Below, piece after piece: positions 1 to 64,000 of a stretch of DNA of 64,000 nt; within the stretch, counting starts at the first letter, position 1, and the number at the start of each line of letters is the position of its first letter. The translations under genes were made by a program, and so were the position numbers. The stretch comes from Phyllosticta citribraziliensis (lineage: Eukaryota), in the NCBI RefSeq assembly GCF_038025025.1, contig NW_027117340.1, positions 682,001 to 746,000 on the forward strand, read 5' to 3'. Below the pieces are notes generated by a model. The model saw only the letters and a program-made list of their open reading frames with translations, was not told where the DNA came from and did not search any database.

Positions 1-499
1 CGAGAAGGTTGATGAGTAGGTGGAAAAGACCGAGATGGGTGAAGGAGAACGTGTTGAGGCGATAGCCTGTCGCCGGGAAAGACGGAGTCAGCGGGAGAGA
101 CGTTTGGAGACGTTGGGAGGGGGTATATGGACCTGTTGCTAAGCTGACTTGATCAGGAATCAGGGCGCACTTTTGGCGCAGGTCGGTCCATGGAATGCTC
201 GCGAGATACAGCGCGACGATGATGAACAGAATGATGCGCGTGCAAAGCGGCAGGCGAAGCACGTATGAGCGCAGTCGCGCCGGATTCAAATTGGGTGCGG
301 CGAAAGCCATGGTGTTGCAGGGAGAAGAAGACGTCTCCTGTCGAGAAATGCCTGCCGTGGCTCTGCTGTCGTGACACGCGCCTCGACTGACGCCGCGCCG
401 ATGATCCGGGGAAGCTTGAGCTCTCCTTGCACCTCGACTCGACAACCACACAAAAGATGCGGTAGCATCGCTCCTCCGCGCCCCCCTCCTCCCGCACCA

Positions 500-2557
500 A
501 TGGCTTCGCTCAGTGAGTGCCCGAGTAGGCTTTCTCGGATCGCTATTCTTGGTACTGACCCTGTCGCCAGCTCCAGCCCTTCTTGGGCTCCGCCGTGATG
601 CCCGCATCCTCAAGATCCCGCCCTACCTCTCCGCCCTGTGCATCATTGTCGGCGTCATTTGGCTGTTCATGCTGCCGTTGGACGACTACTCGCGCCAGAC
701 GTACATTTCCGAAAACGCGCTCCTGCCGGGCCAGGTCCACACGTACTTTGGAGGGAGCGAACACAACGTATTTCGCGCCTACAGGCATGAAGTGCACGCG
801 TTGGCAGAAAAGCCGCCTCAAGAGTACGTGGACTCCAATGCACAAGCAGGATTGATGGGGCTGAAAATTTCGCAGGCGCAATCAAATACTTGAGGACTTG
901 ATGAGGTCCACTGGTCTCAAGACTGCGCATCAAAAGTACGAGTACCGCACGCCGGGCAAGGACGCCGTGGGCCAAAATACATATGGCCTCTTGCAAGGCC
1001 CGCGCGCCGATGCCACCGAGGCGGTGGTGCTTGTCGCCGCCTGGGAAACAACCAAGGGGGAGATCAACATGAGCGGTGTCGCTCTGGCTTTGACCCTCGC
1101 TCGATACTTCAAGAGTATGTCAAGTCTGTCCCATTTCGGGGTATCCAGTATGTTGACAAGGCTCAGGATGGTCATTGTGGTCCAAGGACATCATTGTCTT
1201 GATTGCTGGAGACAGTACGGCCGGATCACAAGCTTGGGTAGACGCCTACCACGACGCTCACGACCCGAGGACGGTTGAACCTCTGACGATCAAAAGCGGT
1301 GCACTACAGGGCGCCGTAGCCATCGAGTATCCAGCTGGGCCTTGGGGCCACCGGTACGACAAGATTCACGTCCTCTACGATGGCATCAACGGGCAGCTCC
1401 CGAACCTCGATCTTTTCAACACGGCCGTTTCTATTGCAAGCAGCCAGGTTGGTATCGGATGCACCTTGCAGCGCATGTGGGACCACGAGGACACCTACAA
1501 GGAACGACTTCAAACCATACTTCGAGGCATGATCAGCCAAGGCCTCGGTCACGCGTCTGGTCCTCACAGCGCGTTCATTCCCTACCACGTAGATGCCCTC
1601 ACCCTTCAAACTGTCGGGGACGGCTGGCACGACGAAATGTCCCTAGGCCGCACGGTCGAAAGCATTTTCCGCAGTCTCAACAACCTGCTTGAACATCTTC
1701 ACCAAAGCTTTTTCTTCTATCTCCTCATGCAGGCTAATCGCTTCGTGAGCATTGGCACCTACCTCCCGTCAGCCATGCTCATCGCCGTCAACTTTACAAT
1801 AATCTCAATAGCTCTCTGGATCGAGAGTGGGCGCCCCCCAAGTCCCCCTACGAAAGTCGCGTCGACCGAAAAAAGCAAAGCCGAAAAGGAGCCAGAAATG
1901 ACACTGATCAAGTCTGGCAAAGATGTTTCGCTCGTCCCGTCCAGCAACCTCACGATAGTCGAACGTAGCATGTTCCTCCCTCTATCTTTTGTCGCTGGGG
2001 TGCATTTCCTCGGTCTTCTCCCTCTCTACCTGTTCAACAACACGCCAGCAAATTATCTATCCTCCGTGTTCATCTTCACCGCGGTGATGACAGTTCTGGC
2101 TCCCCCGACGACCGCGTACCTCTTGCAGCGCTTTCACGCTCCGTCAAAGCAGGAGACGACGCTATTTCAATGTTTCTCGCTGCTACTCCTCGGCATGTTT
2201 CTCTCCGCTCTTGCCACTCTCAACTTCTCCCTCTCCTTCCTCGTCGGTATTTGTGCGGCGCCTCTATCTTTTGTGCGTTCTGTTGGTAAATCAAATCAGC
2301 GCCGCCGCTTCGTCCTAGCGGGCCTGCAATATACCTTGCTCGTGGCTCTGAGTCCGGTGGTTGTCATGGTCATAGGGAGCCAGCAGCTCGGTCTGACAAA
2401 AGGCCAGGGGTTGAGCGGCGTGACCGAAGTCCTTGTGGAGGCCGCTTTTGGCTGGCATGTATGGGGCTTGTGGACCCAAGTTGTGGTCTGGCTTGTTTGG
2501 TGGCCGGCATGGTTCGTTGGTGCAGTTGTGGTTTCTGGGTCCATATTTGGGAACTAA
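500..2557 (+). CDS. GAA1: GPI transamidase subunit Gaa1 (4 exons; introns ~513-570, ~824-875, ~1115-1167)
   Basis: Spliced ORFs 513..893, 898..1278 and 1175..2557 give YSRQTYISENALLPGQVHTYF, PRADATEAVVLVA, RWSLWSKDII, DGINGQLPNLDLFN and RSLNNLLEHLHQSFFFYLL plus a multi-TM C-terminus, all typical of Gaa1. ATG at 500 is followed by a GTGAGT...CAG intron. Confidence 0.93.
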
Positions 2558-4400
2558 GCATGCTTGGAGCATCCGGAGCGCGCGCATTGCAGGGTCAACT
2601 CTGTACTCAAAAAGCATGCTTAATAGTGTTTCGTCTGCACCACTTGATCAACCAGAATTTGGCATGCACTCAGATTTGAATCATGACAATTTGAACTTGG
2701 GTTCCCCTGTCATCTTTGCAAAATTCTGTCCTGTCAACCTCATCACACAGTCTGTTGTTCTGCGCCTCGCCTCAATCAACAACGACACCCTCCTCGCCCC
2801 GGATTGAGAGTAGCATTGGCTGCTGCTTGCCTTTCCAACCCAGCTGGACTCTGAAAACAATTGACAGTCGAGCCATTCTCTTCAAGCTGGACATAGAGCA
2901 GGCCGTGTTCTCCAGGTATTATCGCGACAACAATGACTTCCATTGCGCGACGACTTAAAGTCTTTCGTCAAGACTCCTGCGTCACGTCCTCGGAAGGAAA
3001 GAACACATGCATGGCCAACCGGTTTCTCCAAGTGTTCACTAAGGTACGACCTGTCTGAGCCTGACAAGGAAGATGGTATCCATGCATCCAAACTCCCCTT
3101 TGTACTCCCTCCTTCTCTCGGGAAGTCATGAATCGCATGCCATCATCATTCTCTCAATTGGTCATCGTTGTCGTTATAATACACACACATGCTCCTCGAC
3201 GTACGCACCCTACCATCCAACCCTGCGAAATCCCTGCGAATCCGTCACCTTGCTCTATCAACCACATGATCACAGTCACTTCGTTCGCACGTTCGATCTT
3301 CTTCGATAAACATCCACTCCCGCTGCTCTGCGCCGGAAGCTTCCCACCCCCTGCGCCAAGGCTCGGTTCGGGCCCTGCGTTATTCAGGACACGGGGGTTC
3401 CAGACAAGGCGAGCGACACGGAGAAATTCGACCGACCAAGATAAATGGAAAAAGAGGTGATCAGTCAACCGCTCTACTCAGATGCTGAGAGTAGAGTTTT
3501 GCGCAAATGGTGATGAGCGCCATGCACAGAGCAGCAAGCGGCGGAAGGGGTGCAAGTCATGTACACGACGAGTTGGACAAGGGCGTCGCTTGGGGCATGT
3601 ACATGGCTTTTTCGTACGGATGTGTTGCCAGCTGCAACAGCACGATTGGACAGAGTGTTGGCGAAAAAAGAGTCAATCGTCAGTCTCTCGTTGCAAGCGA
3701 ACCCGAAAGAACCGCCTGAGGCGTCCGTCGCGGATCATCGTCCTGATTCTGATACAGCCCTGTCAGACACAAACGACACTCGCTTGCGGGTGCGTGTGAC
3801 TGATGGGCGACGCCACACGCCCACCTGCCCGCCGCCAGGCTCCACTCCACTCCTGCCTTTGTTGTCTTGGTGTGGACTGTGCTGTGCGGGTTGCTGATGG
3901 CGAAACGTCGTATGCAGGCGAAGTTTCATCCAAAGGGGACGACGGACGGACTGACAGAGAGACGAATGGGTGTGCAAATATAACTAAAGTGGACAAGGGC
4001 AACAAAAGCAATGCGACAAACGGCTGTCCTAGACCTTAATGGGAGTATGTGCGTGCGTGCACGCGGGGGATTTGCCTTTTGGTGGATACAAGGCTGGACT
4101 GAGGCGTTATTGGGAGGCTGGGTGGGTAGGTGGGTAAAATGATTGTGCAGAGATAGCGGTAAGCAGGATTTCCGGCTGATACAGTGGTGGTGATGTGGTT
4201 CTCGGCACAGGTTGCATTCGGGATAGCAACAGCGAGAATGTCCAACTCTTGATATGAATTCTTTGTGGTGATGATGATGATGATGATGGAATCTAGTCTA
4301 GCAGTTGCAGTAGTGGGCTCCTATTGGCTGTCCAGTGAGGCCGTTGCATGGGTATCTTGAAGAGAATACGAAAAAACCAAAGGGGTGTTCCTCCTGCTGC

Positions 4401-6319
4401 TCAATCATCCAACTCGATAACATCGAGGGCATCGGTCAAGTCCTTGACACCCTTTGAGGTGTCCGATTGGCTCCTCTTCGCTTTCATCTCCCGATACTCC
4501 TTCCCCACCAGCTCCATGATGACTGCATGGCTCTTGCCTGCATTCTCACTCTTGATCCTGTTGAAGTTGGCCTTCATAAAGATGTGGTATTCGCTCGTTT
4601 GGCCTTGTCTGGGCACTGGCTTCGTTTGCAGAAGCTGCGACTTGCAGATTCCACATCGGGATTTGGCCAGGTTAATTGACTTGGAGTGGCGTTTGTACTC
4701 GTGGCTGCAGCCCGTGCAAGTCCAGATGTACTTGTAGTCGATGATGTAAGAGTGCTTCGTCGTGACCTCGATATTGCGATGGGCAAAGGCCCGAGAGACT
4801 TTGGCTCCCCTGCAGCTCATGTCAGCAAGTCGGGGATGTAGCGGCTTTCGGTTGCTCACAACATACCACGCTTTGAACTGGGCACCATGGGGGTTATCTT
4901 TGACGCCACTGATCATGTAATTGGCAAGATGGCAATACTCGTGGGCAAGGGTATTGACCATTTTGTCTGTCGTGTGTGGTTAGGAGCGGCAATTTCCAGG
5001 AATGGGTCGAATTCTTACCCTCGTCATCGACAACCTTGTCCGCCAACTCGATGAAGACAATATGTTTGGTACCCTTTGTTTTCCAGTTGGCCCTCCCGGC
5101 CGTCTGGTTGAGGGTCTTGCTCCAAACAAGTTTGATTCCGCCACTTTCAGCAGTCATTTGCGAAATCTTGCCCTGTGTCATGACCTGGTCGAGTTCATTG
5201 AGAAATTCTTCAGCCAACTTGTGTTTGCGTTCTTCAAAAAGCTTGCGTTCCAGAACGACATTCTTGTCCTTTTTGATAGGACTAGTCTTTTGGGGCGACG
5301 TGCTCGTGCCAGCGGTGGGCTTTTTGCGTGGCGAGTGCTGGTCGTTCCAATCGTTGACCACGTCGGCAGCCCAAAAAGCGTCCAAGCTTTCCCGGTGAGG
5401 CGGAGTTGGTATCCTGATATTTTTGGAAGGAGATTTGAGTTTCACGGGGCTCTTGGGCGGGGGAGGGGTTGAAGAGCGGATAGACTTGGATGCCTCTGGG
5501 ACCTTGTATGGAGATTTTCTCCTTGGAGGTGAGCTTGAGAACGTTAGCTGTGGTTGAGATGGTTTCACAGAAGCCATCTTACTATCTGAGGATGGCATCA
5601 TTGTCTGCAGAGGAGGAGCTTGATGGCCTGTCATTGGGACTTGGCCGCGCCAGAGATACAGGTACCAGGGGTTTCTTGAAAATGTCGTCGAGCCCAGGAG
5701 CTGGTGCTGGGTCTCGCAAGTCTTTTTTGGCAAAAAGGCGCCTTCTTGGAGAGTCTAGAATTGGATCACTTTCGAAAATGTCCTTTGCAGGCTGCTGGAT
5801 GGGAACTTTGCGAATCGGCTTGAGGACGGGCAGGTCAGAGTCAGATTCCGAGCCAGACTCCGAGTCGTCTACAGAAGATGCATCGGCTTCGTCACCGCAC
5901 CAAATGCTTTGTTCGACGTCTTCCGAGTCATCTGATGGATCCGGAGAGCGTTGATCGTTGAAGACTTCTTCTGCATCTGAATGGTCTTGGCTGCGATAGT
6001 TGACACGTGCAGCAGCAGCTCTTTTCGGAGTGCGCTTGATGGTGGTGTCACAATCTTTGACGGAGTCGGTATGTTTCCTCAGCGGCGTGGGCCTGGATTC
6101 TTCGGCAGTCGCATCCAACAGGGGTCTGGAACCAAAGGTCGAGCGATTCAGCACCCGCTGACGGGCCGGGGCCTGGTCACTCTTGCTTTTCGGGACAAGC
6201 GTTGGGGTGTTTGCGCGGGCGGGATGGGTAGGCGCGGGACGTGGACGTGGGCGTTGGAGCAGCTGGGCCAGGCTGGGGAGATTGTCCTCGTCGCTCGAAT
6301 CGACATTGGCGCGAGCCAT
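4401..6319 (-). CDS. SprT-family metalloprotease with N-terminal acidic/disordered region, zinc ribbon and C-terminal HMG-like helix (GCNA/ACRC-like); multi-exon
   Basis: ORFs 5582..6643, 4894..5733 and 4401..4961 join: WSKTLNQTAGRA, IELADKVVDD, TLAHEYCHLA (HExxH), PHGAQFKAW, CTGC...CGIC, then SEYHIFMKANFNRIK. Likely start MARANVDSSDED at 6319. Confidence 0.85.
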
Positions 6320-7634
6320 GTGGTTCGGGAAAGGCGATAGATAGGAATGACAGTTCCAGGTGTAACTTGGCGTGGTGGTGCTGTGGTGAGCAGACGGGAC
6401 GGATGGTGTTGGCCGATTTTTTGCGGGAAGCGAAGCATTGGTTGACTGAATCCTTGTCGATAGTTGCCAAGGCAACACGGCGCACTGGCCTCCTGCCGGT
6501 TTGGGACGGCGACGGCGACGGCGACGGCGACGGCTACGGCTGGCTGACGTAGGTACAGTACAGTAGGTACCTACATAGGCTGCTGCAGCACAGCAGCTGC
6601 CCGCAGACAACAGAAGGAAGCACAGGCACAGACACAGACACAACCATGTACGACAGAAACAGGGTGCACCTCAGGGTCACAAGTCAGCCACTGGTTCAGC
6701 AATGGTGCCACAATCAACGGCCTTCGGAGACGCGTCCCATCTCAATCCCCATAGCTGAGACGGGGGCCCCGCAGAAGCTGAAGCTGCAGAATGAATGTGC
6801 GCAAAGGCCCTGAAGCTGGAGACGAAACGGCGGCCAGAAAAAAACAACAAGATCAAGTCTTGGCGTGGACCGACCGAGGGGAGATAAGGGACAAGTGCGA
6901 GAGGGAGCGAAGGGAGTAGTACATGTACGCTAATGTAGGGAGTGACAGGCGCGGCGGGAGCGTCTGCAGGTCGAGATGATCAAACGTCGGTACGGTGCGG
7001 CGGGCCACTTGACGGCGGCAGAAAGATTCCAGGTGCGGCGGTGGAGAATTGGCCAAGAAGGCGGCCTGGCCCTGAGGAATGAAGTGCCTCGTCAGAAGCA
7101 TTGGGATGGGCAGAGCTGCAAAGGGGCAGACGGGACTGGGTCTGGAGAGGACAGCTGACGATGAAACACACGCGTCAACTGGCAGCGTCTGCGGCGATGT
7201 GCAGCTCCACCTGCCAAAAAGCACGCGCCGTGGCTGGAGTGACGACGACGACGACGACGACGACCACTGAGGTGACCACCGGTGGCGACGTGGCCTTGCG
7301 GTGGGTGATGGATGTGGGTTTGTCGTCGTCTCGTTGCCCGCCGCCAGGGGCACGCAAGGATTCCTGGCCCAGACGATCCAAATGCTCCAAATTACCATGT
7401 CATGAAACCGCGCACTGCCCTATTCCCTACTGCCCTTTCCAGCCCTTATAACGTCCAATCCCGTGCCCGTCCACTGCCTTGGCCCTCCACACTCTGCGAC
7501 GTCAAGGTATTTTTGTCTAGCACATCACCGCGACAAACCACACTCGTTCTCTCCTCATCGTCTTCCTCCTCTCGCTTTCGCCCTGTCCTTCGCTCGTCGC
7601 TCTTTAGCGCTTGATTCTTGCCCTTCTCACAACC

Positions 7635-8700
7635 ATGCCCGAAAACTACCGCGACCAGTACACCCCCAAGCCCCTCACCGACGTCTTCACCCATGACACC
7701 GACATCGACCGCCGCCAATGCAAGCGCGTCGTGCCCATGAAGGTCCTCTGTCTGGGCCTGGGGCGTACCGGCACTGCTTGTGAGTCCTCAGCGCTTCCCG
7801 CGCCTGCATACCACACTTCCGACTAACCTCGGATTTAATCCGACAGCCCTCCGAGATGCCCTCAAGGAACTCGGTCTGAACGACACCTACCACATGATGT
7901 CCGTCAGCGTTGAGAACCCTCCCGATGCTCTCTTCTGGATGGATGCCCTGCGCGCCAAGTATGACGGAGTCGGCTCCTTTGGCCGCGAGGAATGGGACCA
8001 ACTCCTCGGCCACTGCCAGGTTCGCAGCCTTGCCCGCACCCCCATTTCAACAACCGCCTGCTAACCGTGCTGCAGTCTGTATGCGATTGGCCTGCCATTG
8101 CATTTGTCAAGGAGCTGGTCGAGGCCTACCCCGAGGCCAAGGTGATTCTAACCACCCGCGACGTCGACTCTTGGCACGCGTAAGTCGATGCCCTGTCGCT
8201 CCAAACAAGTGGGCTGGAACATTGAAACTGACGCGTCATGTAGCTCGACCCTCAAGACTGTCGACTGGCGGGCAAACGACCCCGAGCTCAAGATGGTTGG
8301 CAAGTGGGACTGGGGCGCGGGCCTCTACCAGCCCATGCTCCACAAGTTCTGGACCAACTTCTTCAAGGGCGACTTCAAGAAGCACGGCAAGCAAGTCTTC
8401 ATTGACCACTACGCCGACGTCCGCGCGCTGGTGCCGCCCGAGAGGCTGCTTGAGTACCGCATGGGCCAGGGCTGGGAGCCGCTCTGCGACTTCCTCGAAG
8501 TGCCCGTTCCCGACAAGAAGTTCCCGCACACCAACGACACGGACGGCTTCGTCGAGCGTTGCCGCGGCCGCAACAGGGCGCAAATGATGAACGTAGCTCT
8601 CCGGGCGCTGGTCGTCGGTGGTGGCGTTGCGGCAACGGTCCTGGCATCGACCATGACGCTGCACAAGTTCTTTGGCCACCGGCTGCTGGCCGGCCACTAA
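7635..8700 (+). CDS. P-loop sulfotransferase-like protein (Sulfotransfer_4-type; often auto-annotated as NAD-dependent epimerase/dehydratase); 4 exons
   Basis: MKVLCLGLGRTGT, TYHM, DWPAIAF, YPEAKVILTTRDVDSW and GWEPLCDFLEVPVPDKKFPHTND motifs across spliced ORFs. GT..AG introns at ~7779-7846, ~8020-8074 and ~8180-8243. C-terminal hydrophobic segment. Confidence 0.8.
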
Positions 8701-10085
8701 GCGGTGGCTGACGACCTACCGTACCTAGACGCTACCGTTTAGAAGTTTGCATCACCGCGAGCATCGTTTTTGGGTTTGACGGCATTCCATCTGCATTTGG
8801 CCTAGAGCGGGAATTGGGCATCATGTGCACTTTCTTTTAATCACCATCATCATATTTCTCATCATCAAAATAGGCGAATTGGGAGTTGGCGGGCATAGAG
8901 AACGACGGGTTCTTGATCATTCTGGGCACGAGTTTCGGAGCATTCAGACGTCTGATGACGACGCAGACAGAGATTGGAGGACGGGCAGGGACTGGCTGGC
9001 ATGGGCAGAGTCCCAGTTGGTGGTTGCGCTGCGCTGTACAGTTTCCATACCTGAGGTACCTACATAGGCGAGAATCACAAGCATTCAACATTCCAAGATC
9101 AGATACCAAGAGGGCACAAGGCATCGGCTACGTACCAGCCGCCTCTCAAGTGTCGCACCAGGATTTCCGCGGCAAACGTGGCGTGCGGCGAAACACGGTG
9201 GCCACGGACAGAGGTCGAAACAAAAAGGGATCCGATGTTTGGACGACGGGATTGGGGGCCAAGTGGGGCGGGCGGCAAACACCAGACAAGATGGCGCGCG
9301 CGATCAACATTTGCTCCTGCACGACGAGAGACAGTCGGTTGGCGTTGGCATTCGTTGGATGGTCCCCTGAAGATACATAGATGTGCCCTTCGGTTCGTTC
9401 TCCCAGGGTCGGGTCAAGCATCCCCAGACCAAGGGATTGCGATTGACGGGCCGCCGCCCACTAGTCCAGCTCAGCAACCAACGAGGCCTCCCAAATCTTT
9501 TGGTCCCCCCTCGGCCCTCGCCCCCCCATCCATTCCCCCCGACTCGCCCCGAGCGTCAGACTGCCGTGTGGTGGACTGCAGTCGCTCCGAACGCGCCCTG
9601 CCGTGAGGTGGCCCGTCTCCCTCTGGACCTGAGGTGGCCGCCGAGGGCGTGGGACGTGGGTGGGGACACACCATTTATTATTATTGCGCGCGAAGCTGTG
9701 CGCTGCGGCCACGGTTGCGTTGTACGTCAGTAACGGACTACTCATCACGCGCACTCCCAGGTCCCCTCAATTTCAGCCGCGCGTCATCCGGCGCGTACCG
9801 TTCCTAGACCTACGGTGCTCTTTTTTGCTCAGTGGCTTGTAAACTCTCCTCCACATTTCACCAACACCACCACCGCCTCCGCCGCTAGCTCCCGCCGCCG
9901 CGCCGCCATACCTCACTCTCTCTCCCCTCCCTGCCTCCCTCCCTCCCTCTCTCTACACATTACTTCGCTTCCCCCTTCGCTCCGCCTGGCCGCGGGAACT
10001 GCGCGTGGTGCTGCAAGGTACTCGAGTACTTGGTCCTCACCACGCCACGCCGCCTTTTCTCGACCATCGTTTTTGCTTGCAGACA

Positions 10086-12155
10086 ATGGCGCTGTTTGAG
10101 CCTAGTCTTTCCCGTCACTCGTTTGCCTTTCTTTGCATAGCGTTTCTTTCCACCTTTGCCTCGGCCGACCTCAACAACGACACGTCGCCCACCTCTTTCT
10201 TCCACACTGTAAGTTTGCTGCCTCTCTGCATCGTGTGCGCCGCCTCTAATCCGCGCCTTCCAGAGACCGGAGCTCCACGCGCCGATAATACATTTTGACG
10301 TACTATGGCCCGACTTTGTCTCCCCGGGCTACATCTTTCTCGCGCCGTATCGCAACATCGATCCCGGCCCGTACATTTACGATAATTATGGCGTGCGTAC
10401 CCACCATTGAACGAGACCTACCGGTACAAAAGCTTCGACGTGAGGTCGAATGGCTAATGGTTGCACGCGCAGAACCTCGTCTGGTCCGGAGCTGGATTCA
10501 TGGGCCCCATGGTTGGCCACGCGCCCCGAGTTTGCAACTACCAGGGAAGAGACCACCTCTGCTTCTACCAGGGAGAGCAGTACCAGGGCTTCGCGCGCGG
10601 ACACGGCCTCATCGTCAACGATGAATACAGGATTGTAAAAACAGTTGAGAGCGGGGGATCTGCGGCCCAGGCAGACATGCACGAATTCCGCGTGCTACCC
10701 GACGGCAAGACGGCGCTCCTCACCGTGTACCAGACGCGGCAGTACGACCTGTCTGCCTTTGGCATCGAGGCCGGCATGGGCTGGGTGGTCGACAGCGTGT
10801 TCCAGGAGGTCGACATTGAGACGGGTGACGTCGTCTTCGAATGGCGTGCTCTGGACCACATCTCGCCTAGTTTCAGCTACACCATGCCCGACACGACCGA
10901 CACGTCTGGAACTGGACGATCCGCAGACCGGCCGTGGGATTACTTCCACATCAACTCGATTGACAAGAACGATGACGGCGACTACCTCATCTCGGCGCGG
11001 CACATGGCGGCCGTCTACAAGCTTTCAGGCGTCGACGGCCATGTCATGTGGGAGCTGAACGGCGCAAACCCCAGCTTCCACAACATCGACCTTCATTTTT
11101 CCAGCCAGCACCACGCCAGGTGGACAAAAGAAAACGGAACGCACACGCTTCTCACCTTGTTTGACAATGCCAGCAACAACTTCAACATTACGAATCCCTG
11201 GTCGCGCGGCATGGTTGTGGCCGTCAACCACATTGACAGGACGGCCTCGATGACCCAGGAGTGGTTGGCGCCAGATGCGGCGGGTGGGGTCCTGGCCGGA
11301 TCGCAGGGCAGCATCCAGACGCTCAAGGACGACCACGTCATGATTGGGTGGGGTGACCATCCATTCTTCTCGGAGCACCTCCCCACGGGAGAAGCCGTCA
11401 TGTACGGCAAGATTGCGATACCAGAATCGGGCGTCATGAACTACCGGGCCTACAAGTTCGAGTGGAAGGCGACGCCCAAGGACAACCCGGCCCTCTTCAC
11501 ATACTCGCGGACGGGGACGAGCGTGGCCGGCATGGTGTTTTACGTGTCATGGAACGGAGCAACCGAGGTCAAGGAGTGGAAGTTTTACGGCAGCAACACG
11601 GCCGAGGGACCGTGGGAGACGGTGGCGCGGGCCAACAAGACGGGCTTCGAGACGATGCTGCGCACCGAGACGGTCAGGTCGTTTGCCTTTGCGGAGGCCA
11701 TTGACCAGGAGGGCCACGTGCTCCGGCGATCGTCGGTGAGCAAGACGTTTGTGCCGTCGGCGGCGCTCATGGCGGCGTGCGATGACTACAGCTGCCAGGT
11801 GCACCCGCCGCTGGCAGAGGGGGAGAGGATCGAGGCGATGGCGCCGTTTGTCGCTGACGGTGGGGCCAACTGGGACACGGGGCTGAAGAGCAACAAGTAC
11901 TACACGCAGGCGGCCAAGACGGCGGGATCTTTCTTCCTGAGCATCGCAGGGCCGGCGGCGGTGGGGTTGGGGATTCTGCTGTTGCTGGCGATATGCCTGT
12001 ACAAGCACCGGGCGATGCGGAGCGTGTCGGGGTGGCAGAGGTCGCTGCAGCAAAAGGGAGTGGATCTGCGCGAGGTGCTGAGTCCGGGTGGGGTGCGGTC
12101 GAAGCTGCTGGGGCAAAGATATCGGCGGGTGAGCGAAGGCGAAGCTGTTGCATAG
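10086..12155 (+). CDS. Arylsulfotransferase (ASST) family beta-propeller protein with signal peptide and C-terminal TM helix; 3 exons
   Basis: Signal-like MALFEPSLSRHSFAFLCIAFLSTFASA. Spliced RPELHAP...PGYIFLAPY...GPYIYDNYG|NLVWSG. Further motifs DMHEF, WDYFHINSIDK, YLISARH, FSSQHHAR, LFDNA, SQGSIQ, YRAYKFEW, FYVSWNGATEV and KTGFET. Confidence 0.88.
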
Positions 12156-13213
12156 TACCTAGGTAGCTCAGGTCAGGTCAAACAAGGGAGCCTCAGGCAA
12201 GCAAGGCAGGGGCTGTCGGGGGGTCAGATGGAGATTGGCTTGTGGAGAAGGATTGACAGCAATTGAAGTGATGAGAGTGATGTCATGGGGGAGTCTGTGC
12301 TACCTACCTACTGACCTCGACCGGCGTGGCCGGGGGCGTGATGGTGTTGTTGTGACAAGCCGGACGGGCAGCGTAAGTCGGCGGGACGGGCGTGGCGGCG
12401 GCGGTGGTGGTGGTGGTGGTGGTGTGGTGAGGGAGGAGGGCCGACTGGGGGCTGACGGGTCGGTGCGCGGGAGGGGAGGTGAGTCTGGCAGACCAATTGG
12501 TGGACCGAATTCAGGCGGTTGGGAATATTTTTTTTTTTTTTTGGAGTTTGAAGAGAGAGGTGGGTGGCTTGGCGGGGCGTCGAGGGCGTACGCAGCGGGA
12601 ATACGTAGACGGGCCGGGGTACATGTACCTTCCGTTGGACGTGTACGTGTGGCTGAGTGTTTGTCGCCCGCTGTTGTTCTCCTGAGGGCTGAGAGCTGAG
12701 AGCTGAGGCGAGGGCGACGGAGAAAAATGTTCCTGTTACAGTATCCCAAAGTCCAGCACCGCAGGCCGTGATTGGTTTTTTGCGTGCCCGGCAGGCGTTT
12801 GTTTCAGCGGTTGACAGCGGGATTGATTTGGTTGACGCGGCCTCCTCCCCTCCCTCCCTCTTGTTCCCTGTCGCCGCCAAGACGCTCCTGAAGCAGTGAC
12901 CATGGCTTCATCCCCCCCCCCGTGTCCCCACCCGGCAACCCGTCCAGCCCAGCCCAGTTCGTCAGTTCAGGTCAGGTCTGGTCTGGTCTGGTCTGGTCGG
13001 ATCGTTCGTTTGCTGGTGCTTGTTCTCGTTCTACGCGCCTTCGGCTGGCCGCGTACTCCTGCTGCGTCTCTCCAGTCGTCGACTCGTCGCTGCTCTTTTC
13101 CGGATGGCCCTCCGCTCCAACCCACTCGACTCGACTCGTTCCTACTAGTTGGATCCGTATCCGCTCCAACCCACAGCCACTCCCACTCTTTACGCCCGCC
13201 CGCGCCCTCCACC

Positions 13214-15210
13214 ATGCGCGATAGAAACCTGTCCCAAGTCCCCGCCCAGGGCGATCCTGCAGACTCGTCCACCGGCACCAACATCCGCCAGAACCGCGCC
13301 CACCAACGTCATGGTTCCGACGTCTATCGCAGAAACAGCCTGAACTTCCAGTCCAACCCCAGCAATTCCGCCTCGCACTCGCACTCCAACTCGACCTACG
13401 GCCACTCGCGCTCCGTCAGCCTCGGCCGCCTCGAAAACTACGACGATCCCGACATGTACACGCCCGTCGAGCACTCCAAGCCGCTGCCCGCGACATGGCT
13501 CAACATGCCCCACAAGGGCCAGCTGGCCGTACTCGCCATGTCGCGCCTCGTCGACTTTTTCCAAATGGCTGCCCTGCAGACCTTCATGGTCCACCAGCTC
13601 AAGAGCTTCGATCCCACATTACCAGACTCGTCCGTCGCCCACCAGGCCGGCGTCCTACAAGGCAGCTTCACCGCTGCCCAGATTGTCACCTCGGTGCTCT
13701 GGGGTCGCGTCGCCGACCAGCCATGGTGCGGAAGGAAGAGGGTCCTGCTCGTCGGCCTGGTTGGTACCTCTGTGTCCTGCATAGGCGTCGGCTTCGCCCA
13801 AACATTCCTGCAAGCCACCGTCTGGAGGATGCTGGGCGGCGCAATCAACGGCACCGTCGGCTCTGCCCGCACAATGGTCGCCGAGACTGTTGAGAAGAGA
13901 TTCCATTCCCGCGCATTCCTGCTGCTTCCTCTTGCTTTCAACGTGGCCAACATTCTTGGTCCAGGTAAGTCCAACCGATTCCCCAGATTCCTTGGCATTT
14001 CCCTGACGCGGATTCCAGTCTTTAGCGGTCTGCTCGTAGAGCCCGTCGCCGCCTATCCCAAGCTCTTCGGTGTCGATGGTGTCTTTGGCGGAGCTACCGG
14101 CGTCCAGTGGATGGAACGCTACCCCTACGCCATGCCCAACGTCCTCTGCGCAATCCTTCTCCTCGCCGAGGCATTATTTGTCCATTTCTTCTTGCGCGAG
14201 ACCCTGGCCAGCATTCGCAACGCCAAGGTCCCATTGCCGGGCCCCTTGGACCAATTGAAATCTTTCATCTCCAGGCTCACCTCTGGACAGCCCGCCCAGT
14301 ATTCCGTCTTGGAGGACCAGTCTGACGGCCTCCTTGCCGGCGTGGATCATGATGCCATGGAAATGTCTCCGATGGGCGCCAAGTCCAGGGCGGCCAAACG
14401 TCCTCAGGTCCTCCCATTCAACCGCATTTGGACCGCCAATGTTCTCTGGGTCCTCTTATCAATCGCCATTTTCGATTTCCACATGGGGTAAGCCTGGCAA
14501 CCTCTTGCGATAGCTTCGCCGCTAACTTGTCCCCTAGCGCCTTTTCCAGCCTGTGGATCGTCTTCTTGTCCACCGACAGGCCCCAGTCGGCAATCGTTGC
14601 TCGTTACGTGAAGCGCTCGAACCCCTTCATCTTCAGCGGCGGTCTTGCTTTCGAGCCTGCGGCCATTGGCTTCGCGCTCGCCGTCCTCGGTGTCGTCGGT
14701 CTTGCGCTCCAGCTCTCGATTTACCCCTGGGCCAACTCGCGCTTCGGCCTCATGCGCTGCTTCAGATACTCGCTCTTCCTCTTCCCCTTGGCCTATTTCT
14801 TGGCGCCCTACCTGGCGCTGCTTCCCTCGCAAACTCCTGCTCCGAGCCCGGCGAGCGGTTTCTGGATTTGGATCGGCATTTCGATGATCTTGACCCTGCA
14901 AGTCTCGGCGCGCACTTTTGCCCTTCCTGCCTCGATCATCCTTCTCAACAACTCAAGCCCACATCCGAGTGTGTTGGCGACCATCCACGGCATTGGCCAA
15001 AGCGTCAGCTCCACCTTCAGGACCGTCGGCCCTATTGCGGCCGGCTACTGGTACGGTGTGGGCTTGGAAAAGGGCATCGTAGGAATGGCCTGGTGGGTAG
15101 TTGCGGCGATCTCAACCATTGGTTGCGTGGCCAGTTTCTGGGTGAGAAACGGAACCGGTCATGAGATCCTTCTGCCCGGCGAAGAGCCGCCGGAGAACAG
15201 CGAGAAATAA
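13214..15210 (+). CDS. Major facilitator superfamily transporter; 3 exons
   Basis: MFS motif A WGRVADQPWCGRKRVLLVG, RMLGGAINGTVGSARTMVAE and multiple TM helices in ORFs 12896..14491 and 14428..15210. Introns ~13965-14018 and ~14488-14537. Likely ATG at 13214. Confidence 0.88.
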
Positions 15211-17452
15211 TTCTCGTCTTTGCTTTCTTCTTCTTCCTCTTCCTCTTCTTCTCTACCCTTCTGATTCATATTATCCGTTTCATTTTTCCTTGAGATTCCT
15301 TGGATGGTCGCGGTTCGTTTGCGGCGAAAATGCGTTGGCTGCGCAACTGCATTGGGACGGCGTTTTGCATCTATACCCGGCGCAGAGATTACTTTGAGAT
15401 ATGGCTCGAGATGTAAGTATACAGGTCGACGCAAAGAAGACGGCAGGGCTGGGAGGTTCGTTTGTTTTCGGCATGCGAGATGGATTTGGGGTTTGGTTGA
15501 ATGCGAGACGGATCGACGTTGGACAGGGAGTCAGTCAGTGCTGTGTAGTCGCGTGTGTATACCGAATCGAAAGTCGAAATCCACAAGAAGCTCCCCAGAC
15601 GTGCAATCGAGACGAGGCGCTCGCCGCTGTAGGGAATTGGGTCGTCTATTTAAGCTCCTTGGCTCAGTGCGACTTGAACGATGTCGCAATCAACGGCTTG
15701 CGCAGGGGCGTTGACGTGACGAGCACGACATGGGATTGGCCTCCAGTCGGTAAGCAGCCACTACCGCAGGCACGAAAATGCAGATGGTCAACGGCGCCGA
15801 CTTGGCACCGCGAGTGACGTTGGTAAGGGAGGTATGTAGGTGGCAGTCCAGTGTGGCTCTCACCTGCATGCATGTCTAGTGTCGTGCTTGAGAGGCGGCG
15901 CCGCGCCGTGAGTGGTTCCGTGGTGGGTGGCTGACGTCTGGTAAATCGTACCATGGGAGAGGAGACGGACGGGAGAGTACCGTATCCAGGTAAGCAGGTA
16001 GCGAACTGACCACACTTTAAACCCGCCCTCTCTGTCTCCCTCTTCTGCCAAAGCAATTAATCATTGGCCCGTTGTCCGCCATACTATACTACTCTTGTAG
16101 CTTCAAGGCCCGGCCGCTCCCGTCCCGCCGCCGCATCGTGTCGCGTCAATTTTACCGCGTCCAACGGCCGGGACGCGAAGGCCGCTTCGACCGGGACGCA
16201 AAGGCTTATATATCGAAGGCCTGAGGACCGAGTTCCGCTGCGCTGGCGCGGTGGTGCGTCTGGTCCCGCCGCTCTAATGTAGGTCGTCGTCGGCCTAGCG
16301 TGTTCGTCTGCTTCTCTGCTTCTTGCGTTGCTCGTTGCGATCGCCGTCTATGGGATTTTTGGGACAGCCAGGGTTTCGCGTGATGGCGCTTTTCGTTCGA
16401 ATGTTGGAAGACGCTTCCGCGCTACTGTGATGGTGGCGGTCGTGGTGAGCAGTTCATCGCGCGCCAGAGAGCTTTCCTTCGCGCCTCGTGTTTCTCGCCT
16501 TCGCACTGGACTCCATCCGGCGCGATTGCTTTTTCTTCCTCCTCATTCTCGTATTCTTGATCAGCGGTGGTGGAGTGGATGACGTCCACCGGGGGGGATG
16601 TCTGCATCAGATTGCGTTAGCGTGCCATGGCATCTCATGGTTGAGAGACACACATCGTTGCCCACGACCAGAATACCACAACCAAAAATCAGTCCATTTC
16701 AGCTCGTAGCGCATTCTGAGAGAATAGACAACAATTGAAAAGACCCCGCAGAAACAAGGCTGCAAAAGACACTTTGTACTTGCTTCTTATCGCATATATG
16801 ATTTAAGCCGTTTTCCTGACATTAACCGTTTGATTGGTTGGGAAAATTAAAAGAGTTGCAATTTACACGCACGCCCAGCCCTTTCCCTCTTCACCCCGCC
16901 ACTGTAGAAGCAGAGGTTGATTTCTAAATGTTGGTCACAGTGTTTGTTCATGTACACGTCGACCTATTTGCCTATTGAGGTCGGAGAAGACGTAGAAATG
17001 CCCGGCCGACGACAAGACTTCGTTGTACGCGAAAGCTTGATTTTCAAAAGAACATCACGAAACAAGCCGATTGAGAGAACAATTGCATTTTTCGAGTACT
17101 GAGTGTACTCCAAAGGTGCCAGAGAACGACTCTTTGTCTGATATTGATCCCCGGCTGCGCCTTTTTGTACCTTTACTACCCGATGAACTCGAAATGACCT
17201 GCTGTACCCGCCCTGGAAAGCACCCATACACCCAAAGCGAAGCTCTTTTCCATCACCGCTCTATGAAGAACATGAAATAAAAGAGACTTGAGACTGAAAC
17301 TCTACGAGCAGAAAGAAAGTGACCATGCTCGCGCGAGAAAATGCTTCTAGGCCACAAGCTTCTCGGAAGAGAGAGAGAGGGAGAGAGAGAAAAGGGGAGG
17401 AAAAGGAATAAGGCCAAGACCAGCAAGTGTGGAGAAAACTAAATGTGAGAGC

Positions 17453-19784
17453 TCATCCAAGACCAGTCTTGGACGTCTTCACGACGTGCATCACCGGCTG
17501 GAGAATGCCCTTGTTGTCGACCGCTCCCAGACCCATGCCAGCACTCCAGCCCATCTTTTCCAGCATGGCGCGGCCCTTGTTTTCAGAACCAATCTCAGGC
17601 GCAGACGCACCCACGACTTCACCGTCACGATACGAAGCAGCTCCGTACTTCCCGCCACCGCCACCGCCACCGCCAGCTCCTCCTCCACCACGGCCTGCCC
17701 TTTTGCCCGCACCACCTTTGTCGCCGCGGGGGAGGAAGCGACGTTGGAACCTGGAGGTGATCTTTGAGAAGGCATAGTCGTTCATTGGTACCGTCCGCGA
17801 AGTCTTGACCAGGGTCGTGAAACGCTTGTTTCCTGATCCGACGGACTTGGAATTCAAGTTCAAAGCAGACCCGATTTGGTGAAGAATCGCGCGCTGATGT
17901 TTGTCCATGGGAGGGAACGGTCGGCTTTGGGCCGAAGAGCCTAGGAACACACGCAGTTCGTCCCTGATTTCCTCGAAGGTCATTCCTGAATCGTACTTGG
18001 CGCTCAAGTCCGGCTTGAATTTGTTCTTCTTGCCCAAGAGGCCTTGAGCACGAAGTTCTTCGCGTTCCTGCTTGCGGTTCCGCTTGCGCTCCCGGTCTTT
18101 CTCCCAAGTGGACTTTAGATTGAGAGCCAGTTCATCGTCGGAGAGCTCGAAAGGCAGGTTGGCCTTTTTGCCCTTTTGTTTCTTCCTGAGGCTGGGACGT
18201 TCCCAGTCCATGACATCGAAGCCGTTGTAAGGGTCTTGGTCGAGAACATCAGCCATGAGGCTTGCAGATGGGAAATGATCTTTGCGCTTTCCCTTGGTGT
18301 CCTTCCTCCTAGACGAACGAAGCATGGCCTCGAGCTGCTCTTCCACATCGTCTCCATCGTCGGCGTCGTCGGCGTCGACGCCATCGAATAGACAGAGGTC
18401 GTCTGCTCCCAAGCCGAGCTCTTCTTGCTTTGCGAGGAGTCTTGCGATATGCTCATCGCTCATCTTCTCAATACGTCTCTCGATGAGGTCCGCTTCATCC
18501 TCGAATTCGGTTTCGTCGTCGTCGTCGTCGTCGTCGTCATCGTCCTCATCCTCGTCCTCATCCTCGTCCTCGTCCTCCTCTTCCTCGCTTGCATCCGACC
18601 AGCTGTCGTCACTGGTCTCGTTTCCTAATTTGATGTTCTTCACATTCTCTTCATAAGCCGTGACCACCAGCTTGTCATCTTCCTCGGTAACGCTGTCCAC
18701 GGATATCCACCGGGCTTCGTCATCTGTCGTCTTTTCAAACACGACCAGGTATTGGATGCCACTCGAACGTTCTCTCTTTCGAAGAACTCGAGCGATTTTT
18801 CCAATCATCTCAGAAGAGGTACTTAGCTGATCAAAGTCTTGCAAGTCAGGTGAGTCCCAGTCGCTCTTGTGGGGGTTCGGCAGAACATTCTCCTGAATGC
18901 CGGCCGACTCTGCAGACGACTCTACGAACCAGTCGCCACCGTCGCCTTCTCCCAATGGCCTGCGATTGATGGATGCGATGACATACTGATCCTCATCGGA
19001 CACATCGTTCTCTTGGGCCCTAATGTTCTCGAGATAGTCGGCGATTGCTTCATCATCCGACGCCACTCTTGAGTTCCATCTCTTGACCGGCTTCTTGGCC
19101 TTTTCTTTGTTTGGTATAGCACCTGAGGATGATTCGTTTGTCGATGCTGCAGGAGTGTTGATGGCCGGAGTGTTACTTTGAACGGGATCCGCGATGGTGC
19201 GGACTTGGTTGCGACCTTTGAAAAGGACAACTTCTTCGCTAGAGTCGGACGGCGTCGGTGAAGGACTACGAATGACTGGAGGCGGCAGGCCAGTTTTAAT
19301 TGTGGTGTTGGAGCCATTTGTGTCCTCGAAAAATAGAGAAACCGGGGGTGCTAGTGCTGGTGCTGAGTCTTCATGCTCCGGGGGCGCTTTTGCCGGTTCG
19401 TTTGCGCCGAGCTTCATTTGAGCCATCGCATTCTCTGAACGCGCAACTGCATCGGAGAGTGAATCATTTTCTTGTACGGTCGTCTTTTCGGGCAAGGAGC
19501 CAGCCAGGTGTCCTCCGCTAACAAAGGTAACAGGCCTGTGGCGAATTGAAGCTTCGGTGGCCCACATGCGATCGCGACCGCGGGTCTCTGTATTGCGAGC
19601 GACATCTCTCATAGAAAATGAGCCGGCTGGAATAGATGTCAGTACGAAAGACACTGAGACTTTAAGTCATAGAGGGCAGACCATTGGCGGCAGTAGAAGG
19701 CGGTACGTATGAATTTCTGAGATTTCCTCTGGAACGGCTGGACCCTCGGGGTGGTCCTCCACCTCTTCGTCCGCGCTTAGCCAT
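17453..19784 (-). CDS. SQS1: SQS1/Pfa1-like R3H and G-patch domain protein; 2 exons
   Basis: C-terminal G-patch ENKGRAMLEKMGWSAGMGLG...GILQPV...KTSKTGLG; R3H FPPMDKHQRAILHQIGSALNLNSKSVGSG; long Asp/Glu tract. N-terminal exon MAKRGRRGGG at 19784. Confidence 0.85.
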
Positions 19785-20359
19785 GTCCAAGGATAGGCGT
19801 GAGCGTGGACTGCTATGCGAAGAATTGGAATGGGCAAAGTCGAGCGGTGCTTGATGGAGTGGAGCAGGGAGATGTTGAAGCGGGCGGCGGGAAGACGAGG
19901 TCGTCATGGCTCAAGCCAGTGCGTATCGATAAGGGCACGCCTGACTCGGCGCACCTTGCACCTTGCAAAAGCATTTGACGAACTGCTCACGCGTCACTGG
20001 CTGTTGACTATTCTCGCCATGGACGCTGGTTCCTTGTTGGGAGATGTTGAAGCGTTGAATCAAAAAAAGAGCTGACTTCTTCCACGTCTTCATCTAAGAT
20101 GGCGAGCCGCATGTTTGTCCACCCCGCGCTGGCCCGTCGAACGGCGAGCCGCAGCCCGGACGACGACGACGACCAGTGTCCGGGGTCAGCTGTCCCCCGG
20201 CACCTCGCCGCCTTGTCCACCTCCACCACCTCCGCTTCCATCGCAGTGACAACCATTCTTCCTGCCACCCTATTGCAGCTTCCACTCCTTCACCTCCTCT
20301 TGCGCCTATCGCCTTTTGGCTGGTATGCCACCCTGTTGAAGAGCCTCACCCACCTCACC

Positions 20360-21830
20360 ATGGCCAACGACCTCGGCCGCTACAGCAAGCGCATCGTCCA
20401 GTACTTCTGGGACCCCATCCCAACAAACGACGACGACGCCCCCATCTGGTGTCTGGGGAGGCGCTACGACTCGAAGCCAAGTGCCTCGCAACCCCCACTC
20501 GAGGAACCCGCGCAAACAGCCCCATCGGCACTTTCGACTTCGCATGGTTCTACGACATCATCACGGTCAGTCGGCGACGATGCCACAAGCCGAAACAGCA
20601 GCGATGAGGGCGTTGTCGTGCAAAGTGCCGACGCTCAGGATGCAGACGCCGCCGGAAGCTGGCCTCCTCAATTCTTGGATGATTTCGAGGCCCGAATCTG
20701 GCTCACGTACCGCTCCAACTTCGACCCCATTCCAAAGTCGCAGGACCCCAAGGCGGCAGCCTCTATGAGCTTTAGCGTGCGTCTGAAGAGCCAGTTGACC
20801 AACCAGTCTGGATTTTCCTCCGATACTGGCTGGGGTTGCATGATTAGATCAGGGCAAAGTCTACTGGCCAACGCTCTACAAGTACTCAAGCTCGGCAGAG
20901 GTATGGGACTCACTCCGTAGATAAAGTCATGTCTGACCATATCACCTAGACTGGCGCCGAGGGCAAGCATTAGAGGATGAACGCCCTCTGCTTTCCTTAT
21001 TTGCAGACGATCCAAAGGCTCCCTTTTCCATCCACAAGTTTGTAGAGCATGGCGCCGCGGCCTGCGGCAAGCATCCCGGAGAATGGTTCGGTCCCTCCGC
21101 AACTGCAAGATGCATACAGTAAGCAGCACCCTTGTTGGGAAACATACCCAGATGTCTAATGATTGCAGAGCCTTGACCGACAACTACGCCGAAGCCGGTC
21201 TTAGAGTTTACATTACCGGCGACGGCTCAGACGTGTACGAAGACAGTCTCATGAGAATAGCAAAGGACAGCAACGGCGTCTTTCAGCCCACGCTAGTCCT
21301 CGTTGGCATCCGACTTGGCATTGATCGTGTAACTCCCGTTTACTGGGAGGCTCTCAAAGCATCATTGCAGCTTTCTCAGTCGATTGGCATAGCCGGGTAT
21401 TTTGCCATTTTGCCAGCTTCTTTTCGGCAGCGATGCGTTACTGACAGATTGCAGTGGTCGACCGTCGGCATCTCATTATTTCGTTGGCACCCAGGACTCG
21501 CACTTCTTTTACTTGGATCCTCACAATACCCGACCTTTTTTGCCCCTGCATTCCGATGTTTCCAAATACACCGCTGAAGACATTGACTCATGCCACACGC
21601 GGCGCCTGCGGCGGCTCCACATCAAGGAGATGGATCCGTCGATGTTGATTGCATTTCTGATTCGAGACGAATCGGACTGGAGCAGCTGGAGAAAGGCCGT
21701 GACTGAGGTGCACGGCAAACCGGTCATTCATGTTGCCGATTCGGAGCCAGTCATCCACGGTGGCCAAGAGCGGGAGGGCGCCATCGACGAAGTAGAAGCA
21801 TTCGATGACGAAGACGGGGGTTTGCAGTGA
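20360..21830 (+). CDS. ATG4: Autophagy cysteine protease Atg4 (peptidase C54); 4 exons
   Basis: [41 protein letters not shown] (catalytic Cys), [17 protein letters not shown] and [11 protein letters not shown]. Confidence 0.95.
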
Positions 21831-22376
21831 GCGAAGACTTTTGCGTTTGGCGTTCTTGGTTTTGAATTTAGTATACCACCGTCGCCGACTCAGAAATGGA
21901 GGGAATCGAAACCCGTGTCCCAAGGTTCGTCGTGCAGCTCGACGTGATTGCGCATGTGGTTTGCTATTCGTGGCTGATACCGCTGGTTGGCGCTGAAATC
22001 TGGCCTCAGCGAATCATCGCCGAAGCGGGTTGAAAACGGCAAGCCGGGTCAGTAGATTCCCAAGAAGCCTGTCAAATCAGTGTCACCCGAATCCACAAAC
22101 ACAAGAAGTGATATGAAGCAGAAGTTGTGAAGTACCGATTCCTTTCGGACTGTTTGTCTCCGAGGAGCGTAATGTACAGCGCGAGTGATATCTGAAATCC
22201 ATGAGTCCGTAAAGCCTGTGTGAATACCGGGCTTGAAAATGAAGCAAGCCATCCCATGATCGCATTAAAAGAAACCGTGAACACCGTCCCCGAAACCAAC
22301 CCGCCCTGAAGAGATCAAATCAGGGATCATCACCGATTTCCATCCATCGAGTAACACCAGATCCGAAGAAAGCCGC

Positions 22377-22976
<600 letters not shown>

Positions 22977-23496
22977 TTTTGCGGATTGGAGTGGTTGATT
23001 GGGTCGGGAGAAGCAGACGATAAGCTGAAAGGCTTGCAAAGGTAGCGGCGAGCGGCGGCAGTGGTATAGCAGTACGGGGTGGTGGGTGGATGGAAGAGAA
23101 ACAGAGGTGACGGCGTCGTCGCGCGGGCGGGCGTGTCTTTAAAGGCGGGCGAGTGATCGGGCGGGCGCAGCGACCCAGTCGCGTCTGCGGCCTGTCGGGC
23201 AGCCGGCGCTATAACGCTATTCCGCTTCAAGCCGCTGACAGGCTGCATCCGGGCCAGTGCGCCCTGCGCAAGTGGTCGCCGTCGCCCGGCCGAGTCGCCC
23301 TCTCGCGCGCCTGTGATTCGTGATTGCGAGCCCATCATATAAGGTCTGTCCGCGCCCGCCAACCCATCGCCGTCCTCTTCCCTCCCACCCGTCTCTCGCA
23401 ACCACCCACGCCCGTCGCCGCTCCATCGCCAGCTATCCGCTCCACTCTTCTTCCACTTCCCCACAAACCCCAATCCCCAACTTCCCAACCGCAAAA
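22977..23496. promoter_or_regulatory. Bidirectional H2B/H2A promoter
   Basis: ~520 bp between divergent histone start codons. TATAA at ~23338 toward H2A and TTTAAA at ~23138 toward H2B. This is the standard fungal arrangement. Confidence 0.65.
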
Positions 23497-24066
23497 ATGA
23501 CTGGTGGCAAGTCCGGCGGCAAGGCCAGCGGCTCCAAGTCCAACGCGCAGTCGTACGTCGCCCGACGCGTCTCCATCCTCGCTCTCCTTCTGACCTGATT
23601 CTTCCAGGCGCTCCTCCAAGGCCGGTCTCGCGTTCCCCGTCGGCCGTGTCCACCGTCTCTTGAGGAAGGGCAACTACGCCCAGCGTGTCGGTGCCGGTAC
23701 GTGTTCCATCTCCCGTCGTCGCTGGTTTCAAATTCTGACTTGGCCTTCAGGCGCTCCCGTCTACCTCGCTGCCGTCCTCGAGTACCTCGCTGCTGAAATC
23801 CTCGAGCTGGCTGGCAACGCTGCCCGTGACAACAAGAAGACCCGTATCATCCCCCGTCACCTTCAGCTTGCCATCCGCAACGATGAGGAGTTGAACAAGC
23901 TTCTCGGCCACGTCACCATCGCCCAGGGTGGTGTTCTGCCCAACATTCACCAGAGTGCGTCCTCTCCGGCCTGTCTTTTCGCCATTTTCCGTACTGACTG
24001 TTTCCAGACCTGCTGCCCAAGAAGACGGCCAAGCCCGGCAAGGGCGGTCCCAGCCAGGAGCTTTAA
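23497..24066 (+). CDS. HTA1: Histone H2A; 4 exons
   Basis: [100 protein letters not shown]..., ending in PSQEL* (fungal SQEL motif). Confidence 0.97.
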
Positions 24067-24778
24067 GCGCTTTCCATCACGTTCTGATCTGCTTTTTCAG
24101 GCGCGGGTACGGTGGTTTCTTATGACTATGGGGTTTCGGCATGGGTTCTGGGTTTCACGGCTACGGCTCTGAGGACTGCAATAGGGCAGTTTGCTGTACA
24201 TTACATCCACGGTTCTGGATGAAATATCACGAGTTAACACTTCACCCAATTTCTCGACCTGCAATCAGTGGCACTCTTTGACGCAAATGACCCCGGATCC
24301 CCACAGCAACACTTTGAAATGGGGACTTGACGACAATCGGTGGAGCCAGCATTTCTCGCTAGCAGTACGTCAGTAAAACCGAGGAAATCGTGCGGCTCAT
24401 TATGAACGATGTGGTTCTAATTTGCGCACTCGACGCGTCGCAAAAGCTGGGGGATTGGATCTGATCTCTGAAATCCGGGGTAGTATCCACTACAAGCAAG
24501 TACTTGGGCGTTGGATGGGTTGGGTGGATTCTACGCAACAGTCGCGACAGGGCCGCCTGTGGTGGTCGGTCGGGCTTGTTGTGCCAAACTCTAGCGCGTC
24601 GCTCTCAACTCTCGGCATTTCTCCTGGGATGATGGAATGATGCCCAAAATGCTGTTGATGGGCTTCCATACGCTCTTGTAATATAACGCTCATTGAAGTG
24701 CCAACAGAAACAATCCCGTGCCTCTCTCGTCTTCGTCGCCAAGTCTATCAACCGACCCTGAACTTGGTCAGGAGCTTC

Positions 24779-25280
24779 TCAAAGTTCCATCTTCGGGGGA
24801 GCTGTTGTCTGATGAGCGCGCGTATCCAGGGCAAAGGGTCGATTGGCTTACGGTCCAGGATTGGAGCAGGGACATTGCGTTCGTATTTTGAGCCTGTGAG
24901 ACGTGAGTACGAGTACTTGGATCCGGTGCAGGCAGCCTCACCGCCAGGCGCCGTGGGTGGGACGTATGGATCCGGGTGCTTCCAGTGCTCGAGAAGGTCC
25001 TCGGTTTCCTTGAGCAAGTCCTACGAACAAATGGTCAGAGAAGCTGCGCAATGACCCAATTGGGAATGTATCACCTTGATCAGTCGAGGGTCCGACACGG
25101 TCTTCTTGTCTTCGAATAGGGAGCGAATGTAGAGGGCCTGTCCTCTCCAGAGGTGCCGATGCACCGCCCAGCTAAGGGACAGCTTCAAGGAGCGGCGGTA
25201 GAGGGAGCTGATGGCGTGTCAGCGGAGATGGCCAAGAGCGCGAGGCGCATTGCGAACCAAACGGCGGATTTGGAGGCCAT
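24779..25280 (-). CDS. NDUFB9: Mitochondrial complex I accessory subunit NDUFB9/B22 (LYR motif); ~5 exons
   Basis: Spliced translation MASKSAVC-SLYRRSLKLSLSWAVHRHLWRGQALYIRSLFE...|DLLKETEDLLEHWKHPDPYVPPTAPGG|SKYERNVPAPILDP|PPKMEL*. LYR motif and HPDPY..PTAPGGSKYERN are diagnostic. Confidence 0.87.
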
Positions 25281-25876
25281 TGTGCTTGTGCGAGACGGGA
25301 GCGGGGGGCGGCCGAATCGCGGAGGTTGGTGGTGGTGATGATGGCGATGGTGGAGGTGCTGATGTTGGGGCTCCAGTGATTGGCGTCCTGTCCTGGCTGT
25401 CCCGCGTGGCCCGCACCTCAGTGCCGGGGTAGCCGCTGGAGTAAGGTACCAGTACGGTACGGTACATGTAGCCGGCCCGACATAAATCCACGCCGCTCGG
25501 ACGGCCTTGTTTCTTGTGGCCGGTGCCGCAGCTCCTGTCATCGGGTAGAACCGGCAATTACATTATTCGCGCTGGAAATCCCTCGGCGCTGACAGGCCCT
25601 TGAGCACAAACGAGCGGGTCTGCTTCCGTCACTGTCTTCTCTTCACGACGCCGCAAGTGTCAACTTGAGCCTCTGCTTCTTCAACTTTCCCCTCCTCTTC
25701 CCCTTCCCCCCTCCCCCTCTCCTCTCCGACATCTCCCATCCCGATCGTTGTGGCTATTGGGGTAGCCTTGGATCCGCTCAACTCGTCGTTTTGCATTCAG
25801 CCTGTCACTGCTGACCCCGCCATTGCCCAAGTTGCTGCGCAGTTTGCCGCGAGAAAAACATCTTCGCCTCTTCACC

Positions 25877-27339
25877 ATGTTCCGCCGCGTCCTCGCTACC
25901 TCGGCCAAGTTTGCCGTCACCTACCCTCGCCGTTCGCATCGTCTGCCGCTGGCCCTTTTCCCCCAGTATCGCACCTATGCCTCGCAGATTGTCAAGGTCC
26001 CCGAAATGGCCGAGTCCATTACCGAGGGTACCCTGAAGCAGTTCAACAAGAAGGTTGGCGACTACGTCGAGGCTGACGAGGAAATCGCGACCATCGAGAC
26101 GGACAAGATCGACGTGTCCGTCAACGCGCCCGAAGCCGGCACCATTGCCGAGCTGCTCGTCAATGAGGAGGACACTGTTACCGTGGGCCAGGATCTGCTC
26201 AAGCTCGAGGCTGGCGGTGCCCCGCCCAAGGAGGAAAAGGCAAAGGAGGAGCCCAAGGAGCCTGCGCCTGCGGATCAGGGCAAGCCCGCGGAGGAGAGCA
26301 AGCAAGAAAAGCCAAAGCCCGCGGAGGAGGCCAAGAAGCCAGAGCCCCCGGCGCAAGAATCCAAGCCCAAGCCAAAGCCTCAGGAATCGAAGCCTACTCC
26401 CCCCAAGGAGGAGTCCAAGACCGAATCGCCCTACGGCTCCCGCGGCGAGCGTCGTGTAAGTTTGGAAACACGGAGCTTCGGGAATGTCCTTCCAGGGCCC
26501 GTTGTGTACTGATCTTTCTTCTGTACAGGTCAAGATGAACCGCATGCGTCTCCGTATCGCCGAGCGCTTGAAGCAGTCGCAAAACACTGCGGCCTCGTTG
26601 ACCACCTTCAATGAAGTCGACATGTCCTCGTTGATGGAGTTCAGGAAGCTCTACAAGGACGAGGTGCTCGACAAGAAGGGCGTCAAGCTCGGCTTCATGA
26701 GCGCGTTCTCCCAGGCTTGCGTTTTGGCCATGAGGGACGTACCCGCGGTCAACGCCTCGATCGAGGGTCCCAATGGCGGAGACACCATTGTGTACCGCGA
26801 CTACGTTGACATCAGCGTTGCTGTGGCGACTGAGAAGGGTCTTGTCACTCCCGTTGTGCGCAACGCGGAGACTAGGGACATGGTCGGTATCGAGAAGGAG
26901 ATTGCAGAGTTGGGCAAGAAGGCACGGGACGGCAAGCTGACTCTCGAGGACATGGCTGGCGGCACTTTCACCATCAGCAACGTACGTTTAAACGATGATT
27001 GATCCCCTCCTCGGGTGTGTTGAGCTGACTTTACTCTAGGGTGGCGTGTTTGGTTCTCTGTATGGCACTCCGATCATCAACCTGCCTCAAACTGGTAAGT
27101 CCCCCATATATCTAGATTCGGAAATCCTGCAAATCTGACGCGATGCACGTGTAGCTGTCCTTGGCCTGCACGCCATCAAGCAGAGGCCCATTGCGGTCAA
27201 TGGAAAGGTGGAAATCCGCCCCATGATGTACCTAGCGCTCACCTATGACCACCGTCTCCTTGACGGTAGGGAGGCTGTCACTTTCTTGGTCAAGATTAAG
27301 GAGTACATCGAGGACCCTCGCCGCATGCTCATCGCTTGA
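25877..27339 (+). CDS. KGD2: Dihydrolipoamide succinyltransferase (E2 of 2-oxoglutarate dehydrogenase), mitochondrial; 4 exons
   Basis: Presequence [11 protein letters not shown]; lipoyl domain [15 protein letters not shown]...IETDKIDV; catalytic [47 protein letters not shown] and [18 protein letters not shown] at 27337-27339. Confidence 0.96.
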
Positions 27340-27680
27340 GCTCGTAGGAAGCATAGTAATCAATCCTAGATAGTCCTGGTGGGTAGGTTTTCTATAGATG
27401 TATAAATTTCCTAAGCCTAATAAATGCATTTAAAATTTATAAATTAACTTAAAAAAAAAAACTTTTTATCTACTAGTAAGAGTTTAAATTCTATACTAAT
27501 AGAATATAACTATATAAGAAGATATATATATATTATATAGTAGTAATTAATACTAAGTAGATAAGATATTTAGCTAATTATTAATAATTATAATATAGAG
27601 TAGTTTAATAGTACCTAGTAGAGTAGGTCTTATAGACTACTAATAATTAATAGATAAGAAGTAAGAGTAGTTTTTTATTA

Positions 27681-28480
27681 TATACACTATAGTATATATA
27701 AGTTATATTTTATAGTATTTAGCACTTAGTATTTACTACTTATATATATACTAGCTATTTCTAGCTAGCTAGAGAGTAGATAGTTATTCTATATAGGCTA
27801 TATAATAACTACTCTTACTCCTTACTTATTAATTATTAGTAGTCTATATTAATTTACTCTACTAGGTACTATAATACTATTAATAAGTCTCTTACTACTT
27901 ATAAGAGGATAAGACTTATTATCTATCCCTTACTAATAAGTTTTCTTACTTTAATCACGCCCTATAAGGTATTAGGATAAAATACTATAGTTTTAGATAT
28001 ACTAGAAGTACTAGGTATTATTATTTTATAGTCTATAGTCTTAAGTAAGGTATATAAGTAGGATTCTAGGCTAAGATAGTCCTATTAGTAATAGAGATAT
28101 AATATCTTATTATATTATATAGTTAATAACCTATATAATAGCTAAGAGTAGCTAGTCTACTAATAGTATAGTACTATTAGTTACTCCTTAATCTATACTA
28201 ATAGCTAGCTAGTAGTTATCTACTACTAGCCTATTATCTAGCTAACCTATCATCCCCTAGGGTAATAATAATAAACTACCTACTATTACTATAGTACTAA
28301 TAACTTAATAGCTCTAGGAGTAGGTCCTAGGGCTTATATAGGTAATTTATAATAGGGGTAATATACTAGGCTATAAGGTCTAGTACTAATTTACTAATCC
28401 TAAGTACTAGTCTAGTATTAGCTTACCTAAGGACTATTATATATAGTATAGTAGTATTAAGGATAAGCTATTATTTAATA
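27681..28480 (+). repeat. ~800-bp RIP-degraded dispersed repeat, copy 1 (direct copy at ~63011-63814); element family unidentified
   Basis: Long near-identical runs shared with the 63 kb region, e.g. aattattagtagtctatattaatttactctactaggtactataatactattaata and ataagaggataagacttattatctatcccttactaataagttttcttactttaat. Confidence 0.85.
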
Positions 28481-29448
28481 GTAGCTAGTATTAGGATAAT
28501 ATAGCTAAGGATATATATATTTACTCTTACCTAGCTAGTAAGGCTGCTTTAGCTACTATTACTATTAATAATAATAATAATAATAATAATAAGGATAATA
28601 GTAATAACCCTAAGACTATCTAGACCTTATTAGATAGCCTATATAGTATTAAAGATTAGTAGAGCTATACTATTACTTAGCTTACTACTATAGACTTAGT
28701 TTTAGGTACTAGGGTAGTTTTTAAGATATTATTATATATATTCTATATATTAGCTTATTAAGCTAGCTAGGATAGCTATATAGCTAAGGACTAGCTAATC
28801 TATAAGCTCTATAAGCTATTCTATAATATTACTATTACTAATATTATAGCTAGCTATAGTAAGCTACTATAGGTCTTAGACTAGGCTACTAATATTAGCT
28901 AGGCTAAGCTATTATCTATTCTATAGCTAATAGGCTACTACTAGGGTATAATCTATACCTTAGCCTTACTAATTAGGCCCTCCTACTAAGTAATACTAGC
29001 TATTAGTAATACTAGTAGTATTAAGTAGGAGTAAATAGCTATACTAGATAACTATAGCTATTAGTACTATAGTAGTCCTAAGTACTAGATTAAGGATTAC
29101 CTATATATAGACCTTATAGGTTACTAGCTAATTTATACTTATATAGCTACTAGTATAGAGGAGGTCTAGGAGGACTTTATAGATATAGAAGATATAGGTA
29201 AAATTACTAGTATAGAGTCTAGTAATAAACTAGAATTAGGAAATAAGTAGCCTCCTATAAAACTACTATAAGAGGTACTACCTATAAGATAGCTATTAGT
29301 TATTTAATATAATTAGAGAATAGAGTTACTAGTCCTTCTTAATACTCTTATACTATATATATTTATATATATCCTAATAAACTACTAAAGCTAGTTTAGG
29401 TCCTTATTAACTCTAGATATATAGGTAGCTTATATATAAGTTATTTAC

Positions 29449-29871
29449 TATTACGACTTGTAGATTTCTTATTATATAGGTAAGGGCTAAAGGTAAACTA
29501 CTAGAGAATATATATATATCTTAATTAAATCTAATAAGTTAAAAGAATAAAATATAAAAGATACTTACTACTTATATATTTCCTAGTCCTTCCTTTATAC
29601 TATTCTACCTCTTGTCCTTTATATAAGGGTCCTTAGTTATTGTTAGGTGAGTTGTAAAGGTGAGGTATTAATAGGCTGTTGTGTGGTATCTGCCTAGGGC
29701 TGTAGTAGCTGGTGCTAGGCTGTAGTAGCTAGTACTAGCCTGTAGGTTTTAGCCTGAGCTGTAGTAGGCTGCTGCCTAAGGTGAGGCTTGTGCTTCTTAT
29801 AACTATATAATACCAGGTTTATCTATACTGGCCCTAGTACTTATATAGGTATATATATACCTATTGTAACA
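29449..29871 (-). repeat. 3' LTR of gypsy copy A
   Basis: Direct repeat of 37270-37692, adjacent to the polypurine tract. Confidence 0.9.
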
Positions 29872-32800
29872 TGCCCCCCCTAAAGAGAAGCTAAAATTAT
29901 AGGAATTAGTAGCTATAGGCGCTTATATAGGTGCAGACTTATAATATATAATAGTAGTGATTTAGTAATTTAAGCATTCTATATAGTTATAAAGTATAAT
30001 TATTAGTCTAGGTCTACTACTATACTATCTCTTTCTATTACTATCTCTTTTACTGCGCGACCTATAGAAGGTTGCTATCTTACTTAGCTATATCTAAAGC
30101 TCCCTATTAAAGTATATTATTACCCTAGTCTAATTTAGCCATGATCTAGTAAACTAACTATTATATATAAAGGTTCTAATAATTTAAATAATTTATACCC
30201 TACTAATAGTAAAGTAGATATTCCTAGCTACTATGTACTTAATATATCTACTACTTGTTATAGTCTAGTCTATTAGGACTTATTACTATTATACTAGAGT
30301 TATAGTATTAAGTTATTATCGCGCGGCGTTATTTATAATCTATTGTAGTTGCTGCTTACTTAGAGGGCTGTTTTGGCTAGTAGTATCTATAAGGACTATT
30401 ATATAGAGTCCTAAGGTAAGTGAACTTTAATTCTATCTCTAACCGTTACTAATTATTATCTAGGCTATTAAGTAGCATTATATATCTAGGTTTTACTACT
30501 TTATCGTCCCATCTTGCTGACTAATATAATTATAGAGGAGGACACTTATATAAAGACTTAGTTAGGCTAGGCTTTACTTATTTAGCTAGGAATAGCTATA
30601 GGCTTATTACTTTACCTATAGTATACTATAGTATTAGGTTCTACTTAATTAGTATTATTAGTTATTGTATAAGGTTTATCATCTACAGCTATATAGCCTG
30701 CTACTAACTAGTATATTATGCTACATTACTACTAGTTTACTGTCGCGCAGCCTATTTTAGAGGAAGAAGGTAAAGAGCCTGCTTATATATACTATTATTA
30801 TAATCCTATAGCTTATTAGGTTCTAGCAGCTAAGTACTTACTGCCTGCTACTTTATATAATAGTAGTAATAGTGAGATTCGCGTTGTAGTGTTACTAGTT
30901 AGCTCTAATAAGGCGCCTATTAAGTAGGACTTTAAGTTAATGCTTTATATCCCTTATAAGAATATAGAGAGTGTCGCGCGAGTAAGTTTATCTTACTAAT
31001 ATAAGGGATTCTTATCTGACTAACTATGCAGGCGCACCTTAGTAGTTCTAAAGTATAAGAGCGCGCTAAGCGTATCTTAGCCTTAGGTAATAGCATACCT
31101 TGCTTATATATTATAGTTTCTACTTAGTAATTTAACTACTTATTAGTTAAAACTTAAGCCAGCTTGCGTGATGCTTTTCTTATCTAGTATACTAGAATTA
31201 ATAACCCTGTTAGCTGTACTAAGTATTATAATAATACTAATACTTGTGCGTTTATTAGTTGTTGCTACCTGCCTGGTTTCTTATAGGGCTGCTATGCTAA
31301 CTGCCTTTAAGGTATAGGTAACCTTAACTATACTATAAGTGACTTAAAGGGTACTAAGCTGCCTGCTTATTATAAGAGGCATAAAGATGAAATTTATATA
31401 GAGGAGTTCTAGAACTTATACTACTAAGCTAGGTTAGAGGATTAAACTAATTAGGCTTTAGCTAAGTAGGATATCCTGCCTAATAAGCTAGAGGATCTAG
31501 AGGAGATGGTCTTATATAATAACTATTATAATAAGAAGAAGGGAAAAGGAAAGAAGTAAAGAGTAGAAATTAAAGAAGAGGATAGTAGGGAATAAGTAGT
31601 AAAAAGGAGAGACTAGAGAGTAGAAGTTAAGATTAATAGTATTTATATAAGGGTAGATAGTAAACTAATTAGTCTACTTTTTATATCTTTATAATATTTA
31701 CTATAGGCCTAAGTAACTTATTTTATTATTACTTTCTATTTTAATCTATAGTTCTTCTTAGAGGAAGGTAGCCTTCTATTTTTCTAGATTTTTTAGTAGT
31801 CCTACTATAATGGGGTATAATGAGTAGAATTCTTTAATTTTCTATAGTGTGCTACTAAAAGAACTTATATTATACTACTAGTTATCTTAGTTATATCTAG
31901 TCTATTTAACTTAGTATTAAAGCTTCCTATATAAGACTTAACTAGCTTAAATATAGTCTACTTCCTACTTAGGCTCGTCTTAAATAATCTTAGGTTTAGG
32001 TTTAGTATATTCCTAACTAGAAAGCTGTTCTATTTTGGCCTTATATAGCCTATTAGTATAGAAAAGGTTAACTATCTTTATATATAAGGGAAGATTAAGA
32101 ATATAGGAGGGTCCTTCTATTCCTATAATCTTAAAAGGTCTAGTATTAGGGAAGTCTAATTTAAGGTTTAGCTAATTAGTAGACCATCTAGTTTTCTTAA
32201 TATAGATGTAATCTCTAATTATAAAGTCTAGCGCGTAATGGTATTTATTAGCTTATTAGTATATATACTCTTAGGATTTAAGAATAAGATTCTTTATAAA
32301 TTTAAAAGCTTCTTATCTTCTCTTTTATAGTATTTATACTACTATATAAGCTATCTTTTCTAGTTGCTAGGGGGTCTCTATTCTTTATTACTAGTTATAG
32401 TATATTTAAGGGGAATATCCTAACTTAATCTTAAAAGATAAAAGTCTAGTAGCTTTATAGGGAAGTATTACTTATATAAGGTCTATTAATAGTAGAAGAT
32501 TAGACTAATTATTTTAAAAGTAATTAATAAAAGGTCTTAATCTTTATATAAGATGCTAATTAATAATCTCTATAATACTATTAGTTTAAGAGTAGTAGGA
32601 TGAGTTAAAATGCTACTCTATACTAGTTAGCTTATATAGTTTATTTATAAATGCTAAGATGAACTGAGGGCCTTAGTTAGATAGGATAGACTTAGGGTTT
32701 CTATAAATATAGTAGATATATTTATAAAAAAGCCTAGAGACTCCTTTAGTATTAATCTTCTTTATATAAGGTAAGCTAAAGGTTCTTCAACTTAACTAGT

Positions 32801-35800
32801 CTATAATAACTAGAATTATATTATAGCCTTTTTAGTCTTTAGGCATCTCTTTAAAATCTATAGCTAAGTATTACTAGGGTTAAGTAGGAATCTCTAGGGG
32901 TTATAGAAGGCCTAGGTCTTTATTATAAAACTCTTTTATTTAGTAGTAAATATGGCATCCTTACCTATAAATATTAATTATGCGATTTATAGCTAGCTAG
33001 TAGTAATATTACTTAAGGAGTTTTTGCATCTTTATAATACTAGAATAGGCAGTTATATAGGTAGTATATAAAGTATTAAGCATTCTTATATAGAGGTTAT
33101 TGTGATCTAGTATAAAGAGGGTACTATATTATAATAAAAGACCATCCTTTAGTTTCTAACTATTTCTTTATTTAAGGTCTTTTAAGAGGGCCTTCTATCT
33201 CTAGAGTTCTAATTTAAAATCTTCTTAGTTTATATAGAGAAGTTTATCTAAAAATAATACTAGAGAAGGAAGTTCTTATTCTAAAATAGAAAGAGGGATA
33301 ATAGTCTCTAGTAGGATAAGGTATATCTCTTATATAGCCTTTATTTTTTCTTTTTAAGTCTTTAGGTCTTCTTATTTTTAAGTAAGGTAATTAGTAATAA
33401 TATTTTCCTTTCCTAGCTAATAGGAGAATTATATGTGGAACTCTATAAAAAACTTAGACTATCTAGCTTATTATTAATTAAGTTATTATTTAGTAGAGTA
33501 GTACTCTAATACCTAATAGTCTGTTATTATAAGAAAAGGTTTTTTAAGGCTAATAAGTATTAGTCTCTATTCTTCTAGTCTATTCTTAATAGCTAGTAGT
33601 TCTTTATCAGATATTCTATAATAAAGTTCTATATTAGCTATTACCTTAGAGTAGAATGCTACTAGTTTCTAATTATATGAAGGTTATTAGAGCTGTATTA
33701 AAATGCCTATAGTAACTCTATTACTTATATTAGTCTCTATATAAGTGTTAAGAGTAGGGTTATAGTTAGCTAGGAGTGTATCACTATATATTAGCTTCTT
33801 AAGTCGTTAAATTACCTCTTCTTCTAGGGGTCCTAGTTATTACTATTTTACCTTAGAGTATAGTTTCTCTAATAGCTGGCTAATTTATCTATAGTTAGGG
33901 AGAAATTATTAGTAGAAATTATAGAAACCTAGGAAGGATTAAAGAGCTTTAAGGGTTTTTAGTATTAGCTAGTTTTATATAGGTTCTACCTTATCTAGGT
34001 CTATCTAAATGCCTTCTATAGAAATGATATATTTAAGGAACTTTATATAAGTAACTAAAAACTTGCTCTTCTTTAAATCTACCTATAGTCCTACTTTTTA
34101 TAGTCTTACTAGTACTTTTTTTACTTATTCCTCGTGCTCTATAGGGTCTTTAGAGATAATAAGCATATTATCTATAAAAGCTATAATAAAATCATCTAAA
34201 TACTTAAAGAGAACCTAGTTAATAAAATATTAAAAGGCTATAGGTCTGTTGCTTAATCTAAATAGTAAGATATAGTATTTAAATAAGCTATATCTTATAT
34301 AGAAGGTAGTCTTATCTTTAGAATCCTTAGTAAGACAAATGTAGTAGAAAGCTTATTAAATATTAAGCTTAGTATAAATTTTGCCCTTTCTAATACGCTA
34401 AAGTAACTCTATAATAAGAGGAAGGGGGTGTGAATCCTTAGTAGTTTATTTATTAAGCTATTAGTAGTCTATATAAAATCTCTATCCCCTACTAGGCTTT
34501 TTTACTATAAGAATAGGAGAAGTATAGGTAGTAAAGCTCTTAGTAATAAAGCCTTTTTAAAGGTTCTTAATAATATACTCTTTTATAGCCTTAAGCTGCT
34601 CTAGAGATATTCTATAGAGAGGACTAGGTAGAAGCTCTAGTAGACTATTATATATAAGAGATATTTTATAATTAACCCCCATGTGATATAGTAGTAGCTT
34701 ATTAGACTCTATTTTAGAAAATACATCTTAAAATTCCTTATAAGCAGCTAGTAGCTTAGAAGCTAATAATTCCTTAGTTTCTTTATCTTTAAGAGCCGCT
34801 TAAACTTATATAAGGTTAATAGTATAGATCTCTATTAGCACAACTTATATTTTATAGATAGAAAGCTTAAAAGCATCTTAAGTTTAAAATTTAATTCCCT
34901 TAATAACCTATACTAAGGGAAGAAGGTATTTATTAAAGTTTTTATCTCTATAGTCTATATCTACTTAATGTTCTTTCTACGGTTTGTTGCTTTATATAGA
35001 GACTTTTAGTAGGTATAAAAGATACTAAAAGGATTAGTTAACTAGTAGCTATCTCTAGACTAGTTTATATTATTTATAGTCTAGAAGAACATCATGCTGG
35101 TTAAAAAACTATCACCTAAGAATTATATTGTTGCGGCTAATATTATAAATAAAAGTATAAGTAGAAACTATTTAATCCTAGAAGTAGAGTTAAAGATAAA
35201 AGTAAAAATTAACTTTCTTATTTATATATTAGTTAAACCTAGTAATATTAAGCCCTTTACCTATTATTCTCTTTTTTATAGCACCTATAGACTGGAGAGT
35301 TAGTAGTAGCTTAGGGTAAATAAAACTTATACTACTAGTACTAGTATTAGCTAGGGCACGAATTTCTAAGGCGCGGCTATTAGATATAATTGAGGTTTAT
35401 ATAGTAAAGGGTACACCTCTAATAAAGTAACTAAGATTTATATAAGAACCTTTAATATATATTACTCTAAGTTTAGACCTAAGGTAGGAGACTTTATCTA
35501 GGCCTTATTATTTTCTAATAAAGACTAATCTCCTTTATTTATATAGATATCTTTAGTGCTTTCTTCTTTAACTAACTCTATTACCTTTATCTTAGGTTAT
35601 AGGTATTATCTCTATAAATAGCTAAACTAGCCATAGTAATTATATGGTCTAATCTCTATATAGACTTCTACTTTACCTTTATAGGTTATATTATATAAGG
35701 GAGCCCTAGATATAGATCGCGCCTAGGCATAACTAGAAGATAAAGCACTTATACTACCTAAGGCAGTTATCTTTACTTATTCTTATTATCTCTTCTTTAC

Positions 35801-37269
35801 TTATTCCTTACGCGACGTGAGCGTTAGTTTTCTATAGTTAGAATAGTAGTTACTAAGACTTTAAGTAATAGGGTAGGCTTATTAGAGGTACTTATAAAAG
35901 TTAATATCCCTATCTTACTCTATAGTAACTATATAGGTTTAAAGGAGAGGATCTATTATATTATAAAAGTCCTCTTTCTACTATTTCTAGGGAAGATCTA
36001 TATCTAAGGCTAATTATATAAAGTTTAATTAAAACTTCTAAAGGTCTATAGGGATATAGTATATAAGAGAGCGTAACTACTTCTTTATATCCTTATATTT
36101 ATATAGACTCTAGAGGAGGTTATCTAGGAATTTAAAGATATCCTTATCTAGAGTAACTTTATTAGCCTTTATATAAGAAGTAAGGAAAGGAGTTAGGTAA
36201 TATAAGACTTCTCTACTAATATAGAAAATAATATAACCTATAATATTCTATTTAGTCTCCTCTACTATATCTTTAGTAAAGTGATTATAGTTTTATTTAA
36301 TTTTATTTTATATAAGGAGGGTCTAGTATTTATATAAGGGGTCTTCTTTATTAGTAAGAAGAGGAGGATTAGGAACCTTACTACTTTAGTATTTCTTACT
36401 ACTTAAAGATAAAGTAGAGGTTTTAGTAGTAGTTTCCCTTATATAGTTAGGAGGAGGTCTAAGAGTCCTTATAACTCTACTAGTAGAAGGATCTTAAGAG
36501 AGGGTAATAGGTCTTAGGTACTAAGCTAATAAAGAGGGCCTAATATATCCTTCCCTTAGAACTTCTCTAAGTCTATTAGTATAGTTTAAGAGTGTTTACT
36601 TAAGAGCCTAGTTTTGCCTTTATGTGTAGTTTAGTTGCTGCTATACTTAAGACTTATTTAAGGATGTAATCTTAGATTTAAATTAATTAATATCTAAGCG
36701 CGGTACCTTTATAAATGCCTCTATAACTAGAGCTTAAACTGTATAAGTTGACCCTAGGTCTTAGGTATATTCTTTTACCTCTACTACTAGGACTAAGTAG
36801 AAATTATATAGGAGAATAGGGGTAGGTCCTCTCTTATTATTATTTAATAAGTATCTAGTATTATATAAATCTTTAGTTCCTTCGCGCGAATCTTATTAGG
36901 TTAATTAACTAGTACTAATACCTTTAGTAGTACTAGATATATTAGCTTTATTCTTAGCTATACTATCTTTATAGTCTTCTACTTAGAATGTCCTTTAAGT
37001 AGGTTATAGATAGGATACCTCCTAAATATTTATATACTATCCTATAGCCTTAACTAAAGACTTCTATAGTTAATACATGCTTAATGCTCCTTAGTCCTTA
37101 GATAATACTAATACGCCTAATAAAGATAACTTAGGTTTACTAGGGAAAAGTAATAAGTAGTCTTATATAAGACTATAGCTATATATAACATTACTTAGGT
37201 TAAATATTATAACACCTTTATAGGTAAAGAAGTAGGATAGAGCTGAAACTTAAAATAATCTTTTATATC

Positions 37270-37692
37270 TATTATAACTTATAGATTTCTTATTATATAG
37301 ATAAGGGCTAAAGGTAAACTACTAGAGAATATATATATATCTTAATTAAATCTAATAAGTTAAAAGAATAAAATATAAAAGATACTTACTACCTATATAT
37401 TTCCTAGTCCTTCCTTTATACTATTTTACCTCTTATCCTTTATATAAGGGTCCTTAGTTATTATTAGGTAAGTTATAAAGGTAAGGTATTAATAGGCTAT
37501 TATGTGGTATCTGCCTAGGGCTATAGTAGCTGGTACTAGGCTATAGTAGCTAGTGCCAGCCTGCGGGTTTTAGCCTAAGCTATAGTAGGCTGCTGCCTGA
37601 GGTGAGGCTTGTGCTTCTTATAACTGCGCGACGCTAGGTTTGTCTGTGCTGGCCCTGGTGCTTGCATAGGCGCGTGTACGCCTATCGTGACA
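37270..37692 (-). repeat. 5' LTR of gypsy copy A
   Basis: Direct repeat of 29449-29871; ends ...cctatcgtgaca followed by TSD tttac. Confidence 0.9.
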
Positions 37693-40600
37693 TTTACTAG
37701 AGTATAAGCTTATTACTACTAGTACCTAGAAGTAGTAGTTATATAGGCTAATAATAATTAGTAACTATATATAAAGCTAGACCTAATAGCTTATCTATAA
37801 GCTTATTATAGGCCTATTCTTTAGCTTAGCTAATACTAATAATATAGCCTTATATAACTTATAGGCTTCTATAACTATTACCTAAATTAGCTCTTTATAT
37901 AATTTATTTATTAGCCTAGAGTATATATAGTATTTTAGCTTTATCTTAGACCTAGTATTTATAGTATTATAGATTTATAGAGTAAAGTTAGTTAGTTTAT
38001 ATTAGTATAGTACTAATCTATAAAATATTATTATAGCTAAACCTTAGATAGCCTCTAAGCTAATTAAATCCTTACTACCTACTTAGATAATATCTTAGAT
38101 ATTATAAGTAAGTATAGCCTCTCTATCTATATTTACTATAGATATACCTTTACCTATAACTATAACTATAACTCTCTCCTAGATTAATAGCTAGTTATTA
38201 AATAACTATACCTTACTATTATTACTATCTATAAATAATACTATCTTATCCCTACTATAGCCTACTACTATAACTCCTATTAAGATCTTATATTATAGCT
38301 ATCCTCTTAAATAATCCTCTAATCTCTCCTATATAAGTTAGTATTAAATAAGGTAGCTAGCTATACTAGCTACTATATTATAAGCTAGGCCTACTAGAAT
38401 ATACTTAGTTATAATACTAATATAACTTGTCCTATAGATAGGCACATAAGCTAAATATATATTAATTAGACTAACTACCCTAGCTAGGGCTAGGGGCTAA
38501 CTATATAGGCTAGGGCTAGGGGCTAACTATATAGGCTAGGGCCCCTACCTATACTAGGGCTACTACCCTAAATGTACTAGGTACTAAGTAAAAGTAAAGA
38601 TATATAGATATATAATAAAATAGTAGCTATATACTAGTAATATCCTTATTATAAAGTCTAGTTATCCTCCTATATATAAAACTCTAGTTTTTCTATTAAT
38701 CTCTATTATTCTAATACTTCTTAGGGCTAATTATTAGGTATCTAATATAGAATATTAGTAATACTAATATTAGGGGCTATAAGGCCTATATAGTTAGTAG
38801 GGTAATTAGTTATATAGTTAATATTAGTATTATATTATTATTAATTATTAAGGAGCTTAGTAAGTAGGTTATTCTATACCTTAGAGTTAATATTATTATT
38901 AGTAGGTAGGATATAGATATACTAGATATTAATATTATAGTTATCCTAGAAAGTCTAGGATAGTAGTTTATATATAACTATAGAAGCTACCTATACTACT
39001 ATACTATTACTAATATTAATATTAAAACCCTTAATAAAGGCTTTAGACTTAATAAGGTAGTAGTAGTAGACTAAGAGTATATACCTTAGGTATATAAGCT
39101 ACTTATACTTATACTAAAGGGGGTTATAGTTAGGGACTAGGGTAAGCTAATAACCTATACTAAGCTTAAATTATAATATAGAAATAATTATCTTATTTTA
39201 AGAACCTTAGATAAGGAGACTACCTATAATTAGATAAGTAACTATTATAGGGTCTATAATACTTAATAGTATAGGGATATTATAGTCTATCTATAGGATA
39301 TAGGTCCTAATACCTATAATCTTAGGGTTCCTTATTATAAGGTAATTATAAATCCTAGTTAATATAGCTTTATTATTATTAAACCTAGTAGTAAAGTAGT
39401 TATTAGGTACTTTAGTAGTAACTATATCTAGCCCTAGATAGGTAGGACTAGTACTAGCTATAAGATAGACTTCCTCTTTCTTAAGGGTAGTAGTAGCTTA
39501 TATATTAGCTTTATTATTAATCTACTTATATTATTAGTATATCTCTTATAATATCTCTTTAGAGATATAATTAATCTAGCTACTATAGGTACCTAGAATA
39601 GCTATAGGGTAGTTAGGTTATACTTCTAGTATACCCTTACTATATATCTTAAGGAAATTAGGGTTATATATAATTATAGTAATATCTATTAAGATAATAT
39701 TAGGTATTATATATAGGTAGTATATAAAGTTCTTATCTTTTATAGGGACTATTAGGGCCTACTAGTTTTTTCTATTACTTACCTAGGGGGTATAGTATTT
39801 ATTACTAATAATATACTCTCTATCCCTTTCTACTAGATACTTTATAAACTTCTAGAGCTATAGTATAGGGAACTAGTAAAAGTTAGCTAGGTCTAATATT
39901 AGTAGGTAGAATTATAATTCTATAGGAAAGATTAAGTATATATAGTCTAGGATTAGAAGTAGACTATAGTACTTATATAAGTTAATTATAATACTATACT
40001 ATAGGGTAGTAGAGTTAATATTAAAGTCCCCTTCCTCCTTATAGCCTAGAAATTATTAGTAATTCTAGTCTTTATAGAATAAGTATCTATCTAGCTTTAT
40101 AAGATAGGTAAAATATACCTATCCCTACTTATTAATAATAAGTAAACTAAAACCTATAGGGTAAAAGGGTCTATTTATACTACCCTCTATTAGGAAATAG
40201 AGATATAAGCTCTTAATATTATAGTCCTTAAGATTATAACTAGTATAGTAATAAGCTAGCTAGATAAATAGACTCCTTATAGTAATAGGGTATTATTATA
40301 GATAATATAGTAATAGGCCCCTATATACTTAAAAAGTAGCTAGTTATAGGTATCCTAGAGAAAGTAACTCTTTCTATAATTAGAGGGTTTAAAGGTATTA
40401 ATATTATATAGCTTTAGCTTCTAAGACTTCTTTAGGTATATTTAATTATTAGTAGTAGTTAGCCTAGCTTCCCCTTTACTAAGCTTAGTATTATTATCTC
40501 TATAAAGTATTAAAGTATTATCTTCTATAGTACTATATTCCTTAATATTATAGGTAGCTTTACCTTTACCCTTATAGTAGGTTATAATAGGGGTCTTATT

Positions 40601-41699
40601 ATTACTAGAGATTAGGGTAAAATCCTCTATATTATTAGTATCTAGTACTATAATATAGCCTTTTTAATTAGTAGAAGAAGCTATTTATACTTAAAGGGAG
40701 TAGTTATAGCTATTAGTAAGGTACTATTTAATTAGTTTCTATTATAGTCTAGGGGCTAGCTACTATTCTTCTTTATATTAGGGGTCTTATCTCTATTACT
40801 TTATCCTATAACTATAACCTCTTCCTTATTACTCTCTTTAGTATTATTACTTTAAGTATACTAGGGTTACTTAGTAATAATAGGTAAGCTACTTATAGGT
40901 ATACTCTACTTAGTTATAGTTAGTATTTCTAGTAGGTACTATAGTAAAGATATACTTCTAGGGGTTTCTAGGGGTATAATTATAGCCTTTAATATAATAG
41001 CTTTAGATTTAGTTAATATAGCTAGAGGTAAGCCTATACTACTACCTTTAGTACCTTTCTTTAGCTTTATAATATAGTAAGGAACTATATTAAGTAAGTT
41101 AGGCTTATTAGCCTTAGTTAAGTAGGTAAAGTATTAGGTAGTAGTACCTTTAGTAGTTAAGATACTAGCTAATATACTTAAGGTATCCTTCTTCTTTAAG
41201 GGTATAGTATAGAGGATAGTATATAGTATAAGTTAGATAATATACTAGTTATAAAGGTAGGTTAATAGTATAGTAAAGATTAGCTATATACTAAAATAAA
41301 AGATCTTAGATTAATAGGTACTAAGCCCTAAATAATCCTAGATTAAAATAACTAAGTTAGGAAAATCTATTTAGCCCTCTATATTACTTATATATTCCTT
41401 ATACCTCTCTAAATAAAGGAATAAAATAAAGAAACTCTTTTATAGCTCTATTATTCTTTATTATCTATTATTTATCCTATTAAATAAAGGAAACTATTAT
41501 TCTTCCTACTAAATAAAGGGGTAACTCCTATATAAATAGTAATATAAAAAAATAATAGGAAATAAGGAAGGATAGGAATACTAATACTAACTATACTATA
41601 TTTATAAATACTATAGGCTAAGGGCCCTTATATAGGAGGGATTACTACTAAAGGGCTAGAGTATCTAGTCTAGGAATAGATTTAGTAATTACTCTATAA

Positions 41700-44600
41700 C
41701 TTAGTAGTATCCTTACTATTAGCTAGGATAGAGTCTTTAATAGGGTATATAACTATAGTATATACTAGTAGTTTTAATATATATAATAGTTATCTTCTTA
41801 TAGAATATAGGGTAGTACTAGTCTTAAGTCTTTTATTATACTCTTTAATAAGGTCTATAGTATTTTTAAGGTTATTAATATTATACTAGACTTAGTACTA
41901 AGGGCTATAGCCCCTCTAGTTAAATAGGTACTAGAGCTACTTTATAAAGGGGTTATATTAGTAGTCTAGTAAGGTTTTAATCTTATATTCTAGGGCTAGG
42001 TTATTAATATTTACTATAGGTATAGGATCTAGTAGTACTTAGTAACTATAAGGGTTATTATTAGAATTATATTTAAGTTAGCTAACTAATATAATAGGGT
42101 AGATTTTTATTAGCTCTAAAAGGTTAAGCTTATATACTAAGGGTCCTATAGTTCTCTTTACTTAGTAAGTCCTATAGTTCTCTTTACTTAGTAAGGCCCT
42201 ATTCTCTATAGTTATAGCTTTTTTAGTAGGTTACTATAAACCTTATACCTAAAATATAAATATAGGAATACCTTATCTCTAACCTTAAACTAGACTAGCT
42301 TATAGTAGGAGTTATAGTACTTCTTCTATATAATAGTAGTAAAAGCTAGGGCCTCCTAGGCTTCTACCTAGTACTAGGTATATAGTATATTAGTATTAAT
42401 ATCCCTTATACTTTTAAGATTACTAAATATAGTAGTCTATAGATTAAAGCTATATAGCATCTTATATAGTATATACCTAGTAGATATATTATAGGATATA
42501 TTTATTATTCCTTATTTATAGGGAAGTATATCTACCTATACCTAATTAGGATTAGTAAATATAAAGTAATATATTATATACTCTATAGTCTAGTTAGTAT
42601 ATTCTAATTATCTATTAGCTTATAGGTAATATACTATAGTACTATAGAATTATACCTTTAGTATTATAAAAACTTAGATAATAAACTTAGATAGCTATTT
42701 TATATCTTAGTCTAAGATTAATATACTTAGTAAGCCCTAGCTATAACTATATAGGTCCTTAAACTAAACTAAGGCCTACTACCTAGTAGTCTAGGTTTCT
42801 AGCCCTAGTATAAGTAGGATTACTTTAGAGAACTTATATATAGTAGTAAGGAGGGTATTAAAACTACTATCTATAATAGCTAGAAGCTTTATAATAAAAT
42901 TAGTATATAATATAAAGAAGGGGATCTTAACTATAGTAATTAGTATTAAGCTACTATAGGGGTAGTACTATTTAGTAGTTATATACTTATAGTTAGGGTA
43001 ATTTTCTATATATAAGTATAGCTACTTATATAACTAGTATATATAAAATAAGGCCCTAATAAAGTCTATAGCTTAATTAGGGCCTTAGTAGCTATAAGTA
43101 TTATATATAAACTAGAAGATCTCCTTCTTATAGGCTAGAGGGATATATAGATATTTCCTATTTTTCTTAGTATAGTTAATAAAGTAGATAAGCCTATAGT
43201 ATAGGATAAACTATAGTCCTAGAATAGAATTATCCTTACTAGAGTATATCTTAGTACTCTATAGCTATTCCCTATTACTTACTTATTCTTAAGGGGCCTC
43301 TACTAGTAAGTTACTTACTCTAGGTATATTTACCCTAGTTAATATAGGTATATCTACCCTAGTTCTATTCTAGATTACCCTAATAGGCTAGCTTTTAAAC
43401 TATCTCTCTAGGGCTATAGCTTATTTAAGTACTTATAATATATAAGCCTATTATAAATCTACTATATAGCCTTTCTATACCTTATTCTTAAAAGTATTAG
43501 TTATTTCTATTAATATAATATAGAAGTAGCTTATAGCCCTAGTTAGGCTAGGGTTATATATTACTATAAACTATATAGGATCTATATTATCTAGGAATTC
43601 TACCTTATCTATAATATCTCTATTATTATAGCTAGCCTTTAAAGGTAACTAACTTAAAGTATCTAATATAATATAATTCTATCTAGGGTAGTATTTTATA
43701 GTTAATAGAGATTATAAAAGATACTATAATACCTATATTAGGTATAGATTTAATTACTTATTAGATTAAAAAGTAGTAAATATCTTTTACTATACTAGTA
43801 CTATTATAATAGTATAGTTTATAAAAAGTATAGTATAGGCTATTAACTATACTAAAGTATATAGTTTCTTAACTATCTAATATACCCTAGTTATCTTAAG
43901 TTTAGTAATCTAGTACTATATCTCTATATTAGATAGCTATTATAAGAGGAATATAATTAGCTTAATTAATTAATATAGGAAGTTCTTTATCTATTTTAGC
44001 TATAGAGATAGTCTCTCCTTATTAGTATTAATTACTATAATCTTTAGTTACTAGTCTTCTATTTCTAGCTTAAGGTCTCTAATAATATAATATACTATAA
44101 CTCTAAATCCTAACTCTTTTAAAGTATCTATATTAATATATAGTAGTTATAATAAATTATAGTAGAACCTCTAATATATCTTATAAAGTATATTATATAT
44201 TATATTAAATACTACTATTAGTAATAGCTTTAGTAATATTAGCTTAGCTACTATAAAGTACCTTCTTACTTACTTACCTTCTAGGGCTTTTTAAAGATAT
44301 AATATCTTAATTACCTCTAGGGGCTTAGCTAGCTAGGTATAATAGGGGTAATTATCTTATAGCTACCTTATTAGTCTAATAAATATCTTAAGTTCTTATA
44401 GTATATAGAGGAAAACTATATCCTTAAGGGCCTAGATCTTAGTATTAAAGGTAGTAATTTCTAGCCCTAATACCTTTTAGCCTAGAAGTATAATTAATAG
44501 GTATTCTAGATAGATTTTCTTAATAGATAGGCTTATATTAACTTAGTCTAATATAGTAAAGATAGCCTCTAAGTACTAGATATACTTCTTTAGTAATTAT

Positions 44601-47600
44601 AAAAAGATAATAATATTATTAATATAGGGGTATATAAAGGCTTAATAATTTTAGAATAATATATTATATTATTACTATATATACTAAATACTATTATAGT
44701 AGCCTATAAGAGTAATATTACTTTATTCTATTCTATAATAGGTAAGTATTACTAGCTTATATTAGTCCTCTATATATACCCTCTATTAGTAGAAGAATAA
44801 AATTATATTAACTACTAAAATAAAGAGGTACCCTTAGATTTCTAAAATAATATCTAATATTAATAGTAAAGGGTAGCTATCCTTCTCTATAATAGTATTA
44901 AGTATATAGATATTAATAATAATATAACCTTTTTTTTTAAGCTTACTATTCTTACTAGGGACCTATTTCTATACTATAAAAACTAAGAACTCTAGACTTA
45001 TATTACCCTATACCTACTTAGCTTTACCCTACTTATATATAGAGTTAAGAGTATTATCTTAGAATTCTTTATCTTATTATAAGGCTATATATAGCTATAT
45101 CTATTAAAATTTATCTCTCTAATTAGAGACTAGTAGAATATATATCTATTCCTCTTTAAAAACCTTAATAAACCTCTTTTAATTAGTAAATAGGTCTTTA
45201 AATTAGTTTACTAGGGCTTAGTAATATTTTCTAGTTTTAGAGGGGCTAAAGGTTAGGATACTATTATCTAGCCTTCCTTCTTCTATTATTAGAAGTAATA
45301 GGTTTAGGGCTACTAAGCTATAATCTTTATTAATAAGCTAGTAGCTTATATTAAACTCTACTATTACTAGACTATCTAATTATATATTCTTTAAGATAGT
45401 TAGGGTCTAATTAGAGTTATTTTATATAATAATCTATATTATATTAGTATTTACTATAATAGAATATAGGAATCCTTCTTTTTATAGGAAGGGGATATAT
45501 CTTATACTATAATTAAAGTAGAACTTATAGTATTAGATTAGTAATATTAGTCTAGGTATATAGATAGGTACTTTTATAGTACTATAAAATAGTACTATAG
45601 TATACTTACTAACTATAATATATTAATATACTAGTATTATATATATCTTTATTATTACTAAGATTCTAAAGCCTCCCTTATTAAGATAGGGCTATATTAC
45701 TTAATCCTTTCTAAATTCTATAATTACTACTTTAGGATATAGGATATTATTCCCTATTAATAGTAGGATAGATATATCTTAATTAATAATATATATATAG
45801 TAGGGAATATAGGCTATAGCTTTACTATTCTTTATATATCCTAGTAGATAGAAGGGTAGGAGTATATAGTCTATATATAATATTATAGCTCTAATACTAT
45901 TAATTTATATAGGCTTTAGGAGTATAAGAATCTTTATATCTAGTAGTTATTCTTATAAGAAATCTTAGATAATTAGTAAGGATAATACCTTAGTATTAAG
46001 ATATATAATATTTATAAGTCCTAATATATAGAGCTAAAAGCTATACTTAAGGGACTAGTAATAAGGGAACCCTAATAAGCTATTATCTACTAGTAACCCT
46101 AGTAGTACTTATTTAGATATTAAGATAGGGGGATCCTTACTAGATAAAGCTTTTTTATTAGTCCCCTTAGTACTAGAATTTATTATACTTACTATTATAA
46201 ATAAACTACCTATTAATAGGGTATAGCCTTTAGCTTTACTCCTCTAATCCTAGTATAGTATAGTATATATAGCTAAGCTAAATAGGAAGAGTAAGCTCTA
46301 TACTAATATATAGATTACTAGAATAAGTTATAGTTAAGAAGGGGCTATATATTATCCTATTATATAACCCTAAGTCCTTTTAGGGACTCTTACTTATTAT
46401 TAATAGTAGCTATAAATATATCCTTACTATATATATTATAGGTAGCTCTTAAAGATCTATATTAGTAACCTATACTCTATAAATAGTAATATAGCTATTA
46501 CTTTAACTAGAACCTCTCCTAATAACTATTATATACTATTATATATATAGGGGCTAGTTTAGATCCTATATTAGGCTAGTCTAAAGATTAGTTAGAAGCT
46601 ATTAGATAATAATATTAGGTATAGTTATAGATTAATATATTAGGAGATTAATTAATAGACTTTATCTTCTCTTCTCCTATTATCTTAGAGGTAGGGGAAC
46701 CTAGCTCTTTAAGGGCTAATTTTTCCTCTTTACTAGACTTATCCTTAGCTTCCTTACCTTATATAAGGTACTATCTATAAGTAGTTTATTTCTTATTAGT
46801 ATTTCTTATATTATTACCCTTAGACTATTATAATTAGGATTCTAAACCTAACTCTTTTCTTAATCCTACTCCTATATTTCCTAGAGTAGGTAATATAAGT
46901 TATTTTAAGTAGGTAACCTATTTATTATTACTTAGTCCCTTAATACTTATATTATACTAAGGGGATATATATCCTCTATTAGTCCTTTTATAATTTATTT
47001 AGCTCTAGGGGTAACCTTAGTTAGTTACTTATTCCTAGCTTTACTAGGGGAAGGTTCCCTTACCTACTTTAAAGTATTATATAAGGTACTTCTAGGTTTA
47101 GTAATAACTCTTAATTATTTTAATAAAGGATTATATAGTTATTTAGGGTATAGGCTCCTCTAGCTACTACTAGTAGAAAGAATTAATCTTAGTAAATATA
47201 TTAATAAGCTAGTTATAGATAGTCTAGAAACTAGCTATATATCCTAAGTAGATATAAGTAATTATAAAGTCTCTAATACCCTTATTATATACCTCTTTAA
47301 GACTAAAACTAATAGTATTTAAAGTATTAATTACTTTATACTAGGTTATACTAAAATCCTTATAAAGTAAGGTAGCCTAGTATTTAATACTAGCCTTAAT
47401 ATATATATAGGTATAGTCTTCCTCTATAATTTATAAAGTAAACTATATATTTACTATCCCTTTAAGATACTTCTATAGATTAAATTATACTAGTAAGGTA
47501 CTAAATATTATATAAGCTATCTAAGTACTATTAATAAACTACTCTACTATATAGTAAACTACCTTTTTATATTTTATAGTACTACTACCCTAGCTAACCT

Positions 47601-48700
47601 TATCTTTACCTAGATTAGGGTTAAAATAGCTAATATTATTAAGGTAGAAGTATAGGAAAGTATAAGAGTAGTTATAGTTATTATCTATATACTAGATAAT
47701 CTACTAGTCTACTATTAGTAATAGAGACTATTTATATATTATACTATTAGGGAAATAGAACTAGAAGTATAATAGTAGTAGTAGTTATATAAGGTTTAAT
47801 AGTTCCCTATAATTATAAGTTTTAGAAGGAGGAAAACTAGAATAGATATAGTATTCCTAGTAGTACTATATCTTTATATCTAGGTAGAAGTAATCTATAT
47901 TATCTTAAGAGTAGTTAGTATTACCTCTAGATTTAAGACTAGCTAGGTATTTACTTAGAGAGCTATAGAGAGTATTAATACTATTATTTATACTCTTAAA
48001 GCTTTCTATTTATATATATTACTATTTAAGGATAAGCCTCTAGAGCCTAGTAATCTAGCTTATTAATATAGTATTTTCTACTAGGCCTTATAGGATCTCT
48101 TCTATCTTATCTATAGTATTATAATACTATCTTTCCTTACCCTAAGTATCTATCCTTTAGCTAATAGGGCCTAGCTTAGCTATAAACCTTTAAGTACTAG
48201 GGCTACTAGTAGTACTAGTTCTAAAACTAAATAAATTAGGGCTAATTATATTATTTATATTAAAACCTATAGTAGGTATACCTTATATCTATATAGGTAG
48301 TATAAAGGTTTCTATAGTTTAAGTTAGTAGAGGTAGGAAGATTCCTACTATAGAGGCTATTAGTATAGTAGCCCTAGTAGAAAAGGGGGCCTATACTTAC
48401 TCTATACTAGTACTATAGGTATTAAAACCTTAGATATATAATTTTAGTATAGGTACTATTATTCTAGACCTCTAAATATTTAAGAGATCTAATTAGCCCC
48501 TTTACTAGATCTTATTACCTTTATCTCCCTAATAATTATTAAGACTATTATTATAAGGGTTTTTATACTACTTAGTTTTATAATTAATATATAGGTTCTC
48601 TCTACTATAGGGTAATATCTCCTCTATATCCTTACTACTACTATACTAGGGGTTTAGTTTAACTATCTCTATTAGGGAGATATAATATCCTTTACCTTTA
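41700..48700 (-). mobile_element. RIP-degraded gag-pol of a second Ty3/gypsy chromovirus family (boundaries approximate, LTRs not identified)
   Basis: Minus-strand reading with RIP reverted by eye gives RT YI(D)(D)IIIF at ~44603-44626; integrase I(S)D(R)D...AY(H)(P)(Q)A(D)(G)(Q)(S)E(R)TN(Q)T(V)E at ~42580-42720; chromodomain EY(E)I(E)TLLD...YLFN(W)RGY(G)P...V(W)Y at ~41840-41995. The DNA is not similar to copies A/B. Confidence 0.78.
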
Positions 48701-50480
48701 TTAATAGGGGCCTATAAGTATAAAAATAAGGTCTTTATCTAAGATTAGATACTAAAGTATAAAGATAATAAGTAGATTATTTATCCCCTAATATTATATA
48801 TAAGTACTATAGGCTAAGCCCTATTAAATAGTATAGCTCTTAAGTCTATAGTACTAGTACTTATAAAGATATTTAAGGTAGAAGTTTCTTAGTAAGAGAG
48901 GAATCTTTACTTACTTAGTACTAGTCCCTACTAGCTAAGAGGGAAACTAGCTTAGATATTATAGATAATAAGGACTATTATAATAGACTAAATCCTACTA
49001 CTTATAGTAGTACCTATCTAGGGGTAGACCCTTATATTACCCCTAGTACCTAATTTACTAGATATACTATTAGGCTCTTAGGAATCTTACTATATTTCCT
49101 AATAAGCTATTATTATAATAGTTATATAAGAAGCTATTATAAGACCTAAAAGTATAACTTATAAGTAAAGGGTAATTTAGGTTTAAGGAAGAGAAAAAGG
49201 AGGATATCCCTTTTTATAAATTAAAATAAAGGTTTATTCTAAGAGAACTAATAAATAAAAGTTAGTTATTAATATTAGAATATAAAGGGCTATATAAGGA
49301 CTAAAGAATAGTCCTAGTTAGTAAAAAATAGTATAGTTAGTTCCTTCTAAAATAGAAAGTAAAAAGGAGAAGGAAAAGTTAATACCTCTAGTAAATCTAA
49401 GGTACTTAACTTAGTTAAGGTTTATATTATCTCTTTAATATTATAGACTTTAAGGCTACTCCTTAGACTAAGGATATAGTAGTATTATAGTCCCTAGTCT
49501 AGATCTAAATAAATTAGTCTAGAAGAACTTTAATAGTAAGAGTTATAGTTAAGAGTTAGAGGTAACTTATAACTAATAAATAAGTCTTACTAATAGCTAG
49601 CTAGTAGATTAGCTTAGTATTAATTAGAAAGGTATATAAAGAGGCCTCCTAGCCCTCTAGAATAGCTTTCTCTTTAGTAGTAATTCTTCTTCTTATATTT
49701 TATTAACTAATTCTTTATTAAGAATTATTATTCTTTCTCTATATATTTCTTATAACTAAGTATATAATAATTTAGTCTATATTATTATCTATTAGGTAGC
49801 CTTTAGAAAATAGTCTAAGGTTATTTAGTTATAGTAGTATAAATTAAAAGGGTCTACTCCTCTTCCTTATACCTCTTATTTAATAGGAAAGTACCTCTCT
49901 ATTATATAAGCTAATAGACTAGATATTAGATTATATAGCTCTACCTACTATACTCTACCTTAGTATTTTATTATCTAGATATATATAAGTCCTATATAAT
50001 AAAGGATTAGGCTAGGTATATATAACTATCTTTAGAGTTTATTTTTTATTACTACTTATTAAGTACTATATCTAGATACCTAGAACTATTAGTTAAGTAC
50101 TAAGTAGCCTTAGTAATTATCTAATTAGGATTACCTAAAGTATACTATTATATTTAGCTATAGAAGTAAATAGTTACCCTAGTAATAAGGGTATTAGCTT
50201 TTCTATTTTTATTAGGAGGACTATTATAGTTTTAGTATAGGCTTTACTTATTTTTATTATTTACTTACTTATACTACTATAGCCTTATTATACTACTATA
50301 AGGACTATTTAATTTATTTATCTACTTATTTACTTATTTTATAGGCTACTAATAATCTAACCTTATTAGAAGCCTTTATTACTTAGATAAGTAGGTAGTA
50401 TATAATAAGTACTTATTAGTATATAACTACTAGCTTATATATATTACCTATAAATTAACTTATACTTTTAATCTATAATA

Positions 50481-50948
50481 TGTCACGATAGGCATACACG
50501 CGCCTATACGAGCACCAGGGCCAGCATGGACAAACCCAGCATCGCACGGTAGGCAAGTACCAGGGCCAGCACAGACAAACCTGGCGTTGCGCAGTTATAG
50601 GAAGTATGAGCCTTACCTTAGGTAGTAGCCCACTATAGCTCAGGCTAAAACCTATAGGCTAGTACCAGCTACTATAGCCTAGTACTAGCTACTATAGCCT
50701 TAGGAAGATACCATATAATAGCCTATTAATACCTTACCTTTATAACTCACCTAATAATAACTAAGGACCCTTATATAAAGGATAAGAGGTAGAATAGTAT
50801 AAAGGAAGGACTAGGAAATATATAGGTAGTAAGTATCTTTTATATTTTATTCTTTTAACTTATTATATTTAATTAAGATATATATATATTCTCTAGTAGT
50901 TTACCTTTAGCCCTTACCTATATAATAAGAAATCTATAAGTTATAATA
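50481..50948 (+). repeat. 5' LTR of gypsy copy B
   Basis: Begins tgtcacgataggc; direct repeat of 58313-58780; reverse complement of copy A LTRs plus a 45-bp internal duplication. Confidence 0.9.
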
Positions 50949-53900
50949 GATATAAAAGATTATTCTAAGTTTTAGCTCTATCCTACTTCTTACCTATAAA
51001 GGTGTTATAATATTTAACCTAAGTAATATTATATATAGCTATAATCTTATATAAGACTGCTTATTACTTTTCCCTAGTAAACCTAAGTTATCTTTATTAG
51101 GTATATTAGTATTATCTAAGGACTAAGGAGCATTAAGTATATATTAACTATAGAAGTCTTTAGTTAAGGCTATAGGGTAGTATATAAATATTTAGGAGGT
51201 ATCCTATCTATAACCTACTTAAGGGATATTCTAAGTAGAAGACTATAAAGATAGTATAGCTAAGAATAAAGCTAATATATCTAGTACTACTAAAGGTATT
51301 AGTACTGGTTAATTAACTTAATAAGATTTATATAAAGGGACTAAAGATTTGCATAATACTAGATACTTATTAAATAATAATAAGAGAGGACCTACCCCTA
51401 TTCTCCTATATAATTTCTACTTAGTTCTAGTAGTAGAGGTGAAAGAATATACCTAAGACCTAGGGTCAACTTATACAGTTTAAGCTCTAGTTATAGAGGT
51501 GTTTATAAAGGTACCGCGCTTAGATATTAATTAATTTAAATCTAAGATTATATCCTTAAATAAGTCTCAAGTATAGTAGCAACTAAACTATATATAAAGG
51601 TAGAACTAGGCTCTTAAGTAAATGCTCTTAAACTATACTAATAGGCTTAGAGAAGTTCTAAGGGAAGGATATATTAGGCCCTCTTTATTATCTTAGTACC
51701 TAAGACCTATTACCCTCTCTTAAGATCCTCCTACCTATATAAGGGAAACCACTACTAAAACCTCTACTTTATCTTTAAGTAGTAAGAAATACTAAAGTAG
51801 TAAGGTTCCTAATCCTCCTCTTCTTACTAATAGAGAAGACCCCTTATATAAATACTAGACCCTCCTTATATAAAATAAAATTAAATAAAACTATAATTAC
51901 TTTACTAAGGATATAGTAGAGGAGACTAAATAGAATATTATAGGTTATATTATTTCCTATATTAGTAGAGAAGTCTTATATTACCTAACTCCTTTTCTTA
52001 CTTCTTATATAAAGGCTAATAAAGTTACTCTAGATAAGGATATCTTTAAATTCCTAGATAACCTCCTTTAGAGTCTATATAAATATAAGGATATAAAGAA
52101 GCAGTTATACTCTCTTATATACTATATTCCTATAGACCTTTAGAAGTTTTAATTAAACTTTATATAATTAGCCTTAGATATAGATCTTCCCTAAGAATAG
52201 TAGAAAGAGGACTTTTATAATATAATAGATCCTCTCCTTTAAACCTATATAGTTACTATAGAGTAAGATAAGGATATTAACTTTTATAAGTACCTCTAAT
52301 AAGCCTACCCCATTACTTAAAGTCTTAGTAACTACCATTCTAATTATAGAAAATTAACGCTTACATCGCGCGAGGATTAAGTAAAGAAGAGATAATAAGA
52401 ATAAGTAAAGATAACTACCTTAGGTAGTATAAGTACTTTATCTTCTAGTCATACCTAGGTATAATCTATATCTAGGGCTCCCTCATATAATATAACCTAT
52501 AAAGGTAAAGTAGAAGTCTATATAGAGATTAGACTATATAATTACTATAGCTAGTTTAGCTATTTATAGAGATAATACCTATAACTAGAGATAAAGGTAA
52601 TAGAGTTAGTAGAAGAAGAAAGTATAGAAGAAGTCTATATAAATAAAGGAGATTAGTCTTTATTAGAAAATAATAAGGCCTAGGTAAAGTCTCCTACCTT
52701 AGATCTAAACTTAGAGTAATATATATTAAAGGTTCTCATATAAATCTTAGTTACTTTATTAGAGGTATACCCTTTACTATATAAACCTTAATTATATCTA
52801 ATAGCCATGCCTTAGAAATTTATGCCCTAGCTAATACTAGTACTAGTAGTATAAGTTTTATTTACCCTAAGCTACTACTAACTCTCTAGTCTATAGGTAC
52901 TATAAAAAAGAGAATAATAGGTAAAGGGCTTAATATTACTAGGTTTAACTAATATATAAATAAGAAAGTTAATTTTTACTTTTATCTTTAACTCTATTTC
53001 TAAGATTAAATGGTTTCTACTTATACTTTTATTTATAATATTAGCTATAATAATATAATTCTCAGGCAACAGTTTTTCAACTAGCACAATATCCTCCTAG
53101 ACTATAAATAATACAAACTAGTCTAGAGATAGCTACTAGTTAACTAGTCCTTTTAGCATCTTCTATACCTACTAAAAATCTCTATATAAAGTAAAGAACC
53201 GCAGAAAAAACACTAAGTAGATATAGACTATAGAGATAAAAAATTTAATAAACACCTCCTTCCCTTAGTATAGGTTATTAAGGGAATTAAATTCTAAACT
53301 TAAGATATATTTAAGCTTTCTATTTATAAAATACAAGTTATACTAATAGAGATCTATACTATTAACCTTATATAAGTTTAAGTAGCTCTTAAAGATAAGG
53401 AAACTGAGGAATTACTAGCTTCTAAGCTACTAGCTACTTATAAGGAATTTCAAGATATATTTTCTAAAACAGAGTCTAATAAGCTACTACTATATCACAT
53501 AGGAGTTAATTATAAAATAACTCTTATACATAATAGTCTACTAGAGCTTCTACTAAGTCCTCTCTATAGAATATCTCTAGAGTAGCTTAAGGCTGTAAAA
53601 GAGTATATCATTAAGAATATTCAGAAAGGCTTTATTACTAAAAGCTTTACCACCTATGCTTCTCCTATTCTAGTAGTAAAAAAGCCTAGTAGGGGATAGA
53701 GATTCTATATAGACTACTAATAGCTTAATAAATAAACTACTAAGGATTTACACCCCCTTCCTCTTATTATAGAGTTGCTTTAGCACATTAGAAAGGGCAA
53801 AATTTATACTAAGCTTAATATTTAATAAGCTTTCTACTACATTTATCTTACTAAGGATTCTAAAGATAAGACTACCTTCTATATAAGATATAGCTTATTT

Positions 53901-56900
53901 AAATACCATATCTTACCATTTAGATTAAGTAATAGACCTATAGCCTTTTAATATTTTATTAACCAGGTTCTCTTTAAGTATTTAGATAATTTTATTATGG
54001 CTTTTATAGATAACATACTCATTATCTCTAAAGACCCTACAGAGTATAAGGAATAAGTAAAAAAAGTACTAGTAAGACTATAAAAAGTAGGACTATAGGT
54101 AGATTTAAAGAAGAGTAAGTTTTTAGTTACTTATATAAAGTTCCTTAGATATATCATTTCTATAGAAGGTATTTAAATAGACCTAGACAAGGTAGAACCT
54201 ATATAAAACTAGCTAATACCTAAAACCCTTAAAGCTCTTTAATCCTTCCTAGGTTTCTATAATTTCTACTAATAATTTCTCCCTAACTATAGATAAATTA
54301 GCTGGCTATTAGAGAAACTATACTCTAAGGTAAAATGGTAATAACTAGGACCCCTAGAAGAAGAGGTAATTTAATAACTCAAGAAGCTAATATATAGTAA
54401 TATACTCCTAGCCAATTATAATCCTACTCTTAACACTTATATAGAGACTAATATAAGTAATAGAGTTACTATAGGTATTTTAATACAGCTCTAACAACCT
54501 TTATATAATTAGAAACTAGTAGTATTCTACTCTAAGGTAATAGCTAATATAGAACTTTATTATAGAATATCTAATAAAGAACTACTAGCTATTAAGAATA
54601 GACTAGAAGAATAGAGACTAATACTTATTAGCCTTAAAAAACCTTTTCTCATAATTATAGACTATTAGGCATTAGAGTACTACTCTACCAAACAACAACT
54701 CAATTAATAATAAGCTAGATAGTCTAAGTTTTTTACAGAGTTCTATATATACTTCTCCTATTAACTAGGAAAGGAAAATATCATTACTAATTACCTTACT
54801 TAAAAATAAGAAGACCTAAAGACTTAAAAAGAAAAAGTAAAGGCTATATAAGAGATATACCTTATCTTACTAGAGACTATTATCCCTCTTTCTATTTTAG
54901 AATAAGAACTTCCTCCTCTAGTATTATTTTTAGATAAACTTCTCTATATAAACTAAGAAGATTCTAAATTAGAACTCTAAAGATAGAAAGCCCTCTTAAA
55001 AGACCTTAAATAAAGAAATAGTTAGGAACTAAAGGATAGTCTTTTACTATAATATAGTACCCTCTTTATATTAGATTATAATAACCTCTGTATGAGAATA
55101 CTTAATACCTTATATACTACTTATATAACTACCTATCCTAGTATTATAAAGATGCAAAAACTCCTTAAGTAATATTACTACTAGCTAGCTATAAATTATA
55201 TAATTAATATTTATAGATAAGGATACTATATTTACCGCCAAATAAAAGAGTTTTATAATAAAGACCTAGGCTTTCTATAACCCCTAAAAATTCCCACTTA
55301 ACCCTAGTAACACTTAGCTATAGATTTTAAAGAGATGCCTAAGGACTAAAAAGGCTATAATATAATTCTAGTTATTATAGACTAGTTAAGTTAAAGAACC
55401 TTTAGCTTACCTTATATAAAAAAGATTAATACTAAAGGAGTCTCTAGGCTCTTTTATAAATATATTTATTATATTTATAGAAACCCTAAGTCTATCCTAT
55501 CTAACTAAGGCCCTTAGTTTATCTTAGCATTTATAAATAAATTATATAAGCTAACTAGTATAGAGTAGCATTTTAACTCATCCTACTACTCTCAAATTAA
55601 TAGTATCACAGAGATTATTAATTAGCATCTTATACAAAGATTAAGACCTTTTATTAATTACTTTTAGAATAATTAGTCTAATCTTCTTCTATTAATAGAC
55701 CTTATATAAGCAACACTTCCCTATAAAGCTACTAGACTTTTACCTTTTAAGATTAAGTTAGGATATTCCCCTTAAATATACTATAACTAGTAATAAAGAA
55801 TAGAGACCCCCTAGCAACTAGAAAAGATAGCTTATACAGTAGTATAAATACTATAAAAGAGAAGATAAGAAGCTTTTAAATTTATAAAGAATCTTATTCT
55901 TAAATCCTAAAAGTATATGCGCCAACAAGCCAACAAATACCATTATATACTAGACTTTATAGTTAGAGATTACATCTATATTAAGAAAATAGGATGGTCT
56001 ACTAATTAGCTAAACCTTAAATTAGACTTCCCTAATACTAGACCTTTTAAGATTATAGGAATAGAAGGACCCTCCTATATCCTTAATCTTCCCTTATATA
56101 TAAAGATAGTTAACCTTTTCTATACTAATAGGCTATATAAGGCTAAAATAGAACAGCTTCCTAGTTAAGAATATACTAAACTAGAACCTAAGATCATTTA
56201 AGATAAGCCTAAGTAGGAAGTAGACTATATTTAAGCTAGTTAAGTCTTATATAGAAAGCTTTAATACCAAGTTAAATAGACTAGATATAACTAAGATAAC
56301 TAGTAGTATAATATAAGTTCTTTCAGTAGTATACTATAGAAAATTAAAGAATTCTACTTATTACACCCTACCATAGCAGGACTACTAAAAAATCTAGAAA
56401 AATAGAAGACTACCTTCCTCTAAGAAGAACTATAGATTAAAATAGAAAGTAATAATAAAATAAGTTACTTAGGCCTATAGTAAATATTATAAAGATATAG
56501 AAAGTAGACTAATTAGTTTACTATCTACCCTTATATAAATACTATTAATCTTAACTTCTACTCTCTAGTCTCTCCTTTTTACTACTTATTCCCTACTATC
56601 CTCTTCTTTAATTTCTACCCTTTACTTCTTTCCTTTTCCCTTCTTCTTATTATAATAGTTATTATATAAGACCATCTCCTCTAGATCCTCTAGCTTATTA
56701 GGTAGGATGTCCTACTTAGCTAAAGCCTAATTAGTTTAATCCTCTAACCTAGCCTAGTAGTATAAGCTTTAAAACTCCTCTATATAAATCTTATCTTTAC
56801 ACCTCTTATAATAAGTAGGCAGCTTGGCACCCTTTAAGTTACTTATAGTATAGTTAAGGTTACCTATACCCTAAAGGCAGTTAGCGCAGCAGCCCTATAA

Positions 56901-58312
56901 GAAACCAGGCAGGTGGCAACAACTAATAAACATATAAGTGTTAGTATTATTACGATACTTAGTATAGCTAATAGGGTTATTAATTCTAGTATACTAGATA
57001 AGAAAAGCATTATATAAGCTAGCTTAGGTTTTAACTAATAAGTAGTTAAATTACTAAGTAGAAACTATAATATATAAGTAAGATATACTATTACCTAAGG
57101 CCAAGATATATTTAGCGCGCTCTTATACTTTAGAACTACTAAGGTATACCTATATAGTTAGTCAGATAAGAATCCCTTATATTAGTAAGATAAACTTACT
57201 CGCGCGATACTCTCTATATTCTTATAAGAGATATAAAGTATTAACTTAAAGTCCTACTTAATAGGTACCTTATTAGAGCCAACTAGTAATGCTATAATAT
57301 AAATCTCACTGTTACTACTATTATATAAAGTAGCAGGTAGTAAGTACTCAGCTACTAGAACCTAATAAGCTATAGGATTATAATGATAGTATATATAAGT
57401 AGGCTCTTTACCTTCTTCCTCTAAAACAGGCTATGTGACAGTGAACTAGTAGTAATATAGTATAATAGGCTAGTTAGTAGTAGGCTATATAGCTATAGAT
57501 AATAAACCTTACGTAATAACTAATAATACTAATTAAGCAGAACCTAATACTATAGTATACTATAGGTAAAGTAATAAGCCTATAGTAGTTCCTAGCTAAA
57601 TAAGTAAAGCCTGGCCTAACTAAGTATTTATATAAGTGTCCTCCTCTATAATTATATTAGTCAGCAAGATGGGATAATAAAGTAGTAAAACCTAGATATA
57701 TAATACTACTTAATAGCCTAGATAATAATTAGTAATAGTCTAAAGAGATAGAATTAAAGTTTACTTACCTTAGGACTCTATATAATAGCCCTTATAGATA
57801 CTACTAGCTAAAATAGCTCTCTAAGTAAGCGGCGACTATAATAGATTATAAATAATACTATATAATGATAACTTAATACTATAACTCTTATATAATAGTA
57901 ATAAGTCCTGATAGACCAGACTATAATAAGTAGTAGATATATTAAGTATATAGTAGCTAGGAATATCTGCTTTACTATTAGTAGGGTATAAATTATTTAA
58001 ATTATTAGAACCTTTATATATAATAGTTAGTTTACTAGATTATAGCTAAATTAGACTAGGATAATAATGTACTTTAATAGGGAGCTTTAGATATAGCTAA
58101 GTAAGATGGCAACCTTCTATAGGTCGCGCGGTAAAAGAGATAGTAATAGAAAGAGATAGTATAGTAATAGACCTAGACTAATAATTATACTTTATAACTA
58201 TATAGAATGCTTAAATTACTAAATTACTACTGTTATATATTATAAGTCTATACCTATATAAGCACCTATAGCTGCTAATTCCCATGATTTTAGCTTCTCT
58301 TTAGGGGGGGCA

Positions 58313-58780
58313 TGTTATGATAGGTATATACGTGCCTATATAAGTACTAGGGCCAGTATAGATAAACCTGGTATTATATAGTAGGTAAGTACCAGGGCCA
58401 GTATAGATGAACCTGGTATTATATAGTTATAGGAAGCATGAGCCTTACCTTAAGTAGTAGCCTACTATAGCTTAGGCTGAAACCTATAGGCTAGTACTAG
58501 CTACTATAGCCTAGCACTAGCTACTACAGCCTTAGGAAGATACCACATAATAGCCTATTAATACCTTACCTTTATAACTTACCTAATAATAACTAAGGAC
58601 CCTTATATAAAGGATAAGAGATAGAATAGTATAAAGGAAGGACTAGGAAATATATAGGTAGTAAGTATCTTTTATATTTTATTCTTTTAACTTATTATAT
58701 TTAATTAAGATATATATATATTCTCTAGCAGTTTGCCTTTAGCCCTTACCTGTGCAATGAGAAATCTGCAAGTCGTGACA
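58313..58780 (+). repeat. 3' LTR of gypsy copy B
   Basis: Follows the PPT; ends aatctgcaagtcgtgaca. Confidence 0.9.
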
Positions 58781-59070
58781 GAATATATACTACCTATTAT
58801 AATAGTAAATTAAATAAATAAATAGATAGATAGATAGAGCTAAGAGCTAGTATAAGTAGTATTAACCTACCTAGATAGAATAGACTACTACTATAGCTAG
58901 GATAACTATTATCTAGGACACTATAATACCTTGCCTTAGATAATAGATTTATGCGCATTTAATATAACGCATCACGTTAATGTAGTGCAGAACCTGCATT
59001 CATAGTGCCATGGTGAGTAAAGGAAAGCTGGTCGTCTAACAGTTCAGAAACACTTCAGTCGAAAATTGCA

Positions 59071-60024
59071 CTAGAACAGGTACCCTCTCTCCCTCGTCAT
59101 GTCCGCCACCCACGTTCTCAAAGCTCCAAAGTCCCGACAGGTGTGTCTCCTCTCTGTCTCTCCAATGAGCAACACACTCGTCTTCTCTTCTCCATTTTCG
59201 ACAGTTTTCCACTCGGTCGCCTTGAGCGACACAGGCGTCACGTCAGCGCTGCACATGAGCGCCTCGCGGATCTGGTTGATGCAGTGATCGATGTGGACGC
59301 GCTCGAACCCAGGCTGGATCTCGTGCGAGTGCGTCTTTCCGTGTGTGGCCTCGCCGCCACCGGTGCCGTCGGTCTGGAAAAAGCTGGCATCGTCGACGTG
59401 CTTGCGCAACATGTTTAGGCAGTGCAGGTTATGCAGGACGTCCACGCCGGCGTACTTTTTGCCTTCTTTTTCCTCCAGGCCGGCAGCGTGCGGAAGGCCC
59501 GTAATGGGGTAGACATGCGGGTCGTCCCCCTTCGAGCTGTCGCGCATGCCATCAATGGCGTCAACCTCGGCGTCTGTGAGGGCAAAGTAGCGAGGTGAGG
59601 TCAAGTCGTTCCAGGCCTTGTCGCGCTCTTCCGAGGGTGGACCCACGAAGCGGGATGCCTCGGGGTCCTTGATGCCGTAAAGGGTACCATTGTCGTACAT
59701 GCGGAACGGATACTCAAACCGCCGCTCTGATGGCTCGAAGATGTGTGCTGGAACCGTGGGGAAGTCGGTGGGTGCCCGTAACGCGTTCGCCGGTTTGGAG
59801 TGGAAGACATTCCTTCCGTCAAAGAATTGGGCCACGTTGGTAAGAGCTAGGACAGCCGTGGCTATTTGCCATGGTCGCTGAGGTTTTCTCTTGAGAATTG
59901 AGAGGGGGCGGGCGTCCACGTCGTCCCGGTTCGACCTGAAGTCCTGTTCATGCTTGGAAAAGGCTGCGTCAGCCTCTGCCACGGGCAGAAGTCGGTATGA
60001 CTGATCAGAGGTGTTCTCGGGCAT
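59071..60024 (-). CDS. DUF3328 / UstYa-family oxidase (putative RiPP-modifying enzyme), ~317 aa, apparently intronless
   Basis: Two HxxHC motifs (VLHNLHCLNMLRK; VHIDHCINQIREALMCSADVTPV), FVGPPSEERDKAWNDL and C-terminal HTCRDFGALRTW form the canonical DUF3328 motif set. N-terminal hydrophobic anchor PWQIATAVLALTNVAQFF. Likely ATG at 60024 (MPENTSDQSYRLL). Confidence 0.92.
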   Translation of the reverse strand: MPENTSDQSYRLLPVAEADAAFSKHEQDFRSNRDDVDARPLSILKRKPQRPWQIATAVLALTNVAQFFDGRNVFHSKPANALRAPTDFPTVPAHIFEPSERRFEYPFRMYDNGTLYGIKDPEASRFVGPPSEERDKAWNDLTSPRYFALTDAEVDAIDGMRDSSKGDDPHVYPITGLPHAAGLEEKEGKKYAGVDVLHNLHCLNMLRKHVDDASFFQTDGTGGGEATHGKTHSHEIQPGFERVHIDHCINQIREALMCSADVTPVSLKATEWKTVENGEEKTSVLLIGETERRHTCRDFGALRTWVADMTRERGYLF

Positions 60025-60687
60025 GGTTGAGGAGAGGTGAAGAAGGCGTGTCTCTAAGATCTCTACACAGAGGAGTGTGGAAACTTTGTCAAGAAGCTGC
60101 CGCCGGACTTGCCATGTTCGGACCCGACCATAACGCGTGATGCCGAACATCGGTGGAGAGATCAGGCCTTCCCCCGCAAACGAACACGAGGTTGTCTTAT
60201 CAGATCATCGTTGCCAGTAACTGGAATGGCCAAGGAGATCCACTGTACACGTTAGAGAAATGCACCAAATCACCAACCACCAGCGCGACCTGCCCATTCG
60301 AGTCAGGAACCCGAAATGTTCGGGCTTGGCACCGTCATTGGCCTGAGCGGTCCGAGCTTGGCGTTCGGCGGTAAGCCGCCCTGGCAGCAGCCGTCACCCG
60401 GAGCCTATCTGATTCGGGTAGCGTTATCTGATCATTACCGCAGTGAGATTCTTAATTCAAGCTTCAACTTAAGCATGGGTCTCGCCTGGCTCTTGAATCG
60501 CCGTGACCGTCATCAGAGGAGTGCCCGGAGCCATTTTGAAAAGCCGATTGGAAAACTCCGGCTCTAGGACTCACGGGTGCATTTGCACACAGGTATATCA
60601 GACCATGATCTTTCGCCATCAGGTCGAGCCATTGCGCTCTCAGTTCCTCTCAACAGCCTCAGCAACCTCGCCGCCTCAAAAGTCAAG
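60025..60687. promoter_or_regulatory. Shared divergent promoter of the DUF3328 and precursor genes
   Basis: 663 bp between head-to-head ATGs. CCCGGAGCC at 60397 and 60524, inverted CTCCGG at 60556, TATA-like GTATAT at ~60593. Confidence 0.5.
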
Positions 60688-61629
60688 ATGAAGTTCCAGA
60701 TTTCCATCGTTGCCGCCCTCGGTATGTCCGCCTTCCACGTCGGCTCCATTCCCCTTGGCACTGGATCTCAATTTCTGACACATTTTCAGCTGCCGGCGTC
60801 ATGGCCGCTCCCGTCCCCGACGGTCCCATGTAAGTGTTCAAGAACAACCAAAGGTTTTTCCATTGCTGACCAAACCAGCTGCGTTGGCGGTGGCACCTCG
60901 TGCGTCAAGGCCCGTGACACTAGGGTTGAGAAGCGCGACGGTCCCATCTGCGTTGGTGGCGGCACCTCGTGCGTTAAGGCTCGCGACGGCCCCATCTACA
61001 TTGACCCTGAGGTTGAGAAGCGTGATGGTCCTATCAACATCGACACCACCACCAACGAGAAGCGCGACGGTCCTATCTGCGTTGGCGGCGGCACCTCATG
61101 CGTTAAGGCTCGCGACGGCCCCATCTACATTGACCCTGAGGTCGAGAAGCGTGATGGTCCTATCAACATCGACACCACGACCCATGAGAAGCGCGACGGT
61201 CCCATCTGCGTTGGCGGCGGTACCTCGTGCGTCAAGGCGCGCGACGGTCCCATTTACATTGACCCTGAGGTCGAGAAGCGCGACGGCCCCATCTACATCG
61301 ACCCTGAGGTCGAGAAGCGTGACGGCCCCATTTGCCTTGGTGGCGGCACCTCCTGCGTCACTGGCAAGGCCAAGCGCGAGGCTGAAGCTGAGGTCGAGAA
61401 GCGCGACGGTCCTATCTGTGTTGGCGGCGGCACTTCGTGTGTCAAGGCGCGTGACGGCCCCATCTACATTGACCCCGAGGTTGAGAAGCGTGATGGCCCC
61501 ATCTGCTTGCCTGGAAGCACCAGTGTCTACTGCAACAAGAAGCGCGCGGCCGAGGCCGAGGCTGAGGTCGAGAAGCGCGACGGCCCCATCTGCCTCGGCG
61601 GCGGCCTCTCGTGCGTCACTGGCAACTAA
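60688..61629 (+). CDS. Secreted Kex2-processed repeat protein (KEP), putative dikaritin RiPP precursor, 274 aa; exons 60688-60721, 60790-60829, 60879-61629
   Basis: Introns 60722-60789 (GTATGT..CTGAC..CAG) and 60830-60878 (GTAAGT..CTGAC..CAG) splice to give signal peptide MKFQISIVAALAAGVMA-APVP and restore a perfect first DGPICVGGGTSCV unit. Fifteen DGPI-initiated units follow, separated by KR/KAR/KKR, with EAEAEVE spacers. Confidence 0.9.
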   Translation: MKFQISIVAALGMSAFHVGSIPLGTGSQFLTHFQLPASWPLPSPTVPCKCSRTTKGFSIADQTSCVGGGTSCVKARDTRVEKRDGPICVGGGTSCVKARDGPIYIDPEVEKRDGPINIDTTTNEKRDGPICVGGGTSCVKARDGPIYIDPEVEKRDGPINIDTTTHEKRDGPICVGGGTSCVKARDGPIYIDPEVEKRDGPIYIDPEVEKRDGPICLGGGTSCVTGKAKREAEAEVEKRDGPICVGGGTSCVKARDGPIYIDPEVEKRDGPICLPGSTSVYCNKKRAAEAEAEVEKRDGPICLGGGLSCVTGN

Positions 61630-61899
61630 ATACGCCACTCGAGAGAGCACCGGCATTGACAACAGTCGTGGCGCAGCGTGGCATCTCTTCGCTGTTCTGA
61701 GAGGACCCTTTCGGAGAATTTTGGGAGGGAATAGACAGGCTGCAATGTCTAGACCTAACACTAAAACATCTAATGGCAGTATTAGAGCAAGAGATCTAAG
61801 GGGAGGAAGTGTCTTTATAGTCTACAACAATTGTACACATCTAGGCACCTTTTAAAATGCTAGCTTCGTCTATCACTTCTTGATTGCCCTATAGTGACC

Positions 61900-64000
61900 T
61901 TTACCTTCTATCCCTTTACTTCTAGCGAATTTTAGATAGATGGGAGGGGAGGTTTTTTTTTTAAAAAAAAATAAAAAAGGTAAGTAGGGGTAGAGAGGCA
62001 TAGGCACATATTTAGTAAAGCTATAGAAGCTATTTCTTCTTCTTTATAGGATATAATAATCTAACTAGATATTTATAGTACTAATTTAGGTATAAGAGTT
62101 ATCCTATTTCTTAGGCTATCTATATAGCTAAAGTACCTATCTCCTATAACTACTAAGCTTACTAAGCTTACCCTTAGTATCTAATAGCTATAGTAGATCC
62201 CTATAGAATCTACTACTATAGGTAGTAGCTAAAGTAGTTTATAGATACTCTTACCTATATCTACTATCTAGCCCTCTATTATATACTTAATTAATCTATA
62301 TACTTAATCTATATACTAAAATCTATAAACCTAATCTATATACTAATCTACTAAACTATAGTAAAAGGAGGGAAAGGAAATAGGGGGAATTTTACTTATT
62401 ATTATTATCTATTACTATCTACTCTAGATTCTTCTCTTATTTACCTCTAGTATCTAAGAGGTAGGAGCCTATAACTATAGGATCCTACTCTAATCTAATC
62501 TTAGCTATAGTATTATTATCCTAAGACTATTTACTACTTAAGTACTTAGATTATAACTAGTTATTATTATTATTATTAATTACTCTATTAACCTTATATA
62601 TTATACTATTCTTATTATTCTTATCTATAGTACTATTAGTATTAGACTTATCTTTATTATTATATAGGTTAGTTAAGGCTAATATCTTATTTTTAAGATT
62701 AATATTTTCTCTACTATCTATTATACTAGGGTATTATATTATAGATAGAAGTACTAAGGGTCTACTAATCTAGGGTTACTTAGAGCTAGGCTTATTAGGT
62801 CTAGGTACTAGCTTAGTCTTTATAGGCTACTTCTTCTTAGGCTTAATTATAGTTATAGAGGTCTTAGAATTCTTACTCTTAGGATTCTTACTATTATTAG
62901 TCTTTAAGCTATATTATAGTTTATTACTTAACTTCCTAGATCTAGTTATACTAGTAAATATACCCTAGTAGTATAGTATAGGTATTATAAGGCTAGATTT
63001 ACTAGGTATTATACGCTATATAGCGCGTATAGTTTATATTTTATAGTATTTAGTACTTAGTATTTACTACTTATATATATACTGGCTATTTATACTAGCT
63101 AAGGAGTAGATAGTTATTCTATATAGGCTATATAATAACTACTCTTACTCCCTACCTATTAATTATTAGTAGTCTATATTAATTTACTCTACTAGGTACT
63201 ATAATACTATTAATAGGTCTCTTACTACTTATAAGAGGATAAGACTTATTATCTATCCCTTACTAATAAGTTTTCTTACTTTAATTATGCCCTATATAGT
63301 ATTAGGATAAAATACTATATATTTAGATATACTAGAAGCTCTAGGTATTATTATTATTTATAGTTATAGCCTTAGATAAGGCTAGTAAGTAAGATTATAA
63401 GCTATTATAGCTCTAGATATAATAGAGACTTATTATCTTATTATATAATATAGTTAGGAACCTATATAATAGCTAAGAGTAGCTAGTCTACTAGTAGTAC
63501 TAAGCTATTAGCTACCCTCTAAATAATACTAATAGCTAGCTAGTAGTTAGCTACTACTAGCCTATTATCTACCTAACCTATTACCTTAGTAGGTAATAAT
63601 AATAATAAACTACCTATTACTACTACTATTCTAATAATATAATAGCTCTAGGAGTAGGTCCTAGGACTTGTATAGGTAATTTATAATAGGGGTAATATAC
63701 TAGGCTATAAGGTCTAGTACTAGTTTACTAATCCTAAGTACTAGTCTAGTAGTAGCTCTTATAAGGACTATTATATATAGTATAGTAGTATTAAGGATAA
63801 GCGATTATTTAATACTTATTATAAGCTAATAGATTACCTAATTAGTAGATAGTTTCTAAGTAACTATTTACCTTATACTAGGGTATATAAGTATAGGAGA
63901 TAATACTAAGTAAGAGAGTATATAAATAAGATAGAAGTTAAATTAGTACTAAGTCTACTTAGGAGTATTAATTATAAGAAAATAAAGATAGCTATCTATA
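61900..64000. repeat. AT-rich RIP-degraded repeat DNA, continuing beyond the window; includes copy 2 (~63011-63814) of the 27.7-28.5 kb repeat
   Basis: Same TpA-saturated composition as the main block; direct similarity to 27681-28480. Confidence 0.9.

Follow-up and report, generated by a model that had tools for sequence, protein, structure and literature searches.

A DGPI-repeat precursor gene facing a UstYa/DUF3328 oxidase gene in Phyllosticta citribraziliensis: a candidate dikaritin-type RiPP locus

The window analyzed in this study is a stretch of 64,000 nucleotides from Phyllosticta citribraziliensis (contig NW_027117340.1, positions 682,001 to 746,000), in which a GC-rich island of 2.9 kb (59.0-61.9 kb) carries two divergent genes. 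The GC profile of the island (0.55-0.58) differs from that of its surroundings (0.23-0.33 at 27-59 kb and 0.26 at 62-64 kb). Strong RIP signatures mark both flanks, i.e. (i) the RIP-degraded, AT-rich left block at 27400..58950 (GC 0.273, TpA/ApT 1.78, (CpA+TpG)/(ApC+GpT) 0.17), which separates the island from housekeeping genes at 1-27 kb, and (ii) its right counterpart at 61950..64000, which extends to the window end (GC 0.262, TpA/ApT 1.86, (CpA+TpG)/(ApC+GpT) 0.03). Genes lying between AT-rich repeat blocks are likewise known from Epichloe genomes. As the original prediction had claimed, these are the only two genes of the island: no further long ORF within it has family support (Pfam and ORF list), and it contains no tyrosinase, methyltransferase or transporter gene. 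Tyrosinase and methyltransferase genes were also absent from the ORFs scanned at 1-27 kb, where 18 long ORFs, picked among the 78 listed, belonged to housekeeping families or gave no match.

The two genes stand head to head and the distance between their ATGs is 663 bp, exactly as predicted. This intergenic region (60025..60687) comprises both 5' UTRs and the shared promoter, and transcript-like contigs enter it as far as 60370 from the oxidase side and 60490 from the precursor side (these being contig ends and not mapped RNA ends). Three of the four matches of the window to the pattern TATCWGATY, which was picked post hoc, also fall within this region.

The first gene, located on the minus strand (59071..60024), is a single exon encoding a UstYa/DUF3328 oxidase of 317 aa. 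It had been described as an intact DUF3328 gene with two HxxHC motifs, and the HMM comparison proposed at that time bears this out: the protein matches Pfam PF11807 (UstYa) with an E-value of 5.5e-35 and 121.7 bits, well over the cut-off of 25, with residues 56-306 aligned to profile positions 16-217 of 220. The motifs are HNLHC (residues 198-202) and HIDHC (residues 244-248), and the cysteines are located at positions 202, 248, 258 and 296. In an alignment with 9 homologues, the six residues of the HxxHC pair, as well as C258 and C296, are invariant. The HxxHC(x)nHxxHC arrangement forms the copper site of CctR, according to the available text of PMC12435403. The translation start is ambiguous, since the ATG at 60024 gives 317 aa and an in-frame ATG at 60150 gives 359 aa; the longer form is the one recorded in the protein collection, and conservation among orthologues starts at 60024. 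Orthologues in Phyllosticta species share 85-96% identity with the oxidase, and any other protein found shares at most 33%.

UstYa/DUF3328 enzymes typically form disulfide-linked homodimers and have one N-terminal transmembrane helix ahead of a lumenal catalytic domain. The putative membrane anchor of the oxidase is weak, with the best 19-residue Kyte-Doolittle mean being just 0.87 (residues 52-70). This segment aligns with hydrophobic segments of the homologues and is helical in a low-confidence AlphaFold2 model (pLDDT 41). The model, built from a 9-row alignment (mean pLDDT 41.4, pTM 0.37), was too poor for a fold search, and a profile search against the PDB gave no matches at E ≤ 1. When metagenomes were scanned with the alignment of Phyllosticta oxidases, 4 distant loci (32-55% identity) were recovered on short contigs; none carries an ORF with at least 4 KR sites or a DGPI motif, an outcome that is uninformative.

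The second gene, located on the plus strand, has three exons and encodes a precursor protein of 274 aa. Exon 1 (60688..60721) encodes the start of a putative signal peptide, and is followed by intron 1 (60722..60789; 68 nt, GT..AG), exon 2 (60790..60829; the last part of that peptide, then APVP and the opening of the first DGPI unit), intron 2 (60830..60878; 49 nt, GT..AG) and exon 3 with the stop codon (60879..61629), which holds the DGPI repeat array. A 3' UTR (61630..61875), probably polyadenylated close to 61875, is weakly indicated by a lone contig of run X1, in which non-templated A residues follow position 61875. At the N-terminus of the protein, MK precedes some 14 hydrophobic residues, after which comes AAPVP. 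Trp is absent and the C-terminus is a DGPI unit lacking a hydrophobic tail.

The claim that this protein is built from KR-delimited repeats was upheld by Tandem Repeats Finder (period 129, 3.4 copies, score 652). There are 15 units, all starting with DGPI: (i) 8 Cys-type units (DGPICVGGGTSCV and variants), (ii) 5 Tyr-type units (DGPIYIDPEVE) and (iii) 2 Asn-type units (DGPINIDTTT[NH]E). Tyr is present in six of them (the 5 Tyr-type units and one Cys-type variant) and lacking in the remaining 9. Between the units of exon 3 lie KR, KAR or KKR sites as well as spacers of the EAEAEVEKR type. EAEA-type spacers are typical of Kex2/Ste13 processing, as in the alpha-factor precursor. The fragments between successive KR sites are of 29 aa (four identical copies), 14 aa (two copies) and 13, 19, 18, 9 and 11 aa (one each). 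Copies encoding the same peptide differ only synonymously (1-6 nt per pair, 16 pairs), which points to selection on the peptides themselves. Umemura 2020 (PMC7329392) defines KEPs by an ER signal peptide and by three or more tandem repeats, each 8 aa or longer and none exceeding 100 aa, that are bounded by KR, KK, RK or RR sites. The precursor agrees with the repeat part of this definition, while the KAR ends of 5 Cys-type units lie outside the sites that it names.

Evidence of transcription came from contigs of four public sequencing runs (X1, X2, X4 and X6), none of which is recorded as RNA; X1 and X2 belong to two separate studies. Both GT..AG introns of the precursor gene, for which a splicing check had been proposed, are spliced out in contigs from three of these runs (X1, X2 and X6). 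Intron 1 is skipped in one contig of each, with the joint at 60720/60789 (cut +1), and contig 19 of X4, a DNA-like one, still contains it. The oxidase gene is covered without a joint by an X1 contig (59000..60063, plus 102 nt past 59000) and an X2 contig (59043..60370). Transcript-like contigs for both genes thus occur in the same two runs (X1 and X2), a co-presence that does not equal co-regulation. Gaps in cover, i.e. those of X6 over the oxidase gene and of X1 and X2 over part of the intergenic region, were not counted as evidence. Contig 19 of X4 derives from a relative (20 of 931 letters differ) and bridges 59989..60918, from the coding start of the oxidase to exon 3 of the precursor, and therefore the gene pairing is kept in that relative. 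The linkage was seen in very close relatives only. The precursor gene is transcribed and spliced, and its product has a hydrophobic N-terminus followed by 15 short DGPI-headed units.

Relatives of the precursor were sought in several collections. A word-indexed protein search gave a single match at E ≤ 1e-3 among 8000 scored candidates, and an exhaustive HMMER search of 1.84 billion representative proteins gave 11 at the same threshold. Five of the latter were inspected (P0018, P0022, P0023, P0025 and P0026) and rejected as unrelated repeat proteins. A Sclerotinia borealis protein (ESZ95866.1; E 2.9e-9, 32% identity) seems to be the sole plausible look-alike, and the precursor seems to have no convincing relative among the 1.84 billion representatives; the match to ESZ95866.1 sets repeat against repeat and its E-value may be inflated. 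A search with ESZ95866.1 yielded 3 relatives from Sclerotiniaceae, each of which ends in a hydrophobic tail, and the family was judged to consist of look-alikes and not of demonstrated homologues, the resemblance being restricted to the repeats. Comparison with Pfam and NCBIfam gave sub-threshold matches only (DUF6299, Cthe_2159 and MocE_fam_FeS), taken as repeat or composition artefacts, and the ESM Atlas gave no usable match. The precursor gene appears to be unannotated in protein collections.

The cores had been claimed to match none of YAIG, YVIPID, FYYTGY and GLKLAF. Four DGPI motifs were absent from a full-text literature search, and the cores were not found in protein databases. Neither Phyllosticta nor Guignardia is represented in the supplements of two KEP surveys, whose text may be incomplete, and the string DGPI does not occur in them; the literature search found nothing on Phyllosticta with DUF3328 or on a Phyllosticta pheromone precursor. 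It had also been proposed that linkage of DGPI-repeat proteins with DUF3328 genes be examined across fungi: no positive case was found outside the genus, and for ESZ95866.1 (KEP type 172) Umemura 2020 (PMC7329392) lists no neighbouring DUF3328 gene.

Dikaritin-type RiPP clusters are defined by their DUF3328 enzyme, whose gene lies next to that of a KEP precursor (PMC12048977), and this is the arrangement found here, with the two genes head to head and 663 bp between the ATGs. Of the 7878 KEPs counted in Umemura 2020 (PMC7329392), 1758 are close to a DUF3328 gene, most often as direct neighbours, and for 31.8% of 9399 DUF3328 counts a KEP is no more than 15 genes away. DUF3328 proteins are required to cyclise ustiloxin, asperipin-2a, phomopsin and the epichloecyclins (PMC7329392, PMC10540207 and PMC6514808, as far as available), and CctR, ApnU and AprY are described in the available text of PMC12435403 as copper- and O2-dependent dimers. 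We lean towards the view that the locus is a dikaritin-type fungal RiPP locus of a Phyllosticta species. This is favoured by the PF11807 score, the invariant HxxHC motifs and two further Cys, the agreement with the repeat part of the KEP definition, the EAEA spacers, the synonymous drift, the transcripts in shared runs and the pairing kept in the relative; the points against it are the 9 of 15 units without Tyr, the KAR ends, the weak anchor, ESZ95866.1 without DUF3328, and the roles of DUF3328 proteins in non-ribosomal pathways, e.g. that of cyclochlorotine (PMC12435403, accessible text). In the available parts of the cited papers, dikaritin cross-links all proceed via Tyr.

The original prediction went further and proposed a new RiPP system. 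Since the KEP plus DUF3328 layout was already known, with 1758 pairs predicted in 2020, the locus is better described as a new member with unreported cores than as a new system. Such pairs have been predicted in thousands, so that the locus lengthens a list and opens no new category; the DGPI peptides are new, while the arrangement is known from many fungi. The further notion of a stripped-down two-gene pathway is overstated: the island does consist of two genes, but helper genes could lie elsewhere. The general Kex2, Ste13 and Kex1 processing genes are unlinked in any case.

In gene content, one of the nearest counterparts of the locus is the asperipin-2a cluster of Aspergillus flavus (precursor aprA, DUF3328 gene aprY, aprR and aprT), which likewise combines a Kex2-repeat precursor with a single DUF3328 oxidase and lacks tyrosinase and methyltransferase genes (PMC6514808 and PMC7329392, available text). 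That cluster has just four genes, and its reductase and transporter are absent from the island; moreover, its core, FYYTGY, is Tyr-rich, whereas the cores described here are DGPI-headed and mostly lack Tyr (PMC6514808, accessible part). The ustiloxin and phomopsin clusters share with the locus KR-flanked repeated cores in a precursor with a (here putative) signal peptide, and UstYa-family proteins with two HxxHC motifs (PMC7329392, PMC12048977 and PMC6514808). They differ in the number of DUF3328 genes (2-5) and in carrying a tyrosinase, methyltransferases and further accessory genes, none of which lies in the island or among the ORFs scanned at 1-27 kb, and their cores (YAIG and YVIPID) differ from the DGPI-headed ones. 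The epichloecyclin cluster (gigA, the DUF3328 gene gigB, gigC and kexB) also pairs a multi-core precursor with one DUF3328 protein, required for cyclisation (PMC10540207); unlike the locus, it includes a methyltransferase of its own along with a subtilisin, and has cores of the INFKIPYT type. The oxidase itself resembles CctR, the biochemically characterised DUF3328 hydroxylase of cyclochlorotine, in the HxxHC(x)nHxxHC pair, conserved downstream Cys and, it seems, a single hydrophobic helix behind an N-terminal region (PMC12435403). The substrate of CctR is a non-ribosomal peptide. In the oxidase of the locus the motifs stand 41 residues apart, with a His/Gly-rich insert in between; a further insert of 18 residues precedes the first motif, and the putative helix is less hydrophobic than that of CctR.

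The strongest competitor of the dikaritin-type reading, though in our estimate a rather unlikely one, is that the precursor yields unmodified secreted peptides of effector, signal or antimicrobial type (at most closed into Cys-x6-Cys loops by disulfides), that the DUF3328 enzyme has another substrate, and that the pairing reflects shared regulation only, or that two small genes happened to survive amid RIP degradation. In Umemura 2020 (PMC7329392), 78% of KEPs lack a DUF3328 neighbour, and the sole look-alike, ESZ95866.1, is among them; the 8 Cys-type units could form a simple disulfide with no special enzyme, 9 of the 15 units lack Tyr, and DUF3328 enzymes serve NRPS pathways too (PMC12435403, accessible text). 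Against this stand the direct head-to-head adjacency, the short shared promoter region, the pairing in the relative and the strong enrichment of DUF3328 at the position beside KEP genes (PMC7329392, available part), and no other candidate gene for an oxidase substrate was found in the island, in 32 kb leftward or in 2 kb rightward.

It is considerably more doubtful that the repeat protein stays uncut, being secreted or wall-associated, with incidental KR sites. The model for this would be the Sclerotiniaceae look-alikes (from S. borealis, Botrytis porri and S. trifoliorum), which have similar KRDGPI[DN]L units and whose tail may be read as that of a GPI-anchored wall protein. The precursor, however, terminates in a DGPI unit and has no such tail, every one of its units is bounded by basic sites, EAEA-type spacers are present, exact peptide units are kept despite synonymous drift, and the repeat-against-repeat match to ESZ95866.1 may overstate the resemblance. 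ESZ95866.1 and its Sclerotiniaceae relatives share KR-flanked units starting with DGPI[DN]L/I, but have neither Cys-type nor Tyr-type units.

Ascomycete alpha pheromones have the consensus W-C...C-W, in which Trp flanks the pair of cysteines. The Cys-x6-Cys spacing resembles that of these pheromones, and a multi-copy precursor of KR-flanked peptides with EAEA-type spacers would suit an alpha-type mating pheromone of Phyllosticta. This identity is nevertheless extremely improbable, given the lack of a match to MF_alpha or MF_alpha_N in Pfam (only two unrelated sub-threshold families), the absence of Trp, the three distinct unit types and the fact that 98.6% of 216 putative pheromone KEPs have no DUF3328 neighbour (Umemura 2020, PMC7329392, available data).

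Under the dikaritin-type reading, the precursor is probably cut into many short peptides. By analogy with established KEP biology, the pre-protein would pass into the ER, the first DGPI unit would be exposed by signal peptidase together with a dipeptidyl aminopeptidase of Ste13 type that acts on AP-VP, Golgi Kex2 would cleave after KR and KKR and possibly KAR, and Kex1-type trimming would strip the basic tails. The products would be peptides of about 11-13 residues of three kinds: Cys-x6-Cys, Tyr-containing and Asn/Thr-rich. Like CctR and AprY, the DUF3328 protein would be an O2-dependent enzyme with a binuclear copper centre that faces the lumen, and it may oxidise these peptides before secretion, a role proposed because of the gene adjacency, the joint occurrence of the two transcripts in X1 and X2 and the known roles of the family. 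Modification might occur by C(sp3)-H activation at the common DGPI-x-[I/V/L] head or at the Tyr unit, the conceivable outcomes being an ether cross-link, hydroxylation, desaturation or halogenation. A more daring version, which we consider improbable, is that the one enzyme reads the invariant DGPI-x-[I/V/L] head and adds a Tyr-independent modification (e.g. Pro/Ile C-H functionalisation or a Cys-derived cross-link) to all three unrelated core types from a single precursor.

The locus is relevant to the cataloguing of secreted peptides and secondary metabolism in citrus-associated Phyllosticta, and it flags an abundant transcript whose gene is seemingly missing from public Phyllosticta protein sets. 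DUF3328 is a copper enzyme family of recent definition, and if the oxidase modifies the DGPI peptides, this compact pair of precursor and enzyme would join the few DUF3328 systems open to study. As the cores mostly lack the Tyr used in characterised dikaritin cross-links, the locus could in that case reveal new copper-enzyme chemistry. Should the Tyr-independent modification of the DGPI head prove true, it would represent a new chemical subclass of fungal RiPPs, produced by a pathway of just two genes in a genus with citrus pathogens among its members.

The gene pair described in the original prediction was confirmed in every detail. Its oxidase gene (59071..60024, minus strand) encodes a 317-aa protein (P0001), and the predicted membership in the DUF3328 family held in an HMM comparison, with a match to PF11807 (UstYa) at an E-value of 5.5e-35 and 121.7 bits, far above the Pfam gathering score of 25. 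The protein CctR shows that members of this family are homodimers, disulfide-linked and bound to membranes, that have their binuclear copper site inside the motif HxxHC(x)nHxxHC and require O2 and electrons (PMC12435403); the same dependence is cited there for ApnU and AprY. In P0001, the motifs are HNLHC (residues 198-202) and HIDHC (244-248), followed by Cys258 and Cys296, and in an alignment with 8 homologues the six motif residues and both additional cysteines were invariant. Two inserts are specific to the clade of the Phyllosticta oxidases and missing from the four distant homologues aligned: (i) 18 residues ahead of the first motif (P0001 173-190) and (ii) a His/Gly-rich loop (P0001 212-240) that stretches the inter-motif spacer to 41 residues and could provide extra metal ligands. 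The expected membrane helix is weak (Kyte-Doolittle 19-residue maximum of 0.87, residues 52-70). The start codon is uncertain: an in-frame upstream ATG at 60150, lying within a transcript contig of the public run X2, gives the 359-aa form held in the protein collection (P0011), and orthologue gene models start at varying upstream methionines, with conservation setting in at the methionine of 60024. Orthologues were found in P. citrichinensis (96% identity), P. citriasiana, P. citricarpa and P. paracitricarpa (87-88%) and P. capitalensis (85-86%), species names being those given by the sources. The best match after Phyllosticta was an Aspergillus wentii protein (33%), and the window is accordingly assigned to a Phyllosticta species near P. 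citrichinensis.

The precursor gene (plus strand) consists of three exons (60688-60721, 60790-60829 and 60879-61629) encoding 274 aa. The protein begins with MK, a hydrophobic stretch and AAPVP, and continues with 15 units, all headed by DGPI: (i) eight Cys-type units (DGPIC[V/L]GGG[T/L]SCV, plus one DGPICLPGSTSVYC variant), (ii) five Tyr-type units (DGPIYIDPEVE) and (iii) two Asn-type units (DGPINIDTTT[N/H]E). The units are bordered by EKR, KKR, KAKR or KAR, two of the spacers read EAEAEVEKR and AAEAEAEVEKR, and the whole protein contains 6 Tyr, 16 Cys and no Trp. Its repeats conform to the part on repeats in the published definition of a Kex2-processed repeat protein (KEP), and its N-terminus is a putative signal peptide. 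At the DNA level, Tandem Repeats Finder reported a period of 129 nt in 3.4 copies (score 652). Pairwise differences, synonymous by construction, amounted to 3-6 of 39 nt among four identical Cys units and 1-4 of 33 nt among five identical Tyr units; such synonymous drift indicates selection on the peptides beyond recent duplication alone.

Contigs of four public sequencing runs (X1, X2, X4 and X6) were placed on 59000-61900. In each of X1, X2 and X6, which come from three studies under two organism codes, one contig leaves out precisely 60722-60789 and 60830-60878, both bounded by GT..AG, which confirms both precursor introns. The run type as RNA is a guess, but spliced joints, adaptor ends and, in X1, an A-tail after 61875 are most simply explained by a cDNA origin of these contigs. 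Neither intron contains a stop codon and both keep the reading frame (68 + 49 = 117 nt), so that the unspliced ORF has 313 aa vs 274 aa after splicing; annotation from ORFs would get the N-terminus wrong and yield no clean signal peptide. The whole oxidase ORF lies under unspliced contigs of X1 (59000..60063, with a further 102 nt beyond) and X2 (59043..60370), and therefore both genes are transcribed in the same two runs, which is joint presence and not proof of co-regulation. Contigs extend into the intergenic region to 60370 on the oxidase side and 60490 on the precursor side and, with the caveat that contig ends are not RNA ends, this suggests a short common promoter. The pattern TATC[A/T]GAT[C/T] (GATA core on the opposite strand) has three occurrences at 60198-60433, inside the divergent promoter region of 663 bp, and one in the rest of the 64 kb, with approximately 2.8 occurrences expected in the whole window; picked post hoc, it is a candidate shared cis-element.

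Run X4 (another organism code) seems to be DNA-like and a mixture of several relatives, its 53 placed pieces falling into identity bands of 99+, 95-99, 90-95 and under 90 as 8, 17, 15 and 13, respectively. Its contig 19 (931 nt, 20 differing letters, 59989..60918) begins at the oxidase start, spans the intergenic region together with the two introns, both retained, and reaches exon 3, and thus the head-to-head pairing is present in at least one close relative. One X4 contig, from a relative, joins 60910 to 61306 through 35 other letters, and so close relatives seem to vary in how many repeat units they have and in what these contain.

The pair occupies an island (59.0 to approximately 61.9 kb) with a GC content of 0.55-0.58. 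The window has a GC content of 0.51-0.63 to approximately 27.3 kb and 0.23-0.33 to 59 kb, and is AT-rich again from the island to its end, covering 2 kb on that side. TpA/ApT is 1.78 (left) and 1.86 (right) in the AT-rich blocks vs 0.58 in the island, and (CpA+TpG)/(ApC+GpT) is 0.17 and 0.03 vs 1.16. The AT-rich blocks are marked by repeat-induced point mutation (RIP) and, by these indices, the 2.9-kb island is intact DNA amid degraded repeats. Strongly RIP-marked flanking DNA (27400-58950 and 61950-64000) exceeds 33 kb, with composite RIP indices of 1.61 and 1.83. The GC-rich 1-27000 block is a housekeeping one. Of 78 ORFs of at least 120 aa at 1-27.5 kb, 18 long ones were picked for a Pfam scan and matched the following families or nothing: Gaa1 (1157-2557), an arylsulfotransferase (10458-12155) and, next to it, an MFS transporter (12836-14491), a peptidase C54 of the Atg4 type split over two ORFs (20051-21577), SprT-like, R3H/G-patch and histone H2A proteins (within 1-27000), and a 2-oxoacid dehydrogenase E2 bordering the AT-rich block. 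No tyrosinase, methyltransferase or RiPP-cluster regulator was seen among these 18 ORFs.

Of 8000 candidates scored in a word-indexed protein search with the precursor, one reached E <= 1e-3 (Sclerotinia borealis ESZ95866.1, 32% identity, E 2.9e-9), and an exhaustive search of 1.84 billion representatives gave 11 proteins at this threshold. The five of these 11 that were read (P0018, P0022, P0023, P0025 and P0026) were all unrelated repeat proteins. KRDGPI[DN]L units occur in the S. borealis protein and in its three relatives, but these proteins end in a hydrophobic tail; Table S2 of Umemura 2020 assigns the S. borealis protein to KEP type 172 and lists no DUF3328 gene near it (PMC7329392), and it was taken as a look-alike. 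P0002 and P0028-P0030 form a small secreted Sclerotiniaceae family with KR-flanked [D/Q][G/S]PI[N/D]L[I/V]-[Q/E]L units and the hydrophobic tail at the C-terminus, listed under KEP type 172 and lacking a nearby DUF3328 gene. Neither search returned a Phyllosticta protein, yet several Phyllosticta genomes are represented in the same collection by the oxidase next door, as is the window by its 359-aa form; the precursor gene (60688-61629) is therefore probably unannotated in public protein sets, despite its transcript contigs.

A DUF3328 protein with a double HxxHC motif serves as the marker of the dikaritin class (PMC12048977). The proposed novelty of the system did not extend to its architecture, since KEPs next to DUF3328 genes are known: among 7878 KEPs in 1461 assemblies, for 1758 (22%) a DUF3328 gene is one of the 15 genes closest by, most commonly in the adjacent position, and Tyr occurs in 65.6% of the repeats of KEPs with DUF3328 nearby (PMC7329392). 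Phyllosticta has no entry in the supplements searched. The word RiPP is absent from the Phyllosticta comparative genomics paper searched (PMC9073689), a P. ampelicida paper brings up fungal-RiPP clusters solely as part of a tally over grapevine pathogens (PMC12506662), and a literature search for Phyllosticta with DUF3328 returned no paper. The asperipin-2a cluster has four genes, one of them DUF3328 (PMC6514808), and epichloecyclins require the DUF3328 protein GigB (PMC10540207). The claim that the cores differ from known ones stood, as a literature search for DGPI motifs found no paper.

The main alternative, in which the precursor releases unmodified secreted peptides and the oxidase is merely a neighbour, appears rather unlikely. 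The locus is more plausibly, with moderate confidence, a dikaritin-type RiPP pair. Its transcripts, splicing and adjacency were observed. By inference, as regards peptide processing, the link between enzyme and substrate, and the chemistry, the general Kex2/Ste13/Kex1 machinery would cut the precursor into DGPI-headed peptides, which the adjoining copper oxidase would modify within the secretory pathway. The locus is offered as a two-gene pathway by way of hypothesis; what is new in it are the cores and the precursor family, both unreported, within an architecture already known.

Follow-up and report, generated by a model that had tools for sequence, protein, structure and literature searches.

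A two-gene Phyllosticta locus pairs a Kex2-repeat precursor rich in two-cysteine units with a putative DUF3328 oxidase

A divergent gene pair in AT-rich DNA

The window analysed here, a 64,000-nucleotide stretch of the Phyllosticta citribraziliensis genome, carries two divergent neighbouring genes: on the forward strand a spliced gene (60688–60721, 60790–60829 and 60879–61629) that encodes a repeat precursor of 274 residues, and on the reverse strand a single-exon UstYa/DUF3328 gene (59071–60024) that encodes 317 residues and matches PF11807 with 121.7 bits (E = 5.5e-35). The enzyme start was placed at the Met common to the shorter orthologues; the database model begins 42 codons earlier, at 60150. 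The two start codons lie 663 nt apart, the adjacency looked for in a dikaritin locus, and the gene orientation suggests that the region between them (60025–60687) is a shared promoter. An earlier note, made from the letters of this DNA, had read the locus as a multi-peptide precursor with a DUF3328 enzyme, and this part of its reading is supported: the precursor is a real, spliced Kex2-repeat gene with a signal peptide, and its neighbour is an intact-looking DUF3328 gene.

Together, the two genes form a 3-kb island in RIP-type DNA. On the enzyme side, the AT-rich, CpA/TpG-depleted sequence extends over about 31 kb (27500–58950; GC 0.23–0.31), with a composite RIP index of 1.1–1.95 per kb from 28001; on the precursor side it occupies 61900–64000 and continues through all 60 kb beyond the window, at least 62 kb in total. 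These 60 kb contain no open frame of 150 residues or more, the island holds no third gene, and no tyrosinase, transporter, peptidase or methyltransferase gene was found near it. Contigs were compared from four sequencing runs (X2, X4, X6 and X9). Those of X4 and X9 run past the island (at 59020–59060 and from 61745 onward) and there enter other sequence, of unremarkable composition, so that the RIP-type flanks may be a peculiarity of the source lineage.

The gene pair is conserved within the genus Phyllosticta. The enzyme is annotated in five species, its Phyllosticta orthologues are 96, 87 and 85% identical, and the relative represented by X9 is approximately 93% identical over the enzyme gene and the intergenic region. 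One X2 contig (59043–60370) spans the enzyme gene; the X2 contigs end at 60370 and restart near 60640, and X4 and one X9 contig cross the intergenic region, the enzyme 5′ end being bridged to the precursor start by single contigs (X4 record 12, 59989–60918; X9 record 18, 59061–60721).

Splicing of the precursor gene

Introns were sought among all GT..AG pairs of 40–120 nt, on condition that the first repeat unit stay in frame. Exactly one two-intron model passed, and its introns contain CTGAC branch sites. Exon 1 (60688–60721) encodes the start of the signal peptide and is followed by a 68-nt GT..AG intron (60722–60789); exon 2 (60790–60829) holds the signal peptide end (to 60806, by inspection), the dipeptides AP-VP (60807–60818) and the start of unit 1; the second GT..AG intron, of 49 nt (60830–60878), falls within an Ile codon of that unit; and exon 3 (60879–61629) carries the repeat array and the stop codon. 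By eye, the N terminus has the basic residue, the hydrophobic stretch and the small residues up to Ala17 that mark an ER signal peptide. Both exon joints were present, precise to the letter, in contigs of X2, X6 and X9, three of the four runs, and absent from those of X4; three of the four runs are classed as RNA by guess, and X4 looks DNA-like. Because the joints occur in contigs, the reading, AP-VP ahead of unit 1 included, is backed by spliced molecules, and the precursor is real and transcribed. Contig depths, which are unsuited to ranking expression, were not counted as evidence.

The two introns, 117 nt in total, contain no in-frame stop, and the unspliced gene is also open (313 residues); shifted and antisense frames of 60688–61629 likewise carry long open frames by which gene callers could be misled. 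None of four alternative readings (unspliced, shifted, antisense frame and an intergenic ORF) was found in the protein collection. Pfam matches on the precursor to DUF6299 and Cthe_2159 fell below the cut-off and were rejected.

Composition of the repeat array

The precursor contains 15 units headed by DGPI, namely eight two-Cys units (DGPIC), five Tyr units (DGPIY) and two Asn units (DGPIN), and besides them three plain spacers, a DTRVE remnant, EAEAEVE and AAEAEAEVE. The unit list of the earlier note (8 Cys, 5 Tyr, 2 Asn and DTRVE) agreed exactly with the spliced translation, as did its five KAR ends, its four 27-residue Cys–Tyr peptides and its AP-VP before unit 1; the two X-Ala spacers are additional. 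With its 15 DGPI units and 12 KR sites, ten of which are followed by Asp, the protein has the sequence features of a KEP, defined by 8–100-residue units between KR sites. A repeat scan gave a tandem-repeat score of 652 with a 129-nt period, and this score, taken with the silent-only differences between copies, indicates that the array is not a product of chance.

Along the forward strand, canonical Cys unit 1, which ends in KAR and is split by intron 2 (60819–60915), is followed by the DTRVE-KR remnant in the post-Cys slot (60916–60936). A Cys unit ending in KAR (60937–60984) then runs into a Tyr unit ending in KR (60985–61023), with Asn unit 1 behind it (61024–61065); the same pair recurs (61066–61113 and 61114–61152) ahead of Asn unit 2 (61153–61194) and again (61195–61242 and 61243–61281) ahead of a Tyr unit that stands free with KR on both sides (61282–61320). 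Next come a variant Cys unit ending in KAKR (61321–61377) with its EAEAEVE-KR spacer (61378–61404), a fourth Cys–Tyr pair (61405–61452 and 61453–61491), and a second variant Cys unit with a C-x8-C loop, a PG dipeptide and a Tyr (61492–61545), which is followed by the AAEAEAEVE-KR spacer (61546–61578). The last Cys unit and the stop codon close the gene (61579–61629). Of the five canonical Cys units, all of which end in KAR, four continue into a Tyr unit and so form a 27-mer. Tyr is present in only six units (the five Tyr units and one variant Cys unit), and no unit has two. If a disulfide closes, the loop would be an 8-residue ring in seven Cys units and a 10-residue ring in one; that such Cys-rich cores are unlike those of described dikaritins, as the earlier note had held, proved correct.

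As minimum counts over repeat copies that are related, not independent, the five canonical Cys units differ by 12 synonymous and no replacement changes (P = 1.6e-7) and the five Tyr units by six synonymous and none (P = 9.5e-5). Since both sets of copies differ silently only, these counts show that the peptide sequence of the Cys and the Tyr copies is under selection. The YIDP part of the Tyr units adds just two of the silent changes and is not evidence for selection on the Tyr residue itself. A single residue separates the two Asn units (DGPINIDTTT followed by N or H, then E); a script scored them at one synonymous and two replacement changes, one of which is by inspection a silent third position.

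The slot behind the Cys units

An acidic stretch with VEKR at its end comes after every Cys unit except the eighth, which closes the protein; in four of these seven cases the stretch is a Tyr unit. Conversely, four of the five Tyr units in the window occupy this post-Cys slot, which elsewhere holds DTRVE or the X-Ala spacers. The Tyr and Cys heads differ in three codons by one G/A transition each (TGC/TAC, GTT/ATT and GG/GA), and the Tyr tail, GAC CCT GAG GTC GAG AAG, is two bases away from the spacer tail, GAA GCT GAG GTC GAG AAG. From these sequences we infer, as the simplest history, that a deletion fused the head of a Cys unit to the tail of a spacer and that the unpaired Cys was lost, the direction of change not being polarised. 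The claim that one precursor encodes three peptide classes thus stood in part: all three unit types are present and the Tyr units do not drift freely, but Tyr and Asn units mostly sit in the spacer slot and look like head–tail chimeras.

X9 has an Asn unit attached to the first KAR (joint 60918–61027) and also a 14-letter loose end, which suggests that a Cys unit comes straight after a KAR. Another X9 piece covers 61167–61301, including the KAR–Tyr junction, gap-free and with nine other letters, and the piece over the free-standing Tyr unit (61272–61331) has one other letter in 60 nt. One X4 contig (depth 8.9) has 35 differing letters in the interval from 60910 to 61306. Translated in frame by hand, it has K-D-K-R in place of KAR and then a 12-residue acidic, Ala-rich spacer that has neither DGPI nor Tyr and ends in EVE before KR; the argument for an ancestral spacer here draws on this one contig, of low depth and from a mixed run, and only on the first slot, where the window has no Tyr either. 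By their sequences the relatives fit a variable post-Cys slot, and we propose an order of Cys first and Tyr later that is not polarised by an outgroup.

The same slot lends itself to a simpler reading, in which the Cys units are the sole products and the Tyr, Asn and DTRVE segments are acidic pro-segments that aid Kex2 cutting or solubility and are then degraded. All three kinds of segment occupy the spacer slot, share its EVEKR tail and have a net charge of −3 to −4, and the slot varies across relatives. We nevertheless regard this reading as decidedly unlikely, given the silent-only divergence of the five Tyr copies (six changes to none), the whole Tyr unit that X9 keeps with a single difference, and the Tyr unit that stands free between two KR sites.

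Predicted processing

Alanine at P2 lowers Kex2 efficiency, and a proline in the third position blocks dipeptidyl (Ste13-type) trimming. When cleavage sites were compared from P4 to P4′, five read VKAR↓D, eight of the KR sites read VEKR↓D and one variant unit read KAKR, and KAR has the look of a KxKR site that has eroded. The earlier note had suggested that units ending in KAR may stay joined to their neighbours. Joining is possible, but all five sites keep the P4 Val and the P1′ Asp of VEKR↓D, sites cleaved by Kex2 are reported to be enriched in acidic P1′ residues (PMC2515848), and in Pichia some KEP peptides were found to have been cut after a single Arg (PMC9769878). Partial cutting at KAR, giving both monomers and 27-mers, would be expected. 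The monoisotopic masses calculated for the predicted peptides are 1362.627 for a Cys unit ending in KA (1360.611 with a disulfide, 1358.596 after the loss of another 2H), 1245.576 for the Tyr unit (1243.561 after the loss of 2H), 2746.294 for the 27-mer (2744.279 with a disulfide), and 1288.578 and 1311.594 for the Asn units. The genome holds one kexin P-domain gene and one DPP-IV (Ste13-type) gene; the two lie approximately 14 kb apart on one contig (G000:C3 1582326–1597324).

Secretion of the protein mostly in uncut form, as a polypeptide with repeats that sits at the surface or binds metal and has an unrelated enzyme for a neighbour, would suit the weak membrane anchor of that enzyme (see below) and the fact that processing is a prediction from sequence. 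This is highly improbable in view of the 12 KR sites, ten of them before Asp, the X-Ala and X-Pro dipeptides, and the isolation of the two genes together with a linkage that is kept in relatives.

The DUF3328 enzyme

The enzyme contains two HxxHC motifs that are invariant in the alignment, HNLHC (H198–C202; 59419–59433, reverse strand) and HIDHC (H244–C248; 59281–59295, reverse strand), giving the HxxHC(x)nHxxHC copper site of a DUF3328 dikaritin enzyme; two further Cys are also invariant. In residues 52–70, the best 19-residue Kyte–Doolittle mean is 0.87, compared with 1.8–3.0 in five distant homologues. The putative anchor (59815–59871, reverse strand) is unusually polar and near-identical across the Phyllosticta orthologues. 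Judging by this segment, targeting of the enzyme may differ from that of other DUF3328 proteins. The AlphaFold model, with a pLDDT of 37, was unusable for fold comparison, and no solved structure related to the oxidase by sequence was found.

Four other PF11807 loci are present in the genome. A simple scan for repeats, which covered about 16 kb around each, found a typical Tyr-rich KEP at one of them, where some ten DEYGSYNPY-type repeats lie by a UstYa gene (G000:C4, about 1578300–1579100, reverse strand; L059), a conventional dikaritin candidate. Approximately 2 kb from another UstYa gene lies a Ser/Gly/Gln-rich frame with KR and RR sites (G000:C1, about 833000–834000, reverse strand; L061), possibly a further repeat precursor.

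Searches for homologues and the DGPI head

A search with the precursor against 8,000 candidates of 126–403 residues returned one match, Sclerotinia borealis SBOR_3760 (E = 1.6e-8), and none was found among 8,000 longer candidates. In the 50% library, P0001 was the sole credible one of nine matches; of the other eight, four (P0017, P0021, P0022 and P0024) were inspected, proved to be unrelated repeats and were rejected. The ESM Atlas gave no usable match, and a metagenome scan gave 599 pattern matches, none confirmed; all six exact EKRDGPIC matches were single chance occurrences. Within the genome, a protein search (one match) revealed no paralogue, and the sole outside KRDGPI match was rejected as part of an unrelated long ORF. 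Phyllosticta does not appear in the tables of the KEP survey (PMC7329392), and the main text of two Phyllosticta genome papers mentions neither UstYa, DUF3328 nor pheromone. A plant cyclopeptide core ending in P-I-Y was considered for comparison, was not found in the accessible part of PMC11253845 and was dropped.

The repeats of SBOR_3760 are KR-DGPI units without Cys or Tyr and belong to Umemura type 172; in none of the seven members of this type does a DUF3328 gene lie within 15 genes, the sequence having been compared for SBOR_3760 alone. By chance, a DGPI head would be expected 0.07–0.18 times among 6,278 repeat sub-types.

These matches bear on the model of the earlier note, which had three co-equal classes, DGPI as the docking site, and a DUF3328 enzyme that uses the position-5 side chain or joins Cys to Tyr in the 27-mer. 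The head is indeed invariant in all 15 units, with a minimum of four silent and no replacement changes among related copies; the position-5 residues (Cys thiol, Tyr phenol and Asn amide) all bear a heteroatom; there is one enzyme for all units; and the KAR–Tyr junction is gap-free in the X9 relative. However, the only other DGPI-repeat precursor found is of a type without DUF3328 (7 of 7 members), which weakens the idea that DGPI is an enzyme recognition motif, and plainer causes exist in the common descent of the repeats, the P1′ Asp preference of Kex2 (PMC2515848) and a Pro-3 cap against dipeptidyl trimming. In addition, a replacement separates the two Asn copies, a disulfide is the simplest fate for paired Cys within the ER, and neither a Cys-based DUF3328 crosslink nor a description of this locus was found in the open-access literature. 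We consider the model as a whole unlikely; within it, DGPI may be a handle for the enzyme, and Cys–Tyr or thioether crosslinks in the units are at most a possibility.

Likeness to an alpha-type pheromone precursor

A separate alpha-type pheromone precursor, a 190-residue one-intron model, is encoded on another contig (G000:C2, about 1077700–1078340, reverse strand; L046–L048). It has three C-x3-G-Q-P-C units and X-Ala spacers, with Phe, not Trp, before the first Cys, and its units follow phi-C-x3-G-Q-P-C-x-(K/M)-(A/V)-KR. A first pheromone pattern, with a leading Trp, gave seven scattered matches in the genome and no repeat gene; a second gave ten (control, six), three of them clustered on contig C2. 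With this canonical-looking precursor elsewhere, the precursor gene in the window is not needed as the source of the mating pheromone and is probably not the gene for it.

The Cys units have in common with the alpha-type precursor the loop length, the loop Gly and the K-A-(K)-R tail (C-x3-G-x2-C..K-A-(K)-R). When the two Cys and the basic site were kept constant, their score was reached in 117, 218 and 168 of 5,000 random draws and in 10, 38 and 187 of 5,000 shuffles of their own residues. With six following residues, the canonical units were not significant (about 0.06–0.11); with the spacer, the two variant units were matched in 0–22 of 5,000 (at most 0.004), a result driven by the generic X-Ala spacers. 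Over the whole protein, the likeness was not significant (147 of 1,000 shuffles). The likeness of skeletons is modest and post hoc, the comparator having been picked after it was seen. A GQ or PG beta-turn dipeptide is described as a feature of alpha-type repeats (PMC10569646); GQ occurs in none of the eight Cys units and PG in one. A Ste13-type XA/XP run lies directly ahead of unit 1 only, the X-Ala spacers being closed by their own KR.

Taken as a trace of ancestry, this likeness would make the precursor a neofunctionalised alpha-pheromone duplicate whose loops act on a GPCR, the fungus's own Ste2 or that of a competitor, the oxidase tuning or ignoring them. The units do align at Cys, loop length, loop Gly and tail at the frequencies given above, STE2 is present in the genome, and the closest precedent comes from Rutstroemia, where a pheromone homologue that carries Tyr segments and lies two genes away from a DUF3328 gene has been proposed as a possible intermediate (PMC7329392). 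Set against this are the comparator chosen post hoc, the lack of significance for the whole protein and for canonical units with their following residues, the near-absence of GQ and PG, Cys-unit loops without aromatic or basic residues, and intron positions that differ from those of the alpha-type gene; moreover, the two Cys of the Fusarium pheromone can form a disulfide, which inactivates it (PMC7289986), and 98.6% of surveyed pheromone-type KEPs have no DUF3328 nearby (PMC7329392). This signal is, in our estimate, an improbable one. Equally doubtful is a pheromone duplicate turning into a RiPP, with Cys units from the alpha-pheromone, a captured DUF3328 acting on the Cys unit or the DGPI head, and Tyr substrates arising secondarily by single G/A changes; if true, it would imply Tyr-independent DUF3328 RiPP chemistry (thioether, desaturation or hydroxylation on a disulfide-loop peptide).

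A proposed role for the locus

The best explanation, which we favour with modest confidence, is a minimal two-gene dikaritin-like Phyllosticta locus that makes Cys loops and acidic units and has one putative copper oxidase acting on them. We suggest that the precursor enters the ER, where each two-Cys unit would close a disulfide loop. Cleavage by Kex2 would follow at the 12 KR sites and, at a lower rate, at the five V-K-A-R↓D sites; Kex1 would trim the basic residues, leaving a KA end on six Cys units, and a Ste13-type enzyme would remove AP-VP, so that all units start with D-G-P. The Cys-loop peptide would be the main, ancestral product, and the Tyr and Asn units would be younger chimeras that took shape in the spacer slot; they would leave the precursor as acidic peptides, some of them within the 27-mer. 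A single luminal, Cu/O2-dependent DUF3328 enzyme could oxidise these peptides, and the products may serve as secreted signalling or competition peptides.

DUF3328 enzymes are reported to be Cu/O2-dependent and to carry out halogenation, hydroxylation and macrocyclisation (PMC12435403). Our first guess at the reaction, held at somewhat less than an even chance, is an ether from the Tyr oxygen to a beta-carbon in the Tyr unit, most likely at Pro3 or a neighbouring Ile. The second guess, oxidation of the head common to the 15 units or of the Cys unit, is tentative, and it is rather doubtful that the enzyme does not act on the precursor at all. Several observations count against the favoured explanation: the Y-I-D context of the Tyr fits neither the YxI of ustiloxin and phomopsin nor the di-Tyr core of asperipin, none of the tyrosinase, transporter, peptidase or methyltransferase genes looked for is near the pair, and the predicted membrane anchor of the enzyme is weak.

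The layout itself is ordinary. Among 7,878 surveyed KEPs, 22% (1,758) have a DUF3328 gene nearby, with a peak at the adjacent gene, and several repeat types within one KEP are common (PMC7329392); mixed repeat types alone are not novel. The cargo, by contrast, is out of the ordinary: most of it consists of two-Cys loops that lack aromatic residues, whereas an aromatic side chain takes part in the DUF3328 RiPP crosslinks that have been described. As a single enzyme is paired here with a single precursor and further tailoring genes are missing, the locus offers a clean test of DUF3328 action on Cys-loop peptides and of recognition; it also provides a concrete example for the proposed evolution of dikaritin precursors from those of pheromones. 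The precursor itself was not found in protein searches, though its enzyme is annotated in five Phyllosticta species, and a secreted, transcribed peptide family of citrus-associated fungi may have gone unnoticed.

Comparison with known systems

By its genes, the locus is a KEP locus and a DUF3328-defined dikaritin candidate, for which Kex2 cleavage is predicted and Tyr-ether chemistry may occur; it would function as a minimal locus of the asperipin type. Like the asperipin-2a cluster (aprA/aprY) of Aspergillus flavus, it combines a signal peptide and Kex2 repeats of more than one type with one DUF3328 gene and no tyrosinase (PMC6514808, PMC7329392); for asperipin-2a, one DUF3328 enzyme is reported to be needed and Tyr-to-beta-carbon ethers to be made (PMC6514808). 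In contrast to that cluster, the locus has no transporter or reductase gene and no aromatic-rich core, and 8 of its 15 units are two-Cys units. With ustiloxin and phomopsin it shares a KEP precursor beside a UstYa-family gene with a double HxxHC, but it falls outside their subgroup: its Tyr stands in a Y-I-D context, not a YxI core, no tyrosinase, methyltransferase or other tailoring gene is clustered with it, and it has one DUF3328 gene, not 2–5. The epichloecyclin genes gigA/gigB resemble it in imperfect repeats that yield several peptides, a single DUF3328 and 27-mer Kex2 units with follower parts (PMC10540207); the locus differs in having no methyltransferase or dedicated kexin gene, and GigA cores, as described there, have no Cys loops.

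Alpha-pheromone precursors and the Rutstroemia Ccg-4 homologue share with the locus a C-x6-C loop with Gly at loop position 4, the K-A-(K)-R tail, X-Ala/X-Pro dipeptides, and two-Cys and Tyr segments near DUF3328 (PMC7329392, PMC10569646), whereas the locus has neither the GQ turn nor an aromatic N terminus, and the DGP head replaces the Ste13 runs before 14 of 15 units. The Sclerotiniaceae KEPs of type 172 (SBOR_3760) have similar KR-D(G/S)PI-headed repeats, but theirs contain no Cys or Tyr and have no DUF3328 within 15 genes (7 of 7). Finally, acalitide of Acaulium album is likewise a disulfide-bridged fungal RiPP, yet it is described as a single core, cyclised head to tail by a peptidase, with no Kex2 repeats or DUF3328 in the available account (PMC10840396).
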